Source: Minisyncoccia bacterium (lineage in GTDB: Bacteria > Patescibacteriota > Minisyncoccia > Phycocordibacterales > JAACPR01). Taken from it: a DNA stretch of 64,000 bases. The stretch is from the NCBI GenBank assembly GCA_041740795.1, contig JBGSLH010000011.1:3875-67874 (forward strand). Direction: 5' to 3'. Both the position numbers and the translations under genes were made by a program. The notes beneath the pieces are model-generated. The model saw nothing but the letters and a program-made list of their open reading frames with translations. It was not told the DNA's origin and did not search any database. Each line of letters opens with the position of its first letter. Positions within the stretch are counted from its first letter, which is position 1. This document shows, one piece after another, positions 1 to 64,000 of this stretch.

Positions 1-415
1 TATCCACCAAGATTGTCCAGTCGGCAGGTAATCCAATCGGAGTAATTGCGCCGTATTGCATTTGGGATTCTGCTACTGCCTTATCCATTGGAGCAAAAGA
101 TACTTTTCGTGCATCCAATACTTTTCGGGCCACTCCGTTGACGTCCGCTCGAGTACTGCTCAAGATGACACACGCCGCGAACCAAGTCTTGTCTGCACGC
201 TTTGCTTCAAGGATTACGCAGTTTGCCGCTTGGTCTGTTTTGACTTCATATTCTTTGCAGAAGGCAGCGGTATCTGAAAGTTCAGGATTGATAGATACTA
301 CTCCGATCGATTCGTTATTCGAAAGATTTGAAATGGTGGTTGCGACAGGGGAGGCGGTGAGTTCTGAATGTTCCCTGGCTAAAGTGAACTTTAAGTTTCC
401 AAGATTGATGTTCAT
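1..415 (-). CDS. YbaK/EbsC-type aminoacyl-tRNA editing (trans-deacylase) domain protein; 3' end runs off the window
   Basis: Absent from the ORF track because there is no stop inside the window. Manual reverse-strand translation from ATG (415-413) gives MNINLGNLKFTLAREHSELTASPVATTISNLSNNESIGVVSINPELSDTAAFCKEYEVKTDQAANCVILEAKRADKTWFAACVILSSTRADVNGVARKVLDARKVSFAPMDKAVAESQMQYGAITPIGLP. This is the YbaK/ProRS-associated editing domain pattern. Confidence 0.6.
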   Translation of the reverse strand, partial: MNINLGNLKFTLAREHSELTASPVATTISNLSNNESIGVVSINPELSDTAAFCKEYEVKTDQAANCVILEAKRADKTWFAACVILSSTRADVNGVARKVLDARKVSFAPMDKAVAESQMQYGAITPIGLPADWTILVD

Positions 416-794
416 AAATCTCTTAACTCTACATCTTCCGTATTTTAAATCAAGAAGCATATCATTTACATACTGTTTATTCTGTGGTATTAAGAAACAA
501 ATTGAGATTCGCTCATTTCAATCAAACAACAACAAAGAAATAGTAAAAGTAAGTAAAGATGCTAAAGAAGGAAAAAATATTTCTCCTGAATTTAATAATG
601 TTAAAGATGCGATGAAGTGGCTAAACGCATAATACTAATTTTTTCAAAAGAATAAGGTTTTATTTATTAAGATCGGTACACATAGTCAACTATATTAAAT
701 TGGAGACAGACCGATGTCACACAAAGACCTCAATATGTGTCACTCTGTCACTTTTTATTCCGCACAAGACTCGTTGATTTGATATACTATTCTT

Positions 795-1199
795 ATGAAC
801 ACATACAATTGGTACTCACAACTAATTAAGCCTACATGGGCTCCTCCACCATGGATTTTTGGACCAGTATGGACAGTACTCTATCTACTCATCGCAATTT
901 CTTTCGGTACCGTCTTTTATAAAGTAGTCACCAAGGAGATTTCATGGGAAGTTGCTCTGCCATTTGTACTTAACTTGGTATTTAATTTTGCATTTACTCC
1001 AATTCAATTTGGAATCAAAAATAATATTCTTGCTTCACTTGATATTTTGCTTGTCCTCTTCACACTCATATGGGCACTTCGTTTACTGTGGCAAACTCAT
1101 CCTAAGCTTAGATGGATTGTATACATCAATATTCCATATCTCTTGTGGGTAACATTTGCTACGTACTTACAGTTAACCATTACGTATTTGAATATTTGA
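795..1199 (+). CDS. tspO: TspO/MBR family tryptophan-rich sensory membrane protein
   Basis: 134 aa. N-terminus WYSQLIKPTWAPPPWIFGPVWTVLYLLIA matches the TspO signature (W..L.KP.w.PP.w.F.pVWt.LY). Multiple hydrophobic helices. Confidence 0.8.
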   Translation: MNTYNWYSQLIKPTWAPPPWIFGPVWTVLYLLIAISFGTVFYKVVTKEISWEVALPFVLNLVFNFAFTPIQFGIKNNILASLDILLVLFTLIWALRLLWQTHPKLRWIVYINIPYLLWVTFATYLQLTITYLNI

Positions 1200-1305
1200 T
1201 AGTTTTCAACAAACTCATTTTTGCATAATTTGATTATGAAAATAATATACACAATATTTTTAATAAATGCTTTGTTAAATTAAAAAAAAAAGATATAATA
1301 ACAAT

Positions 1306-3162
1306 ATGAAAAAAATTGCACGTGTACTAACTCTAGTGTTGATAGTTTCAACTTTCTCTTTTGTAAATATATTTGCAGCGAATCCACCAACTCCTTTTCT
1401 ACCATCTGACAATATACAAGATCCAAACTGTTTACCTACTGATTCTAACTGTTATGTGCTATTAACATCTTTTACAAATGAAAGTGTGATAGGTTTAGAT
1501 TATGCAACAACAACAGGGGTACTTTCACTTACTTCAGGATATAACATACCGCTTACCGCTAGTACTACAGAGTGGGCCAATGGTTTAATCACTTTAAACA
1601 CACTCAATACAAATGCTATAATTCAAGGAGGTAATTCATTTAGTAATACGCTGACACTCGGCACAAATGACAATAACCCCTTAAATTTTGAAACAAATGG
1701 AACAACGAAAATGGCTATATTATCAAATGGTAATCTTGGCATCGGTACCACTACGCCAGTAACAATGCTCTCTCTTGGCTCAGGACAAATATCTACACCC
1801 TTTGGATCTGTAGCGGCCCCATCATATTCATTTGGCGGTAGTCTTGATTTAGGTATGTATGCCCTAACATCTAATCAAATAGGTTTTTCAACAGTAGGAG
1901 TTTTAAGATTTACTATACATAACAATGGGGTGGAATCAATCGGTAGAGTGGGTGGTAGTGGTTCGGCATCTTCGCCAGCCTTTGTCCCAGTAACTGACCT
2001 CGATTCAGGAATGTTTGGCTCAGGAAATACTAACATATTAGGTTTTTCTACAGGCGGAACAGAGAGATTGAGGATTGATGCGAGTGGTAATCTTGGCTTA
2101 GGCACTACGACCCCTGCAACCATCTTGTCTCTCGGTTCGGGTCAAGTCGGAGTGCCCTTGGGCTTAGTATCTGCACCATCATATTCGTTCAACGGCGATC
2201 TAGATACAGGAATGTATTCTTCTGTTGCAAATGCTGTAAATATAGCTACTGCAGGTGTGGTTAGATTGACGATTGGTGCTAATGGGATAGAAAGTTCCTT
2301 ACAAGTCAGAGGTTTTAACAGCAACCTTGCTACTTCACCTGTATTCGTGGCAGCCAATGACACCAACACTGGTATGTTTTTTTTAGGTGGTGATGTTATG
2401 GGTTTGACTACTAATGGAACAGAAAGATTAAGGGTCGACGCCTCAGGCAATGTCGGCATCGGCACCACGACAATGTCAGACAGGCTGCATGTTTTTGGTG
2501 ATATGCGTGTAGGAACAACTGGCTCAAACGGCTGTATCAAGGACTTTGCAGGAACAGGATTTGCTGGAACATGTTCATCCGATGAGAGACTAAAGACGAA
2601 TATCGTCGACTTGTCAGATGGCTATTTGGACAAATTAGCAAATCTAAAAGTAGTAACATATAACTGGAATGAACAAGCTAATACAATAAACAAAGTAGAT
2701 ACCTCTGTAACTAACTATGGTCTACTTGCTCAAAATGTTGAATCCGTATTTCCTGAATTGACAACAACAGACTCAAACGGTTTTAAACAGGTTAATTACT
2801 CAAGAATACCACTGTATCTCTTGAAGGCAGTTCAAGAGTTGGGTAAAAAGGTTGCAGGATTTGCTGATGAATTTAGAACTCAAAAACTGTGTGTAGGGGA
2901 TACATGTATAAATGAAGATCAATTGAAAGTACTATTACAGGGTCAAAATATACAAACTACTCAACCAACTCCAGAACCAACACCTGTGATCGTTGAACCT
3001 GTAGAAAATGAGGGCACACCAACTCCTACAATTATTCCAGAACCTGTTATTGTGGAACCGATAGTAGAACCGACGCCTGAGCCTGTTGCTGAGCCGACTA
3101 TTGCAGAGCCTGCACCAGAACCTGTTACTGAAACATCGCCTGCTGAAACTTCTGCAATATAA
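1306..3162 (+). CDS. Secreted tail-fibre-like repeat protein with C-terminal intramolecular chaperone (Peptidase S74-type) domain and Pro/Glu/Thr-rich tail
   Basis: Signal-peptide-like N-terminus MKKIARVLTLVLIVSTFSFVNIFA. Three GN(L/V)G(I/L)GTTTP repeat starts. SSDERLKTNIVDL...YNWN...GLLAQNVESVFPEL resembles the endosialidase/tail-fibre chaperone domain. The C-terminus is made of PEPTPV/EPV repeats. Confidence 0.7.
   Translation: MKKIARVLTLVLIVSTFSFVNIFAANPPTPFLPSDNIQDPNCLPTDSNCYVLLTSFTNESVIGLDYATTTGVLSLTSGYNIPLTASTTEWANGLITLNTLNTNAIIQGGNSFSNTLTLGTNDNNPLNFETNGTTKMAILSNGNLGIGTTTPVTMLSLGSGQISTPFGSVAAPSYSFGGSLDLGMYALTSNQIGFSTVGVLRFTIHNNGVESIGRVGGSGSASSPAFVPVTDLDSGMFGSGNTNILGFSTGGTERLRIDASGNLGLGTTTPATILSLGSGQVGVPLGLVSAPSYSFNGDLDTGMYSSVANAVNIATAGVVRLTIGANGIESSLQVRGFNSNLATSPVFVAANDTNTGMFFLGGDVMGLTTNGTERLRVDASGNVGIGTTTMSDRLHVFGDMRVGTTGSNGCIKDFAGTGFAGTCSSDERLKTNIVDLSDGYLDKLANLKVVTYNWNEQANTINKVDTSVTNYGLLAQNVESVFPELTTTDSNGFKQVNYSRIPLYLLKAVQELGKKVAGFADEFRTQKLCVGDTCINEDQLKVLLQGQNIQTTQPTPEPTPVIVEPVENEGTPTPTIIPEPVIVEPIVEPTPEPVAEPTIAEPAPEPVTETSPAETSAI
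1729..2445 (+). repeat. Two tandem ~357-360 bp (about 119-120 aa) coding repeats inside the 1306-3162 gene; a third unit starts at 2446
   Basis: Units start at 1729 (GNLGIGTTTPVTMLSLGSGQ), 2086 (GNLGLGTTTPATILSLGSGQ) and 2446 (GNVGIGTTT). Each is preceded by T(N/G)GT(T/E)..(I/V).(S/A)(N/S)G. Confidence 0.75.
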
Positions 3163-3270
3163 AAAAGAGTGCAAGAGAATTAATCCTCTTGTGCTTTGGA
3201 TTTGAGTTAATTTTTTTACGATAGATATTTGTTGCGTACACACTTTCATACATGGAAACAATATTACAAT

Positions 3271-4485
3271 ATGATAAAATATAAAAATATGAAATTTATT
3301 AATTACTTTTTGATAATAGCGATACTTTTGATAATACCTGTGAGTGTAAAAGCTTCCGAGTCAAACGGGACGATAGAGTCTGGAAACAAGACTGCCTTGG
3401 TATGTCATTCGGTGGACTGCATCACGCCAACTCCTGGAATTATTAATTTCATGCCAACAGGGGCAGTGCCGGTAACGATAGATGATACAAATGGAATTGA
3501 TGGTGTTGCATGGGGAAATGAAATTGGCTGGATAAACTTTGATCCGACGGGAGCAGAAGGTTTAATTATTGATCCTTCAACGGGAATTATTTCAGGAAAA
3601 GCCTGGTCTCAAGTTTCGGGTTGGATTAATTTTTCGGCAACAGGGCAATCTGTTGTAGTAAATTCCTCTGGAGAATTTTTTGGATATGCATGGACCGGGG
3701 GACCATATGGAGGGTGGATAAAGTTTGATTGTAGTTTTGCGGGAGCTTGCGTAAAGACGGATTGGAGACCAGTTGGTGCTCGATCTGCTGTGAGCAACGA
3801 TTCTCCAACTTCAACTCAAACTCAAAGATCGGGACAAACAAGCTCGTCACCCTCAAATGACACGTGTCCAAACTTGAAAGGCTATCAGAACAGTATCCCA
3901 TCAAATTATAAAAAAGATGAGGGCGGCTTATGTCTGCTTGATGTGGATTATTGCAAAAACATAGAAGGTGTGCAATTGACCATACCAAGCAGTCATGTGC
4001 TAAACGGATCAGGTCAATGTATTTTTTTGACCGATGAAAACCAATACGAACTTATTCCTCAACAGAGCGCTTTATTAGATGTGACTAAGGATCAATATGA
4101 CTTTTGCCCAAATTTATTTGGAATGCAATCTAAATTGCCGACAGGCTTTGTAATGCATGTTGACGAATGCGTTCCTGAAGATGTCGATTACTGTCCAAAT
4201 TTTTTAGGAAATCAATACTCGATTCCCCAAAACATGAAGGTAACAAATGAAGGTAAATGTGTAAGGATGACGCCTGCAGAGATAGAAGAAAATGAGAATG
4301 AAGGCATTAAAGATGAAAAAATATGGGTCTATCAATATGATTTTGTGCCAGATTTTTTTGGTATTCAGGTTGCAATTCCATTTTTCTTATCATTGTTTGG
4401 AAAAAATTATGAAATTGACTTAATATCATTGTTTATTACCCTAAATCTGATCGGATTAGTGATGTTTTTCTTAAAAAAACTCTAA
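3271..4485 (+). CDS. Secreted protein with GWINF-type repeats, Cys-containing CPN..G.Q..IP repeats and a C-terminal membrane anchor
   Basis: The ORF track starts at 3229. Internal ATGs at 3271 or 3289 precede a signal/TM segment (MKFINYFLIIAILLIIPVSVKA). Repeats present: IGWINFDPTG, SGWINFSATG, GGWIKFDCS. Four CPNLKGYQNSIP-like units. C-terminal hydrophobic helix LISLFITLNLIGLVMFFL. Confidence 0.55.
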   Translation: MIKYKNMKFINYFLIIAILLIIPVSVKASESNGTIESGNKTALVCHSVDCITPTPGIINFMPTGAVPVTIDDTNGIDGVAWGNEIGWINFDPTGAEGLIIDPSTGIISGKAWSQVSGWINFSATGQSVVVNSSGEFFGYAWTGGPYGGWIKFDCSFAGACVKTDWRPVGARSAVSNDSPTSTQTQRSGQTSSSPSNDTCPNLKGYQNSIPSNYKKDEGGLCLLDVDYCKNIEGVQLTIPSSHVLNGSGQCIFLTDENQYELIPQQSALLDVTKDQYDFCPNLFGMQSKLPTGFVMHVDECVPEDVDYCPNFLGNQYSIPQNMKVTNEGKCVRMTPAEIEENENEGIKDEKIWVYQYDFVPDFFGIQVAIPFFLSLFGKNYEIDLISLFITLNLIGLVMFFLKKL

Positions 4486-4559
4486 GAAAATAATCTTTTT
4501 TGACAGGTACCGTAGACATAAAGTCTAATATGTAGGTATGTTTTTAATAATATAAAAAA

Positions 4560-7500
4560 ATGTTACTATGTAACAACATGTCTAATGCAATCTATACTGG
4601 AAGTACATATTACAAAAGAATAATACTATCAATCACGCTACTATTTTTCTTCGGTTTTTGTTCTAGTGTATCCGCAGCTGTTCCTCAGCCATTATTTTTA
4701 ATACAATTTGAAGATAATGTAAGAGATCAATCTGGAAATAATATTGTTACAACAAATGCCAGCATAACTACTTTTAATGATGGTCAACGTGGAAAGGTCG
4801 GCAATTTTAGCGGTACTAACGGTACCTATGTTTCAATGAATGTATCTCTTCCGACAAGTTTTACTAAATCTGCATGGGTTTTTACTCCCACCGGTACAAC
4901 CCTGAATCAAAGACATATAATCTCAAATGGGGATTTTGGATTTTTTCCAGTTTCTAATTTTTTTAGAGTTAATCAGGGTAAATTAGTCACAGGTGGTTTT
5001 CCTACAGAATATGCAATAGATCCAAATACTTTTTCCACAAATACGTGGACACATGTGGCTATGACATATGATCAACCAACCAAGGTTTATAAACTGTATA
5101 AAGATGGAGTTCAGATTGCAACAGGTACAGGTCCGGTTGATCCAAGTCCACACACGATGACTTTTATAGGTTCATATAATGGTAATAATAATTGGCTTGG
5201 GTATATAGATGATGCTGCAATGTGGAATTCAGTACTAAGTTCTACTGATATAAATTCTGTATACAATGGAACACTCACAGTTTCAACCAGTACTGTACCC
5301 CAACAAATACAATCACTTACACACACACGTGGTGATGGACGTATAACACTTGTATGGGCACCACCATTACTGAGTGGAGGTCCTGACATAACTGATTATG
5401 CTGTAGAGTACAAGCAATCATCAGATGTATCGTGGCTAACGTTTAATGATGGAATTTCAACCAGCACGACATCAACCGTTACGGGTTTAACAAACGGCGT
5501 TTCGTATGATTTTCGTGTGAGCGCGGTTAACTCTGTGGGTACAGGAACGAGTAGTGATGTTATAAGCTCTATTCCGAATATAGTTTCATACAAATATATA
5601 TTTTCATCAGGCCAAAGTTTATCTATCGGATCTGGTGCACTACCTCCTTTGTCTACAACTCAGCCATATTATAACTTGCAATTAAGTGGTTCAAACGGTG
5701 GAGGTATAAATAATGGAGGAAGGGGTCTAAATTTACCCCTTATTCCTCTTACTGAAATGAATGTTGAATCTCCTTCATCTGCAATGGTAAATTCACTTAG
5801 CATGAGCTCTAGTTCTCCTATAATTGTTGGTTCGCACGGTATAGGTGCAAGACCTTATAATGGATTAAAAAAAGGTACAACACAATATGCAGACGGTATG
5901 TATCAATTCACAACCGCACGTAATAAAGTACTATCTGAGGGCAATACTATTGCACCGATAGGTGTAACCATAACACATGGTGAAAATGATGAATTTCAAA
6001 ATCTGGGTGTTCAATATCAGGGATATTTAGTTGAGTGGCAAAGGGATTATCAAAATGATGTAAATGCAATAATAGGAGGAAGTTCTACCTTGCCAATGTT
6101 TATAAATCAAATGAATACAGGATGGAAGGGTTTTACAGCGGTATCTCAATATAATGCCCATAAAAATAATCCTAATAAAATAATATTAGTTGGACCAAAA
6201 TATCAATATACGTATAACTCTGATAAATTACATGTAAACAATACTTCATCTAAATTAATAGGTGAGATGCTTGCAAAAGTTATAAAAAAAGTTACCGTCG
6301 ACAATCAGGTTTGGAATCCTCTTATGCCAACATCTGTTTTACGTGATCAAAATATTATTACCGTTAGTTACAATATTCCATCTGGGCAACTCGTATTAGA
6401 TACAAGTCTTGTTGCACAACGTCCAAATTATGGATTTGAATTTGTTCAAACTGGCGGATCAGCATCAACGACAATAAATTCGGTTGAATTAATAAATAAT
6501 AATACACAAGTAAAAGTAACGTTGTCAGGTATTCCTGACGGTACAGATCAAAAATTGAGATATGCGTATACATGTTATTGGAATTTAAGTCCTGTTGATA
6601 ATTATGGAAGATGTGGTGACTCTAGTAATGGAACTTATGCTGGAGGAAATTTGCGCGATACAGACACTACAATATCTCCAGCATCAAACGGAACAGATCT
6701 TCCACTTTATAACTGGGGAGTTACGTTTGAAGAATCCATCTCACCTGCGAGTGTTCCTTCCGCTCCAACAGCACTCGGTGCAACTGCTGGCAATGCACAA
6801 GTCGATCTTTCGTGGACTGCTCCTGCCTCAAATGGCGGTGCATCCATTACCGACTACGCCGTTGAATACAAGACGTCTGCTACGTCTACTTGGACGACCT
6901 TCAGTGACGGAACATCCACTTCAACTGTGGCGACAGTGACCGGCCTTACCAACGCTACTGTCTATGACTTCCGGGTGAGCGCGACGAATTCTGTCGGGAC
7001 AGGAACAAGCAGTGCGAGCGTGAGTGAGACACCGGCTGTACAACTTGGACCAGATATATCTTCATTACTAGCGTCTAGCATTTCGACGTCATCAGCGACA
7101 ATAACTTTTACAACTGATGTTGTCGGATCTACCCGAATAGAATACGGGCCTTCACAGGACTATGGAAATCTCACCGCTGAAACAGATACTTCTCCGCGCG
7201 TAACGTCCCACACTGCGACACTCTCCGGACTCTCTGCGTGTACGAGCTATTGGTACCGTGTTCAATCAATTGCCAATAATGGCATTGGTGCAACGAGTAC
7301 GGCCTCAACATTTGCAACCAGAGGTTGTTCAGCGCAGGCTCCTATTTTATCCACTACGGCTGAAGCCGCGCCGACTGCCACGAGTACGATCGTAACTTTG
7401 GAAAAGACCCCTTTTTCAAAAGCCAGGTTGTCCATTCCCGCCAATTATTCTACAAGTACTTTGACATTTCAAATAAAGCGACTGCAACAATCGACATTCG

Positions 7501-8438
7501 CTTCTGGCATTTCCTTTCCTTCAGGACTCATTCCTGCCACAAATCATACCTATCATTTGTCTGCCCTCAATGCATCGGGAACACGGGTAACGGCATTTGA
7601 CCAATCGATCACTATAACAATGGAGTACGAAGCTTCGGAAATCAGTGGTCTCGACGAGGCAACTCTTGAGATTCGTCGCTGGGACGGCTCCACATGGAAC
7701 AGTTTACAAAACTGTTCGATAGACACGACTGCCCGTACGGTCAGCTGTGCGACAACGGGCTTCTCTGACTTTGTCTTGTTCGGTGGAGCGCAAGTTGTTA
7801 CTCCTATTATTACCCAAGAAAGGGGATCTTCGGGTGGAACTGGAAGCCGTAGAAATCAAACAGCAGTTTCTCCTGTTGTTCCTGTAACAAATCTGCCAAC
7901 ACCTGAGACAGCAGATGTGGGAGCGAAACCTTTTGCTCGCAATCTGGAACTTGGGGTGGTCGGCGAAGACGTCAATCGACTGCAGAGTATGTTGATGACA
8001 CTTGGGTATCTTCGAATACCAAGCTCGACCGGATATTTTGGAATACAGACGCAGGCTGCATTGGTCGAATATCAAAAGGCACAGGGAATTCTACCTGCAC
8101 TCGGATATTTCGGTCCAAAGACTCAGGCGGCGATGTTGGACGATACTGTGAGTGATCCTGACACGTCTTCGAGTCAAAACGCTTCGACTACAACTTCTTC
8201 TTCAAAGGACGGATTCATTCGTGACCTCGATCTTGGCTATGAAGGTGAAGACGTAAAGGAACTTCAGGATTTTCTTATCTCCTCTGGCTTTGTGATACCT
8301 GCTGGCGCGACCGGTTATTTTGGACCTCAGACACAATCTGTACTCGTTCAGTTTCAAAACAAGCATGAGATTTCACCTGCACTCGGATATTTTGGTCCGA
8401 AGACAAGGACTTTTATGAACGGGCTACTTCTTCGTTGA
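4560..8438 (+). CDS. Giant (1292 aa) surface protein: LamG/concanavalin-like lectin domain, several fibronectin type III domains, central unassigned domain, two C-terminal peptidoglycan-binding repeats
   Basis: N-terminal TM/signal segment. A LamG-like region ends in LGYIDDAAMWNSVLS. FN3-like segments carry ITDYAVEYK...VTGLTN...YDFRVSA.NSVGTG twice, plus a third FN3-like block. Two copies of G.EGEDV..LQ..L...G......TGYFG.QTQ.....Q......PALGYFGPKT match the PG_binding_1 pattern. Confidence 0.75.
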   Translation: MLLCNNMSNAIYTGSTYYKRIILSITLLFFFGFCSSVSAAVPQPLFLIQFEDNVRDQSGNNIVTTNASITTFNDGQRGKVGNFSGTNGTYVSMNVSLPTSFTKSAWVFTPTGTTLNQRHIISNGDFGFFPVSNFFRVNQGKLVTGGFPTEYAIDPNTFSTNTWTHVAMTYDQPTKVYKLYKDGVQIATGTGPVDPSPHTMTFIGSYNGNNNWLGYIDDAAMWNSVLSSTDINSVYNGTLTVSTSTVPQQIQSLTHTRGDGRITLVWAPPLLSGGPDITDYAVEYKQSSDVSWLTFNDGISTSTTSTVTGLTNGVSYDFRVSAVNSVGTGTSSDVISSIPNIVSYKYIFSSGQSLSIGSGALPPLSTTQPYYNLQLSGSNGGGINNGGRGLNLPLIPLTEMNVESPSSAMVNSLSMSSSSPIIVGSHGIGARPYNGLKKGTTQYADGMYQFTTARNKVLSEGNTIAPIGVTITHGENDEFQNLGVQYQGYLVEWQRDYQNDVNAIIGGSSTLPMFINQMNTGWKGFTAVSQYNAHKNNPNKIILVGPKYQYTYNSDKLHVNNTSSKLIGEMLAKVIKKVTVDNQVWNPLMPTSVLRDQNIITVSYNIPSGQLVLDTSLVAQRPNYGFEFVQTGGSASTTINSVELINNNTQVKVTLSGIPDGTDQKLRYAYTCYWNLSPVDNYGRCGDSSNGTYAGGNLRDTDTTISPASNGTDLPLYNWGVTFEESISPASVPSAPTALGATAGNAQVDLSWTAPASNGGASITDYAVEYKTSATSTWTTFSDGTSTSTVATVTGLTNATVYDFRVSATNSVGTGTSSASVSETPAVQLGPDISSLLASSISTSSATITFTTDVVGSTRIEYGPSQDYGNLTAETDTSPRVTSHTATLSGLSACTSYWYRVQSIANNGIGATSTASTFATRGCSAQAPILSTTAEAAPTATSTIVTLEKTPFSKARLSIPANYSTSTLTFQIKRLQQSTFASGISFPSGLIPATNHTYHLSALNASGTRVTAFDQSITITMEYEASEISGLDEATLEIRRWDGSTWNSLQNCSIDTTARTVSCATTGFSDFVLFGGAQVVTPIITQERGSSGGTGSRRNQTAVSPVVPVTNLPTPETADVGAKPFARNLELGVVGEDVNRLQSMLMTLGYLRIPSSTGYFGIQTQAALVEYQKAQGILPALGYFGPKTQAAMLDDTVSDPDTSSSQNASTTTSSSKDGFIRDLDLGYEGEDVKELQDFLISSGFVIPAGATGYFGPQTQSVLVQFQNKHEISPALGYFGPKTRTFMNGLLLR

Positions 8439-8534
8439 TGATCGATTCGTATGATGAATTGCGGCGAAAGGTTGAAGATCTTCAGAAGAATAAAACAAGC
8501 TCATTTCCCAAAATCCTGCTATCATATAATTTAA

Positions 8535-9032
8535 ATGAAAATCCACGTCAACGACAAGATGCAAAAATACACCTACGAATGCACAGAGCCAATGGGCAAG
8601 AATTTTGATCTTGAATTCAAACCACAACTCACTCCGAAGCAGATCCTTGCACTCGGTGCCTTCGGTGGGAAGTATATGACGGACTGCCAGGACGAATTCC
8701 CTAAGGACTGGTTTACAAAGGCAAAACTCAATTCAAAGTTTCATGACCCTGAACTTAATTTTTTCAAAGTGAACGCGAGCCAGTCGCTTGCTGTCTGGAA
8801 AACAAAAGGTTGGATCTACAAGGACGATCCTCGAGGCTGGTTCCAATGGTACTGCAGGTATTACATGGGAAGAAGAATTCCGCAGGAGGATCTCAGACAG
8901 ATCAAACGATGGAAGGCGATGGTGCGGCATGTGCACCAAGTACGCAATAATTGTCGAGCAGGTGACTTTTTTTGCAGGCCAAGGCAACGCCAAGCACTGC
9001 TTCACTGGGCGTACGATACGAGGAAACTCTAA
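8535..9032 (+). CDS. Conserved hypothetical protein (165 aa)
   Basis: Intact ORF with non-repetitive composition (GWFQWYCRYYMGRRIPQEDLRQIKRW). I cannot name the family with confidence. Confidence 0.45.
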   Translation: MKIHVNDKMQKYTYECTEPMGKNFDLEFKPQLTPKQILALGAFGGKYMTDCQDEFPKDWFTKAKLNSKFHDPELNFFKVNASQSLAVWKTKGWIYKDDPRGWFQWYCRYYMGRRIPQEDLRQIKRWKAMVRHVHQVRNNCRAGDFFCRPRQRQALLHWAYDTRKL

Positions 9033-9065
9033 GTTCTGTATATTGTTGATTCAAAAAATAAAAAA

Positions 9066-9087
9066 CCCGCGATATTTCTATCGCGGG
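9066..9087. terminator. Hairpin between convergent genes, flanked by an A-run and a weaker T-rich tract
   Basis: cccgcgata/tatcgcggg is a 9-bp stem with a tttc loop. The A-run 9057-9065 gives a U-tract for the minus-strand gene 9113-9502. Confidence 0.6.
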
Positions 9088-9112
9088 CATGTTTGTTCTA
9101 TAGGTCCAATTC

Positions 9113-9502
9113 TCAGCCTGTAAGTGCGAACATCTCGCACGTGCTGGCTTTTTGATTCCGGCGAAGTTCTTCGATAATTTGATCGATGAATTCTTGGTTG
9201 AGGGTATTGGATGGGTCGATCTCCTGGTTATCAGGATTGAGGATTTGCGAGATAGGACTGTCTGGATTGGGCAGTTCTTTCTCGGATAATTCCGTAATCC
9301 CTTCAAGGATTTCTTTGATCGTGGCAATAACTTCATCTTGCGACTTTGCAAAAGGTTTCGTAGTCAGAAGTGCTTTGTATTGATGTCCCGGTCCGCGGAA
9401 TATCTCAAAAGCGAACTTGCCACTCTGTTTGTCTTTTCCGATTGTGAATTCTAGGTCTCTGGGATTGGTATGAATTTCAAGAGCTGTAAGCATGGTTAGC
9501 AT
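9113..9502 (-). CDS. Hypothetical protein (129 aa)
   Basis: ORF only. The convergent terminator fits its 3' end. Confidence 0.4.
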   Translation of the reverse strand: MLTMLTALEIHTNPRDLEFTIGKDKQSGKFAFEIFRGPGHQYKALLTTKPFAKSQDEVIATIKEILEGITELSEKELPNPDSPISQILNPDNQEIDPSNTLNQEFIDQIIEELRRNQKASTCEMFALTG

Positions 9503-9642
9503 TGTGTTCCTTTCTGTTGGTGGTTAGCTGTCTTCTTTGGATAGTATCGGAAACGGAGGGAATTGCAAGATGTGTACATTTACAAACTCTTTAATCCATG
9601 TTATTGTACAATCCAATTCCAACCACACAGTACATTTAATCG

Positions 9643-9987
9643 ATGAGCGCCACTACCGAAGATCCTATTACGACAAAGACCGAAGAGTGCATAACTAAGA
9701 TCCATACGGACTTTGAACGAATCCTGCGCGCGCTCTGCGCTTTGTCTGGAACTCAAATGAAAGTTGCGTTCCTAAGACGTACTCATGATGAATACGTGTA
9801 TGAACTCTCTGTTTACGAAAGTAAGTTTAATGAGACACTTCAACACAACAGCCAAAGGCTTGCTAATGGAGTAATCGACGAGCATCGTCATTCCACTTCT
9901 GAAACCAGTCTTCTTGGAATGTTCGATAGAGAAGTACAATCCCTCATGGAAAAATGGAATCACTACACTGAATCTTTCGATGTCTGA
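9643..9987 (+). CDS. Hypothetical protein (114 aa)
   Basis: ORF followed by a rho-independent terminator at 10008-10036. Confidence 0.4.
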   Translation: MSATTEDPITTKTEECITKIHTDFERILRALCALSGTQMKVAFLRRTHDEYVYELSVYESKFNETLQHNSQRLANGVIDEHRHSTSETSLLGMFDREVQSLMEKWNHYTESFDV

Positions 9988-10007
9988 TTCTTGATTTCTT
10001 TCCTCAA

Positions 10008-10036
10008 AACCCTCGCGTTGCGGGGGTTTTCTTTTT
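10008..10036 (+). terminator. Rho-independent terminator
   Basis: ccctcgc-gtt-gcggggg stem with one G.U pair, followed by ttttctttttt. Confidence 0.7.
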
Positions 10037-10085
10037 TCTCAAAAAAATCTGATAGAATGAACGTATTACAATTTAAATAAAATTT

Positions 10086-10652
10086 ATGCATTGGTTTACA
10101 GACGTCTTGAAACAATATGCAGTGTTCACTGGACGAGCGACAAGGTAACAGTACTGGATGTTCGTGCTCTTCAGTTTTCTTATAAGTATAGTAATTTCAA
10201 TAATTGAAAGTCCGTTTGATACGGAAATTTTGACCAATATTTACACTATCGCCGTGTTGCTTCCAAGTATAGGACTATCCATCCGTCGTTTACACGATTC
10301 GGGAAGGTCAGGATGGTGGGTACTGATCCCTTGTGTGTTAGTTCTTCCAATTGCTTGGTATGTTGTTGCTCAATTATATTTTACACAACCGACCATATTA
10401 ATATCTGCAGTTTTTGCTGGGATATCTATAATTGCAGTCACTCTGTATATTATTTACCTATACTGTATACCTTCCCAACCTGGCACCAACCAGTATGGTC
10501 CAAATCCAAAAGGCGTAACAGTACCTGCTCCAACTCCATCTGCTCCTGTTGTAGAAAAAGCTCCTGAAGCTCCACTTGCACAGGAGGATGAAGTTGTGAT
10601 CAATGATATTTCTGTTGCAGAGCCTGTGGTTTATCCTGAAGAAAAAGTCTAG
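10086..10652 (+). pseudogene. DUF805 family inner-membrane protein interrupted by an in-frame TAA at 10146-10148; the intact remainder is ORF 10158-10652
   Basis: Reading from ATG 10086 gives MHWFTDVLKQYAVFTGRATR*QYWMFVLFSFL. This is the canonical DUF805 N-terminus (..VLK.YA.F.GRA.R.EYWMF) with a stop where K/R normally sits. RRLHDSGRSGWW lies further downstream. Confidence 0.55.
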
Positions 10653-11308
10653 TGCGCGATTGAGACGAAGAACATTCGTTCGACTGATGCGGCGCAGCCT
10701 GAAAGGCTGCGCCGCATTTCCTTGTACGTTGCACCGGTTGTGAATACATCATCAATGATAGAAAAATACGCATGCTCTGCATCATGTTTTGTAATGCACG
10801 TCCACATCGTGTTCTTGATCATATTGAAGCGTTTTCTTTTACCTTTCGTATCATGCAGACGTTTTGTCTTTTTTACTTTTGATATACAAGGGAAGACACG
10901 GAGCGCGATATCTGGATACGAACGCTTGATCGCTTTTTCTATGAATGTTGCTAATGTTGTCGTGTGACAGAATCCTTTCTCTTTAGTTTTCGAAATGTGT
11001 TGTGGAACTGGAACGAGATAGAATACCGTGTCATTCTCTGCTTCGTGTATCTTTCTCACAATCCATTGTCCCAATATCTTCCCAAACAGTCGTGCGACTT
11101 CATGCGAGTCGCGTTCCTTGAGTTCAAAGATGCAGTCACGGACAAACGGGTCCTTGTAGTAGAACGGATAGAACATTCGCTCGTGCTTTTGTGGTCTCGG
11201 AGTCAGTTTGGATTCGAACTGCAGCTGCGAGCACGTCGACAGGTACGTCTGTAGGTGCGTCCTTGGGAACAACATGTCAATAATCACAGGTATTATTTTG
11301 TTTACCAT
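10649..11308 (-). CDS. comF: ComF family phosphoribosyltransferase-fold protein
   Basis: The C-terminal YFSIIDDVFTTGATYKEMRRSL is the PRTase/ComF motif. The gene is divergent from the pilus operon. Confidence 0.7.
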   Translation of the reverse strand: MVNKIIPVIIDMLFPRTHLQTYLSTCSQLQFESKLTPRPQKHERMFYPFYYKDPFVRDCIFELKERDSHEVARLFGKILGQWIVRKIHEAENDTVFYLVPVPQHISKTKEKGFCHTTTLATFIEKAIKRSYPDIALRVFPCISKVKKTKRLHDTKGKRKRFNMIKNTMWTCITKHDAEHAYFSIIDDVFTTGATYKEMRRSLSGCAASVERMFFVSIAH

Positions 11309-11315
11309 GAGACAA

Positions 11316-11324
11316 TGATATAAT
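11316..11324 (+). promoter_or_regulatory. Extended -10 element (TGaTATAAT) upstream of pilM
   Basis: tgatataat lies 14 nt upstream of ATG 11339. Confidence 0.4.
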
Positions 11325-11338
11325 CAAACATATATTCT

Positions 11339-12463
11339 ATGGCTAACTTTCTTGATAATTTCTTTAACAGTTTTTCAAAAAGCAAAAATCCGAGCGTCGT
11401 TGGAATTGATATCGGTTCTGCATCAATCAAGGTAGTACAGCTCAAAAGACAGAAGGGCCGCGCAGTTCTTGAAACATACGGAGAGATCGCACTTGGTCCG
11501 TATGCAGGGACTCAGATCGGACGTTCCACCAAACTTTCTTCCGACAAGATTGCGCAGGCACTTACTGACGTGCTTCGAGAAGCCAATGTAAACACAGTCG
11601 ATTCTGCAATCTCAATCCCAATGCGCTCAAGTATGGTGTCTATTATTACACTGCCCAAGCTTGATGAAAAACAGATGTCACAAATGGTTCCGATTGAGGC
11701 ACGCAAATATATCCCTGTTCCAATTTCTGAAGTCTCACTCGACTGGTTCGTGATTCCGAAGCTTGAAAGTGAGGATGAAAAAATCGAAGAAGTCGATGGT
11801 AAAAAACTACCACTTGCAGATGTACTTGTAGTTGCGATTCATAACGATGTGCTTAATGACTTCAGTTCCATTGTCTCTCTCGCAAAACTCAATACTACTT
11901 TTTTTGAAATCGAAATGTTCAGCACTATCCGTTCCGTCATTGATGCCGAAGATGCTCCTAACTCCATCCTCGTGTTCGACATGGGTGCATCCGCGACCAA
12001 GATTTACATCGTGGAGCGGGGAATCGTAAAGGAATCGCATGTTATAGGCAAAGGTTCACAGGACATAACCCTCAATATTGCGAATGCTCTCGGTATTCCA
12101 ATTGAACTTGCCGAAAAGTTGAAACGAAACTTCGGACACAACACTCCCGACCAGGACAAGAAGATCGAAGAAATTATCGACCTGACACTTTCTACACTAT
12201 TTGGACAGACCAATGCAACAATCGTGAACTATGGACGCAAGTTCAACAGGATTGTTTCCAAGATGATGCTTGTTGGTGGAGGATCTCTACTTAACACGAT
12301 GAAGGAACGCGCACAGGAACGGGTCGGAATTACTGTTCAAATGGCAAATCCTTTTGCACGGACGCAGACGCCTGCTTTTTTGCAAGATGTTCTTGCCCAA
12401 ACAGGCTCTGCCTTTGCGACTGCAGTCGGACTTGCGCTTCGCAAACTTCAGGAGATCGAATAA
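11339..12463 (+). CDS. pilM: Type IV pilus assembly protein PilM (actin-like ATPase fold)
   Basis: VVGIDIGSASIKVVQLKRQKG plus LVFDMGASATKIYIV. The gene heads the pilus cluster. Confidence 0.85.
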   Translation: MANFLDNFFNSFSKSKNPSVVGIDIGSASIKVVQLKRQKGRAVLETYGEIALGPYAGTQIGRSTKLSSDKIAQALTDVLREANVNTVDSAISIPMRSSMVSIITLPKLDEKQMSQMVPIEARKYIPVPISEVSLDWFVIPKLESEDEKIEEVDGKKLPLADVLVVAIHNDVLNDFSSIVSLAKLNTTFFEIEMFSTIRSVIDAEDAPNSILVFDMGASATKIYIVERGIVKESHVIGKGSQDITLNIANALGIPIELAEKLKRNFGHNTPDQDKKIEEIIDLTLSTLFGQTNATIVNYGRKFNRIVSKMMLVGGGSLLNTMKERAQERVGITVQMANPFARTQTPAFLQDVLAQTGSAFATAVGLALRKLQEIE

Positions 12464-12517
12464 GTTAATAAAAAATGTTGTGTCCTGAACTAAAGGGACA
12501 TATAATGAGACCAAGTT

Positions 12518-13150
12518 ATGGATAATCAAATTAAAACTTCTTTTATACCTCGAAAGGCTCTTGATACGTCCGTGAATTTTCAATCAAATTCGTCCGTATC
12601 GCATCGCAAGGTAGGGAAGACAATTTTTTCTCTTATTGCAACACTTGTTCTCCTTGGGACAATGATCGGATATGGTCTGACATTCGTCTGGCAGATCAAG
12701 CTCAAAAAAGACATTGCCAATCAAGTTGTTGCGATGCAAGCAGTACGTGATAATTTTGACGAAAAATTCGTTCAGGATGCATCTCGCTTAAATACACGAA
12801 TCGAAGAGGCGGGCAGCATCCTTCAAAACCACGTTTCTCCATCTTCGTTATATGGACTTCTTGAAGACTATACGCTTCAGACAATTTCGTTCTCCAGATT
12901 TTCTTTCAAGGACAACCAGGATGGGACTCTGGATATAACAGGGTCCGGAGTCGCGGCGAGATATGAATCAATCGTACTACAGTCGGATGCGTTCGGTCAG
13001 AGTGGGTATCTGCGAAACGTTATCTTTACTGATCTCCGACCTGACCAAAACGGTTCAAATGTGAACTTCTCATTTGAAGCAACACTTGATCCAAAACTTA
13101 TACTGTACAGAAACGCACTGGCAGCTTCCAAAGCACAACCAATCAATTAA
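12518..13150 (+). CDS. PilN-like bitopic pilus assembly protein
   Basis: Single N-proximal TM helix (IFSLIATLVLLGTMIGYGLTFVW) and a position immediately after pilM. The assignment is positional. Confidence 0.5.
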   Translation: MDNQIKTSFIPRKALDTSVNFQSNSSVSHRKVGKTIFSLIATLVLLGTMIGYGLTFVWQIKLKKDIANQVVAMQAVRDNFDEKFVQDASRLNTRIEEAGSILQNHVSPSSLYGLLEDYTLQTISFSRFSFKDNQDGTLDITGSGVAARYESIVLQSDAFGQSGYLRNVIFTDLRPDQNGSNVNFSFEATLDPKLILYRNALAASKAQPIN

Positions 13151-13151
13151 T

Positions 13152-13748
13152 ATGAAAAGTCTCACTCCAATAATTTTTATAGTCATCTCGATCGCAATAT
13201 TTCTGTTCCTTATTGATCCTCAATACAAAAAAATCCAGCAGACCAGTGCTGAGATTGAGCAGAACGACAAGACACTTGAGATCGCGAACAAACTCAAATC
13301 AAAAAAAGACGAACTGAATGTTAGATTCAACCAGATTTCTCAATCAGAAAAAGTAGAACTCGAAAAACTTCTTCCTGACACTGTTGATAACGTTCGACTT
13401 ATCATCGATATAAATAACATTGCCAACCAGTTCGGTATTGTGATCAGGGACATCAGTATTGATACTAAGGAAGGTGATGTGAGCACTTCAAAATCAGTCG
13501 TGTCACAAAGTTCAAATTTTGAAGGAGTACTCAAGGATGATTCCATTAAGTATGTCGATACATCCAAAATCGGAGTCATTACATTTTCTTTTTCTGTTTC
13601 AGCAAAATATGAGGTATTCCTTGAATTCCTCAATCAACTTGAAGAATCTCTTCGAATCGTGGACATCCGTAACATAGAGATTTCGCAAGGGAGCGGAGGT
13701 GTGTTCTATGATTACAAGATTACGCTTGATACATACTGGCTAAAATAA
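13152..13748 (+). CDS. PilO-like bitopic pilus assembly protein
   Basis: The internal start ATG 13152 (MKSLTPIIFIVISIAIFLFLIDP) sits 1 nt after the previous stop. TM plus coiled-coil, in the PilO position. Confidence 0.5.
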   Translation: MKSLTPIIFIVISIAIFLFLIDPQYKKIQQTSAEIEQNDKTLEIANKLKSKKDELNVRFNQISQSEKVELEKLLPDTVDNVRLIIDINNIANQFGIVIRDISIDTKEGDVSTSKSVVSQSSNFEGVLKDDSIKYVDTSKIGVITFSFSVSAKYEVFLEFLNQLEESLRIVDIRNIEISQGSGGVFYDYKITLDTYWLK

Positions 13749-13759
13749 TATACGCAATT

Positions 13760-14200
13760 ATGACACCCAAACTCAAAAAAATAATCTTGACAGTTGTCGT
13801 CCTTATAGCTCTTTTTATAATCTACGCCGTTTTTATAAAGCCTGATCCTGTGAATGAACCTCTTGTGAGTGGACGACCAGCCGCAGGAACTGTCGGACAA
13901 GAAGATGCCCAGACGCTTGGTAATCAGATATCACAAGCACTTCTTCGGATCGAACAGATCAAGCTCGACAAGTCTATCTTCAATAACGACATCTACCGCT
14001 CCCTTCAAGATCGGAGTCAGCCAATTACCGATGAGCCTATCGGACGTCCTAACCCGTTTGCACCTCTTGGAGACATGTCGAACATACGATCAAGCGTGCG
14101 TTCGGATATCACTGCAAGCTCGTCTTCTGCCACAACAACCGCTCCAAAAACAACAACTCCTTCTTCAAACCAAATACCTGTCTCTGGTCCAAGTAACTAA
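13760..14200 (+). CDS. Small TM protein of the pilus cluster (Ser/Thr/Pro-rich C-terminus)
   Basis: ORF with an N-terminal TM helix, wedged between the pilO-like gene and pilB. Confidence 0.35.
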   Translation: MTPKLKKIILTVVVLIALFIIYAVFIKPDPVNEPLVSGRPAAGTVGQEDAQTLGNQISQALLRIEQIKLDKSIFNNDIYRSLQDRSQPITDEPIGRPNPFAPLGDMSNIRSSVRSDITASSSSATTTAPKTTTPSSNQIPVSGPSN

Positions 14201-14206
14201 AACCAC

Positions 14207-15916
14207 ATGAGTTTCCTTAATTTTCTTGCCACAAAAAACATACTTCCTGCGGATCAAATTCCTTTTCTCAAGGAACAGATCAAGTCTGCGGACTATTCAC
14301 TTGATACTGTCTTATTATCCGGTGGAATGGAAAAAGAGCACCTCCTCGAACTGAAAGGAGAATATTTTGGTGTACCGTATAAGAGTCTTGAGAGTTACAA
14401 CGTACCGTACGACATTCTCAAATACATTCCCGAAGAATCCGCGATACACTACAAGATTGTTCCACTCGGAATTAACGAGAATGTTCTCGAGGTAGGAATC
14501 GTGAACCCAGAAAGCATTGAGGCTCGTGATGCACTTAATTTTATTACGACCAAGGAAGACCTGCCTTTCAAATTGTTCCTCATATCGGAAGATGACTTCA
14601 TAAAAGTACTCGAGATCTACAAAGGTATCTCAGGGCAGGTGAATCAAGCACTTACTGAACTCGAATCTGAACTTTCTGATGAAGAAAAAGAAATCAAGAA
14701 GCAGCTAGAAGGAAAAGGTGATGACACTCATCTCGTCGAAGATGCGCCTGTGACCAAAATTGTGGCAACAATTCTCAGGTACGCTGTAGAATACGGAGCA
14801 TCCGACGTCCATGTTGAACCGCTTAGTGACAAGATCCGTGTGCGATTTCGAATTGATGGGATTCTCAACACGAGTATTGTACTTCCATCTAATGTGGAAG
14901 GCGCAGTTGCTGCTCGAATCAAGATTCTTGCACAGATGAAGCTTGATGAAAAAAGAAAACCACAAGACGGAAGATTCCAGGCACGTATTGATGGTCGTAA
15001 GATTGACTTCCGTGTCTCTACCTTCCCAACATATTTTGGTGAAAAGGTTGTAATGAGAATTCTCGACCAACATAAGGGAGTAAAAAAAATGGATGAACTT
15101 GGACTTTCTTCACGATACCTCGAGATGCTCAAGGGTGCGATCAAGAGACCGTACGGTATGATTCTTATTTCTGGTCCGACAGGTTCAGGAAAATCAACGA
15201 CGCTGTACTCCGTTCTTCAAGAGCTTGATGCTGGTACTAAAAATATTCTTTCGCTTGAAGATCCTGTCGAGTATACAGTTGATGGAGTGAATCAATCTCA
15301 AGTTCGCTCTGATATCGGATATACGTTTGCAAACGGACTCCGAACTACGCTTCGACAAGATCCTGATATCATCATGGTAGGAGAGATTCGAGATGGGGAG
15401 ACTGCAAAGCTTGCAATCCAGGCTGCACTTACGGGTCACCTTGTACTTTCTACAATTCACACCAACACGGCGTGCGGTATTGTGCCTCGACTTATCGATA
15501 TGGGTGTCGATCCGTACCTTATTCCACCGACACTTATTCTGGGTGTGGCTCAACGTCTCGTACGTAAACTGTGTCCTAACAGTGGTGAACTCATGATGAT
15601 TGAAGGAAGTTCAAAGGCGATGATCGAAAAACAATTCGCAGACCTGCCCGAACAGTTCAGAAGTGAAATTCCGAATGGAAGTGACATGATGAAGATCAAG
15701 CCGAGTGCTGATTGTCCAAACGGAACAAAGGGACGTGAAGCTGTGTTCGAAATGTTCCCGATGAGCAAAGAAATCGAGACTGTAATCCTCAAGAATCCTG
15801 TCGAATCCGAAATTTACAAAGTTGCACGAAGCCAAGGTCTCATTACGATGAAGGAGGATGCGATTCGAAAGGCAATGCAGAAAATTATCCCATTCGAGGA
15901 AGTTAACGAATTATAA
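14207..15916 (+). CDS. pilB: Type IV pilus extension ATPase PilB (GspE family)
   Basis: Walker A ISGPTGSGKSTTL, MVGEIRD, and the LTGHLVLSTIHTN His box. Confidence 0.9.
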   Translation: MSFLNFLATKNILPADQIPFLKEQIKSADYSLDTVLLSGGMEKEHLLELKGEYFGVPYKSLESYNVPYDILKYIPEESAIHYKIVPLGINENVLEVGIVNPESIEARDALNFITTKEDLPFKLFLISEDDFIKVLEIYKGISGQVNQALTELESELSDEEKEIKKQLEGKGDDTHLVEDAPVTKIVATILRYAVEYGASDVHVEPLSDKIRVRFRIDGILNTSIVLPSNVEGAVAARIKILAQMKLDEKRKPQDGRFQARIDGRKIDFRVSTFPTYFGEKVVMRILDQHKGVKKMDELGLSSRYLEMLKGAIKRPYGMILISGPTGSGKSTTLYSVLQELDAGTKNILSLEDPVEYTVDGVNQSQVRSDIGYTFANGLRTTLRQDPDIIMVGEIRDGETAKLAIQAALTGHLVLSTIHTNTACGIVPRLIDMGVDPYLIPPTLILGVAQRLVRKLCPNSGELMMIEGSSKAMIEKQFADLPEQFRSEIPNGSDMMKIKPSADCPNGTKGREAVFEMFPMSKEIETVILKNPVESEIYKVARSQGLITMKEDAIRKAMQKIIPFEEVNEL

Positions 15917-15937
15917 TTCGTGATATACTGAATTCAT

Positions 15938-16321
15938 ATGACAGACATCAACACACCCAAAAAAATAGTAATTATCGACGATGATACATTTTTGCTCGAC
16001 ATGTATGTGACCAAATTCAAGAAAGCCGAATTCGAAGTACTTGCATTTTCTTCAGCCCAAGAGGCGTTGGAAAAAATAAAAGAAGAACCTAAGCTCGATG
16101 CAATTATCTTTGATATTATTATGCCTAACATGGACGGATGGACCTTTGCTCGAGAATATCGCAAACTCAACCTTCATCCTGAAGCCAAATTCATCGTGCT
16201 TAGTAACCAGAGTCAACAGGCTGATATTGATATCGGAAAGGAATTGAAAGTAGATCTTTTTATCGTAAAAGCGCTCAAGACACCGACCGAAGTGGTGCAG
16301 GATGTTAATGCAATACTATAA
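15938..16321 (+). CDS. Stand-alone response-regulator receiver domain protein
   Basis: KIVIIDDD...IIFDIIMPNMDGW...VLSN...K is the CheY-like pattern. The gene is embedded between pilB and pilT. Confidence 0.8.
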   Translation: MTDINTPKKIVIIDDDTFLLDMYVTKFKKAEFEVLAFSSAQEALEKIKEEPKLDAIIFDIIMPNMDGWTFAREYRKLNLHPEAKFIVLSNQSQQADIDIGKELKVDLFIVKALKTPTEVVQDVNAIL

Positions 16322-16323
16322 TT

Positions 16324-17385
16324 ATGGAATACAAGACATTTTTGGAAAAACTTCTCGATGCAGTCATTACCCAAAGTGGATCAGACTTGCACTTTTCCCA
16401 AGGACGGTATCCGACGATTCGAGTGAACGGAGACCTAGTTCCACTTCTCAATACCAAGATGCTCGAGAAAGATGACACAATCGGCATCTTAAAACATCTC
16501 GTTTCGAAAGAACGACTTGAGATGTTTGAAAAGGATCTTGAGCTCAACTTTGCATACGAATATACAGGAGGTCACCGTTTTAGAGGAAGTGCATTCGTGC
16601 AGCAGGGCAAGGTCGGAGTAGTCCTTCGACTCATTGCGAACAATATTCCAACTCTCGCTGAGCTTAACTTACCCGAGAGCCTCAATGATTTCTGTCGAAA
16701 AAAACAGGGATTCTTTTTGACTGTAGGTCCTGTTGGTCAAGGTAAGTCAACGACGCTCGCTTCCATGATCGAGCAGATCAATCAAGAACGTGCGCAGCAT
16801 ATCATCACGATCGAGCAACCAATTGAATATGTGTATACGCAAAAAAAATCTATCATCGATCAACGCGAAGTTCCCCTCGATACTCAGGATTTTTATACAG
16901 GACTTATCGGAACACTTAGACAGGACGTTGATGTGATTCTTGTTGGTGAGATGCGCGACAAAGAGACAATCCAAGCAGCGGTAACAGCTGCTGAGACAGG
17001 ACACCTTGTATTTTCGACCCTCCATACCAACAATGCAGCACAGACAATAGATAGAATCATTGATTCATTCCCTGCAGAACAACAAGATCAGATCAGGACA
17101 CAACTTTCGACGTCGCTCCTTGGAATATTTTCACAACGTCTCATCCCTCGAATTTCTGGAGGAATGGTTCCTGCATTTGAACTTCTTCTTAATAATTCTG
17201 CGGTCGCCAACTTGATTCGTGAAAAACGTACTCACGAGATCGATGCGGTAATCGAAACGGGACGAGACATGGGAATGGTGGACATGAACCGAACCCTCGC
17301 GGACCTTGTTCGACGAGGCGAGATTACTGCCGAAGACGCGTTCGCGTATTCACTCAAGCCGAGCATTTTGGAAAAATTAATGTAG
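16324..17385 (+). CDS. pilT: Twitching-motility retraction ATPase PilT
   Basis: GSDLHF, Walker A VGPVGQGKSTT, VGEMRD, ETGHLVFSTLHTN. Confidence 0.9.
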   Translation: MEYKTFLEKLLDAVITQSGSDLHFSQGRYPTIRVNGDLVPLLNTKMLEKDDTIGILKHLVSKERLEMFEKDLELNFAYEYTGGHRFRGSAFVQQGKVGVVLRLIANNIPTLAELNLPESLNDFCRKKQGFFLTVGPVGQGKSTTLASMIEQINQERAQHIITIEQPIEYVYTQKKSIIDQREVPLDTQDFYTGLIGTLRQDVDVILVGEMRDKETIQAAVTAAETGHLVFSTLHTNNAAQTIDRIIDSFPAEQQDQIRTQLSTSLLGIFSQRLIPRISGGMVPAFELLLNNSAVANLIREKRTHEIDAVIETGRDMGMVDMNRTLADLVRRGEITAEDAFAYSLKPSILEKLM

Positions 17386-17392
17386 TTATCGT

Positions 17393-18604
17393 ATGGCACT
17401 TTTTGTATACAAAGCAATCGACAAGGATGGACAGGAAAAATCAGGTACGGTTGAAGCAGTGAACGTTGATGTTGCGATCGGCTCACTACAACGTCGAGGA
17501 TTTATTATTTCTGCCATCAATGAAGCCAACCAGAAAGGTGGACTCTTGAATATGAACCTTACGTTTCTTGAACGAGTAGGGAACAAGGACATTGTGATCC
17601 TTTCAAGACAACTCGCGACTCTTTTTTCTGCACAAGTATCAGCACTTCGAATCTTCAGGTTGCTTGCAGCTGAGACTGAGAATCCTAAGCTTGCCCGGGA
17701 ACTCGATGATATCGCCGAAAATCTCCAAGGTGGAAATCTCATCTCTGCTTCGATAGAACGGCACAAAGATGTTTTCTCATCTTTTTATGTATCGATGGTA
17801 AAGGCAGGAGAAGAAACAGGAAAGCTTGATGAGACATTCGTGTTTCTTGCAGACTATCTCGACAGGACATACGCAGTAACTCAGAAGGCCAAAAATGCAC
17901 TTATCTATCCGGCGTTTATTATTTTTACCTTCATCTCTGTTATGATCCTTATGCTTACGATGGTGATTCCTCGTATTGCCGACATCCTTCTCGAATCAGG
18001 ACAAGAGATCCCTGCGTATACAAAAGTCGTGATTGCTATGTCTGACCTGCTCGTACACTACGGATTCTTCATGCTTATCGGTGTCGTGGTCGCAATCTTT
18101 TCATTCATCAGATTTATTCGGACTGATGCCGGTAAGGTCGCTTTTGATGGAATCAAACTCGATATCCCGTATCTCGGTAATCTCTATAGCAAGCTGTACC
18201 TTTCTCGAATCGCGGACAACCTCAACACAATGCTTGCATCAGGTATTCCGATGATCAAGGCTCTTGAACTTACACGTGACGTGGTGGACAACCGAGTCTT
18301 CTTGCATGCGATCGAAGCAAGTCTCGAAGATGTGAAGGGAGGATCACCCGTATCTGTCGCCTTTGAGAAGCACGAACAGTTTCCCAATATTCTTATCCAG
18401 ATGATGCGCGTAGGAGAAGAGACAGGTAATCTGGGAGAAATTCTTTCAACACTTGCTAAGTTCTATCAGCGTGAAGTGACGAATGCTGTTGATACGCTTG
18501 TCGACCTCATCGAGCCGGTGATGATCATTCTTCTCGCTGTTGGAGTAGGTACGCTTCTCGCTTCAGTTCTTATTCCGATCTATAATATTAGCTCTACGTT
18601 TTAA
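17393..18604 (+). CDS. pilC: Type IV pilus platform protein PilC (GspF family)
   Basis: 403 aa with a duplicated T2SSF domain architecture and three TM blocks. It follows pilT. Confidence 0.88.
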   Translation: MALFVYKAIDKDGQEKSGTVEAVNVDVAIGSLQRRGFIISAINEANQKGGLLNMNLTFLERVGNKDIVILSRQLATLFSAQVSALRIFRLLAAETENPKLARELDDIAENLQGGNLISASIERHKDVFSSFYVSMVKAGEETGKLDETFVFLADYLDRTYAVTQKAKNALIYPAFIIFTFISVMILMLTMVIPRIADILLESGQEIPAYTKVVIAMSDLLVHYGFFMLIGVVVAIFSFIRFIRTDAGKVAFDGIKLDIPYLGNLYSKLYLSRIADNLNTMLASGIPMIKALELTRDVVDNRVFLHAIEASLEDVKGGSPVSVAFEKHEQFPNILIQMMRVGEETGNLGEILSTLAKFYQREVTNAVDTLVDLIEPVMIILLAVGVGTLLASVLIPIYNISSTF

Positions 18605-18606
18605 AT

Positions 18607-19137
18607 ATGAAAAATTACAAAATACAAGAAAATAATGGATTCACACTCATTGAACTCTTAGTGGTGATTGCAATCATCTCTCTTTTATCAAGTGTAGTGC
18701 TTGCGAGTTTGAATGAAGCAAGGGAGAAGGCAAAAACCTCTAAATTTAGACAAGAAGTTTATCAATTTATAAATGCACTTGAGCTTTATCGATCAGAAAA
18801 TGGAAAATATCCAGGGTACCCTGCTCCAGATTATTATTTTGAGTATTCTTACGTTATTAACGGTGGTTCAGTAAATGAGGTTGAGGTTGAAATATCCCCA
18901 GGATTAAAAGATCAGTTGAATAAATACATAAAAGAATTTCCAAAACCAACTAAGGACACTTCATATTTTTCATATATTTACGATGGTTATTTAAAATGTA
19001 TTGGAGATGAAGATGTTCCAGAATATATGATATTTGTCTCATCTGTGGAACCTGGATTTGATGATTGGTCAACTGGTTATGAAAATATTGATGATGGGTA
19101 TCAATACAGTGATCGTTATTGTTTCTCTTTGAAATAA
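18607..19137 (+). CDS. Type IV pilin / prepilin-type N-terminal cleavage-methylation protein
   Basis: MKNYKIQENNG|FTLIELLVVIAIISLLSSVVLASL is a class III signal peptide. Confidence 0.85.
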   Translation: MKNYKIQENNGFTLIELLVVIAIISLLSSVVLASLNEAREKAKTSKFRQEVYQFINALELYRSENGKYPGYPAPDYYFEYSYVINGGSVNEVEVEISPGLKDQLNKYIKEFPKPTKDTSYFSYIYDGYLKCIGDEDVPEYMIFVSSVEPGFDDWSTGYENIDDGYQYSDRYCFSLK

Positions 19138-19281
19138 AGGAAAGAAATCAAGCACCTTTCTCTTTCAGTTGTCCAGCAGGGCAGCTAGAGCGACGAATAA
19201 AATCGATAAATAAGAGTATTCTGATACAAGGTTAAACCCTATGGAAATTGCTAATACTCTTTAATTTGATACTATAATCCC

Positions 19282-20724
19282 ATGTCAGAAATAAAAACCC
19301 CGACCGGCAATACCTACTATCCTGTAATCGGACTCGAGGTCCATGCAGAACTCAACACCTCTTCCAAGATGTTCTCTTCTTCCAAGAATGATCCTGATGA
19401 GATGTCTCCAAATATCAATATCAACCCTGTAGATCTTGGACATCCGGGAACTCTCCCTACGATTAATAAACAGGCGATAGAGCACATGATCAAAATTGGT
19501 CTTTCTGTAAATGGAACGATTGCAAATTTTACCGAGTTCGACAGGAAGAATTATTTTTATCCTGATATTCCAAAAGGATACCAGATCAGTCAGTATAAGT
19601 ATCCGATCGTATCAGGAGGAAATCTCGCTGGTGTCGAAGTAACACGAATTCATCTTGAAGAAGATACTGGACTTTCAAAACATGATAGGGGAGATTTTTC
19701 TCTTGTCGACTTTAACCGTGCTGGAGTGCCGCTTATGGAACTTGTTACTGAACCTGTAATCTCGTCTTCATCCGAGGCTGTTGCGTTTGCAAAAGAACTT
19801 CAGCTGTTGCTTCGGTATCTCAATGTCGGAGAAGCTAATATGGAAAAAGGAGAAATGCGAGTAGAAGCAAACATCTCTGTCTCTAAAGAAAAAGGAAAGT
19901 TCGGTACGAAGGTGGAGGTAAAAAACCTGAACTCCTTCAAGTCTGTAGAAAAAGCAATTGAATTCGAACTTGATCGGATGATCTCACTGTTCGAAGCAGG
20001 GCAAGAAGATACCATTGTACAAGAGACTCGAGGTTGGGACGAGACGAAACAGAAGACATTTTCACAACGAAAGAAAGAATCATCGGACGACTATCGTTAT
20101 TTTCCTGAACCCGATCTTCCTAAGTTGTACCTGCATGAACTTTTTGATCTGGAAAAAATTGCTGCGGAGACTCCTGAAATTCCATCACAGATGCGTGTAC
20201 GATTCGCCGGGCAGTACAATCTTAATGAAAAGGAAATCGAGATATATGTGCAGAACAGACATCTCGCACTGTTCCTTGAAGAAATTGCCACAAAGATCCC
20301 CGACATGATTGTTCTACAGAAAGCTTCAAACTTTATTCTCTCTGATATCGTGTACGTTCTCGAAAAGGAGGAAGGGGCGACACTGCCAAAAACAGATGCG
20401 TTTGTCGCACTCTGTAATATGTTCGCAGGTGGAACACTGACTTCCCGTGCCACAAAAGATATCCTGCTTCTTGCGATGACCTCCGTGACTGAGATTGATC
20501 CCGAATCGTACGCAACCGAACATGGCTTGCTCCAGCAAAACAATGCCGATGATCTTCGTCCAGTAATTGAAAAGATAATTGCAGATAATCCAAAAGGTGT
20601 GGAAGAATACAAGGCAGGAAAGGAAACCGTGTTGCAGTTCTTTTTGGGTCAGGTGATGAAGGAAACAAAAGGGAGTGCAAATCCTGCAACGAGTCTTGAA
20701 CTTCTAAAAGAATTACTTTCATAA
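19282..20724 (+). CDS. gatB: Asp-tRNA(Asn)/Glu-tRNA(Gln) amidotransferase subunit B
   Basis: VIGLEVHAELNT, NRAGVPLMELVTEP and a C-terminal YqeY-like tail, as in full-length GatB. Confidence 0.9.
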   Translation: MSEIKTPTGNTYYPVIGLEVHAELNTSSKMFSSSKNDPDEMSPNININPVDLGHPGTLPTINKQAIEHMIKIGLSVNGTIANFTEFDRKNYFYPDIPKGYQISQYKYPIVSGGNLAGVEVTRIHLEEDTGLSKHDRGDFSLVDFNRAGVPLMELVTEPVISSSSEAVAFAKELQLLLRYLNVGEANMEKGEMRVEANISVSKEKGKFGTKVEVKNLNSFKSVEKAIEFELDRMISLFEAGQEDTIVQETRGWDETKQKTFSQRKKESSDDYRYFPEPDLPKLYLHELFDLEKIAAETPEIPSQMRVRFAGQYNLNEKEIEIYVQNRHLALFLEEIATKIPDMIVLQKASNFILSDIVYVLEKEEGATLPKTDAFVALCNMFAGGTLTSRATKDILLLAMTSVTEIDPESYATEHGLLQQNNADDLRPVIEKIIADNPKGVEEYKAGKETVLQFFLGQVMKETKGSANPATSLELLKELLS

Positions 20725-20801
20725 CGTAAGATAAAATAAAAATAAAGTATAAAACTGGCTTGTGGAAAAGTCAGTTTTTGATTGTGCTACCATTGAGAGT
20801 A

Positions 20802-21110
20802 ATGAATAGTCAATTATCTATACAAGAATATAATGAGCCTGTAACCAAAGGGTTTTTGGTTGGATATCTTAGTGAACAGGAATATGTAACACGAATTTCT
20901 CTACAAGAGATTTTGGAAAGTAAAAACTACGCGACTAAAGAATATGTTTATGATATGTTCGTTATGTTTAGAAAGTTAATTAATGAAGACTTTGCACACC
21001 ACACGAATGCGTTGGTAGAAATGATACAACACCAACATCGTGGAGTAACCGAGAGTATCATAGGAAGGATAGAACGTATCGAGCGACACGTAGGACTAGA
21101 GTCTTTCTAA
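20802..21110 (+). CDS. Hypothetical protein
   Basis: ORF track 20760 uses a TTG start; the first ATG is at 20802. No family recognised. Confidence 0.3.
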   Translation: MNSQLSIQEYNEPVTKGFLVGYLSEQEYVTRISLQEILESKNYATKEYVYDMFVMFRKLINEDFAHHTNALVEMIQHQHRGVTESIIGRIERIERHVGLESF

Positions 21111-21137
21111 TAAAAAACTCCCCAATTTTCATCTCTC

Positions 21138-21146
21138 TGATATAAT
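21138..21146 (+). promoter_or_regulatory. Extended -10 element (TGaTATAAT) 8 nt upstream of the gap ATG
   Basis: tgatataat at 21138-21146; ATG at 21155. Confidence 0.45.
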
Positions 21147-21154
21147 CTTTGTAT

Positions 21155-22237
21155 ATGGAATCACAAAAAATAAGAGTGGCAATTAATGGATTTGGCCGCA
21201 TCGGTCGTGCTTTTTTAAAACTCTCCTTCACACGCAAGGATATCGAAGTTGTGGCAATCAATGATCTTGGAGATCCTGAGAACATGGCGTATCTCCTTAA
21301 GTTCGATAGTGTGTACGGACGAAACGAATTTGATGTGCAGGTGCATACTGATACTGACGAACCATACTTTATCCTTGGTGGCCTACAAAAGGTCATGATA
21401 TTTTCAGAAAAAGAACCCAAGGATCTGCCATGGAAAGAAATGGCTGTGGATGTTGTTGTTGAATCGACAGGATTCTTTACGGATTTTAGGGAAGCGCATG
21501 CACACGTCAAGGCAGGTGCAAAGCGCGTCGTGATTTCTGCTCCTGCAAAAGGTGAAGAGAATGAGGAGCAAGGAACCGTATTGCTTGGAGTGAACGAGGA
21601 CAAGTTCAAAACATGTATTGTTACGTCGAACGCGTCATGTACGACTAACTCTGCGACGCCAGTCATTTCCATTCTTGATGAAACAATCGGAATTGAAAAG
21701 GCACTTCTCAATACTGTGCATGCCTACACTGCAACTCAATCAATCGTTGATGGTCCTGGTAAAAAAGATTTTAGAAATGGCCGCGCTGCTGCTATTAATA
21801 TTATTCCGGCTTCAACTGGTGCCGCCAAGGCGACAACTCTCGCAGTGACTTCTCTTACTGACAAATTTGACGGCATCTCGCTTCGAGTTCCTGTTCCTGC
21901 AGGATCAATCGCAGACATCACATTCATTGCAAAGCGAGACACGACAATTGAGGAAGTGAACGATATTCTCAAGAAGGCTTCTGTGCAAGACAGGTGGAAG
22001 AACATTTTTACTGTCGTTGAGGAAGATATCGTATCTCAGGATATTGTCGGTAATCCTCATGCTTCAATTGCTGACCTTGCATTGACTCGTGTAGTTGGAG
22101 GAAATCTAGTAAAAGTTCTTGCGTGGTATGATAATGAGATAGGGTATACGAATTCGCTTGTAGAACATGTCGTACGTGCCTGCAAATTCCTTCCAGAAGA
22201 TAAAAAAAGTAAAAAGAAAAAAGTTAAATCTGAATAA
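21155..22237 (+). CDS. gap: Type I glyceraldehyde-3-phosphate dehydrogenase
   Basis: IRVAINGFGRIGR and the active-site SNASCTTN. The ORF track begins at TTG 21149; the ATG at 21155 is preferred. Confidence 0.9.
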   Translation: MESQKIRVAINGFGRIGRAFLKLSFTRKDIEVVAINDLGDPENMAYLLKFDSVYGRNEFDVQVHTDTDEPYFILGGLQKVMIFSEKEPKDLPWKEMAVDVVVESTGFFTDFREAHAHVKAGAKRVVISAPAKGEENEEQGTVLLGVNEDKFKTCIVTSNASCTTNSATPVISILDETIGIEKALLNTVHAYTATQSIVDGPGKKDFRNGRAAAINIIPASTGAAKATTLAVTSLTDKFDGISLRVPVPAGSIADITFIAKRDTTIEEVNDILKKASVQDRWKNIFTVVEEDIVSQDIVGNPHASIADLALTRVVGGNLVKVLAWYDNEIGYTNSLVEHVVRACKFLPEDKKSKKKKVKSE

Positions 22238-22238
22238 T

Positions 22239-22751
22239 ATGGATGATATACGAACAATACACATAGGTGGAGACCATGCTGGATATGAACTCAAAAACGA
22301 GATCATCAGGGTTCTTGAACAGCAGCATTACGAAGTTGTCGATCATGGTGCATATGAACTCGATGAGTCCGACGACTATCCGGATTTTATTTTGCCTGTA
22401 GCGATTGCTGTTACTGCAGACGAGCATTCTCGAGGGATCATTCTTGGTGGTTCCGGACAAGGGGAAGCAATGGTCGCCAATCGGGTACAAGGGATTCGTG
22501 CAAGCGTATTCTATGGAGAACCTGCAAACAGCGACGAGAGTATCATCACGCTTTCACGTCAGCACAATGATGCAAACGTACTTTCTATTGGTGCGCGCTT
22601 TGTTACAGACGAAGAGGCTTTGGAGGCAATCGAACTCTGGCTCGAGACGAGTTTTTCGGGAGAAGAACGTCATCTGCGCAGGATTGCAAAAATAAGCGAG
22701 ATAGATTCTTTGTCTATAGAATCTGAGATTGGAGAAAATCCTGAGGAATAA
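22239..22751 (+). CDS. rpiB: Ribose-5-phosphate isomerase B (RpiB/LacA/LacB family)
   Basis: The internal ATG 22239 sits 1 nt after the gap stop. IHIGGDHAGYELKNEI and GILLGGSGQGEAMVANR. Confidence 0.85.
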   Translation: MDDIRTIHIGGDHAGYELKNEIIRVLEQQHYEVVDHGAYELDESDDYPDFILPVAIAVTADEHSRGIILGGSGQGEAMVANRVQGIRASVFYGEPANSDESIITLSRQHNDANVLSIGARFVTDEEALEAIELWLETSFSGEERHLRRIAKISEIDSLSIESEIGENPEE

Positions 22752-22782
22752 ACAATCAATACATCTGTGATATGATGCCTTC

Positions 22783-23463
22783 ATGATAAAAAAGATTATT
22801 CCAGCTATACTCCCAAAGGATTTTTTTGATCTTGAGAAGCATCTTGAGCGCTGCAAGGGTGTCGTAAAGTTCGTGCAGATTGATATTTGTGACGGTCTGT
22901 ATACACAATCCAAAACGTGGCCTTTTACACATACGCCCGACATCTATTTTGACAAGATGGTGACGCAAGAAGACGGGATGCCGTTTTGGGAGAGCATTGA
23001 TTTTGAACTTGATCTCATGATCAAGAATCCAGAGGAGATGTATGAGACTTTTTTGCAGCTTGGACCGAAACGGATGACGTTTCATTTTAATACACTCAAG
23101 AACCCACTGGAATTTTTGACCAAAGTGAAGGAAGAAGGAATGGTTGAAGTCGGTATCGCATTCTTGAACGATATTGATGCACTCGAGCATGCCGATCTAA
23201 TCGAACTTGCAGACGTTGTGCAATGCATGGGAATTGAACGAATCGGTTTTCAGGGACAGGACTTTGATGAGCGCGTGCTCGATCAGGTTGAAAAAATTAG
23301 AGAACGATTTCCAGAAAAGCTAATCTCCGTTGACGGAAGCGTTAATGAAGAAACACTTTCGGAGCTTTCGGATGCGGGTGCGAACTATTTTGTTACAGGA
23401 AGTGCATTTTTTGAGACTGAAAATCTTGTTGATGCGTTGGAGGATTTTAGGGAACTTGTGTAG
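22783..23463 (+). CDS. rpe: Ribulose-phosphate 3-epimerase family protein (divergent)
   Basis: IIPAILPKDFFDLEKHL...VQIDICDG parallels the RPE N-terminus (PSiL.aDf..L...iH.DvMDG). Pentose-phosphate gene neighbourhood. Confidence 0.65.
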   Translation: MIKKIIPAILPKDFFDLEKHLERCKGVVKFVQIDICDGLYTQSKTWPFTHTPDIYFDKMVTQEDGMPFWESIDFELDLMIKNPEEMYETFLQLGPKRMTFHFNTLKNPLEFLTKVKEEGMVEVGIAFLNDIDALEHADLIELADVVQCMGIERIGFQGQDFDERVLDQVEKIRERFPEKLISVDGSVNEETLSELSDAGANYFVTGSAFFETENLVDALEDFRELV

Positions 23464-23566
23464 TGTGTCATCCTGGATTTATTCCGGGATCTCGTAATTC
23501 AATAACGAGATCCCGCATCTGTGTACCTCCTGCGGAGGCACTTCGTGCGGGATGACAAAATAACTA

Positions 23567-23575
23567 TGTTATAAT
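23567..23575 (+). promoter_or_regulatory. Extended -10 element (TGtTATAAT) 6 nt upstream of the tkt ATG
   Basis: tgttataat at 23567-23575; ATG at 23582. Confidence 0.45.
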
Positions 23576-23581
23576 TTTGAC

Positions 23582-24451
23582 ATGGGCAACATCTCGGATT
23601 CAAAAGTAAAAGAATTACAGCACACTGCAAATGAGATACGAAAATCTATTATTGAAATGCTTGTTGAAGCGGGTTCAGGGCATACTGCGGGACCGCTTGG
23701 TATGGCGGATATTTTCACCTACTTGTATTTTGAAGGGCTCAAGCATGATGCGGACAAGCCGGATTGGAAGGAGCGTGACCGACTCGTTTTGTCCAATGGA
23801 CACATTTGTCCTGTACTCTATGCGACGATGGCTCACGCTGGATATTTTAATAAATCTGAATTGATGACATTGCGCAAGCTTGGATCACGGCTGCAAGGAC
23901 ATCCTCATCGTGAATTTTTGCCATACATCGAGAACAGTTCAGGGCCACTTGGTTCCGGCCTGTCGCAAGCAGTCGGCATGGCACTTGCAAACCGTATCGA
24001 CGAAGGTGTGACGAGTTCCAAACATTTCTACTGTCTGCTCGGTGATGGGGAATTGCAAGAAGGGCAGAATTGGGAAGCGATTTTTCTTGCAGGAAAAGAA
24101 AAACTGCACAACCTGATCGCAGTAGTCGATCGTAACAATATCCAGATCGACGGATATACCGAAGACATCATGCCTCTTAATCCACTCACGGACAAATGGC
24201 AGGCGTTCAATTGGCACGTGCAAGAGATTGATGGACACAATTTCGAGGCAATTGATACTGCAATCGAACAGGCGAAGAATTTTTTTGGAAAGCCGTCGGT
24301 GATTATTGCGCACACTATTCCTGGCAAGGGAGTTCCTGAATTCGAACGTCTTCCTGTATGGCACGGCAAACCGCCCAACAAGGAAGAAGGTGCGCGAGCG
24401 TTAAAGGCATTGCGGACATTGGATGGTAAAATAACAAGCGAACACCAATAA
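23582..24451 (+). CDS. Transketolase, N-terminal (TPP-binding) subunit of a split enzyme
   Basis: GSGHTAGPLGMADI, LSNGH, and the GDGELQEGQNWEA thiamine-PP motif. Confidence 0.9.
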   Translation: MGNISDSKVKELQHTANEIRKSIIEMLVEAGSGHTAGPLGMADIFTYLYFEGLKHDADKPDWKERDRLVLSNGHICPVLYATMAHAGYFNKSELMTLRKLGSRLQGHPHREFLPYIENSSGPLGSGLSQAVGMALANRIDEGVTSSKHFYCLLGDGELQEGQNWEAIFLAGKEKLHNLIAVVDRNNIQIDGYTEDIMPLNPLTDKWQAFNWHVQEIDGHNFEAIDTAIEQAKNFFGKPSVIIAHTIPGKGVPEFERLPVWHGKPPNKEEGARALKALRTLDGKITSEHQ

Positions 24452-24452
24452 C

Positions 24453-25448
24453 ATGCTCAACCCAAAATTATTTTTAAATGAAAATCTGTTCAATGATGAT
24501 GTCGAGCAGAAGCCAATCCGAAACGGATTCGGTGAAGGCCTCGTCGAAGCGGCGCGCAAAAATTCTCAAGTAGTTGGACTGTGTGCTGATCTCACCGAAT
24601 CTACTCGTATGGAAGATTTTGCAAAGGAATTCCCTGATCGTTTTATAGAGATTGGAATTGCAGAACAGAATCTCGCATCTGTCGCGTCAGGAATGGCAGC
24701 AATGGGAAAGATTCCGTTCATGTCGAGCTACGCTGCGTTTTCGCCTGGTCGCAATTGGGAACAGATCCGGACAACAATCGCCTACAACAATGTGCCAGTC
24801 AAGATTGTTGGATCACATGCAGGAATATCCGTAGGACCGGACGGAGGAACGCACCAGGCACTCGAAGATATTGCATTGATGCGCGTGATGCCACGGATGC
24901 ACGTGATTGTTCCGTGTGATGCCAATGAAGCGCATAAAGCAACGCTCCAGACATCACAGAATTCTCATCCAACCTATATTCGTCTCGCGCGTGAAAAAAC
25001 CCCGCTCATCACCACAACAGAGACTCCGTTTGAAATCGGTAAGGCGCAGGTATTTTTTGAATCAAAAGGTGATACGTTCGATGTTGCGATAATCGCATGC
25101 GGCTCAGTCGTATATCAAGCACTTCTTGCTGCCAATGAGCTTGATGATCAAGGTGTAAAAGTAGCTGTGCTTAATATGGCAACAATCAAGCCACTCGATA
25201 CGCACGCTCTTGATTTTTTAATCAAAAAATCCCGCGCATTTGTAACTGTCGAAGAACACCAGGTTGCAGGAGGACTTGGAAGTGCTGTTGCTGAATACGT
25301 CGCAGCGCATCATCCTGTACCAATTGAATTCGTCGGTATTCAGGACCAGTTCGGACAGTCAGGCAAACCATCCGAACTTCTTGATTTTTATAATATAAAT
25401 CAAAACGCGATCGAACAAGCTGTATACAAGGTCTTATCAAGAAAATAA
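24453..25448 (+). CDS. Transketolase, C-terminal (pyrimidine-binding) subunit
   Basis: FIEIGIAEQNLASVASGMA and GPDGGTHQALEDIALMR. It starts 1 nt after the N-terminal subunit. Confidence 0.9.
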   Translation: MLNPKLFLNENLFNDDVEQKPIRNGFGEGLVEAARKNSQVVGLCADLTESTRMEDFAKEFPDRFIEIGIAEQNLASVASGMAAMGKIPFMSSYAAFSPGRNWEQIRTTIAYNNVPVKIVGSHAGISVGPDGGTHQALEDIALMRVMPRMHVIVPCDANEAHKATLQTSQNSHPTYIRLAREKTPLITTTETPFEIGKAQVFFESKGDTFDVAIIACGSVVYQALLAANELDDQGVKVAVLNMATIKPLDTHALDFLIKKSRAFVTVEEHQVAGGLGSAVAEYVAAHHPVPIEFVGIQDQFGQSGKPSELLDFYNINQNAIEQAVYKVLSRK

Positions 25449-25449
25449 T

Positions 25450-26769
25450 ATGAAATATATTTTTAAAAAAATATTGCCACTATTCTTTTTCCTTGCTTTG
25501 CCGGCGATGCATTCTCTCCATGCTCAGGAATTTTCCCCGATAAGCAAACTCGCACAGGATTATATCGAACGACTTAATGATGACTTGAGTGCAACCGATG
25601 GACTCATACCTTCGTCGGGCGCCGTAGTAGTGAATCCAGAAGCGGTTGCCAGAGATGCTATTACAGAATCAATAGATATGATTAGTAAGACAGTTGAGGA
25701 GATGCAGCAGGAAAAAGAAAAGACAATAAATGAAATCAAAGAATTTGTAAAACAAGACATAGATACGGCAATTATCCAGATCCGTAAAACAACTGAAAAG
25801 CCTGCATACGAACTGCAACGTGCAGTAGACGCGGACAGAACGGAACTTTTTGAAAATATTTCCCAAACAATCGAATCGATCAATCCTTCTGAAAGTGAAA
25901 AGCTTGTCGCACTGCAGTCGAGCATTAATTTTTTAATCGACGAGATTCAGTTGAATCTTGAATCAGAATCAGGAATGTCAGTAAGTTTTCAAAGGTCAAA
26001 GAGGGAGATTGTAAACAGACTGAATGTATTCAAAAATCTTCTTGAGGAAAAAAATGCAATCATTGACTCAAGACAGGGGACTCTGATTTTTGAAGACTCT
26101 GATGCTGATGGGATTTCGGACTATGACGAAATCTATATATACAAGACTGATCCGGACAATGCACGTACATTGAATAAAGAAGGTATGACAGATGGACAGA
26201 AAATCGAAGCAGGGATTGATCCACTCAGTGAAACAGATGCCAAAATCGCATACCAGGATCCTCGTGAAGATCGTGAAGCATTCGTCTCTTCGACATATCG
26301 TGTGGACAAGATGCATCTCGTACAAAAAGATGCCGAGAACTCAAATGAAAAAATAATCTTTGAAGGAAGTGCGTTACCTAACACGTTCATCACGCTCTAT
26401 ATTTACAGTACACCTCTTGTTGCGACGGTGAAGACTGATAGTGACGGAAAGTGGACATACGGACTTGATTCTAAGCTTGAAAACGGTGAGCATCAAATGT
26501 TCGTTGCAACTGTCGGTACATCTGGCAAAATCGTTATTCGCTCTAATCCTGTGATTTTTACCAAGTCTGCCGAAGCCGCGACGATTGGTATTGCAGGAAA
26601 TCTAAACAACTCGATTACGACGCAGAATTTCTTGAAGGATAATTTTATACTGATTACACTTGCCATATTGATCTCGATTGTTGTTATGGGAATGATGTTC
26701 GTAGGTAATCATAAGAACATCAGGTCTGCGGTCTCTGAGCTCAAGAGCGAAGTGAGCTCCAAATACTAG
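25450..26769 (+). CDS. Secreted protein with a thrombospondin-type-3-like Asp-rich repeat and C-terminal TM anchor
   Basis: Signal peptide MKYIFKKILPLFFFLALPAMHSLHA, DSDADGISDYDEIYIYKTDPDN, and C-terminal helix FILITLAILISIVVMGMMFV. Confidence 0.5.
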   Translation: MKYIFKKILPLFFFLALPAMHSLHAQEFSPISKLAQDYIERLNDDLSATDGLIPSSGAVVVNPEAVARDAITESIDMISKTVEEMQQEKEKTINEIKEFVKQDIDTAIIQIRKTTEKPAYELQRAVDADRTELFENISQTIESINPSESEKLVALQSSINFLIDEIQLNLESESGMSVSFQRSKREIVNRLNVFKNLLEEKNAIIDSRQGTLIFEDSDADGISDYDEIYIYKTDPDNARTLNKEGMTDGQKIEAGIDPLSETDAKIAYQDPREDREAFVSSTYRVDKMHLVQKDAENSNEKIIFEGSALPNTFITLYIYSTPLVATVKTDSDGKWTYGLDSKLENGEHQMFVATVGTSGKIVIRSNPVIFTKSAEAATIGIAGNLNNSITTQNFLKDNFILITLAILISIVVMGMMFVGNHKNIRSAVSELKSEVSSKY

Positions 26770-26880
26770 CTTCTTGACAAAAATGCTGATAGTTGTACCA
26801 TGTAGTTAAGCATTCTGATCTTTAACAAAGGATTCAGAAAATCTCAAACAATCAAACACAAATATTGAAAGGAAAAAACT

Positions 26881-27495
26881 ATGAAACTTCTCATGGCGTT
26901 TCTCGTATCGCTAGGTATTCTTGATTTGGCGGAAGGAGCTGTGCAAATTAGTAATCTCGACGCCTCGAGTTATGGTTCAGTCATGTCTACTTCCACAGTT
27001 TCTGCAAAGGCTGAGATGGTTACAGGCTTTTCGTCTTCTTCCTCGATGGAAGTTACACTCACGACAAACAGTACACTTGCTTTCAGTCATGTGTGGTCTA
27101 TGCCTGAGGATGTTCGGTTCCTTTATGATGCTGCTGGAAATGCAAGTATTCGTACAGGAAGTAGTTTCCGAGAAGGACAACCGTTGGGTGGCGTTAATGC
27201 GCTTATCATCAAACTTGACGATTCTGCGCCGGGAAGCTTTGCTACGGAATTCAAGAACATCACCATCAATGGGGTTCCAGTTCGGAACCTTTTTGCAAGT
27301 GACGGAACTGACTATGTGATGATCACTAACTTTGGGTCGACAGTCGATCTGAAAGGTGCTTTTTACAAAAATGTTGCGTCTGCAGGGAATGAATCCAGAC
27401 TTACCTTTTTTGCGGTTAGTATTCCTGAACCTTCATCCAGTTTGATGTGCTTACTTTCGATATCTGCAACGCTCCTTAGGCGTCGGAGATATTGA
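26881..27495 (+). CDS. Secreted protein with a C-terminal PEP-CTERM sorting signal
   Basis: N-terminal signal peptide. The C-terminus IPEPSSSLMCLLSISATLLRRRRY has PEP, a hydrophobic helix and an Arg cluster. Confidence 0.6.
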   Translation: MKLLMAFLVSLGILDLAEGAVQISNLDASSYGSVMSTSTVSAKAEMVTGFSSSSSMEVTLTTNSTLAFSHVWSMPEDVRFLYDAAGNASIRTGSSFREGQPLGGVNALIIKLDDSAPGSFATEFKNITINGVPVRNLFASDGTDYVMITNFGSTVDLKGAFYKNVASAGNESRLTFFAVSIPEPSSSLMCLLSISATLLRRRRY

Positions 27496-27517
27496 TTCTT
27501 TCTCATCAAACTCAACA

Positions 27518-27546
27518 AAGCCGCTCGAATTTTTCGAGCGGCTTTT
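27518..27546. terminator. Bidirectional terminator between convergent genes
   Basis: aaagccgctcgaa-ttt-ttcgagcggcttt is a perfect 13-bp stem with A/T tracts on both sides. Confidence 0.75.
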
Positions 27547-28114
27547 ATCTTAATGTAAAATCACATCTAGTGTGTCCAAAATAATCATCATTTTGAGATG
27601 CTTTATCGACACATGAAGATACGCTGTTTTCTAGAATCCATGTCAATGCATAGATTTGATTAATAGAGTCGTATGTATACCAGACACCACTTAAATTTCC
27701 TACCACGTTTGAGTTTATTGGTTGGCGATCGGCAAAGTTGCCTGATAAGTATGGTGTGAGTGAATTTTTTAATATTGTTGATCCTGAGAAGTTGAATGCA
27801 CAACTTTCACTATCTGTATATCCAACACAAACTGAAGAGGGGATCATTGGATAATTTCCGCCATTGTCACTCCTATACAACTCTAGTGCTTTGACATACT
27901 CCAGTACCAAACCATTCTTTGCCGTATTCCGCGCCTTCATTCTCGCGTCACCAACCGCAGCCAACACAACCGTGCTCAATAGAGCAATAATGGAGATAAC
28001 CACGAGCAACTCGATAAGGGTGAACCCTTCGGTTTTTGCAGGGGTGAGAATTGCAGAACGGCTTTTGTGAGTCTTAAAAAATGTTCTATCAAATTCTGTA
28101 TGTGTTGTGGACAT
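27545..28114 (-). CDS. Type IV pilin-like protein with an unusually long (about 30 aa) leader
   Basis: ...SAILTPAKTEG|FTLIELLVVISIIALLSTVVLAAV. Confidence 0.75.
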   Translation of the reverse strand: MSTTHTEFDRTFFKTHKSRSAILTPAKTEGFTLIELLVVISIIALLSTVVLAAVGDARMKARNTAKNGLVLEYVKALELYRSDNGGNYPMIPSSVCVGYTDSESCAFNFSGSTILKNSLTPYLSGNFADRQPINSNVVGNLSGVWYTYDSINQIYALTWILENSVSSCVDKASQNDDYFGHTRCDFTLR

Positions 28115-28116
28115 GG

Positions 28117-28512
28117 TTATTTTGGAAGGAGAGGGTCCTTGCCTTCGCGGACGAGATTTATGTATTCGTCAAACGTGTATGAGTTGCCCGCTCGGTCTAC
28201 GACAATGTTGTTTGCAGGGATGTTACGTGCATGTATGAGCCAGAACGTAAGTGAAAGAGTTGCCGTTATGATACCTATCAATATGAAAAGTGCCTGTTTT
28301 TCATTTTTGGCAATTCCTGTACGTAACAGAACGCTAATCATTGTCGGAGTTGTTGGATCACCGAACAACTTACGTGATTTGATATGAAATTCGTTCTGTT
28401 CAATAAAGTCGACTCTGTCCATTACTTCTATTGTACTACCTTTTGAAAAGAATCTTAATCTGACGGGTGTGTACAAGAGTTTTTTGAGGAGCTTAGGATT
28501 GAGAAAATGCAT
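28117..28512 (-). CDS. Hypothetical membrane protein upstream of the pilin-like gene
   Basis: ORF with one TM helix (ALFILIGIITATLSLTFWLI). It ends 2 nt before the pilin-like gene start. Confidence 0.4.
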   Translation of the reverse strand: MHFLNPKLLKKLLYTPVRLRFFSKGSTIEVMDRVDFIEQNEFHIKSRKLFGDPTTPTMISVLLRTGIAKNEKQALFILIGIITATLSLTFWLIHARNIPANNIVVDRAGNSYTFDEYINLVREGKDPLLPK

Positions 28513-28651
28513 ATCTAGGGATTTGAAATTCTAAATGGAATGTGTATAATGGTCAAACACTACCTTGTTGAAAACTCAATCGATGTTGTAACTACTAGGG
28601 ATAAAAGTGTTGTGTAATAATTTCTTCATCTTTTTAAAGAAAAAGAAACAT

Positions 28652-28722
28652 AGCGGGGTAGAGGAGAGGTACCTCGTGAGGCTCATAACCTCAAGACTCT
28701 GGTTCGATTCCAGACCCCGCTA
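28652..28722 (+). tRNA. tRNA with anticodon CAT (elongator Met or lysidine-modified Ile2; not initiator-like)
   Basis: Manual cloverleaf: acceptor AGCGGGG/CCCCGCT, D arm GAGG/CCTC, anticodon arm TGAGG-CTCATAA-CCTCA, 4-nt variable loop, T arm TCTGG-TTCGATT-CCAGA, discriminator A. No encoded CCA. It lacks the three G-C pairs of initiator anticodon stems. Confidence 0.75.
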
Positions 28723-28900
28723 CAGCCATGTGAGACCTACCGAGGCTCATATAAGAACGATAATTTGAATAGTGGACTAGGGATGAGTTTTGGACTCGAA
28801 CTTTTGTGTAAAATCATTAAAATCAGAATAACCTTATTTGAGGCATATTATTTGTTCGAGTCCGTGAGGTGTTAAACCTTTACAAATAAATCTTAATAGT

Positions 28901-28927
28901 TTATTATGCAATCTACTTGCATAATAA
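28901..28927. promoter_or_regulatory. Perfect 11-5-11 palindrome, candidate Fur-family operator
   Basis: ttattatgcaa-tctac-ttgcataataa ends 2 nt upstream of ATG 28930 of the Fur-family gene. Confidence 0.5.
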
Positions 28928-28929
28928 AA

Positions 28930-29259
28930 ATGAGAACAAATATATACAAAAAACAAATACTAAAATTGCTTGAGAAAAATCATCTTTTGACTATTTTAGA
29001 AATTCATAAGGCTCTCCCCGAGGCTGACTATTCAACTATATTTCGTAATATTGAGCGGTTATTGAAAGACAAAGAAATAAAGAAAATTAGAATAGATAAT
29101 AAGTCTGTTGCGTATGAGTCATCTCACGAAAGTCACGATCATTTTATCTGTAATGATTGTGGAACAGTTGAGTCTATTCATATACCGCACGATACAGTCA
29201 AAGGTCGAAAGGTTGAGGATATCACTGTTCGTGGTACGTGTAATAACTGTATAGATTAA
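28930..29259 (+). CDS. Fur family transcriptional regulator (Fur/Zur/PerR type)
   Basis: Winged-helix N-terminus ILKLLEKNHLLTILEIHKAL...STIFRNIERL. HESHDHFICNDCG...GTCNNC is the metal-binding pattern HxH plus two CxxC. An alternative start at 28906 lies inside the palindrome. Confidence 0.75.
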   Translation: MRTNIYKKQILKLLEKNHLLTILEIHKALPEADYSTIFRNIERLLKDKEIKKIRIDNKSVAYESSHESHDHFICNDCGTVESIHIPHDTVKGRKVEDITVRGTCNNCID

Positions 29260-29261
29260 TT

Positions 29262-30230
29262 ATGAGAATTGCTTTTGTTGGAAAAGGGGGATCAGGTAAA
29301 AGTACGCTTTCTGCATCTTTTGTACAATATCTTTTAAAAGAGACAAACAAACCTATTGTTGTTTTTGATGCAGATTTAAATATTCATATACCAGAACTTT
29401 TGGGTTTTGATTCAATATTTTTTGATAAACATATTTCGGCACCAAAGCCTTCTGAAGAAATAAAACGATGGTTAATTGGAGAAAACGACATAAAAGATTT
29501 GGGTGCTTTTCGAAAAACTACACCACCAACAAGAAAATCAAATATCATTAAGGTTGAATCTATACAAAATACTCCACTTTCAAAATATGGTGTTCATAAA
29601 AATAATCTATCAGTTTTTGTTGTTGGTACATATCAAGAAGATGAAATTGGAGCCACTTGTTACCATAATAATTTGGCTACCTTTGAAAGTATTTTAAACC
29701 ATACAGATGATAAAGAAGGTTTTTTGATTGCCGACATGGTTGCTGGAGTCGATGCTTTTGCGGGCACATTACATGCACAATTTGATTTAACTTGTCTTAT
29801 TGTTGAGTCGACAATAAGAAGTATTGAAGTGTATAAAAAATATATTGAGCTCGCTACTGTCGCGGGGGTTGCTCAAAGAGTTAAAGTAATTGGAAATAAA
29901 ATACGAAATAGGTCTGATGAGAATTTTATAAAAGAACATATTCAAGAAAATAATATAATCGGGTATTTTTATGATGATGGACATATTAGAAATATTGAAC
30001 AACAAGGAACTTGTCTGGAATTAAATAAACTTAATGATAATAATAAAAAAGTTTTAGGAACTATTTTTGAATATACACAGTCACTTCCTGATATCCGTCA
30101 GATACGTCTTCAAAAAATTCATGAACTACATAAGACATATGTAGCACAATCTTTTGTTAAAGAACGTTTTGGTGACCTTACGAATCAAATAGACCTTGAA
30201 TTTACTTTTGATTATGAACCAAAAAACTAA
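29262..30230 (+). CDS. SIMIBI-class P-loop ATPase (CooC/MinD/ParA-like)
   Basis: Deviant Walker A MRIAFVGKGGSGKSTL at the extreme N-terminus. Confidence 0.6.
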   Translation: MRIAFVGKGGSGKSTLSASFVQYLLKETNKPIVVFDADLNIHIPELLGFDSIFFDKHISAPKPSEEIKRWLIGENDIKDLGAFRKTTPPTRKSNIIKVESIQNTPLSKYGVHKNNLSVFVVGTYQEDEIGATCYHNNLATFESILNHTDDKEGFLIADMVAGVDAFAGTLHAQFDLTCLIVESTIRSIEVYKKYIELATVAGVAQRVKVIGNKIRNRSDENFIKEHIQENNIIGYFYDDGHIRNIEQQGTCLELNKLNDNNKKVLGTIFEYTQSLPDIRQIRLQKIHELHKTYVAQSFVKERFGDLTNQIDLEFTFDYEPKN

Positions 30231-31680
30231 TACCGATAAAATATTGAATACTTTTGAAGGGTCTCATGCAGTCCTTGATTTTCTTAATCCTGATAATGCT
30301 CCATATACACCACTTGTAGAAATACCAGATCATTTAAATCCATATAGAAAAGATGGTGTTAGAATTTTTGCAAAACTTATGAATATGTTACCGCTTGCAA
30401 ATGTAAAATCACTTCCCGCGTACAACATGCTTTTAGATAAAAAGGAAAAAGGACAACTTGATGGTGTTGATACTGTGATTGAAAATTCGTCTGGAAATAC
30501 TGTTTTCTCTCTTGCAGTTATTTCTCGATTGATGGGCATTTCTCATACAAAAGCAATTGTTTCTCATGAAGTAAGTAGAGGTAAATTAAATTTACTTCGA
30601 TTTTTGGGTACAGAAATAATTGTTAATGAAGAGCCTATTTGCCCAGATCCAAGTGATAAGACGAGTGGTATTTATAAAGCGAAAAAGTGGGCTAAAGAAA
30701 ATAATTGGTTTAACCCTGGACAATATGATAATGAGGCAAATCCAGAAGCACATTATAAATGGACTGGTCCGCAAATCTGGGAACAAACGAAAGAAAAAGT
30801 ATCATTACTATCTGTTGGGTTAGGTACAACTGGCTCTGTTACAGGAACAGGGAGATATCTTAAAGAAAAAAACCCAACTATTAAAATACTCGGAGTTTCG
30901 AGAATTATTAATAATCCTGTTCCTGGTGTTAGAACAAATAATCTCTTAAAAGAAATCGCATTTAATTGGAAATCTATTTTAGACTATCAAGAAGAAGTCG
31001 GAACAATTGAATCTTATGAAATGTCATTAAAATTATGTAGGGCAGGTTTATTTGTTGGTCCAAGCTCGGGCTTTGCATTTGTTGGTCTTTTAAATCATTT
31101 GTCCAAACAAAATCTCTCAGGAGAAGAAAAAATTGCAGTCTTTATGTGTCCTGATAGTCCACTTCCTTATATCGAGGAATATTTTAAATATTTAAACCCG
31201 CATAACTTTCCTGTTATAGAGAATGAATCTTTATTGAAAGAACAGCAGGTTGAAATGGTTCAAAAAGAATCGTTGATTAAAGAATCTTCTCCTCATGAAA
31301 TTTTCAATCTCGTTTTTTTAGAAACGGTAAAAGAATTATGGGATACAATAAAAAATAAAAAAGAAATTTCTTTAAATAAAAAAATAAAAATTGTAGATTT
31401 GAGAACTGAAAGTGAATTTGAAGATCATAACATACCCACTTCTATACATATTCCTTATCATGATATAGATGATTTTTTGAAAAAGAATAAAAGAAAACTT
31501 AAAAAATACGAAGCTGTTGTATTTGTGTGTCGTCACGGTGCAATGAGTAGGCTTGCAACTTTTAAGGCGCAAGAGATGGGAATTAAATCAATAAATTTAA
31601 AAGGAGGTGATGCTGAATGGAGCAGATTGAATCTACCTCGAATCCGATCAGAAAATTGTATTAAATGTTTTGATTTGTAA
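30214..31680 (+). CDS. PLP-dependent cysteine-synthase-like domain fused to a C-terminal rhodanese domain
   Basis: The N-terminal about 330 aa follow the fold-type II PLP enzyme pattern (GTTGSVTGTGRYLKE, GPSSGFAF). The C-terminal IVDLRTESEFEDHNIP...VFVCRHGAMS is a rhodanese with active-site Cys. First ATG at 30214; the ORF track gives TTG 30196. Confidence 0.65.
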   Translation: MNQKTNTDKILNTFEGSHAVLDFLNPDNAPYTPLVEIPDHLNPYRKDGVRIFAKLMNMLPLANVKSLPAYNMLLDKKEKGQLDGVDTVIENSSGNTVFSLAVISRLMGISHTKAIVSHEVSRGKLNLLRFLGTEIIVNEEPICPDPSDKTSGIYKAKKWAKENNWFNPGQYDNEANPEAHYKWTGPQIWEQTKEKVSLLSVGLGTTGSVTGTGRYLKEKNPTIKILGVSRIINNPVPGVRTNNLLKEIAFNWKSILDYQEEVGTIESYEMSLKLCRAGLFVGPSSGFAFVGLLNHLSKQNLSGEEKIAVFMCPDSPLPYIEEYFKYLNPHNFPVIENESLLKEQQVEMVQKESLIKESSPHEIFNLVFLETVKELWDTIKNKKEISLNKKIKIVDLRTESEFEDHNIPTSIHIPYHDIDDFLKKNKRKLKKYEAVVFVCRHGAMSRLATFKAQEMGIKSINLKGGDAEWSRLNLPRIRSENCIKCFDL

Positions 31681-31726
31681 TTAAAATAATCATGCGTGAT
31701 TTAAAAAATAGTATATAATCAACGAT

Positions 31727-32848
31727 ATGAAAAAATTCAGTATAGTATCCTTATTTTCACTACTTCTTTTGGTTTCAAATATCACAGTGTCTTCTGCACA
31801 AGAAATCCATGAAGAATATCAAGGAACTTATCGAGCAGAGATCTTGAATATAGTAAAAGAAGAATCTCGTGTTGTGTGGAACGATACCAAATCAACATAC
31901 AAAACAGTAGAAGTTAAATTTCTGGAGGGTCCACAAAAAAATAAGACAATTACTTTTGAAAGTGATTTTCCTGTTATCAATAAAGGACAAAAAATTTATG
32001 TAAATTATCTTGTAGATATTGGAGGAAAAGAAAGATATGCAATTACGAATATTGATAGGCAAAATCAAGTATACTTTTTTATTGGATTATTTATTTTGGC
32101 AGTTATATTGCTTGGGGGTAAGCAGGGGGTGAGATCACTTGTTTCTTTGTCCGCAAGTTTCCTCGCAATATTTTATATTCTATTGCCAGGACTCCTTCAT
32201 GGATGGAATCCACTTGTAACAAGTGTTGTAGTTGCTTCTGCTATTTTGTTTTTTGCAATATTTTTTACACATGGATTTAATAGAGAATCACTCGTTGCAT
32301 ATGGAGGGACAATGCTCTCGGTTTTTCTCACGAGTATTCTTGCTGTTGTTGCAGTTAAAACAACATATCTTTCAGGGTTTTCGGCTGATGAAAGTGTGTC
32401 TCTTAATTTTAATACAGGAGGAGTACTTGATTTTACAGGGCTTCTTCTTGGTGCAATTATTATTGGAGTACTTGGGGTGCTTGATGATATTGCGGTGACA
32501 CAGGCGGCTATTGTTTCAGAATTGTACGACAGTAATAAAGATATTAGTCGTATGGAAGTATATAAGAGGGCAATGAGAGTTGGACGAGAACATGTTGGTG
32601 CTCTTGTGAATACACTTGTACTTGCATATACAGGAACAGCTTTACCGCTTTTACTTTTATTTAAAACGCAACAATTTAGTTTTACAACTGCAATTAATCT
32701 AGAAATTTTCACCACCGAAATTATCAGAACAATTATCGGAAGTATTGGATTAATCATTACGGTGCCAATCGTGACTCTTCTTGCTGTATATTTTTTGAAA
32801 GGGTATAAGTCCAAACATCATCAGGCGCATTCGCACCATTCTCATTAA
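31727..32848 (+). CDS. YibE/F family membrane protein with His-rich C-terminus
   Basis: Signal/extracytoplasmic N-domain, then 6-7 TM helices typical of YibE/F. It ends in KSKHHQAHSHHSH. Confidence 0.7.
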   Translation: MKKFSIVSLFSLLLLVSNITVSSAQEIHEEYQGTYRAEILNIVKEESRVVWNDTKSTYKTVEVKFLEGPQKNKTITFESDFPVINKGQKIYVNYLVDIGGKERYAITNIDRQNQVYFFIGLFILAVILLGGKQGVRSLVSLSASFLAIFYILLPGLLHGWNPLVTSVVVASAILFFAIFFTHGFNRESLVAYGGTMLSVFLTSILAVVAVKTTYLSGFSADESVSLNFNTGGVLDFTGLLLGAIIIGVLGVLDDIAVTQAAIVSELYDSNKDISRMEVYKRAMRVGREHVGALVNTLVLAYTGTALPLLLLFKTQQFSFTTAINLEIFTTEIIRTIIGSIGLIITVPIVTLLAVYFLKGYKSKHHQAHSHHSH

Positions 32849-32924
32849 TCTGTATGACAGTCTAGTGCTACAATTACTTAATAAAATATTGATTCAATGA
32901 CTATTGAAGTCGTGGCATTCGAAG

Positions 32925-34244
32925 TTAACTCAGACTAATTTTTTTGTCTTTCAATATAAGCTTACTCTTCAAATTACACAGCAATTCTCTCTTCTCATAT
33001 ATAGGTCTTTTCCTCAGAATGTGTTTTGCATAATTTCTAATGTCCACTTCTCTGATTTTCACTTTTTCCTTAACCTCTTTCCCGAGTACTGATTCTTGGA
33101 ACTCATTGTGTGATTCAATCTCAGATCTTATTCGATCTTTCATACCTATTTCATCAAGTGAAACGGTATCTAAAATATTTGCAATTTGTTCAATTAGAAC
33201 TTCTTCTTTAATATGTTCGCATTTGCAATCTTTGTCATGGAACTTTGTACATCTGTAATATACATAGCGTGCTTGAGTCCCATCTTTTAGTTTCTTGAAT
33301 TTTTCATCAGCCGTAACTCCTGACCCACATAGTCCACAAGTGATCATTCTTGTAAATGCAAATTCTTTATTTTGAGTTCGTACCAGATAATCATTGGTAA
33401 TTTGTTTTTGTACTTGCAGGTATAAATCTTTAGATATTATTGGCTCATGTTTTCCTTTATACCAATTTCCACTTTTAACTGGATATTCAAATTCTCCGTA
33501 ATAAAAGGTATTTTTTAAAATTATGTAAATGTTACTTAGTGTTAAAGGTCTTCCACTTTTAGATGTGAATCTAATATCATCTCTAAGCCAGTGAAATACT
33601 TTTCGTCCAGACCATCTGTTGTGTGCAACTTTTTCAAATATTTGTCTAATGATTTCTGATCTTTGCTCGTCTTTAATTACTTCACACTTTTTATTTCTAT
33701 CTCGGTTTATTAAATATCCGGTAGGGGGAACTGAAGGCCATAATCCCATTTCGCATCTTGCCCTGAGTCCACGCTTCACGTTCACCATCTTATTATCATT
33801 TTCAAGCTTTGCTTGAGAACCAAGAATCATGAGTAGGAATTTCTCATTTGGATTGTTTGTGAATTTTTGTCCGTAGGTTCGTATTTCAACAAGATGCTTT
33901 TGATCCATCAAATCCACTACTGATCCAAGGTCACCTGCATTTCTTGAAAGTCTATCTGGTGCCCATGTGAGAATTCCATTAAATTTTCCTTCTCGAATTT
34001 CATTGATAAGTTCGTTATATACAGGTCTTTGCCCAACTTCTTTTGATGAGTGAGATTCTCTCTTTATCTCTACAATAGTAAGCCCTTCTCGCTCTGCAAG
34101 TGCTTGCATTTCTCTCACCTGTGATTCGATTGATAATGCTTGTTTATCCTCTTGTTCGGTCGATTTTCGAGCATAGAGGCAGTACTTGATCTCTACTGGC
34201 ACTTCTTGCACAGGTACCCTTTCTGTCCTTTGTTTTGTTTCCAT
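32925..34244 (-). CDS. Large serine recombinase (resolvase domain + recombinase domain + zinc ribbon)
   Basis: YCLYARKSTEQEDKQALSIESQ with catalytic Ser, WAPDRLSRN, and CGLCGS...YYRCTKFHDKDC zinc ribbon. Confidence 0.9.
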   Translation of the reverse strand: METKQRTERVPVQEVPVEIKYCLYARKSTEQEDKQALSIESQVREMQALAEREGLTIVEIKRESHSSKEVGQRPVYNELINEIREGKFNGILTWAPDRLSRNAGDLGSVVDLMDQKHLVEIRTYGQKFTNNPNEKFLLMILGSQAKLENDNKMVNVKRGLRARCEMGLWPSVPPTGYLINRDRNKKCEVIKDEQRSEIIRQIFEKVAHNRWSGRKVFHWLRDDIRFTSKSGRPLTLSNIYIILKNTFYYGEFEYPVKSGNWYKGKHEPIISKDLYLQVQKQITNDYLVRTQNKEFAFTRMITCGLCGSGVTADEKFKKLKDGTQARYVYYRCTKFHDKDCKCEHIKEEVLIEQIANILDTVSLDEIGMKDRIRSEIESHNEFQESVLGKEVKEKVKIREVDIRNYAKHILRKRPIYEKRELLCNLKSKLILKDKKISLS

Positions 34245-34308
34245 ACCCCATTAATGACGCAACAGCCTTGATGAGTCTAGAGCGTCCGAGACTCCTTGAA
34301 GTTGGTAA

Positions 34309-35769
34309 CTAAATGGCATCTGGACGGACACCATTAGCAAAGACTCCAACAGACCCTCTTTTAACACTCCACTTCTCAGCTACCTTTAGAAGCAGGATTG
34401 CAAAAGCATCCACTAAGTCGTCGTGTTTTTCGATACCGAATCCAAGGAGTTGTGTAATGAGCTCATCTGCTCCGTGTCGTGGGAACAACACCTGTCCATT
34501 TTGTACGAGATGACTCACTGAATTGAGTCTACTGTATTTGTCACCTCGACTCCTTACTCCCTCAGCAGGATATCGAGCGGCCACTAAGTGCTCAATGATT
34601 GATTCTTGATAGCCATTACTTTCGATCCATAGTTTTCCCTTTGGATAAAATGAATCAGATATTGTCTTTGCCGTATCAATTGTGTCTAACGAGGTGAGTC
34701 GTCTGTTAATAATGTTTGGAGTAATGTAGATTACCATGTCCTTTGAGTATCGTCCTTGAATCTGTCCAGAAACCATCGCTGTATAGTCAGCGTTTTCTTT
34801 CTGTGAAATGGCGAGGTCGATACCAGTTGCAAAGTATGTGTGGTATGTCTTGATAGGTAATTTGTCATAGTGTTGTATCCACTCAGGTTTGATTATTTGT
34901 TCATCAGTTGAAATAATTCTGAGCAAGAATTCACGATTCCATGACACGTCATTCATTACCTTGGCACGCAACTCCTCAATACTCTCCATGTTCGGAAATT
35001 TTCCAGGCCATGCAGGATTTCCATTCTCATCAATAATGGGAAATTCCCTATAGACACCTTCAGTTTTTCCAGTCTCAATAAGATTCTGAAGTCGTTTCAG
35101 TAGTGAGTCTTCGTGAAGTAAGTTTCCAACAGCAACAATTTTTGTACCTCTATCACCAGCAGGAATAACTTCGCCTGTAAACCAGTCGAATATTTTATTT
35201 CTACCTTCTTGAGTTTTCACCATATTTGTATCTTCAACATCATCAAGAACGATAAGATCTGGACGAAATTCTCCAAAGAGTGAACCACGAATACTTTGCT
35301 CTACAGAACCGATGGTGATACGAGCCTTAAGTCTTGAAATGATAAGTGCTTGTGAACCCCACTGTGATTTTTCTTCTTGGAATGGTCCGAGGTCGTTACG
35401 AAGTAATGTGTTCTGTTCAAATTCACGTTTTATGTTCATCAGAAAGTGTCGAGCTCTTTGTTCGGTCTGACTCTGTATGGTCACAAACTTTTTTTGCTGT
35501 CTGCCGAGTATCGACCAGATGATGTATGCATTCGTAATCACTGTTGATTTTGCTGATCCACGAAAAGCGACGAATATGGCAAGCTCTATATCATCACTCT
35601 GAAGAATACGAAATATCTCCCGATGGAATTCAGGGGTTTCATACTTGATGTATCGCGAATAGTAGATAGTGAAAAACCACTCAAAGTCACGAGATGTAAT
35701 CTCACGTCTTAGAGTTTTGTCCTTCAATATTCGCTCAATCAGTTTCTCTTTTTCCTTACTCTTTTTCAT
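34309..35769 (-). CDS. Phage terminase large subunit
   Basis: ATPase motifs FRGSAKST and DLIVLDDVED. C-terminal RNase-H-like nuclease motifs GIDLA and HDDLVDAFAILL. Confidence 0.8.
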   Translation of the reverse strand: MKKSKEKEKLIERILKDKTLRREITSRDFEWFFTIYYSRYIKYETPEFHREIFRILQSDDIELAIFVAFRGSAKSTVITNAYIIWSILGRQQKKFVTIQSQTEQRARHFLMNIKREFEQNTLLRNDLGPFQEEKSQWGSQALIISRLKARITIGSVEQSIRGSLFGEFRPDLIVLDDVEDTNMVKTQEGRNKIFDWFTGEVIPAGDRGTKIVAVGNLLHEDSLLKRLQNLIETGKTEGVYREFPIIDENGNPAWPGKFPNMESIEELRAKVMNDVSWNREFLLRIISTDEQIIKPEWIQHYDKLPIKTYHTYFATGIDLAISQKENADYTAMVSGQIQGRYSKDMVIYITPNIINRRLTSLDTIDTAKTISDSFYPKGKLWIESNGYQESIIEHLVAARYPAEGVRSRGDKYSRLNSVSHLVQNGQVLFPRHGADELITQLLGFGIEKHDDLVDAFAILLLKVAEKWSVKRGSVGVFANGVRPDAI

Positions 35770-36169
35770 GATTTCGTAGTGATGAAAGTTTCAATGCTTC
35801 TCGAATTAATTGTTTCTGCTCTCTTGTAAGTGGTTCATCTTTTGAAATTGAACCAGACACTTCGAGTTTGTTGCTGTACCGAGCGTTGTGTGTAGAAAGA
35901 TACAGCCTGATTGCTTCGATCTTCTTCTCACCAATGAGTGAGAAGAGTTGATTCTCTGCAATGTCAGACATAAACGTACGTCCTTCTGTCAGTGCTTCAT
36001 CAACTTTTTTCTCGAATTGTTTGTTTGTATTAATCCATCTATAAACTGTTGATCTGGCAACACCAACTTTTTGACATGCGGTTTCAATAGTTGGTGTACG
36101 TTTCAACTGCTCAAGAAAAGCTTCTTTGAGTTTGTTTTGCCGAGCTGTGATTGTTTTACGTCTACTCAT
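35756..36169 (-). CDS. HTH protein, terminase small-subunit-like
   Basis: ACQKVGVARSTVYRWINTNKQFEKKVDEA. It overlaps the terminase large subunit start. Confidence 0.5.
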   Translation of the reverse strand: MSRRKTITARQNKLKEAFLEQLKRTPTIETACQKVGVARSTVYRWINTNKQFEKKVDEALTEGRTFMSDIAENQLFSLIGEKKIEAIRLYLSTHNARYSNKLEVSGSISKDEPLTREQKQLIREALKLSSLRNHEKE

Positions 36170-36924
36170 ATTTTTTCTGCTTTAATACCTGATAATTTTT
36201 CAAACCTGTCTATGATTGTCTGACAATATTCTGTGTCCATCTCAACTCCAATACAGACTCTTTTTGTTTGTTCACATGCAAGTAGAGTTGTTCCTGATCC
36301 AAGAAAACCATCAAAAACAATATCTCCAATCCGAGTACTGTTTAAGATGAGTCTTCGTATTAAATCAAGTGGTTTTGTTGACGGATGCATTTTGCTTTTG
36401 TTTGGTCGAGGACAAATAAGAACACTCTTATCTTTTGACTTGATAAACTCATGTACTCCAAACCATCCGTAGGCAATCAATTCATGTTGTGGGGCGTAAT
36501 CCATCCTTCCAATTACGGCATGTGTCTTGACCCAAATAAGCAATTGTCCAAACTTCACACCTGCTTGAAGCATGCCTTCTCTGAGAGCAAATATCATTTT
36601 GTCTGAGTTGAAGATGTAGAACGTATTTTTCCTTTCAAGGTGGGGAAGTATGGCTTCTATCCATTCCTTGGTGAACTTAATATATTCAGCATCAGTCTGA
36701 TAATGATCATTTGCGATCACTTTGTTTTTTGAAAGAGTTTGAAATCCTTCTTTACTTTCAGTTAGGGCGACACCATATGGTACATCAGCAATTACTGATT
36801 TGATTTTCCTGTCTTTGATTACTTTTGAGATTAATTCTTTATTTCGAGAATCAGTACAGATTAGTAGATGATCTCCGAGTTTAAAAATTTCTCCTTCTTT
36901 AATTAAGTTTGGTGATTTTTTCAT
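36166..36924 (-). CDS. DNA N4/N6 methyltransferase (beta-class motif order)
   Basis: Motif IV IADVPYG precedes motif I FDGFLGSGTTLLACE. Confidence 0.8.
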   Translation of the reverse strand: MKKSPNLIKEGEIFKLGDHLLICTDSRNKELISKVIKDRKIKSVIADVPYGVALTESKEGFQTLSKNKVIANDHYQTDAEYIKFTKEWIEAILPHLERKNTFYIFNSDKMIFALREGMLQAGVKFGQLLIWVKTHAVIGRMDYAPQHELIAYGWFGVHEFIKSKDKSVLICPRPNKSKMHPSTKPLDLIRRLILNSTRIGDIVFDGFLGSGTTLLACEQTKRVCIGVEMDTEYCQTIIDRFEKLSGIKAEKI

Positions 36925-38185
36925 TTGGATTAAGTTGTTTAAATCTGTTAATTATTACCTGACAAAAAACTGGTTCGATTTCATTCATGTACGCTATTCT
37001 TTTTAGTTGTTCACATGCTGATAAAATACTTCCAGATCCTGCTGTTGCATCGAGGATAATGTCTCCGGGTCTTGTACATCTTCGAAGAGATTTTTCATGC
37101 AATGTTGGACACTTTTGAGTCGGATGCGAATATTGATCGACTGGGAGTCTTTTTACTAACCAAATGTTCAGAAGATCGAGAATGTCATCAGTCAGTCTAT
37201 TTCCAGTAGTGACTTCTTTATTCTGAATCTCGTGGAGGTTTTTGAACTTATCATTAATCCAAGGTTTGCCGACTGTTCCATATACACAGAATTCTGTTAC
37301 TTTGTTGAACGCCTGTTTTGGAGTTGCTGAGAAGTTGTTCTTGATCCAAATGAGGAGTCTCTTCGAATCTACTTTTAATTCTTTGTATGCTTTTTGAAAA
37401 AGCCAAACGTATCGCTCATCACACCAGAAAAGTACGTGAGCATCTGTCTTGATGACAGATAGGGAATTGGTAATTATTGTTTTTACGAATCTTTCATATT
37501 CTTCGTCAGATTTACTGTCATTTGTCTTTCCACCATACTTACCTTTCTTCGCAGACATTCCGTGGTCATATGAATATGAAATATTAAATGGCAAATCTGA
37601 ATTTATTAAGTCAGCTTTTTCTCCGTTCATAAGTTTCTTGATGTTCTCAGGATTTAGAGAATCAGAACAAAGGAGTCGATGTCTCCCCAGAGCAAAATAA
37701 TCACCAACTTTAATGTCAGTATCTTTTGCTTTCTCGATTTCCTTTTCTTCATCAAACTCATCGTCAGATACATCTAGTTCATCATCGAAGATGTTTGAAA
37801 GATCTAGTGAATCAAATCCTGCTGTGAGAAGTTCTTCAAGATCAAAGTCTTGTGCGAGTTTCTCAAAGTCCCATGATCCTCCTGAACGATTTGAAGTTAG
37901 TAGGTAGTCCTTAAACTCTGCTTGGGTAAGAGGTCTGTTTGGAACTCGAACTTCAATTTCCTCTTCATTTCTTCCTAGTAGGGAAAGGGCGAGTATTCTT
38001 TGGTTTCCTGCAATTAATGTTCCGTCTGTGTTGATACAGGGTAATTCTGCAACATTAAACTTCTTAAGACTTCGCTGAAGTCCCTTGAGTTGAATATCTG
38101 ATAATGTTCTTGGGTTTTTTGAGTATCTTATTAAATCCTTCACTCGTCGCTTTTCTGTGTGCCAGACTATTTTTTGTTTAGACAT
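36899..38185 (-). CDS. ParB-like nuclease domain fused to a DNA methyltransferase
   Basis: ParB-N-like N-terminus (IRYSKNPRTLSD...GNQRILA), acidic linker, NSDLPFNISY (motif IV) and LDATAGSGSILSACE (motif I). Confidence 0.8.
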   Translation of the reverse strand: MSKQKIVWHTEKRRVKDLIRYSKNPRTLSDIQLKGLQRSLKKFNVAELPCINTDGTLIAGNQRILALSLLGRNEEEIEVRVPNRPLTQAEFKDYLLTSNRSGGSWDFEKLAQDFDLEELLTAGFDSLDLSNIFDDELDVSDDEFDEEKEIEKAKDTDIKVGDYFALGRHRLLCSDSLNPENIKKLMNGEKADLINSDLPFNISYSYDHGMSAKKGKYGGKTNDSKSDEEYERFVKTIITNSLSVIKTDAHVLFWCDERYVWLFQKAYKELKVDSKRLLIWIKNNFSATPKQAFNKVTEFCVYGTVGKPWINDKFKNLHEIQNKEVTTGNRLTDDILDLLNIWLVKRLPVDQYSHPTQKCPTLHEKSLRRCTRPGDIILDATAGSGSILSACEQLKRIAYMNEIEPVFCQVIINRFKQLNPNEKITKLN

Positions 38186-38187
38186 GT

Positions 38188-38556
38188 TTATTTTTTATCG
38201 TTAATAAGTTCAATGTTGGTAATTTTTAGAAACAAAGCTACATCACTGGACGTGACCTTATCTGATTGTGTCTTTTCATACAGACCTTCAATCACATCAG
38301 GTATTCGTTCTTTCGCCCAGTTTTTAATTGTGGCAATTACTAGATCATCAAATCGAGGATGACGTTTCCAGTCTGTGAGAGTGTCTTCACAAACTCCGAT
38401 CGATGTTGCAAATTCCTTTTGAGTCTTTATCTTTCTAGATCCTCTTGGAGTCCCGCACCAGACTGCAAATTGAACAAATTCGGCTGGTAAACGAAGATTT
38501 AGAGTGCTTAACTGAAAATCGGATTTAATCGGAGTAAGCGATGAAGTTTTATTCAT
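38188..38556 (-). CDS. Phage HTH protein
   Basis: QKEFATSIGVCEDTLTDWKRHPRF is an HTH pattern. It is the first gene of the minus-strand block. Confidence 0.4.
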   Translation of the reverse strand: MNKTSSLTPIKSDFQLSTLNLRLPAEFVQFAVWCGTPRGSRKIKTQKEFATSIGVCEDTLTDWKRHPRFDDLVIATIKNWAKERIPDVIEGLYEKTQSDKVTSSDVALFLKITNIELINDKK

Positions 38557-38595
38557 GTAATTTATTTATGATTAATTGCTAATGTGAAGCAACAA

Positions 38596-38635
38596 AAAAC
38601 ACCGAATACTTTTATTTAAAAGTATTCGGTGTTTT
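38596..38635. terminator. Perfect 18-bp hairpin with A/T tracts on both sides
   Basis: aaaacaccgaatactttt-attt-aaaagtattcggtgtttt. Confidence 0.6.
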
Positions 38636-38647
38636 GGAAATTAAAAA

Positions 38648-38720
38648 AAGGGATGCAAATTTCCAATAACAAAATACTCCTAAATTAATAGGTATTTATT
38701 ATTCGAAATTTATATCCCTT
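38648..38720. repeat. Long imperfect inverted repeat (22-nt arms, 3 mismatches) with a nested inner stem
   Basis: aagggatgcaaatttccaataa ... ttattcgaaatttatatccctt, with inner stem aaatac/gtattt. Confidence 0.6.
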
Positions 38721-39178
38721 ATGATACGACTTATCCTTCGCCGTTAGTATCGTGGTCTGTTTGCGGGTGACATCATCATATCCAGTTTCTATATAAAATC
38801 ATTTCAATTGCCCTCGCAAGGTTTATATTCCTGTTGGTCTACTAAACCGGTTGGCGCCTCGCTCGGACAATCTTTAATAAGTGTTTCAAGTTGCTTTCAT
38901 GTGAATTATACTTATATTTTTATAAATTGTGCAAACTGTATCTGTGGATAACCCCAATAAGTTGAATGCATAGGTTTATTTACAGTTCTAATAAATAAAG
39001 TATTGAACGGGATATTCATTTTGGGATAAAACTTTTAATATGTCTCGGAAAAGTGGTAAAATAAATTTACAAAATTCAATAACCTAACCCTCTAAAGAGA
39101 TATGGTTAAAAGTCCGTCCAAAGAATTTCCTTGTGAGAGGATTCCTCTTTTGTGTCGTGTAGTTATATGAGTTTTGTT

Positions 39179-40228
39179 TTATTCATTCAACCAAAACCAA
39201 AACATGTTTTTTACACTCTCTGTCATTTCATATGTGTCAGCGTGAGACAAAACACCCAAATATGATGCAAATGAAGATTTCATCGTTAACTCTTTTATTT
39301 TGCCATTTTTATAGAGAGTTACATTCTGATGGATTTTCTTAGGAATCTTTCGTTTAGTTTTTGTGCGGAGTTTTATGTGGTGGGGCAGTATTACATATCC
39401 AAGAAAATCAATCCCTTGATTATGTTTTCGTAGAATCAATTTCTTTGGGTGTAATTCGAGATGAAGTTCTTTCTTTAGAAATTCTTGTATCGGAAGAAGT
39501 AAGTTTTCGAGATGGGCTTTATCATCTGAAATAATTACAAAGTCATCTGTATACCGTGCATAGTTTTTTATTTTTAATTTATGTTTAACAAATTGATCAA
39601 ATTTATCCATATAGATATTCGCAAATATTTGCGATGTCAGATTTCCTATCGGTACACCCTTCGACTCAAAAAGATTCGTACGACTCGCTTCAAAACTACC
39701 GATTACTTCTCGAAGAAGCTTTCTAACTTTTTCATCTTTTATTTTTCCATTCAAGATTTTAATCAGTGTTGTGTGATCTATGGAATCAAAAAATCTCTTA
39801 ATATCACATTTAAGTGCATAACATGGATGTGTATGATTTTTGCTTACTGTTCGTATCATTTTAGCAACTTTCTCCATACCTTTATGTGTTCCTTTGCCAA
39901 TTCGACAGGAATACGAATCGTTGATAAATGTAGGTTCAAATATCTGATTCAAAACACAGAACATTGCATGATGAAGAACTCTGTCTCTCACTGTTGCTTT
40001 ATGAATTCTTCTGAGTTTGGGGTCATGTATCCAAAATCCTTTATATGCTCCATGTCTATATTTTTCTTCTTTCAAATCTCTATACAGGTCGAATATGTTT
40101 TGTTCAAGATCAATCTCAAAAGCCATAACATCAGGTTTATTCCGTTTGTCAGATTTGAATATTTCCCAAGCAGGAAACAGTGTTTGGGGAGAAATTATTA
40201 ACCAATATAAATCTTTATAAAATTTCAT
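39179..40228 (-). CDS. Diversity-generating retroelement reverse transcriptase
   Basis: RT motifs include VPIGNLTSQIFANIYM, the DGR-type [ILV]GxxxSQ motif 4, and the YTDDF catalytic box. Size about 350 aa. Adjacent Avd and a TR/VR pair are present. Confidence 0.9.
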   Translation of the reverse strand: MKFYKDLYWLIISPQTLFPAWEIFKSDKRNKPDVMAFEIDLEQNIFDLYRDLKEEKYRHGAYKGFWIHDPKLRRIHKATVRDRVLHHAMFCVLNQIFEPTFINDSYSCRIGKGTHKGMEKVAKMIRTVSKNHTHPCYALKCDIKRFFDSIDHTTLIKILNGKIKDEKVRKLLREVIGSFEASRTNLFESKGVPIGNLTSQIFANIYMDKFDQFVKHKLKIKNYARYTDDFVIISDDKAHLENLLLPIQEFLKKELHLELHPKKLILRKHNQGIDFLGYVILPHHIKLRTKTKRKIPKKIHQNVTLYKNGKIKELTMKSSFASYLGVLSHADTYEMTESVKNMFWFWLNE

Positions 40229-40230
40229 TT

Positions 40231-40581
40231 ATGAATGAATTAGATATACCAATCTTCAAAAAGTCCTATGACTTGTATAAAGATTTTTACACGCTCCGAT
40301 TATCAGTACCAAAGCAAGATAGATACACTCTTTGGCAAAAATGTGAGAATTTATTAATTGAAGTTTTGGAGGGAATTCTTTTTGCGAGCCAACAGACAAA
40401 ACTAGAAAAACTGCCCACATTAGAAAAGACGAGTGTTAAACTGAATTTTCTACGAGTTTGCATTCGACTAATGAAAGACATTAGAGCAATCGATGCTAAA
40501 AAGTACGTTATTATTGAAGCGAACCTAGATGAAATAGGAAGAATGCTTGGAGGTTGGATAAAATCAACGAAAGATCGTTAA
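40231..40581 (+). CDS. avd: Accessory variability determinant (Avd; four-helix-bundle / 23S rRNA IVS protein family)
   Basis: MNELDIPIFKKSYDLYKDFY...VPKQDRYTLWQKCENLLIEVLEGILFA...LDEIGRMLGGWIKS matches the Avd pattern, including the GrmLGGW tail. The ORF track starts at 40180; the ATG at 40231 is preferred. Confidence 0.8.
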   Translation: MNELDIPIFKKSYDLYKDFYTLRLSVPKQDRYTLWQKCENLLIEVLEGILFASQQTKLEKLPTLEKTSVKLNFLRVCIRLMKDIRAIDAKKYVIIEANLDEIGRMLGGWIKSTKDR

Positions 40582-40586
40582 ATAGA

Positions 40587-40608
40587 AAACCCACATTATG
40601 TGGGTTTT
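40587..40608. terminator. Bidirectional hairpin between the avd 3' end and the TR
   Basis: aaaacccaca-ttat-gtgggtttt, with U-tracts available on both strands. Confidence 0.6.
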
Positions 40609-40629
40609 CTTAGAATAGAGTTATGACTG

Positions 40630-40745
40630 CCTGGCACCCGACAAGGCGATATTGTCATTGCGGTTGTCGTCGTTCCAGTTGTTGACATTGAGACCCTTGG
40701 AGTCGAAGTTGCCGACGTTGACACGGTTACCGTCCGAGTCGAGAT
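40630..40745 (-). repeat. DGR template repeat (TR)
   Basis: 116-bp alignment to 41101-41216 with 13 mismatches. Twelve of these lie at plus-strand T, which is A on the minus or sense strand of this copy. In the sense frame it is rich in AAC/AAT codons. Homology continues about 8 nt further (40623-40630), with a 3-nt indel. Confidence 0.88.
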
Positions 40746-41022
40746 ATTGCACGTTCCCATCTATGTCACCGAGACTCTAGGTTTACTACCTTTTCAGGTT
40801 TATATCCTCCCATCTCTGAATTTTATTCAGGAGCAGTTTTGAAACACCTCCACAAGGAACGCACAAGAAGTTCTCTCTATCCATAATCGCACTCTACCGT
40901 AATCCATAAATCACTGGTACTCTGACGAATCTTTAGGTGAGATAATCTCGCGAACTTGAACCATAATCCAAGTTACATTAGCAAGATGTAAATATACTAG
41001 CCTTAATAGTATAAAAATGAAA

Positions 41023-41053
41023 GAGCCTCCGCGAAAAAATTTCGCGGAGGCTC
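41023..41053. promoter_or_regulatory. Perfect 14-bp hairpin downstream of the VR/stop codon (terminator and/or DGR target-recognition hairpin)
   Basis: gagcctccgcgaaa-aaa-tttcgcggaggctc lies 39 nt beyond the stop of the target gene. Confidence 0.6.
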
Positions 41054-41091
41054 AAGTATTCAAGAGGTGCAAGCTCTCGAGGGTTCAAGGA

Positions 41092-41856
41092 TCACTGCTT
41101 CCTGGCACCCGACAAGGCGATACTGTCAATGCGGTAGTCGTCGTACCAGCCGTTGACAAGGAGACCCTTGGAGTCGAAGCGGCCGACGTAGACACGGTAA
41201 CCGTCCGAGTGGAGATCGACGCAACGAACGTAGATCTTCTCGAACAGACGTTCTCCAGTGGCAAGGAAGTGACCGATCATGGTGTAAACCACAATCCGAG
41301 CAGTCGGCGTTTCCTCGTCTTTCGAGAGGAGGGCCTGCTGATCGTTCCATGTCTTCGAGGTCGAGTTGGCGATGGATTCCTTGCGGACCAACTGCCAGCC
41401 GACTTCACCCTTGTTCTTGGCGAACGCTTCTTTGTCGTACCAGTCCTGCGAGTAAAACAGGGTTTGGTCGGACTGCTTCTTGACGATGCCACGGATGTCG
41501 AGGATCGACAGCGGGAATACGGCGACGAGAATGTGCGTGTCCTTACAGGACGTGAGCACTTCCTCGCTGAACGGAACTTCGGACAAGTAGGCGAGCTGTT
41601 GCTTCGTGGCGTTAATCCCGAAGTGTTTGATCGCTTCCTCGATGCCGAAGAAGTTCTTGCCCATAATCTCGCAAGCGAGCTTCTGTGACGTTGACGGTTC
41701 ATATCCATTGTTGAGACACAGAGTTGCTACACGCTGTGCGACTGTTTCGTCGGCATTGATCCGATCAACAATGATACCAGCTCGATCGCCGAATGCGACC
41801 ATGAGGCGTTGAAAGGCGGCGTTAGTTTGACCTGATGGAATTTCTGTCCATTTCAT
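41092..41856 (-). CDS. DGR target (variable) protein with C-terminal VR, probable C-type-lectin-fold ligand-binding domain
   Basis: 254 aa. The C-terminus VDLHSDGYRVYVGRFDSKGLLVNGWYDDYRIDSIALSGARKQ is encoded by the VR. A strong SD (aaggag) sits 9 nt upstream of the ATG. The gene is much more GC-rich than its flanks. No signal peptide is seen. Confidence 0.85.
   Translation of the reverse strand: MKWTEIPSGQTNAAFQRLMVAFGDRAGIIVDRINADETVAQRVATLCLNNGYEPSTSQKLACEIMGKNFFGIEEAIKHFGINATKQQLAYLSEVPFSEEVLTSCKDTHILVAVFPLSILDIRGIVKKQSDQTLFYSQDWYDKEAFAKNKGEVGWQLVRKESIANSTSKTWNDQQALLSKDEETPTARIVVYTMIGHFLATGERLFEKIYVRCVDLHSDGYRVYVGRFDSKGLLVNGWYDDYRIDSIALSGARKQ
41101..41216 (-). repeat. DGR variable repeat (VR)
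   Basis: Counterpart of the TR. TR AAC/AAT codons appear here as TAC, TAC, CGC, CTT, AAC, GGC, TAC, TAC, ATT and AGT. Confidence 0.88.
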
Positions 41857-42185
41857 GATGATGTTCTCCTTTTTCTGTTAGCCTTTTTGAAATTATCTCG
41901 AAGGCGGCTGGATTTGAGTATACGATCTCGAATATTACGTCTTGTCTTTGTGAGACGAGCTTTTTGTGTCCTATATTTAAGGCAGAAAAAGCTCGTCTCA
42001 AACAGTGAATACTTGTGAAAGAACTATGAGTATAGTATAGCAAAGAAATAGCCATTTGTCAATGGCTCGTAATGGTTCGATACCTTGGAATCACCCCCCC
42101 TTCGCAAGACTCATTATGTAAGGTAAGGTACTGACTAATATCATTAATTTTGATATTATGTTCTAGGTACAACTGAATATAGAGA

Positions 42186-42328
42186 CCTAACCCCGAAAAG
42201 CCTTAAAACTCTTCGGATATGGTCGCAAATCCGTCCAAAGTAAAGAACTCCTAATCAGAGCTACTTTGGACGGTCATATCTCGAAAGGGGTATGGGTATA
42301 TCTCACGGGATATATCGGCCTGGTTAGG
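42186..42328 (+). ncRNA. Candidate structured element (strand uncertain) closed by cctaacc/ggttagg with three nested hairpins
   Basis: Stems: 42186-42192/42322-42328; ccgaaaag/ctcttcgg; gatatg/catatc; and a perfect 12-bp ccgtccaaagta/tactttggacgg (42231-42242/42262-42273). Its 5' part is repeated at 39083-39123. Confidence 0.35.
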
Positions 42329-42375
42329 AGCTTTTTGCTACCTAATTGTTCCATTAATAATAAAACCGTCCAAAT

Positions 42376-43437
42376 ATGTCTATTATAATTTCTTCTAACG
42401 GTCAGAAGGCTGTTAGGGTAGATAAATCTACTTTTGATAAAGAAGATTATCTACAAAAATATATTTACGATAATCCTGAGAGTATTCCACTCTACGACAT
42501 TAAAGAAGATATAAGACTTCTCATTCTTGCTCGTGAATTTTTAACTAACAGTGGTCCAATTGATGCTATTGGAATTGATCAATATGGAGAACTGTATATT
42601 GTTGAAACTAAACTTTATAAAAACCCAGATAAGCGAACTGTTATTTCTCAAGCACTTGATTATGGTGCAGCACTTTGGAAACATTCAAATGATTTTAATG
42701 ACTTTTTAGGAACTTTGGATACTCATACTCAAAAGGTATTTGGATTAAGAACTTCTGAAAAGATAAAAGAGTTTTTTAATCTATCCGAAGATGAAGTAGA
42801 TAGTGTAATTGAAAAGACTCGAGCCAACTTAAATAATGGAGTATTTCACTTTGTTATCTTGATGGATCAATTAAGTGATCGTCTCAAGGATTTAATTTTG
42901 TATGTTAATCAAAATAGTCAATTCGATATTTATGCAGTTGAGTTTACATACTACAAACACGAAATGCATGAGATTATTATCCCTAAAATATTTGGGGCAG
43001 AAGTGAAAAAAGACATCTCTATTTCAAATTCAAGTAACAGTATTCGAAAGAAGTGGAATGAGGAAATGTTATTTGAGGATGCAAGACAAAAACTCACGAT
43101 TGATGAATATAAAGGATTTGAAACTATATATAAATTTTCAAAAGAAAATGGAACAGAGATTCGTTTAGGTACAGGTTCCTATGGATCATTCAGTCCCATA
43201 TTTGGAACAATTTCTGACAGATCACTATTCACAATGTCTACAGATAAAAGATTGTCATTTAATTTTAATTGGATAAGTGATGACCTTGCAAAGCTTTTTA
43301 GGGATGAATTAGAGTCTATAGGATTTCATTTTTCTGATAATTACAAGGAGTTGAGACCTTCTGTGGTATCGGAAGAGTGGTTAGGGAAAGTAGACAACTT
43401 CATAAATATCCTCAAAACCCTCACAAAAGAGGTATAA
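42376..43437 (+). CDS. PD-(D/E)xK (NucS/restriction-endonuclease-like) domain protein
   Basis: GPIDAIGIDQYGELYIVETKLYKN fits the D...(D/E)xK nuclease core. Confidence 0.5.
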   Translation: MSIIISSNGQKAVRVDKSTFDKEDYLQKYIYDNPESIPLYDIKEDIRLLILAREFLTNSGPIDAIGIDQYGELYIVETKLYKNPDKRTVISQALDYGAALWKHSNDFNDFLGTLDTHTQKVFGLRTSEKIKEFFNLSEDEVDSVIEKTRANLNNGVFHFVILMDQLSDRLKDLILYVNQNSQFDIYAVEFTYYKHEMHEIIIPKIFGAEVKKDISISNSSNSIRKKWNEEMLFEDARQKLTIDEYKGFETIYKFSKENGTEIRLGTGSYGSFSPIFGTISDRSLFTMSTDKRLSFNFNWISDDLAKLFRDELESIGFHFSDNYKELRPSVVSEEWLGKVDNFINILKTLTKEV

Positions 43438-43496
43438 AATCGAGCTTTATAAATAAGGTTTTTTATTGTAAACTTGAGACACTGTTATATAAATAA

Positions 43497-45128
43497 ATGG
43501 CTAAAGACTATTCACAATTAAGCAAGGAGGAACTTCTCAGTATCGTTGAGAGGTTAGAATCTCGTAAAAAATATGGGTTAATTTGGGATGAGGAAACAAC
43601 TAAAGAAATATTCGAAATTCAGTCTCGAAATGCTTTACCAATTGTTAAATTAAGCAAAAGTAGAGAAATAAAGTCAAAGAAGAATGTTGGTTTGCCAAAT
43701 ATCCTAATTGAAGGTGATAACTATCACGCTCTATCTGTTCTCAATTTTACACACCAAGGAATGATTGATGTCATTTATATTGATCCTCCTTACAATACAG
43801 GTAGTGGTGATTTTAAATATAATGATAGGTTTGTCGACGAAGAAGACGCTTTCAGGCATAGCAAGTGGCTTACTTTCATGTCTAAGCGTTTACGATTAGC
43901 CAAAAATTTACTTACAGAAGATGGGATTATTTTTATAAGTATTGATGATAATGAACATGCGCAACTCCGCATGCTTGGAGATGAGATTTTTAACGAGAAA
44001 AACTTTGTAGGTACAATAACGTGGGAGAAGAGAACTAAAGCACAAAATACTGAAACGGCTAAAGAAATGTTTCAATCTAAAACTGAATATATTCTTGTGT
44101 ATAAAAATGATAAAAATAAAATTTGATTTAATTTGGAAGTAAGTGGAGAGAAAAAATATGATCTTGAGGATGAGAATGGTCCATACAGACTAAAGCTTGT
44201 GGAAGAGATGTCAGCTCGCGGAATGAGAGGTCGTGAGACTATGGTCTTTCCTATCAAAGGCATTTCTCCAAGAACAGGGTATCAATAGAAAATTGGTAAA
44301 GATCAAATTAAACGTAAGGAGGATGCTGGTGCTATAGATATTGTTGATGGTAAACCATATATGAAAATTAGACCTGACGAAGAGACTAATCAAAAGTTTT
44401 TACCATTTTGGTCTCATTTTTTCGACAAAGATACTTATGGAACATCAGAGAAAGGAAAGTCAGAACTGACAAAAATTTTAGGATCAAATGAGCATGAATT
44501 TGAGACCGTAAAACCAGTAAGCTTAATTAAGAAATTACTTTTTCATATAAACAAGAAAGACTGCCTAGTCTTGGACTTCTTTGCTGGTTCGGGCACAACT
44601 GGACATGCTGTACTTGAAATGAATCATCAAGATGGTGGTACGAGACGTTTTATTTTGTGTACAAATAATGAAAATGGAATTGCAGAAGATATCTGTTATC
44701 CAAGGATAAAAAATGTGATACGCGGGTATAAAGATCAAGATCCTCGAGATGCCTCGCTAAAATATTTCAAGACTTCGTTTGTAAAAATGAGCCCTGCAAA
44801 AGATGACATGAAAATACGTCTTTCAAATCAGTGTACCGAGATGCTTTGTATACGTGAAAGTGTTTTTGATGAAATAAAAAGTACTACTGATTATAAAATT
44901 TTCAAACAAAATGATAAAATTCTTGCTGTCTATTATTCACTTGAACGAGACGCTCTTAAAACTCTCAAGAAAGAACTAGATAAACTCGATGGATCTAAGA
45001 CATTGTATTGCCTGACTCTTGATCCATTAGGATTGAGTAAAAGTGATTTTAGTGGATGGGAAAATGTTATGCTTGAACCAATTCCTCAAAAAATATTGGA
45101 AATATATAAACAAATTTATGAGTATTAA
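43497..45128 (+). pseudogene. mod: Type III restriction-modification methyltransferase (Mod) interrupted by two in-frame stops (TGA 44124-44126, TAG 44286-44288)
   Basis: ORFs 43497-44126 (motif IV DPPYNTG) and 44361-45128 (motif I FFAGSGTTGHAV) are in the same frame. The 234 nt between them translate cleanly: FNLEVSGEKKYDLEDENGPYRLKLVEEMSARGMRGRETMVFPIKGISPRTGYQ*KIGKDQIKRKEDAG. Confidence 0.8.
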
Positions 45129-47436
45129 TTTAAAACAATATCAAGACACGGCAGTAAATCAATTGATTGATACAGCAATCAAACTTCTTGGTTATGACGG
45201 TCCTGGCGAAGTTTGTGTTTTTCAAGCTCCCACTGGAAGTGGAAAAACAATCATGGTCGCTAAATTTATAGAGGGTCTTATTAAAGAAGCATCAGATGAA
45301 GACCTTTGTTTTGTGTGGATGTCTATTGGGAAGGGTGATTTACATATGCAAAGTAAACATAGTTTAAATAAAATTTTTGCTGGAGCACCGAGAGTTTCTT
45401 TGGTCGAAGAAGAATTTTCTGGTGGACGTGAAAGAATTGTGCAAAATGAAGTTGTGGTTGCAAATTGGGAAAAACTTCGAAGTAAAGATCGTGAAGGTGA
45501 ATGGAAAAATCTTTTAATGAAGGATGGAGAGAAATTAAATTTTAGAGATGTTTTAGATAAGACAAAAGAGCAACGAAAAATTATTCTTATAATTGATGAG
45601 AGTCATGTGAGTGCTGATACAAGGAGAGCTAATGAACTTCGTGATCTTATTGGTGCTGATATCGTTCTTGAAATGAGCGCAACACCAAAGCGTCCACAAC
45701 AAGAACTTAATTTTGCTAGAGATCTTGCAACAGGAGGTGCTGGGTATGTGGTTGTTGACCCAAAAGATGTAATTGACGAGGGGATGATAAAAAAAGAATT
45801 AATTATTAATGAAGATATAGAAAAAATTGGTCAATCAGAAGATGATTCTCAAAGAGTTGTATTAGAAGCGTCCTATAAAAAACGACTTGAACTTAAAAAA
45901 ACATTTCAAAAAGATGGTTCACACATAAACCCACTTGTTCTTGTGCAAATACCAACTGCTGAAGCTGGTGAAGCAAAAATAGAGGCAGTTCAAAAATTCT
46001 TAGCAGAAAAAGGTATTACAGAAAAGAACGGCAAATTAGCAATTTGGCTTGCAGATCAAAAATCAGAAACTTTAGACTGGATTGCAGAACCAGATAATGA
46101 AATTGAATTTCTCATTTTTAAACAAGCAATTGATACTGGTTGGGATTGTCCCCGTGCACATATTCTCGTGAAATTTAGAGAAACACATAGTGTTGTATTT
46201 GAAATCCAAACAGTTGGACGAATTTTACGTATGCCAGAGCAGAGACATTATTTGACTGATGTACTTAATAAAGGATATATCTATACGAACCTGAAATCTA
46301 TTGAGGTAAAAAAAGAAGAATACAATCCAAATATTATTAAACATCTTAAGGCAGATAGAGCTGAAACATATAAACCAATCAAGATTACTTCATATTACAA
46401 ATCTCGTGTTGATTATGGAGATGTAACGTCAAGTTTTGCAAAGGTTTTTGCTACAGTTGCTAATCAAGAATTTAATATAAAAGGATTGAAGCCAAATGAA
46501 AATAGAAAATCTGTCGAAGCACGAGGTGTAAATCTTGATATCAAAAAATACCAACAAGAATTTATTGCAGATACTAAAATAGATACAAAAGATTTAGATG
46601 ATCTCACAAAAGTTAGTCCAGAAGCTATGGCAAAACTAAGTATGGCAGCAGACGAACTTCAAATATTTTTTGAACAATTAATCAAGTCAACACTTGGCTC
46701 ATTTAGAAATGTGAAACGTTCTGTGCCAAGTGTAAAATCAGCAATCTATCAATGGTTTAAAAAATACTTAGGATCAGAAGAATGGCCAGAAGAAATCTTA
46801 CTTATCCAACGAGTGTTTTTGCATGACAAAAATAAGGTTTTCTTTGAGAAAATTCTTGCAAGATCTATGGAACAGTACAAGGAAGTAAAAGAAAAAGAAG
46901 TACGAGAGAAAGTAGAGGAAAGTGAACAATGGACAGATTTTGATCTTCCGAAAGAAATGTTCTTTAATGAGCATGCAGATGAAAAGGTAAAAGCACGGAA
47001 TTATGCGTTTGAACCATGTTACTTAAATAAAGATCGTTCAAGACCAGAAAGTGATTTTGAAGATTTTCTAAATTCAAATAGTTCAGAAATTTTATGGTGG
47101 TGGAAGAATGGTGAAAATAAAATTGAATATTTTGGTATTAAGTATGAATACGAAGGACAAATCTTTACGTTTTATCCAGACTATATAGTACAACTCAAAG
47201 ATGGACGTCTTGGTCTATTAGAAACAAAAGATGCAGGAGATCGTGATGGAAAGACATATACAAAAGCGAAGGCAGAAGCACTACAAAAGTATCTGGTTGA
47301 TTCAAAAAATAGGAAGCTTTTTGGTGGTATTGCTATTAAAAAAGGTTCTGATTGGATGATAAATCAAGCTAAGGTTTATGACTGGGGAAAAGTCGAGAGG
47401 GGAGTTTGGAGTGAGTGGGACTTGCTGGACTTATGA
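45118..47436 (+). CDS. res: Type III restriction enzyme Res subunit (SF2 helicase + C-terminal PD-(D/E)xK nuclease)
   Basis: FQAPTGSGKT and IIDESH helicase motifs. YPDYIVQLKDGRLGLLETKD nuclease motif. ATG 45118 overlaps the mod stop by 11 nt. Confidence 0.8.
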   Translation: MSINLKQYQDTAVNQLIDTAIKLLGYDGPGEVCVFQAPTGSGKTIMVAKFIEGLIKEASDEDLCFVWMSIGKGDLHMQSKHSLNKIFAGAPRVSLVEEEFSGGRERIVQNEVVVANWEKLRSKDREGEWKNLLMKDGEKLNFRDVLDKTKEQRKIILIIDESHVSADTRRANELRDLIGADIVLEMSATPKRPQQELNFARDLATGGAGYVVVDPKDVIDEGMIKKELIINEDIEKIGQSEDDSQRVVLEASYKKRLELKKTFQKDGSHINPLVLVQIPTAEAGEAKIEAVQKFLAEKGITEKNGKLAIWLADQKSETLDWIAEPDNEIEFLIFKQAIDTGWDCPRAHILVKFRETHSVVFEIQTVGRILRMPEQRHYLTDVLNKGYIYTNLKSIEVKKEEYNPNIIKHLKADRAETYKPIKITSYYKSRVDYGDVTSSFAKVFATVANQEFNIKGLKPNENRKSVEARGVNLDIKKYQQEFIADTKIDTKDLDDLTKVSPEAMAKLSMAADELQIFFEQLIKSTLGSFRNVKRSVPSVKSAIYQWFKKYLGSEEWPEEILLIQRVFLHDKNKVFFEKILARSMEQYKEVKEKEVREKVEESEQWTDFDLPKEMFFNEHADEKVKARNYAFEPCYLNKDRSRPESDFEDFLNSNSSEILWWWKNGENKIEYFGIKYEYEGQIFTFYPDYIVQLKDGRLGLLETKDAGDRDGKTYTKAKAEALQKYLVDSKNRKLFGGIAIKKGSDWMINQAKVYDWGKVERGVWSEWDLLDL

Positions 47437-49657
47437 TAAAGAAATTAGAAATTAATAATGTAGGACGATTTAAATCCTCAAAAACAGATGGAGACGAACA
47501 ATTCTTTAAAAAGAATACTTTTGTTTATGGTAAAAATACTTACGGTAAAAGCACACTTACGGCAATTTTTAGGTCACTAATGGAAAATAATCCAGATTAC
47601 CTCATTGGAAGAAAGACTATAGGAAGTCAAAATCAAGCTGTTAAAATTATTCCTGAAATTACTACTCCTATCGGAGAATATCGATATACAACACATGAAG
47701 GAAAATGGAGTTCGAATTATAAAGATATAATCATCTTTGACAACCATTTTGTGAGAGAAAGTGTCTACACTCAGAATCAACAAATCGGTCAAGAACAGCA
47801 AAAGAATATCGAGGCATTTATGCTTGGTGCAAAAGGTGCTGAATATAATATAAAGATCTCAGGTCTTATTAATCAGATTGCTGAAAATACTAAAACTCAA
47901 ACATCAGTCAGTACTGAGTATACTAGAAATAAAAATCTATTAGGAGGACTTCCTTTTGATGATTTTCTTGAGCTCACTAAGATTTCAGATATTGATAAGA
48001 AGATCGAAAAGGAACAAAAAATCTTGATAAAGTAAAAAATTCAGAATTGATATTGAGCAAGCTTGGCAACATAAAAACTGTTCTTGCTCAGTATAAAGAT
48101 TTTGATATAACTGAAATTTCAGAAAATCTTTCTGTAAGTAGTGAATTAATAGATAAACATTTTGAGAATCATGTAAATCAACTTGAAACAAAACAATCAT
48201 ACGATGTTTTTTTACAGGAGGGATCTAAATTACGTTCTAGAACAGAAACCGAAAAATGCCCATTTTGTACACAAGAGATAAAAGGTGATTCTGTAAAAAA
48301 ATTTCTGAGTACTGTTGATCTGATTTATAATAATAAATATAGAAATCTTCAGGAGTCTATAAAAGAAGCAAGCAAAATATTTTCTCAGGAAAGTTTTTCA
48401 ACTGAGATTGATAAGGTAAAAACAGATCTTAAACAGGCAGGATATGTTTTGGAGATAGATTTTTCTAATATAGACAATCTTTTAAAAAAATGTGGAGATG
48501 TAATTACGGATAAAAAAGATGATTTATCTGCGGGTCTCGACACTGCTCCGTTTGTGGATATCTCCACAAAAGCTGGTGCACATATTGCAACAATTGAAGC
48601 CGAATTGATAAATTTTGAAAATCCCGTTGAAAAGAAAACAGAACTTGAAACTTCTTTGAAAATACTCAATGCAAACAAAGAAAGGTTCAGCTCTTGGGAA
48701 GATAGATCTGAAAGTTATCTCAAAGCTCAAAGAGATAATAAAACCCTTGGCACAAAAAAGACAAAGTTATGGGAAGATTATTTATTATATGCAAACGGGC
48801 TTTCTGCTACAATGCTTACTGATATTAACACCACATTAAGTGCTTGTAATTGCGATTTTACAGTCCAGAAATTTAATTTCAAAGGTAATCAGAGACAGGA
48901 TTTGCTTGTATTGAGTATGTCTGGAAATGAAATTTCTAATGATGGCGATGATTCCGAGATGACAATTAAAAACTGTCTGAGTGATAGTGATAAATGGATA
49001 CTAGCTCTCGCTTTCTTTTTAGCTACTGTAAAGAACGATACATTAATTAATGTTGTTATCATGGATGATCCTGTATCAAGTTTTGATTCTGACAGAAAAA
49101 GGATTATCTTAACTGAAATTAAAAGAATTTTGTCACTTACTGATAAGCAACTGATTCTTCTTACTCACGAAAAAGGTTTTTATCAGCTCTTGCATGCTGA
49201 AAATAGTGGTGATGCATCTGCTGTGTTTTTGAGAATATCTCTAGATAATCAACAGGGAAGTGATTTATTTGTATGTAATCCAAGTGAGGATGCAGAGTTT
49301 ATGAGTGATTATAATTGTTGGATCACTGACATGAAAAATGCAGGATCGTCACACGACATTACCACAGTAAAGAATGCTCATGGTTGTATTAGAAAAGTTG
49401 TTGAGCATGTTCTTAAGGTCAAATATCCTATTGAGCTAACAAAAGAAATTAATACTGTAGGGGATATGCTGACTAAGTTGGAAGAAGGAGGAGGGTCTTA
49501 TTCAACAATCAGCAAAAGATCAGAAATAAATTCTGTACTTACAAACTTAACTCATCACGATAATTCTGCTAATGGTCAATATCCTGTAACTCAACTTGGG
49601 ATAGAAGATTACAAAAAGGATATTAGGGATGCCTTTGATTTAATAAAAACATTGTGA
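47433..49657 (+). pseudogene. RloC/PrrC-like ABC-type (AAA_13) ATPase with zinc-hook CPFC and an Rx4H motif in the C-terminal region; split by a frameshift at an A6 run (48016-48021)
   Basis: Walker A GKNTYGKST lies in ORF 47415-48035. CPFCTQEI, Walker B VVIMDDPVSSFD, LLTHE and IRKVVEH lie in ORF 48047-49657. The second frame is open back to 47999. One extra A in the run would fuse the two frames. ATG 47433 overlaps the res stop (ATGA). Confidence 0.65.
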
Positions 49658-51141
49658 TGATTACTACCCTTACAAAAACAGACTTTAAAGAATATCTAAT
49701 TTGTCCTAAATGGCTTTGGGTAAAAAAGAAAAAACCTGAATTGTGTATTGAGGGTGAAATGTCGCTGTTTCTGGAAAAGTTAATTAAGGATGGTTACGAA
49801 GTGGAGGAATTTGCACAAATACTTTTTTCGAATGGGATTGAGATCACAGGAGATAGACAAACACTTATTGCTAAAACAAAAGATCTGTTACCAAAGCATC
49901 AAACTATGTTTCAAGCAACATTTCAAACAGACAGAGGACTTTTTGCAAAAGCTGATGTTCTAACTTTTAATAATGAAACTCAAAAATGGGATTTATACGA
50001 GATCAAGGCTAGTTCGGACATAAAAACAGATCTGCAACACAATCATTTAAAAGATATTACTTTTCAAACTATAACTGTAGAAGATGTAGGTGTCACAGTT
50101 GGTAGAAGTTTTATAATTCATATTAACAAAGAATATCGTCGAAACGGAAGCATTGATTCAAATGAACTTTTTGTCATCAGAGATGTAACAGATGAAGTTC
50201 AAAAAGATAAGGAAAATGTACGTCTTGAAATAAACGAGGCACTATCTCTACTCGCTAAAGATGATATTTCTTTTGATGGTTGTGGTTGTTTGTACAGAAG
50301 TCATGGTCAAAGATGTGATAGTTTTGAATTGTTTAATCCAAAAGTAGCAAAGTACTCAGTTCACCATATTGTGGGAGGAAAGAAACTGCAAGCTCTTTTA
50401 GATAACGATATTCTTGATGTAGTAGATATTCCAGATGATTTTGATCTCACTGATATTCAACATGAAAAAGTTGTCCTTCAAAAATCGAGAAAACCTCTTA
50501 TTGATATTGAATCAATACAACAAACTCTTTCAAATCTGACATTCCCAATATATTTTCTTGACTATGAAACATTTGGGAAACCATACCCAATATTAGACGG
50601 ATATAAAACAAATCAACAAATTGTTTTTCAAGTATCGATCCATGTAGTACAAGAGAATGGTGATATTGAACATTGTGAATATTTGGGTAATGATTTTGAA
50701 ACAGCAACAACAGGACTGCTTGAAATGATGAAAGAAAAAATTGGTCCAGTTGGATCTGTGATTGTTTGGAATGAAGGATTTGAGAAAGGAAGAAATAAGG
50801 AATTAATGGAAATACATCCTGAGTATAAAGATTTCTTGGAAGATATAAATAATCGGATATACGACCTCATGCTTGTTTTCAAAAAAGATTACCTGCACCC
50901 AGACTTTTTTGGAAGTGCTTCTATCAAGAAAGTTCTGCCAGTATTGCTTCCTGAACTTTCATATAAAAATCTTGAAATTCAAGACGGAACTATGGCACTG
51001 AGTGAATGGGAACGAAGTCTTAATGGTGATATTAGCTCAACAGAAAGAGAAAAAATAAGAGAGAATCTTTTGAAGTATTGTAAGTTGGATACTTTTGCGA
51101 TGGTTGAAATATGGAAGGTACTAAAGAAGATAATTGAATAA
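49654..51141 (+). CDS. DUF2779-like protein (N-terminal Cas4/RecB-like nuclease region + C-terminal exonuclease-like region)
   Basis: LTKTDFKEYLICPKWLWV, YEIKAS and FPIYFLDYETF are as I recall for DUF2779 proteins. The start (GTGATGA) overlaps the previous stop. Confidence 0.55.
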   Translation: MMITTLTKTDFKEYLICPKWLWVKKKKPELCIEGEMSLFLEKLIKDGYEVEEFAQILFSNGIEITGDRQTLIAKTKDLLPKHQTMFQATFQTDRGLFAKADVLTFNNETQKWDLYEIKASSDIKTDLQHNHLKDITFQTITVEDVGVTVGRSFIIHINKEYRRNGSIDSNELFVIRDVTDEVQKDKENVRLEINEALSLLAKDDISFDGCGCLYRSHGQRCDSFELFNPKVAKYSVHHIVGGKKLQALLDNDILDVVDIPDDFDLTDIQHEKVVLQKSRKPLIDIESIQQTLSNLTFPIYFLDYETFGKPYPILDGYKTNQQIVFQVSIHVVQENGDIEHCEYLGNDFETATTGLLEMMKEKIGPVGSVIVWNEGFEKGRNKELMEIHPEYKDFLEDINNRIYDLMLVFKKDYLHPDFFGSASIKKVLPVLLPELSYKNLEIQDGTMALSEWERSLNGDISSTEREKIRENLLKYCKLDTFAMVEIWKVLKKIIE

Positions 51142-51145
51142 AAAT

Positions 51146-51808
51146 ATGGATAATGTCTCAGTATCATTAAAAAATTTACGTTCTATTAGTGATGAGCATC
51201 AAATAATGGGTGCTGAAATTATGAATGCGGCATCCAGTAAAATGTATTTTTTGGACATTATTGCTATTTCAGTTCTGAATCGTTCGGCTTGTTTGCTAGA
51301 CGGTTTTTGTGATCTTATTGAGAAAAAGAATTTTATTGCAGCTGCTCCACTTATCCGATTACAACTTGATAATTTATTAAGATTTCAAGGAGCATGGTTA
51401 GTTGAAGACCCTCATAAATTTTCAGAGGAAGTGTTTAGAGGTACACATATTGGAAAACTTAAGGATAGAGATGGTCATTCCATGACTGATTATTACTTGG
51501 TCAAAAAAATTTCCGAGAAATATCCTATAATGGAAAGTGTATATAAACATACTTCAGGATATGTTCATTTATCAGATAAACATATATTTAATAGTTTAGG
51601 GAGAGTAAAAGAAGGGGATATATTTAATATAAAAATAAGTTCATCAGATGAATTTATTGATGAAAAAGTTTATTTGGAAGCACTTCGTGCTTTTTTTGAA
51701 ATAACAGGAATACTTTTTAGTTACATGAAAGGGTGGTCGTTAACGAAGGATGGTAAGTTTACTAAACAAGGCATAGAAGAATTATCTAATGAAAATATCC
51801 ATGAATAA
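51146..51808 (+). CDS. Hypothetical protein (about 220 aa)
   Basis: The ORF track starts at TTG 51134; the first ATG at 51146 is 4 nt after the previous stop. No family recognised. Confidence 0.4.
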   Translation: MDNVSVSLKNLRSISDEHQIMGAEIMNAASSKMYFLDIIAISVLNRSACLLDGFCDLIEKKNFIAAAPLIRLQLDNLLRFQGAWLVEDPHKFSEEVFRGTHIGKLKDRDGHSMTDYYLVKKISEKYPIMESVYKHTSGYVHLSDKHIFNSLGRVKEGDIFNIKISSSDEFIDEKVYLEALRAFFEITGILFSYMKGWSLTKDGKFTKQGIEELSNENIHE

Positions 51809-54518
51809 GATTGATTCTCAAATATTAACAATAGATGAAAATATTCAGCAAAATATTGAAAAATTTTCTCCTAGAGAAAGGGGTCTTTTGTCTCAGAATA
51901 TACTTTCTCAGCTTAGAAACTTTGTTGAACATATCTCTCTGAAAGCTTACTGTAATGGTGGTGATATCGAGGACACATATGAAAATATTGTATCTGCAAT
52001 TGAATATATAAAGACCAGAGGAGACTTGAGGTTTTTAAGTAAATTTCATTATTTCCTACAAAAGATAGCTTCTCACTATACTCTCGAACAAGATGCATCA
52101 GAGCGATTAATGCTCAAATACTACGAGTATCTACTTAGAGTTAAAAGGTATGTAGATGATGCTTTCAATCTTGAAGTTCTTAAGAATATTGACCAGTTTC
52201 CGCTTGATACAGATTCAAACTTGAGAGAGTATCGAGAGAAAATAATTGAAAGGATTAATCTCCCAGAGTCTGAAAGGGAAAAAGGAGACTATCGTGACAG
52301 GTATTACATACAGAAGATAAAGCCTTTTTTTGTAAAACATGAGATATATTATGAGGTGACATTTACTACAGCCAATGATTGGTCGAGTAAGTTTGACCGA
52401 ATTATAGCTTTCACTAGATTTGATATTCCTCAAAATTATTCCGTTAGACTATCGGTGAGTTATGACACTATCGAAGTTTTGGGAAAAAATATGCCTATTC
52501 AAATTATTGATAGTTGGGAGGTTTCAATACGTCCATGCGAACTTAATAACTTTGCTAGTATTTTTGGTTCTCATTCAAAAATAAGTGGTGGAAATTTAGG
52601 ATATCGAAAGTTGATGGGCTTTCTTACTGAATCAGGGTTTTCTTTATCTGAAATTGTTGATTTTGAAGATGGAATGTATGACGAAATAAAAAATCACTTA
52701 ATCAGTGGTGTAAAAACATCTCACTTCTTTGATATTTTGGATAAATGTCGTGAAATAACGAAGGATGTTAAGTCTGGAACCAACATTCTTAAATATTTGC
52801 TCTATAGATTGAATAATAAAGTTATAAAAAAGCAATACAAAAGAGAAGTGTGTGAAATATTGTCCAATCTTTATCTTAATTATGGGTGTATTCCATTTGA
52901 CCAGATGCCATTTAATTCATCCTTGATGAATCATAATCCGAAGACGTCAGATTTGTTTGATTGTATAGATATACAAAACCGTGAACATGAATTTTTTGCT
53001 AGATTTATTAAAAATAATACTGAAATAAAATGTCATCTGTACACTCATAAGAATGATATTGCTGGTTTTGATGATGTAGATACGCTGATAAAAAATTATA
53101 ATAGAAAACTATATTATAAACACGGACACAGAAGATTAGAGACTTTCAATAAACATATTTTTATAAAAGGATATGAAAAAGATACTCTCGATATTGTACG
53201 TCAATTGATTGAGTTATCATCAGATAATATCGATAATTATTCAAATTCAGTGATTTCATGGTTGCATTCATCTGCGTACAAGATTGATTGTGATGACAAG
53301 AAAGTTATTCTTACTCAAGCATTTGAGAATTCGAGAGTTGCTCTTATATATGGATCTGCAGGAACAGGTAAATCGACTTTGATAAATCATATATCTAATT
53401 TTTTTAGTGGTAAGAATAAATTATATCTTGCTAATACGAACCCAGCTGTTGATAATTTAAAGAGGAAGGTTGATTCGGCAGGGTGTTCATTCAAGACAAT
53501 ATCAAAATTTTTGTCTCAGAGAAATACAGATACAGAATATGATTTATTGGTTATTGATGAGTGTAGTACTGTGAGCAATTCTGATATGGTGGATATTTTA
53601 AATAAGGCTACTTTTAAACTCCTTGTGTTGGTCGGTGATGTATTTCAGATTGAATCGATAATTTTTGGAAATTGGTTTAATGTTGCAAGATCGTTCGTTC
53701 CAGATACATCAGTGTTTGAATTAACCAAACCATATCGCAGTACAAACGAAAAGCTTGTTAATCTATGGGACAAAGTCAGAAATATAGAAGATGATATCTC
53801 AGAACATATTGCAAAAAACAAATATTCAATGGTTCTTGATGAGTCAATATTTGATTCTTTTGAAGAGGATGAAATAATTCTATGTTTGAATTATGACGGA
53901 CTTTATGGAATTAATAATATTAATAAGTTCTTGCAAAGTAGTAATACTAACCCTCCGATCCAATGGGGTATTCAAACTTACAAGGTGGGTGACCCAGTTC
54001 TATTTAATGAAACTGATAGATTTACGCCACTCATATACAATAATTTGAAAGGAAAAATTGCGGGTATTGAGAAATTCGAAGACAAGATACAGTTTGATAT
54101 TGAAATAGAAATGACATTAAATCAATTAGATGTCGAAGGATATGATTTCGATTTAATGCCTAATGCGGAGAATGGTAATTCTGTAATTCAATTTTATGTT
54201 AATAAATTTCAAAGCTCAGATGAAGATGATGAGTCTACAGTTGATACTGTGATACCATTTCAGGTTGCTTATGCTGTATCTATTCATAAGGCACAAGGAC
54301 TTGAATATGATTCAGTTAAGGTGGTTATTGCTAATGAAGTAGAGGAGATGATAACTCATAATATTTTTTATACTGCAATAACTCGGGCAAAGGAAAAATT
54401 GAAAATATATTGGAGTGCAGAAACTCAGAGTAAAGTGTTAACAAGTCTGGAGAAAAGAGATAGTAGAAAGGATGTTGCTTTGTTATTACAAAAACTAAAT
54501 CCTGATATTGATTTATAA
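51789..54518 (+). CDS. Large protein: N-terminal region with an HEPN-like RNFVEH motif, C-terminal SF1 (RecD/AAA_30 + UvrD_C_2-like) helicase
   Basis: SQLRNFVEHISLK near the N-terminus. Walker A IYGSAGTGKST, Walker B LLVIDECS, and AYAVSIHKAQGLEYDSVKVV...YTAITRAKEKL. Confidence 0.65.
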   Translation: MKISMNKIDSQILTIDENIQQNIEKFSPRERGLLSQNILSQLRNFVEHISLKAYCNGGDIEDTYENIVSAIEYIKTRGDLRFLSKFHYFLQKIASHYTLEQDASERLMLKYYEYLLRVKRYVDDAFNLEVLKNIDQFPLDTDSNLREYREKIIERINLPESEREKGDYRDRYYIQKIKPFFVKHEIYYEVTFTTANDWSSKFDRIIAFTRFDIPQNYSVRLSVSYDTIEVLGKNMPIQIIDSWEVSIRPCELNNFASIFGSHSKISGGNLGYRKLMGFLTESGFSLSEIVDFEDGMYDEIKNHLISGVKTSHFFDILDKCREITKDVKSGTNILKYLLYRLNNKVIKKQYKREVCEILSNLYLNYGCIPFDQMPFNSSLMNHNPKTSDLFDCIDIQNREHEFFARFIKNNTEIKCHLYTHKNDIAGFDDVDTLIKNYNRKLYYKHGHRRLETFNKHIFIKGYEKDTLDIVRQLIELSSDNIDNYSNSVISWLHSSAYKIDCDDKKVILTQAFENSRVALIYGSAGTGKSTLINHISNFFSGKNKLYLANTNPAVDNLKRKVDSAGCSFKTISKFLSQRNTDTEYDLLVIDECSTVSNSDMVDILNKATFKLLVLVGDVFQIESIIFGNWFNVARSFVPDTSVFELTKPYRSTNEKLVNLWDKVRNIEDDISEHIAKNKYSMVLDESIFDSFEEDEIILCLNYDGLYGINNINKFLQSSNTNPPIQWGIQTYKVGDPVLFNETDRFTPLIYNNLKGKIAGIEKFEDKIQFDIEIEMTLNQLDVEGYDFDLMPNAENGNSVIQFYVNKFQSSDEDDESTVDTVIPFQVAYAVSIHKAQGLEYDSVKVVIANEVEEMITHNIFYTAITRAKEKLKIYWSAETQSKVLTSLEKRDSRKDVALLLQKLNPDIDL

Positions 54519-54574
54519 ACAGAAAATAATTTAGATACTATTTTATTACTCATATAATATTCTATAATTATTAT

Positions 54575-55912
54575 GTGAGTAAGTATTTGAAGTCAAAACA
54601 ATACTACATTGACCTGTATGATAAACATACTGTGGAACGTTGTCGTCGTATTGTAAAGAAAGATGAAAACGATAATTCCAAATTCTTGCAAGACAAGAAA
54701 GTAACGAAGAAGCAAGCTAAAGCAGTAAAAGAGTGGGCTGAAGATTTCATTCTTAAAATGGAAACAGGAGAAAGATATCTTAATAAAGAAAAAACTATTC
54801 AAGATTGGATGAATGAAGATCAAAGGAAAGATGATTTATATGAGAATACTCAAGCTCCTGAAGACATACGATGCCTCACTTGCCGTAATCGTATGATTCC
54901 AACTTTTAAAGATTTGTGGCATGGAGATGATAAGGAGGAACGTGTTCTATTTATGTATGACTGTCCAAACAAATGCATGCCTCGACGGGCATTTTTTAAT
55001 GATGGTGAAGAATGGAGAATTAAAGCTCATGTTTGTAAGAATTGTTCTGCACCTACAACTCAGACTACAAAAGATGATGGAAAGAAACTTATCACTACAT
55101 ACAAGTGTTCAAAATGTAAATATATAGAAATAGACGAGATCGAATGGAGTAGTAAGACGGATAATGATTTCGATGAATACTTTGCGTCTGACAGAGACAG
55201 ATTCTGTCTATCTGATGAAGAAGGTGGTAAGTATAAAGAGTTTAAATGGAATTTGGAGGGCATGGGTCACTTCATGGAAGAATGGAAAGAAAAAGAAGAT
55301 GCTCTTGCAAAACGTCTGGAAGAAAATCCTAAAGGATTTCATAAAGAAGGGGCTGGGTATACTTGTGCAATTTGTCAGGATCATACTGCTGAGGGTGATA
55401 ACTGGTATGACAAGTGGGGAGTGAAATGTCTTGTGTGTCAGAACGCAATTGATAAAGGTGAAATTCCTGCATCACTCGCAAAGAATAGAGATAGTTGGTA
55501 TAGAAAGTTTGATTTTGATTATTATTTTAACGTTAAAAGCCAGACATTAAATAAATGGATCAAAGAAGGAATCGTTATTCCACGAACAATCTCTCATTAT
55601 GGTGAAGGAATACATACTCAAATCTTCTTAATTAAAGATAATAAAGGTTTTCTTCCGCCAAAGAAACTAATTGAATCCAAGAGCGGAAGATTTGTTAAAG
55701 ATGGTAAAGAGATGACTGGAATATATCCATGGTATCAATGCGGTGATCCTCATAAAATATTAAAGGGATATAAGATTATGGATTATTTGCGAGTTATACC
55801 TCCTGAAGAAATGAAGCAACGAGAGATCGAGAAAAAAGAGAAAGAGGAGGCTCGTCGATTGCATCGAGAGAAGGTAAAACTTGTTCGAAAGGGTCGGAAG
55901 AATTGTAAATGA
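54575..55912 (+). CDS. Multi-zinc-ribbon protein with a basic C-terminal tail
   Basis: GTG start 6 nt downstream of tataat (54563-54568). At least six CxxC pairs: CLTCRN, CPNKC, CKNCS, CSKCK, CAICQ, CLVCQ. Lys/Arg/Glu-rich C-terminus. Confidence 0.4.
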   Translation: MSKYLKSKQYYIDLYDKHTVERCRRIVKKDENDNSKFLQDKKVTKKQAKAVKEWAEDFILKMETGERYLNKEKTIQDWMNEDQRKDDLYENTQAPEDIRCLTCRNRMIPTFKDLWHGDDKEERVLFMYDCPNKCMPRRAFFNDGEEWRIKAHVCKNCSAPTTQTTKDDGKKLITTYKCSKCKYIEIDEIEWSSKTDNDFDEYFASDRDRFCLSDEEGGKYKEFKWNLEGMGHFMEEWKEKEDALAKRLEENPKGFHKEGAGYTCAICQDHTAEGDNWYDKWGVKCLVCQNAIDKGEIPASLAKNRDSWYRKFDFDYYFNVKSQTLNKWIKEGIVIPRTISHYGEGIHTQIFLIKDNKGFLPPKKLIESKSGRFVKDGKEMTGIYPWYQCGDPHKILKGYKIMDYLRVIPPEEMKQREIEKKEKEEARRLHREKVKLVRKGRKNCK

Positions 55913-56066
55913 GACAGTGACCGAGACGGGTGTTTTGTGTCTCATTTGTAGCATTCACAAAATGACCCTATAGACCGAGACACCTCATATAAGGAGTAGA
56001 TGAGGAGACAAAGGATGTTGTGTTGTCTTGCCTCACCAGTTCATGACCATGATAGCCTACAAAGGA

Positions 56067-56096
56067 CAAAAGGGGCGGCCAAAGGCCGCCCCTTTT
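56067..56096 (+). terminator. Rho-independent terminator at the end of the island
   Basis: aaaaggggcggcc-aaa-ggccgcccctttt followed by gtttt. Confidence 0.75.
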
Positions 56097-56145
56097 GTTT
56101 TACAAAACCCTATTTTGGGTTATAGTGTAATTCTTAAAACCACAT

Positions 56146-56219
56146 GCCGAGGTAGCTCAGTTGGTTAGAGCGGTCGTCTCATACGCGACAGGTCGTGAGT
56201 TCAACTCTCACCCTCGGCA
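56146..56219 (+). tRNA. tRNA with anticodon CAT (Met elongator-like)
   Basis: Acceptor GCCGAGG/CCTCGGC, D arm GCTC-AGTTGGTTA-GAGC, anticodon arm GTCGT-CTCATAC-GCGAC, T arm GTGAG-TTCAACT-CTCAC, discriminator A. Confidence 0.8.
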
Positions 56220-56283
56220 CTATAAACAAATTGCAGAATATCCCCTGCAATGTATAATCCAATCATAATCTAATCAATACAAC

Positions 56284-57675
56284 ATGGAGAGAACATATAT
56301 CAAAGACCTCAGTTCAAAACTTGAACAGGAAGTAATCATTAAAGGGTGGATCGATGTACGTCGTGACCAAGGAAAACTTATTTTCTTGGATTTTCGAGAT
56401 GTAACGGGAAAGGTCCAGGGAGTAATTCTTCCCAATGCGACAGACGCCCATGCAGTCGGATCGACTGTTCGACCAGAGTGGGTTGTTGAAGTAAAAGGAA
56501 AGGTGAACAAGCGACCAGAACGAAACATCCAGGCTGACAAGGTGAACGGTGATATCGAACTTGAAATTCTTTCTATTGTTGTATTGAATGAAGCGACAAC
56601 TCCTCCTTTTAATATTGATGAGGATGGAAAAGATATTGGAGAAGAAAACAGACTCAAGTATCGTTACATCGATCTTAGACGAGAACGGATGCAAAAGAAT
56701 ATCCAGAACCGACACAAGGTTCTGCAATTCATCAGGCAATTTTACTCAAAAGAAAACTTTTTTGAAATTGATACTCCATATATGACCAAGTCCACGCCTG
56801 AAGGTTCACGTGATTACGTCATACCGTCACGGATTTATCCTGGCAAATTCTATGCTCTCCCACAATCTCCACAGCAATATAAACAGTTGTTGATGTCATC
56901 TGGTTTTGAAAAATATTTCCAGGTTGCGCGTTGTTTTCGCGATGAGGATACTCGAGGTGACAGACAACCTGAATTCACACAAGTTGATATTGAAATGAGT
57001 TTTGTGACTCAAGAAGATGTGATGGTCGTGAACGAAAAGATGATGATCGAACTTGTGCAGACTCTGTATCCAGAAAAACGAATCCAGCAAATTCCTTTTC
57101 CACGAATATCATACGAAGAAGCGATGTCCAAATATAATTCTGACAAGCCTGACATCCGAGAGGACAAGGAAGATCCGAATCTTCTGGCATTCTGTTGGGT
57201 TATTGATTTTCCTTTCTTTGAAAAAATAGACAAAGGAGAATGGACATTCACGCACAATCCCTTTTCGGCACCGAAGCCAGAATATCTTGCTGACTTGCAG
57301 GACCCTTCAAAAATTGAAGGCATCGTCGCGGCGCAATACGACATGGTGTTGAATGGGTCAGAGATTGGAGGAGGTGGAATTCGAAACCACAATCCAGAAG
57401 ATCTCAAGAAAGTTTTTGAAATCATGGGATATTCAGATGAGCGGATCGAAAGCAATTTTGGACACATGCTTGCTGCGCTTGGTTCAGGAACTCCTCCTCA
57501 TGGAGGTCTGGCGTTCGGGTTCGACCGTCTTATGATGCTTCTTCAAAACGAGCCGAATATCCGTGAAGTGATTCCTTTTGCCAAGACAGGAGAGGGAAGA
57601 GACCCTATGATGGAATCTCCAGCTGAGATTACGCAAGAACAGCTGCTGGAGCTTGGGATTATCTTGAAGAAATAA
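56284..57675 (+). CDS. aspS: Aspartyl-tRNA synthetase, bacterial-type motifs but lacking the GAD insertion domain (463 aa)
   Basis: N-terminal OB fold GWIDVRRDQGKLIFLDFRD. Motif 2 FRDEDTRGDRQPEFTQVDIEMSF. SDKPDIR leads directly to FCWVIDFPFFE. Motif 3 GGLAFGFDRL. Confidence 0.9.
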   Translation: MERTYIKDLSSKLEQEVIIKGWIDVRRDQGKLIFLDFRDVTGKVQGVILPNATDAHAVGSTVRPEWVVEVKGKVNKRPERNIQADKVNGDIELEILSIVVLNEATTPPFNIDEDGKDIGEENRLKYRYIDLRRERMQKNIQNRHKVLQFIRQFYSKENFFEIDTPYMTKSTPEGSRDYVIPSRIYPGKFYALPQSPQQYKQLLMSSGFEKYFQVARCFRDEDTRGDRQPEFTQVDIEMSFVTQEDVMVVNEKMMIELVQTLYPEKRIQQIPFPRISYEEAMSKYNSDKPDIREDKEDPNLLAFCWVIDFPFFEKIDKGEWTFTHNPFSAPKPEYLADLQDPSKIEGIVAAQYDMVLNGSEIGGGGIRNHNPEDLKKVFEIMGYSDERIESNFGHMLAALGSGTPPHGGLAFGFDRLMMLLQNEPNIREVIPFAKTGEGRDPMMESPAEITQEQLLELGIILKK

Positions 57676-57691
57676 GGATTGGAAAAAGAAG

Positions 57692-57720
57692 GAAAAGGGT
57701 GGCCGAAGGCCACCCTTTTC
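57692..57720 (+). terminator. Rho-independent terminator after aspS
   Basis: gaaaagggtggcc-gaa-ggccaccctttTc followed by ctttg. Confidence 0.7.
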
Positions 57721-57740
57721 CTTTGTAAAATAAGAGTATA

Positions 57741-57769
57741 TTGACTTTATACATAATATGTGATAATAT
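57741..57769 (+). promoter_or_regulatory. Near-consensus sigma70-type promoter (TTGACT, 17-nt spacer, TAATAT)
   Basis: ttgact at 57741-57746 and taatat at 57764-57769. ATG 57778 lies 8 nt downstream. Confidence 0.5.
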
Positions 57770-57777
57770 GCTCAACT

Positions 57778-57996
57778 ATGCGTCCTTTGACATTGTGTCT
57801 GATGGCGTTGTTCGTTGCTTTTGCCTCGTGCAAACAGAACGATACAACGAAAACCCGCCCCCAAACCAAAACCCAACCGGCAACTCTGGTCGCTTCGCAA
57901 GAAGTCCAACCCGAAGTGCCTGTTGAGGAAATCCAGCCCGTCGAAGTCGAGCTCGGTGACTTCAAGGTGAAGTTCGCCGACGAAGACAAGAAATAA
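57778..57996 (+). CDS. Small lipoprotein
   Basis: MRPLTLCLMALFVAFASC is a lipobox-like signal (FASC). GC-richer than its neighbours. Confidence 0.5.
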   Translation: MRPLTLCLMALFVAFASCKQNDTTKTRPQTKTQPATLVASQEVQPEVPVEEIQPVEVELGDFKVKFADEDKK

Positions 57997-58029
57997 TTCC
58001 TACAACCTACAATTCCACAATCCGTTACT

Positions 58030-59082
58030 ATGAAATTCCATATCCCGCGTCTTCTTTTGGCTACTATCTCAGTACTCGGCTTTGCTTCGGCATCTCCAAT
58101 CCCACCGCCGATTACTCCGACGCCCATGATTCCGGAAAGCCTTAACCTGGCACCCGCCTTGGTGAAAGCTTACGCCCTTACCCAGATTACTCGTGCGACA
58201 TGTACGAGTTTTGAGGAAATCAACGGCAAGACCAATGTCCTCGGGACGTTAAATCTTACGATGACCCCTATCAAGGAACTCGATGACTTAGCCGTTCAAG
58301 TCGGCGCCGTGAAAATGAAAAAATTTACGGTTCAAGATCCTCGCCGGACGATTCATGTTCAATGGACGTTCTTTTCGAAGGATGCTCCAGTGTTCGAGTC
58401 TTACTCAGGGTTCCAATTGATTAAGAAAAATGAAGGAGGAAAGGTGTCATATGAAAAGCCCTGGTATGCGCCATGGATACATCTTTCTTTCCTTGGTATC
58501 GAGATTCCGGTTTCAAACGTTCTTTCTGCAAAGCTGCTTTCATCTGAAACCGGCAACAGTCAGCGTCTGAATGTCACGAGTCGCGGAATTTATGTGACAC
58601 CCGAAATGTTGAATGATCCCCATGCTGATACATTCGAGTTTGTCTTCAAAAACGGCTCGGTTGTAAAATATGATCGCGTTGGAAGTATTGTCAAATCCAC
58701 ATTGGTGGAACTGACCTTTGCCAACGGCGTCAGTGTTGATGGTATCGTGCACATTGAAGGGTATAACAGTCAGCTTGATATCCAATTCTCGCCGGAAGGG
58801 GACTACAATCCAGCTGTCGAAACTTTGACCGACGACTCTGGTCAGCTGGAATTGAAAAAGGTACGGTCCGAAATTGGGTTCGAGCCAATGTTCGTGCACA
58901 TTACTACTATGGAGGATCTCTCTCAGCGTGTTCCTGCAGAAGTGGAGAAGTATTACGACGGCTTAAAAATCGAAAACGTTCCAGGTGAAAACTTTATCAT
59001 CTGGTTCGAATTCGATCCAAGTATTCGCAAAATGCCCACACCTACGTATACCGACTATGAGTATGTCGGTAAGAAAGGCTGA
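58030..59082 (+). CDS. Secreted hypothetical protein (350 aa)
   Basis: Signal peptide MKFHIPRLLLATISVLGFASA followed by a Pro-rich linker. No family recognised. Confidence 0.5.
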   Translation: MKFHIPRLLLATISVLGFASASPIPPPITPTPMIPESLNLAPALVKAYALTQITRATCTSFEEINGKTNVLGTLNLTMTPIKELDDLAVQVGAVKMKKFTVQDPRRTIHVQWTFFSKDAPVFESYSGFQLIKKNEGGKVSYEKPWYAPWIHLSFLGIEIPVSNVLSAKLLSSETGNSQRLNVTSRGIYVTPEMLNDPHADTFEFVFKNGSVVKYDRVGSIVKSTLVELTFANGVSVDGIVHIEGYNSQLDIQFSPEGDYNPAVETLTDDSGQLELKKVRSEIGFEPMFVHITTMEDLSQRVPAEVEKYYDGLKIENVPGENFIIWFEFDPSIRKMPTPTYTDYEYVGKKG

Positions 59083-59110
59083 ACCATCAGCCACAAGAAT
59101 AATCAAATGA

Positions 59111-59149
59111 CCCCCGCTTCGCATTGCGTCGCGGGGGTTTTCTTTTTTT
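59111..59149 (+). terminator. Rho-independent terminator
   Basis: cccccgc...gcggggg stem followed by ttttcttttttt. Confidence 0.7.
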
Positions 59150-59175
59150 AAAAAAGTGGCATACTAATTTTAGAT

Positions 59176-59535
59176 ATGAAAAATTACAATGAACAATTTG
59201 AACTTGATTTGGATCCACAATCCGAATCAAAGCCCATATTACAAGAATCTGAACCCGAAGTCGTACCTTTGCCTTCTGAAGAAGAACGTCTTTGTCCTCA
59301 GTGTGAGATTTTTGGTGGAAAATGTCCTCGTTGTTCTCCATCTTCTAGATCAATACATCTTGCGCCAAAACCCCCATATCGAACTCTGAGCAGGAGAGAA
59401 TTAGATGCTATTAATGCAGAGTTGATGTTGCGACCTTTAAAAAAAGACCCACCTTTAACTCCTGAAGAGATCGAAGACTTCTTCATACAAACAAAAGAAG
59501 AGCTCGGAAGTTCTGATGAGCGTCGCGTTTCCTAA
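59176..59535 (+). CDS. Hypothetical protein with a CxxC...CxxC zinc-ribbon
   Basis: ORF with CPQCEIFGGKCPRC. Confidence 0.35.
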   Translation: MKNYNEQFELDLDPQSESKPILQESEPEVVPLPSEEERLCPQCEIFGGKCPRCSPSSRSIHLAPKPPYRTLSRRELDAINAELMLRPLKKDPPLTPEEIEDFFIQTKEELGSSDERRVS

Positions 59536-59632
59536 CAACACCCCTCGTATGCCAAGGCTACCTGGGGTGTTTGATTTTGTGCCCAGATTTGATATAGTGT
59601 TTGCACTGCAAATATGCGTTTTCAGTATATAT

Positions 59633-59706
59633 GCAGGTGTAGCTCAGCTGGTTAGAGCGTCCGCCTGTCACGCGGAAGGTCGTGGGTTCGAGTCCCATCA
59701 CTTGCG
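59633..59706 (+). tRNA. tRNA-Asp (anticodon GTC)
   Basis: Acceptor GCAGGTG/CACTTGC (one G.U), D arm GCTC-AGCTGGTTA-GAGC, anticodon arm TCCGC-CTGTCAC-GCGGA, T arm GTGGG-TTCGAGT-CCCAT, discriminator G. Confidence 0.85.
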
Positions 59707-59879
59707 CATAAAAATAAAGAGCCGGCTCCGAAAGGAGTCGGCGACTTTATTTTTACAGCAAGTTGGGACTCGAACGGCGGAGGCCGCGAAGCCGACGAAA
59801 CGAAGTGAAGTCGTGGCCGAGCCGCGACCAGCAGTACTTAGTGAATGAGGAGCTTGCGACGAAATGATCTTAGTAACTG

Positions 59880-59903
59880 CGGGTCGAGTCCCATCACTTG
59901 TGC
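59880..59903 (+). repeat. Degenerate direct copy of the tRNA-Asp 3' end (T arm + acceptor)
   Basis: gcgggtcgagtcccatcacttgtg compared with gtgggttcgagtcccatcacttgcg of the tRNA. An inverted 12-nt copy (gttcgagtccca on the minus strand) lies at about 59764-59777. Confidence 0.7.
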
Positions 59904-60030
59904 CTCAAGAGCACTTCTATTTCGATAAATCAAAATAAGTCGCGCAGTAAAAGAAAAAAACCCAATAGCGAAAGCGTTTGGGTTTTTTCTATGAGGCGAA
60001 ATGGATTTGGAACTATGGTATTATTTTTGT

Positions 60031-60888
60031 ATGAAAATTGCCATTATTACAGGAGGAGAGACTGGAGAAAGAGATGTCTCAATACGGTCTGCAAAGAATG
60101 TTTCCGAAACAATTGGTTTTGCGGAAGTTGAAACATTTGTATTTCCGGAAGAAAGAGAAAGATTTATTTCACATTCGAACGAATTTGATCTGGCGATACC
60201 GATCATTCATGGTAAAGGTGGAGAGGACGGAAGCCTTCAGGGTCTGTTCAAGCATCTGTGCATACCCTTTATTTTTTCAGAAATCACTACGCATTCGATT
60301 GCCATAGATAAAGGGTTTACAAAAGAGATTGTATCTACACTTGGAATTGTGTCACCTGAAAACACCACTACTTTCCCGTGTTTTGCAAAGCCGCTGCATG
60401 GTGGGTCGTCCGTTTCTTCCATGTTATGCAATTCGAAAGAGGAGTTTCAAAAGCTTATGTCCGATAATGCAGGCACGATATTTATTACCGAAAAGCCCAT
60501 TAAGGGAAGAGAGTTTACAGTTGGAATAATTGAACATAACAACGAGACAAATGCCTTGCCAGTCGTTGAGATTATTCCAACAGGATTGTTTTTTGATTTT
60601 GAAAATAAGTATGACCCAAAAAAACTAGCACAGGAAATCTGTCCTGCGGTTATAGACGATGTGCTGATGTTGGAGTTACAACGTCAGGCACTTCTGATAC
60701 ATAGGCATTTGAATGTCAGGCACATATCCAGGTCCGATTTCATTGTTACACAAGAAGGGACTATTTATTTCTTGGAGATAAATACAATTCCCGGAATGAC
60801 GGTTACGTCGATTATTCCGAAGATGCTTGAGGTTGCAGGATTGTCGTTTGAGAACCTTGTCAAAGAGTGGTGTGAGGATCAAATATAA
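60031..60888 (+). CDS. ddl: D-alanine--D-alanine ligase
   Basis: MKIAIITGGETGERDVSIRSAKNV, IIHGKGGEDGSLQGL and LEINTIPGMT. The internal ATG 60031 is preferred over 60001. Confidence 0.85.
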   Translation: MKIAIITGGETGERDVSIRSAKNVSETIGFAEVETFVFPEERERFISHSNEFDLAIPIIHGKGGEDGSLQGLFKHLCIPFIFSEITTHSIAIDKGFTKEIVSTLGIVSPENTTTFPCFAKPLHGGSSVSSMLCNSKEEFQKLMSDNAGTIFITEKPIKGREFTVGIIEHNNETNALPVVEIIPTGLFFDFENKYDPKKLAQEICPAVIDDVLMLELQRQALLIHRHLNVRHISRSDFIVTQEGTIYFLEINTIPGMTVTSIIPKMLEVAGLSFENLVKEWCEDQI

Positions 60889-60998
60889 TTCCAACAACAT
60901 CCACGAGCCCGCACCACAAAAGCACTTCTCTTTTAATAAATCAAAATAAGCCGCGTAGACAAATCCCCGAAAGGGAATTAAAAAAACCTAGGGTGAAT

Positions 60999-61451
60999 TT
61001 AACCTGATCTCAATTTTTCCCTAATCTCCATCCATATTTTCCCGATATGGTTCAATCCTTCACCATCTTCTCCATCATCCCAAAAACCATCACCCGGCGG
61101 GTATGTAACAATGTGTTTTACGATATTTAAATTTTTTGAATCAATAAGCATGGTTTGGATTTCTTCATGCTGCTCGGCTTTAAGTTCCATTAACATTTTC
61201 ATGACTTTGAGTTTGTGTTCGTCCAGTCTAAATTCTGGTATCTGAATATGTTTGTATTTTGATGAAATCTCCCAAGCCTTTACGGGACTGTGGGCTGCCC
61301 TGATCTCCTCAATGATAGCTTCATCGGTATATCTTTGACACTGGTATGCGTGTTCAAGGGTTGGATAAACCTTGTCATTAATTTCGATAGCGTGAGCAGT
61401 GTATGGGGAAAGGTATATATAAAATAGTTCTAATGGAAGCTTGTTTGTCAT
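60999..61451 (-). CDS. NADAR (YbiA/DUF1768) family protein
   Basis: LSPYTAHAIEINDKVYPTLEHAYQCQRY fits the NADAR core (f.lSn....f..dg..y.s.EHayQ..K). Confidence 0.7.
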   Translation of the reverse strand: MTNKLPLELFYIYLSPYTAHAIEINDKVYPTLEHAYQCQRYTDEAIIEEIRAAHSPVKAWEISSKYKHIQIPEFRLDEHKLKVMKMLMELKAEQHEEIQTMLIDSKNLNIVKHIVTYPPGDGFWDDGEDGEGLNHIGKIWMEIREKLRSG

Positions 61452-61506
61452 ACTTCAAGTATATCAAACTCCAGTTGTGCGAAAACGCAGGACATGTGAG
61501 GCATTC

Positions 61507-61725
61507 TTACAACTTCTCGATCTCCTTCAAGTCATGATCGGGGATATAAAGTATGCAGAGCCCGAGCAGGAGTCCAAAAAAACCGGACCAAGCACTGTAT
61601 TCTCCAAATAACCACACATCAATTCCGTCCAGGATGTACCAGACTCCACGCCACACCATCACGAGGGCAAACACTACGATGATATTTTTTGCAAGGTAGT
61701 TAATTATATTTTTTCTTTTTTCCAT
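61507..61725 (-). CDS. Small two-TM membrane protein
   Basis: 72-aa ORF with two hydrophobic helices. Confidence 0.35.
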   Translation of the reverse strand: MEKRKNIINYLAKNIIVVFALVMVWRGVWYILDGIDVWLFGEYSAWSGFFGLLLGLCILYIPDHDLKEIEKL

Positions 61726-61789
61726 ACAGAGATTCTATCACATGTTTCAAAAACTTTTATTTGATAACAGAGTTTCAGAGTGATTTTAA

Positions 61790-61866
61790 AAAACTCATCT
61801 ACCAAGCGCGTAGTCCCCGCAGGGCAAAGCCCGAGGACCGGACGGGGCGCTGGTAGATGGGTTTTT
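61790..61866. other. GC-rich long hairpin flanked by A- and T-tracts in a divergent intergenic region
   Basis: Outer stem catctacca/tggtagatg plus gcg/cgc, inner ccccg/cgggg, and a gggc-aaa-gccc hairpin. Confidence 0.5.
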
Positions 61867-61878
61867 CCTTGACACGTT

Positions 61879-61887
61879 TGTTATACT
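61879..61887 (+). promoter_or_regulatory. Extended -10 element (TGtTATACT) 6 nt upstream of the ZIP gene ATG
   Basis: tgttatact at 61879-61887; ATG at 61894. Confidence 0.45.
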
Positions 61888-61893
61888 GTACAA

Positions 61894-62700
61894 ATGGAAC
61901 TATATATAACAACGGGGCTTATTATGCTCGCTTCATTATCAGGACTTATTTTTTTAGTGAGAGGATTTTCTGGATGGATGAATACTAATGGTAAATTTAT
62001 TATTGCGTTTTCAGCAGGAATTTTTGCTGTTGTAACATTTGATTTATTTATTGAAACATTTGAATTTAGTCAAAATTGGGCTACTGCACTTACTACAATT
62101 ATTTTCGGTTTTTTAATTTTTGAAATTGCTCAACGAATATTTCCAGAAATTCACCATCACCATGACGAACATCACAATGATGAAGGTTTAATCTGCTCAC
62201 ACTCCAAGAGAAAAGTAATTTGGGGAGATGTACTGCACAATATTGGAGATGGTGTCTTGCTATCAGTTGCATTTGCTGTAGATGTAAAAGTTGGTATTGT
62301 TGCGGCGCTCGGTATTTTTATCCATGAATTCGTACAAGAGATCAGTGAGTTCTCAATTCTTAAGTTATCAGGACTTTCGACAAAAAAGGCACTCATTATA
62401 AATTTTTTAGTATCAGCAACTATTATTCCTGGAGTTATTCTTGGGATGTATGTAAGTCAAAATGAATCTATAATTGGTATTTTATTTGGTCTTGCTGCTG
62501 GAGCATTTTTACACCTTATTTTTACAGATCTAATCCCTCATTCAATTGAAAATTCTAAAAAAGATAAAAGATACTTTTTTTACATTTTCTTAATTATTGC
62601 AGGTATTTTTACCATTCTTGCAGTGAATCAAATAGGTGGAGGACATGGACATGAAACAGAACAAGGACATGTTGAGGATGTAGAAACTCACGTCGAATAG
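61894..62700 (+). CDS. ZIP family divalent metal (zinc) transporter with a His-rich loop
   Basis: EIHHHHDEHHNDE loop, HNIGDGV and IFIHEFVQEISEF ZIP signature helices. Confidence 0.8.
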   Translation: MELYITTGLIMLASLSGLIFLVRGFSGWMNTNGKFIIAFSAGIFAVVTFDLFIETFEFSQNWATALTTIIFGFLIFEIAQRIFPEIHHHHDEHHNDEGLICSHSKRKVIWGDVLHNIGDGVLLSVAFAVDVKVGIVAALGIFIHEFVQEISEFSILKLSGLSTKKALIINFLVSATIIPGVILGMYVSQNESIIGILFGLAAGAFLHLIFTDLIPHSIENSKKDKRYFFYIFLIIAGIFTILAVNQIGGGHGHETEQGHVEDVETHVE

Positions 62701-62739
62701 CATTTAAATATTCGCTAAACTGTGCTATTTTAGAGCTAT

Positions 62740-62814
62740 GCCGGCGTGGCTCAGTGGCAGAGCACTCCATTGGTAATGGGGAGGTCATGGGTTCGATTCC
62801 CATCGTCGGCTCCA
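62740..62814 (+). tRNA. tRNA-Thr (anticodon GGT), CCA encoded
   Basis: Acceptor GCCGGCG/CGTCGGC (one G.U), anticodon arm CTCCA-TTGGTAA-TGGGG, T arm ATGGG-TTCGATT-CCCAT, then T-CCA. Confidence 0.85.
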
Positions 62815-62922
62815 TAAGAATTTAAGGATAAGGATCTATACATTCATGGTGTCGCGACGCTTAGGCTTTTGGAGCTACCTCAGCGACAAAAGACTTAGCA
62901 GAGTCGACCAATATATTACATT

Positions 62923-63804
62923 ATGACCAAACAAGAAATACAAGAAAAGATTACACAACTTGAGACAGAGATGATTTCTCCTGAATTTTGGTCAAATCCA
63001 AAAGAAGCACAACTCAAGTATAAAGAATTAGAAGAACTCAAAATCCAACTTGTTGGCGGGAGTAAGTATGACAATGGAAACGCGATCGTAAATATCTTTG
63101 CAGGAGTGGGAGGAGACGATGCGGAAGATTTTGTACGGATGCTCCTCGATATGTACATGAAGTACGTTCAGAAAAAGAACTGGGCGATTAATTTTCTTGA
63201 TGAGAACCAGAATCCGAACGGAGGGTATCGATCAATCACCTGCGAGATAGTCGGTAAGGGCGCATACCGGACGCTTCTGCTTGAGTCCGGAGTGCACAGG
63301 CTCGTCCGAATTTCTCCCTTCAATTCTGCAGGCAAAAGACAGACCTCATTTTCAATGGTCGAAGTGCTTCCTGTTATTTCAGATTCCGATTATATAATTC
63401 CTGAATCTGATCTTGAGATCGAGTTCACAAAAGCAGGAGGTCCTGGAGGTCAGAACGTAAACAAGAGGGAGACTGCTGTTCGAATTACACATCGTGAATC
63501 TGGAATATCTGTATGTGCCTCCGTTGAACGAACACAACATGCCAACAAGGTGAAGGCTCTCGAAATTATCCAGGGAAAGTTATTTAAATTACAAAAGGAA
63601 CAAGAGAAGAAAAATGCAGACGGATTTGCGATTTCAAAGACGCAGGAAATCGCATGGGGGAATCAGATCCGTTCGTACACACTCAATCCGTACAAGCTCG
63701 TCAAGGACCACAGAAGCAATTTTGAGACCAGTCAAGTGGATAAGGTGTTGGCGGGTGACATTGACGATATCATACAAAGTGTGCAACAATTAGAATCAAA
63801 TTAG
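62923..63804 (+). CDS. prfB: Peptide chain release factor 2, short form (293 aa) encoded in a single frame
   Basis: SPF tripeptide (RISPFNS), GGQ (GGPGGQNVNK) and SPEFWSNPKEAQ. No internal frameshift is needed. Confidence 0.85.
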   Translation: MTKQEIQEKITQLETEMISPEFWSNPKEAQLKYKELEELKIQLVGGSKYDNGNAIVNIFAGVGGDDAEDFVRMLLDMYMKYVQKKNWAINFLDENQNPNGGYRSITCEIVGKGAYRTLLLESGVHRLVRISPFNSAGKRQTSFSMVEVLPVISDSDYIIPESDLEIEFTKAGGPGGQNVNKRETAVRITHRESGISVCASVERTQHANKVKALEIIQGKLFKLQKEQEKKNADGFAISKTQEIAWGNQIRSYTLNPYKLVKDHRSNFETSQVDKVLAGDIDDIIQSVQQLESN

Positions 63805-63806
63805 CC

Positions 63807-64000
63807 ATGATTTATTTTGAAAACGTAACAAAAACATATGATGACGACACTGTTGCCTTGTCGGACATCACACTCAAGATCGCGCCTCACGAATTCGTCT
63901 CGATCGTAGGGCATTCTGGTGCAGGCAAGTCCACACTTCTCAAACTTATGCTTGCCGAGGAGCTTCCCACCGAAGGAAGTGTATTTTTTGAATCAGAGGA
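63807..64000 (+). CDS. ftsE: Cell-division ABC ATPase FtsE (5' part; runs off the window)
   Basis: Manual translation from ATG 63807 gives MIYFENVTKTYDDDTVALSDITLKIAPHEFVSIVGHSGAGKSTLLKLM, which includes a Walker A motif. It follows prfB, as in many bacteria. Confidence 0.7.
   Translation, partial: MIYFENVTKTYDDDTVALSDITLKIAPHEFVSIVGHSGAGKSTLLKLMLAEELPTEGSVFFESE

Follow-up and report, generated by a model that had tools for sequence, protein, structure and literature searches.

The locus and its genes

The window, by which we mean the whole 64-kb stretch of DNA analysed here, contains a DGR whose genes, repeats and associated signals are collected in Table 1. The identification of the locus as a DGR is secured by the RVT_1 and bAvd domains encoded there and by adenine-specific mismatches between the template repeat (TR) and the variable repeat (VR): across their 119 nt the two repeats differ at 14 positions, 12 of which are adenines in the TR, in AAC/AAT codons. 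The locus has a DGR-type reverse transcriptase (RT), in whose ORF translation the motifs PIGNLTSQ and YTDD can be read, an adenine-biased TR/VR pair, a VR at the 3′ end of the target gene, where it ends 6 nt before the stop codon, and an Avd. In addition, the two repeats show a putative IMH/IMH* difference, with the TR ending in GGCAG and the VR in GGAAG. The VR is the only one in the window.

The target protein belongs to a family with 1111 homologues but shows no Pfam match and no PDB sequence match, and an AF2 model built from 36 homologues is of low confidence (pLDDT 53, and below 50 across the C-terminal 94 residues). The promoter-like region upstream of the target gene is conserved in relatives. 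About 44 nt past the VR lies a GC-rich hairpin (−26.7 kcal/mol, z −7.6) that is kept in relatives upstream of the RNA promoter discussed below, and which we take to be the GC-rich inverted repeat known downstream of the IMH in DGRs; this role is predicted. A LOOT RNA (Rfam RF03000) neighbours the locus on the + strand, at 42184-42316, with a score of 73.8 bits against a gathering score of 46.4.

Table 1. Genes, repeats, RNA elements and predicted signals of the DGR, in window coordinates
Feature	Position	Strand	Basis or remark
DGR reverse transcriptase gene (349 aa)	39179..40228	−	Pfam RVT_1, E 3e-26
Back-to-back divergent start codons, CAT-tt-ATG	40226..40233		sequence
avd accessory gene (116 aa), divergent from RT	40231..40581	+	Pfam bAvd PF22296, E 9e-18
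Stem-loop just 3′ of TR, abutting avd stop; candidate bidirectional intrinsic terminator	40586..40608		folding
Conserved linker UCAUAACUCUAUUC (18 nt)	40609..40626	−	alignment
Template repeat (TR), 119 nt	40627..40745	−	88% identical to VR
Conserved structured 5′ domain of DGR RNA (~240 nt), between VR and TR	40747..40987	−	covariation and folding
P5	40855-40866 with 40747-40758	−	5′ domain helix
Organizer strand GGAUAGAG	40875-40882	−	pairs with linker 3′ of TR
P1	40981-40987 with 40945-40951	−	5′ domain helix
Candidate −10 box TAGTAT of DGR RNA promoter	40994..40999	−	position conserved
GC-rich 14-bp hairpin downstream of VR, predicted target-gene terminator	41023..41053	−	terminator scan
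DGR target gene (254 aa), VR at C-terminus	41092..41856	−	ORF
Variable repeat (VR), 119 nt	41098..41216	−	near-repeat of TR
Promoter-like site of target gene, TTGACA-17-TGnTATACT, 11/12	42034..42062	−	promoter scan

The gene layout is that of CPR DGRs

The initial annotation had drawn attention to an inverted avd, to RT and avd start codons that diverge only 2 nt apart (RT start CAT at 40226-40228, avd start ATG at 40231-40233) and to a TR lying beyond the 3′ end of avd, all of which is in the sequence. It had also proposed a survey of related cassettes for the same layout and held that co-oriented avd genes among them would imply an assembly inversion. Across 161 independent related genome and metagenome sequences from many studies, avd is divergent from and adjacent to the RT gene in 144, and a co-oriented avd occurs in none. 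The inverted avd is clade-wide, and the idea that an inversion or chimera of the contig conceals an avd truly co-oriented with the RT gene is ruled out by this survey and by the earlier publication of the same layout as Architecture B3 (PMC5758913). Finer details of the arrangement are also shared. In 58 of 73 relatives avd is 351 nt long with an ATG start, and the gap between the two start codons falls between −2 and +5 nt in 61 of the 73; in 6 loci the codons overlap as CATG. The TR is on the RT strand and abuts the avd 3′ end in 101 of 107 related sequences, and in three loci (L035, L037 and L049) the entire RNA module lies on the strand opposite the RT gene.

Architecture B3 is defined as TR-(avd)-RT, where avd is the sole accessory gene and lies on the reverse strand, and 90% of CPR DGRs have it (Wu et al. 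2018, NAR 46:11, PMC5758913). The same core order with a reverse-strand avd is found at this locus, and its host group agrees, as the nearest matches of the RT, at 60-85% identity, come from Patescibacteria/CPR MAGs (Parcubacteria, Paceibacterota and Taylorbacteria). Among annotated proteins the RT is closest to phage DGR RTs, at 31-38% identity, and an IMG/VR scan with the RT as query returned no relatives. The locus is thus an ordinary CPR (Patescibacteria) DGR of the published B3 layout, made up of target gene with VR, TR, inverted avd and RT gene. It shares with B3 CPR DGRs the order and orientation of these parts, a CPR host, a target without a recognisable domain and a GC-rich hairpin after the VR, and no difference in gene layout separates it from them; it is one more member, and its gene layout adds nothing new to the published norm for CPR DGRs. 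Hence the “non-canonical architecture” of the initial annotation is apt when the locus is set against Bordetella but not among CPR DGRs, where B3 predominates. The accessible part of the published B3 description (PMC5758913) makes no mention of a structured RNA 5′ of the TR, of a promoter for it, of a terminator hairpin or of abutting start codons.

A conserved RNA structure flanks the TR

Apart from the hairpin and linker 3′ of the TR, all conserved non-coding structure in alignment A3 lies 5′ of the TR, in the domain of about 240 nt between TR and VR. In A3, which comprises 21 loci, 99% of cells are paired and 33 of 82 pairs show compensatory change; none of 500 shuffles reaches this, and slid controls yield 5-7 such pairs. 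A further alignment, A6, has 96% of cells paired and 32 of 33 pairs covarying (score 0.718 versus 0.218 for shuffles), pair counts that are inflated because A6 was fitted to the model. The covariance model R1 gives 96 matches, each directly 5′ of a TR and on the TR strand, with one copy per TR; it matches 61 of 80 genome loci as well as the window, where no match occurs elsewhere in the 64 kb. The long-range architecture is reproduced by the window’s own MFE fold. Within the domain, P6 and P7 are located between the two strands of P5, and the 3′ strand of P5 ends a median of 2 nt before the TR homology (81 loci). Another strand of the domain, UUGUGCGUUCCU, forms a helix with the 12 nt that immediately precede the TR, and this helix (A3 columns 238-249/415-426) covaries. 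In a search of Rfam at E up to 10, neither the 5′ domain nor the hairpin is covered by a family, and only sub-threshold noise appeared there. The accessible literature gave no account of this 5′ RNA domain, which may already be described in Paul et al. 2017, reportedly the main paper on CPR DGRs.

On the other side of the TR, the segment CUCUAUUC (40613-40620) of the conserved linker pairs with GGAUAGAG of the 5′ domain, an RNAalifold prediction in which all cells are paired (A3 columns 222-229/578-585) and which the window’s own MFE fold also contains. Compensatory variants of this organizer-linker helix are seen in L096/L149, L022 and L033, a permutation test over 27 organizer classes gives p = 2e-4, and the register of the pairing varies between subclades. 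The linker is followed by the stem-loop that abuts avd. As the initial annotation noted, it has U-rich runs on both strands, and it starts 18 nt past the TR/VR homology rather than about 21. Its stem of 12 bp has a folding energy of −17.0 kcal/mol on the − strand (z −5.8) and −16.5 kcal/mol on the + strand (z −4.9), and 0 of 200 shuffles are as stable. Of 137 loci, 119 carry a hairpin of 8 bp or more here, with sequences that differ from locus to locus and with compensatory change at 5 of 9 pairs in A3.

Transcription of the TR, RT and avd

Of 44 distinct loci, 42 have a TANNNT box at −12 to −7 relative to where the conserved RNA would start, and its counterpart in the window is accompanied by a weak −35 element (TTTCAT). 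A promoter-like match at 40992..40963 on the − strand was rejected as the RNA promoter, as it falls inside the conserved P1 helix and the TANNNT box at 40994-40999 fits all loci. At the other end of the candidate RNA, the linker, a strong hairpin and a U-run still follow the TR in L035, L037 and L049, in which avd is not convergent with it. Because the −10 box is fixed and the terminator-like hairpin is present even without a convergent avd, a separate TR transcript is the best reading of the sequence, and its placement opposite RT in these three loci marks the RNA module as independent of the RT gene. The proposal of the initial annotation that the TR RNA is a separate short transcript, cut off from the RT, accordingly needs revision: “separate” agrees with these features, “short” does not suit a predicted RNA of about 400 nt with a 5′ domain of some 240 nt, and the TR is not really cut off, since the cis-acting RNA elements appear to have moved upstream of it.

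The signals of the two protein genes are less conspicuous. Within 20 nt upstream of the start codon, an SD-like motif is found for RT in 0 of 67 cases and for avd in 1 of 67. The consensus scan detects no embedded RT or avd promoter at 9/12 or better in the relevant stretches, including none for RT on the − strand at 40229-40600, inside antisense avd. Positional counts of TANNNT/TATAAT show peaks upstream of avd (−16 to −13) and weak ones upstream of RT (−41 and −62), but they fall on codons conserved in the partner gene, which makes them indistinguishable from protein constraint, and third-codon-position information along avd reveals no clear extra-conserved stretch. Upstream of RT there is no conserved promoter position.

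This lack of a promoter-like site, a conserved promoter position or an SD in front of RT speaks for an alternative in which transcription that begins upstream of the TR reads past the hairpin and on into RT, antisense to avd. TR and RT would then share a transcript, as they do in Bordetella, with antisense avd as a long spacer and the hairpin acting only as a structural or Avd-binding element of the RNA. The hairpin sits at the position of the Bordetella stem-loop directly 3′ of the TR, which binds Avd and is not a terminator (bioRxiv 10.1101/2023.10.23.563531), and it may bind Avd here too; the consensus terminator scan did not call it. However, it has the form of a bidirectional intrinsic terminator, with a long stem between an A-run and a U-run, and it is its shape rather than its sequence that is conserved. 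Moreover, the modules placed opposite RT still end in a hairpin and U-run, an RNA antisense to the whole of avd would oppose avd expression, and the conserved non-coding structure is all found 5′ of the TR. We therefore regard read-through into RT as unlikely.

Another possibility is that the 5′ domain stands outside the DGR mechanism, as an independent small RNA or a 3′-UTR element of the target gene that happens to lie beside the TR. It does directly follow the target-gene terminator in most loci. Yet it is always immediately 5′ of the TR and on the TR strand, and this holds in loci whose VR or target gene has another place or orientation as well as in those whose module is turned round with respect to RT. 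Both flanks of the TR are paired, with covariation, to two strands of this domain, each TR has a single copy of it, and the window has no further one. This makes an independent element quite improbable. Even less credible is the view that the hairpin serves avd alone and is unrelated to the TR: its 3′ end does abut the avd stop codon (median distance 1 nt), but the TR keeps its linker, hairpin and U-run where avd is not convergent, and the avd of L049 has a terminator-like hairpin of its own beyond its stop codon.

A proposed permuted template RNA

From the computed anatomy, conservation, covariation, fixed −10 box, hairpin and module independence, we infer a model that assigns transcript ends, priming and stop roles, homology with the Bordetella Sp and a mode of RT and avd expression. 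In this model, which on sequence evidence we consider reasonably likely, the locus is a B3 DGR whose TR is made as a discrete ncRNA of about 400 nt, with the organizer upstream of the TR in a circular permutation of the Bordetella RNA. The ncRNA would run on the − strand from about 40987 down to about 40584, starting from its own promoter just after the target-gene terminator, and would consist in order of the structured 5′ domain of about 240 nt, the 119-nt TR, the 18-nt linker and the terminal hairpin, which would both end the ncRNA and terminate the convergent avd transcript. With GGAUAGAG paired to the linker 3′ of the TR and UUGUGCGUUCCU to the 12 nt 5′ of it, the RNA would be bound by RT-Avd. 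The cDNA would then be primed from a conserved junction (GAGAGAACUUCUUG), with the RNA-cDNA junction predicted in GAGAGAACUUC (about 40868-40878), the TR would be copied with errors at adenines, and synthesis would stop at the P5 duplex, within a few nt of 40746. RT and avd would be expressed apart from the RNA, SD-less and possibly leaderless, from promoters embedded in each other’s 5′ ends.

To our knowledge, the mechanism of DGR cDNA synthesis has been worked out only in the Bordetella phage, whose cis-acting RNA occupies the space between TR and RT. The Bordetella BPP-1 DGR RNA comprises the avd 3′ end, the TR and Sp; Sp 47-56 takes part in the template:primer duplex and Sp 59-70 in the cPRT Stop duplex, and beyond this organizer come a small hairpin, then a stretch of single strand and finally the long stem-loop to which RT binds (Handa et al., bioRxiv 10.1101/2023.10.23.563531). 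The present locus shares with BPP-1 the component set of RT, Avd and TR/VR with adenine-specific changes, as well as a stem-loop directly 3′ of the TR. In both, the TR is framed by two duplexes formed with adjacent strands of one organizer, to which priming and stop roles may be assigned here, and the organizer is succeeded by a small hairpin, by a single-stranded segment and by a long stem-loop interrupted by internal loops. In contrast, the organizer is 3′ of the TR in BPP-1 (Sp) and about 110-240 nt 5′ of it here; no structured Sp of the Bordetella type is found between TR and RT, where 18 nt and one hairpin are followed by antisense avd. The avd gene itself is inverted and placed between TR and RT, the primer duplex would use the linker just outside the TR/VR homology rather than the last TR nucleotides, a P1-P3 subdomain adds about 100 nt, and the RNA probably ends at a terminator before RT. 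The circular permutation is proposed from topology and element order, because the elements follow one another as in Bordetella with the organizer upstream of the TR rather than between TR and RT. Sequence comparison detects no homology with the Bordetella Sp, and at E up to 10 there is no match to the Rfam RT-10 motif, reportedly from Weinberg et al. 2017, or to any other RT motif.

The predicted RNA also resembles the msr-msd of retrons, in that it would, like them, be a discrete structured ncRNA encoded beside an RT gene, with its own promoter and with complementary flanking strands enclosing the templated segment. Retrons prime from an internal nucleotide, and the same is suggested for the RNA described here. 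Nevertheless, the RTs belong to different clades, retrons have no Avd, TR/VR pair or adenine mutagenesis, and retron cDNA is not homed into a target gene.

Implications for CPR DGRs

CPR bacteria hold about 40% of distinct DGRs (PMC8632793). A published survey of Bordetella-like RNA elements in other DGRs, CPR included, covered only 40 nt upstream and 100 nt downstream of the TR. If the organizer of B3 DGRs is truly 110-240 nt upstream, surveys have missed its place in a large share of known DGRs. It is tentatively suggested, at somewhat lower confidence than for the locus itself, that B3 DGRs, the dominant CPR class, may employ a stand-alone ncRNA of circularly permuted order, with a promoter and a terminator to itself, in which the domain that organizes RT and Avd, with its primer strand, stop strand and RT-binding stem-loops, comes before the template. 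If this is true, it would account for the ability of avd to lie inverted between TR and RT, it would define a new and widespread RNA family absent from Rfam, and it would predict the priming nucleotide and the cDNA stop for hundreds of uncultured DGRs. The model gives exact coordinates for the promoter, the priming junction, the stop duplex and the terminator, and the covariance model R1 can be used to annotate TR RNAs in CPR genomes.

Cassette layout and its conservation

The cassette of the diversity-generating retroelement (DGR) is as the initial annotation described it: the inverted avd, the 2-nt gap between start codons, the position of the template repeat (TR) and the hairpin are all present in the sequence. 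TR and the variable repeat (VR) differ at 14 of 119 nt. Twelve of these mismatches fall at TR adenines, in AAC/AAT codons, and the remaining two are found at the boundaries of the repeats: G6>C, and C117>A, which is a difference of the IMH*/IMH type.

Features of the DGR cassette and its surroundings (window positions)
Feature	Position	Strand	Details
RT gene	39179-40228	-	Pfam RVT_1, E 3e-26; motifs PIGNLTSQ and YTDD
avd	40231-40581	+	bAvd PF22296, E 9e-18
Start codons, RT CAT and avd ATG	40226-40228 and 40231-40233		2-nt gap
Hairpin 3' of TR	40586-40608		12 bp; U-rich runs flanking both sides; -17.0 kcal/mol (z -5.8) on -, -16.5 (z -4.9) on +
TR	40627-40745	-	119 nt; near-repeat of VR
TANNNT box	40994-40999		here TAGTAT
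Second hairpin, after VR	41023-41053		14 bp, GC-rich
VR	41098-41216	-	3' end of target ORF
Target ORF	41092-41856	-	254 aa
Target leader	within 41857-42062	-	~170 nt; perfect 15-bp hairpin at ~41941-42000
Target promoter	42034-42062	-	near-consensus TTGACA-17-TGnTATACT
LOOT RNA, full length (Rfam RF03000)	42184-42316	+	73.8 bits (gathering score 46.4)
LOOT 5' half, diverged	39079-39141	+	40 nt beyond RT stop
Promoter-like site	39035-39062	+	just upstream of LOOT 5' half
Terminator-like hairpin, strong	38596-38635	-	540 nt downstream of RT
Phage-like remnant	32925-38556	-	RT side
Type III restriction-modification system	43497-47436	+	opposite flank; mod (methylase) gene split into ORFs 43497-44126 and 44361-45128

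The nearest RT relatives, at 60-85% identity, come from MAGs of Parcubacteria, Paceibacterota, Taylorbacteria and other Patescibacteria. We surveyed 80 loci from GTDB genomes, 80 from metagenomes and the window (161 sequences), and searched each for avd with an HMM grown iteratively from the Avd of the window. The gene is divergent and directly upstream of RT in 144 of the 161, window counted, and co-oriented in none; it went undetected in 17, of which nine lack flanking sequence and four of the remaining eight are distant RT matches (27-33% identity). Thus, the layout is no artefact of an assembly inversion. Among surveyed divergent-avd loci having a TR/VR pair, TR lies on the RT strand and abuts the avd 3' end in 101 of 107. 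Starts are reliable in 73 loci; 61 of these have a gap of -2 to +5 nt between the RT and avd start codons, and in six the codons overlap as CATG. This arrangement, first taken here as non-canonical, has already been named Architecture B3, 'TR-(avd)-RT' (Wu et al. 2018, PMC5758913), and the window therefore adds a further example to an established class.

Expression of RT and avd

RT and avd have no intergenic space between them. A Shine-Dalgarno-like motif precedes RT in 0 of 67 loci and avd in 1 of 67; the target gene, by contrast, has a clear AAGGAG upstream of its ATG. A promoter scan of the relevant stretches found no consensus promoter for RT or avd. Ahead of the avd ATG, at a distance of 13-16 nt, is a TATAAA-like box that would suit a near-leaderless avd mRNA, but the same bases encode conserved RT codons (K-I/F-Y-K), so a promoter signal is inseparable from protein constraint. 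It is possible that each promoter is embedded in the 5' coding end of the partner gene; alternatively, RT may be expressed by read-through of the terminator of the upstream RNA.

A structured RNA domain 5' of TR

The ~280-nt 'spacer' from the VR hairpin to TR is strongly conserved in 21 close relatives (alignment A3), where it varies by helix-preserving substitutions and by insertions of hairpin size. RNAalifold predicts 14 helices outside TR in A3, with 99.0% of cells paired and two-sided changes in 33 of 82 pairs; none of 500 shuffles did as well, and sliding the structure by 1-3 columns leaves just 5-7 such pairs. Folded by itself, the window sequence gives the same long-range architecture. 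An nhmmer profile of this 5' domain matched 85 loci, invariably directly 5' of TR and on the TR strand. We also made a covariance model of its core (R1) from 48 diverse sequences. R1 detects precisely one copy for each TR and matches 61 of 80 genome loci as well as the window; applied to 98 sources, it yields 96 matches, including L035, L037 and L049, where the domain is opposite to the RT strand. In the resulting 96-sequence alignment (A6), whose counts are inflated by fitting to R1, pairing holds in 96% of cells and covariation is seen in 32 of 33 pairs, with a covariation score of 0.718 versus 0.218 shuffled and at most 0.16 slid. Searched against the families of Rfam 15, among them the RT-1 to RT-19 motifs, the region gave no match at E up to 10.

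Within this domain, two adjacent strands each pair with one TR flank. The organizer strand GGAUAGAG (40875-40882) pairs with CUCUAUUC in the linker (40613-40620), 6 nt beyond the TR/VR homology, and all A3 cells are paired. Compensatory variants of this duplex are GGAUGGAG:CUCCAUCC in L096 and L149, AGAAAAAGAA:UUCUUUUUCU in L022, GAGAUGGAA:UUCCAUCUC in L033 and AGAUGGAA:UUCCAUCU in L091 and L095 (permutation test over 27 organizer classes, p = 2e-4). The second strand, UUGUGCGUUCCU (40855-40866), starts eight nt beyond the GGAUAGAG strand and pairs with GGGAACGUGCAA (40747-40758) directly 5' of TR; of the 12 pairs in this helix, 6 show compensatory change in A3 and 11 in the model-fitted A6, and the helix ends a median of 2 nt before TR/VR homology starts (IQR 2-4, 81 loci). 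No other part of the RNA is as conserved as GAGAGAACUUCUUG, the junction of the organizer and stop-like strands.

The hairpin 3' of TR and the predicted extent of the RNA

Between TR and the avd stop, 119 of 137 loci have a stem of 8 bp or more. The 3' end of this stem adjoins the stop codon (median 1 nt) and in some loci overlaps it; the stem keeps its shape but varies in sequence by locus, with compensatory changes in 5 of 9 pairs (A3). In L035, L037 and L049, TR is on the avd strand and avd is hence not convergent with it, yet TR is still trailed by linker, strong hairpin and U-run, and L049 has an additional terminator-like hairpin past avd's own stop codon. Therefore, the hairpin is part of the TR module. 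In Bordetella phage, a stem-loop directly 3' of TR (Sp 3-33 of the spacer RNA) binds the Avd pentamer, and putative equivalents occur in 207 of 278 Avd-containing DGRs, including those of CPR (Handa et al., bioRxiv 10.1101/2023.10.23.563531). The hairpin here may act as terminator and Avd handle at once.

At the other end, a TANNNT hexamer occupies exactly -12 to -7 from the first conserved RNA nucleotide, the A of AUCUUGC (40987), in 42 of 44 distinct sequences. Box and hairpin would delimit an RNA of ~404 nt, from 40987 to ~40584 (-), with both ends predicted from sequence. The module is inverted relative to RT in three loci, and in about a dozen the target gene is inverted or elsewhere. The fixed box, the 3' hairpin and these rearranged loci support the separate TR transcript suggested initially, but not its shortness, given a structured RNA of this length; nor does TR seem to be cut off, its cis elements apparently having been relocated upstream rather than lost.

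Variant arrangements and genomic surroundings

In L035, L037 and L049 the 5' domain, TR, linker and hairpin all come after avd and share its strand, and VR and target are found past the RT 3' end; the resulting order is avd then RNA, divergent from RT. VR is on the strand opposite to TR, and the target gene divergent from the RNA, in eleven loci (L122, L118, L124, L125, L129, L140, L144, L007, L009, L017 and L019). L122 carries two oppositely oriented 5'-domain copies, 1037-1189 (-) and 2502-2655 (+), possibly two head-to-head cassettes.

TR and the part of the target gene outside VR have 52-57% GC in a region of 31-35%. Across 42 relatives, target GC keeps to 0.44-0.60 (mean 0.55) independently of the neighbouring RT and avd genes, which range over 0.31-0.54, and it is at least 8 points above that of RT in 38 of 42; RT and avd, not the target, track host base composition. 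The conserved leader hairpin accounts for microRNA-like noise matches in the Rfam scan, and the whole leader (folding z -4.5) is 80-90% conserved in many relatives.

One LOOT RNA lies just upstream of the target and a 5' half beyond RT, both on the strand opposite to the DGR. Such bracketing recurs in relatives (L001, L088, L098, L101, L083 and L124 among others), with a half 40-65 nt beyond the RT stop in 10 sequences and a full copy upstream of the target in 5, window counted in each; L001 has the reversed arrangement (6151-6300 and 2987-3049), and all matches are antisense to RT. The pattern looks like direct repeats bounding a ~3-kb cassette, either att-like or from insertion into a LOOT gene; we found no description of it. 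Past the RT stop, 38557-39178 holds 620 nt without an ORF of at least 60 aa, and nothing in it but the LOOT half is conserved in relatives. The cassette is in a variable region of the CPR chromosome: the phage-like remnant encodes a large serine recombinase, a terminase-like ORF, a small-terminase-like HTH protein and two N6/N4 DNA methylases, one of which belongs to a 428-aa protein whose N-terminal extension is long.

A proposed circularly permuted DGR RNA

In the RNP of Bordetella, Sp 47-56 acts as primer strand and pairs with the TR 3' end, with priming from A56; two nt further, Sp 59-70 forms the 'cPRT Stop' duplex with the segment immediately before TR, the place at which cDNA synthesis ends. 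Next along Sp come a small hairpin, the single-stranded 'Thumb Ring' and a long stem-loop that binds RT and contains two internal loops (bioRxiv 10.1101/2023.10.23.563531). The elements of the CPR RNA follow one another in this order too: a primer-like strand, then a stop-like strand, the P6 hairpin, an A-rich stretch and P7, itself a long stem-loop with two internal loops. However, its organizer lies entirely before TR, whereas in Bordetella the equivalent strands are carried by Sp. Closing the Bordetella RNA into a circle and opening it again at the boundary of Avd-binding stem-loop and primer strand would yield exactly the CPR order, and on this ground our proposal for B3 elements is a circularly permuted DGR RNA. 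The two TR-flanking duplexes would then have priming and stop roles, and we infer homology with the Bordetella organizer rather than convergence.

Beyond the known B3 layout, this analysis adds the RNA domain upstream of TR and the model of a permuted RNA; neither was found described in Rfam or in the literature covered, to which Paul et al. 2017 did not belong. A permuted RNA would explain why no more than a hairpin has to stand between the inverted avd and TR.
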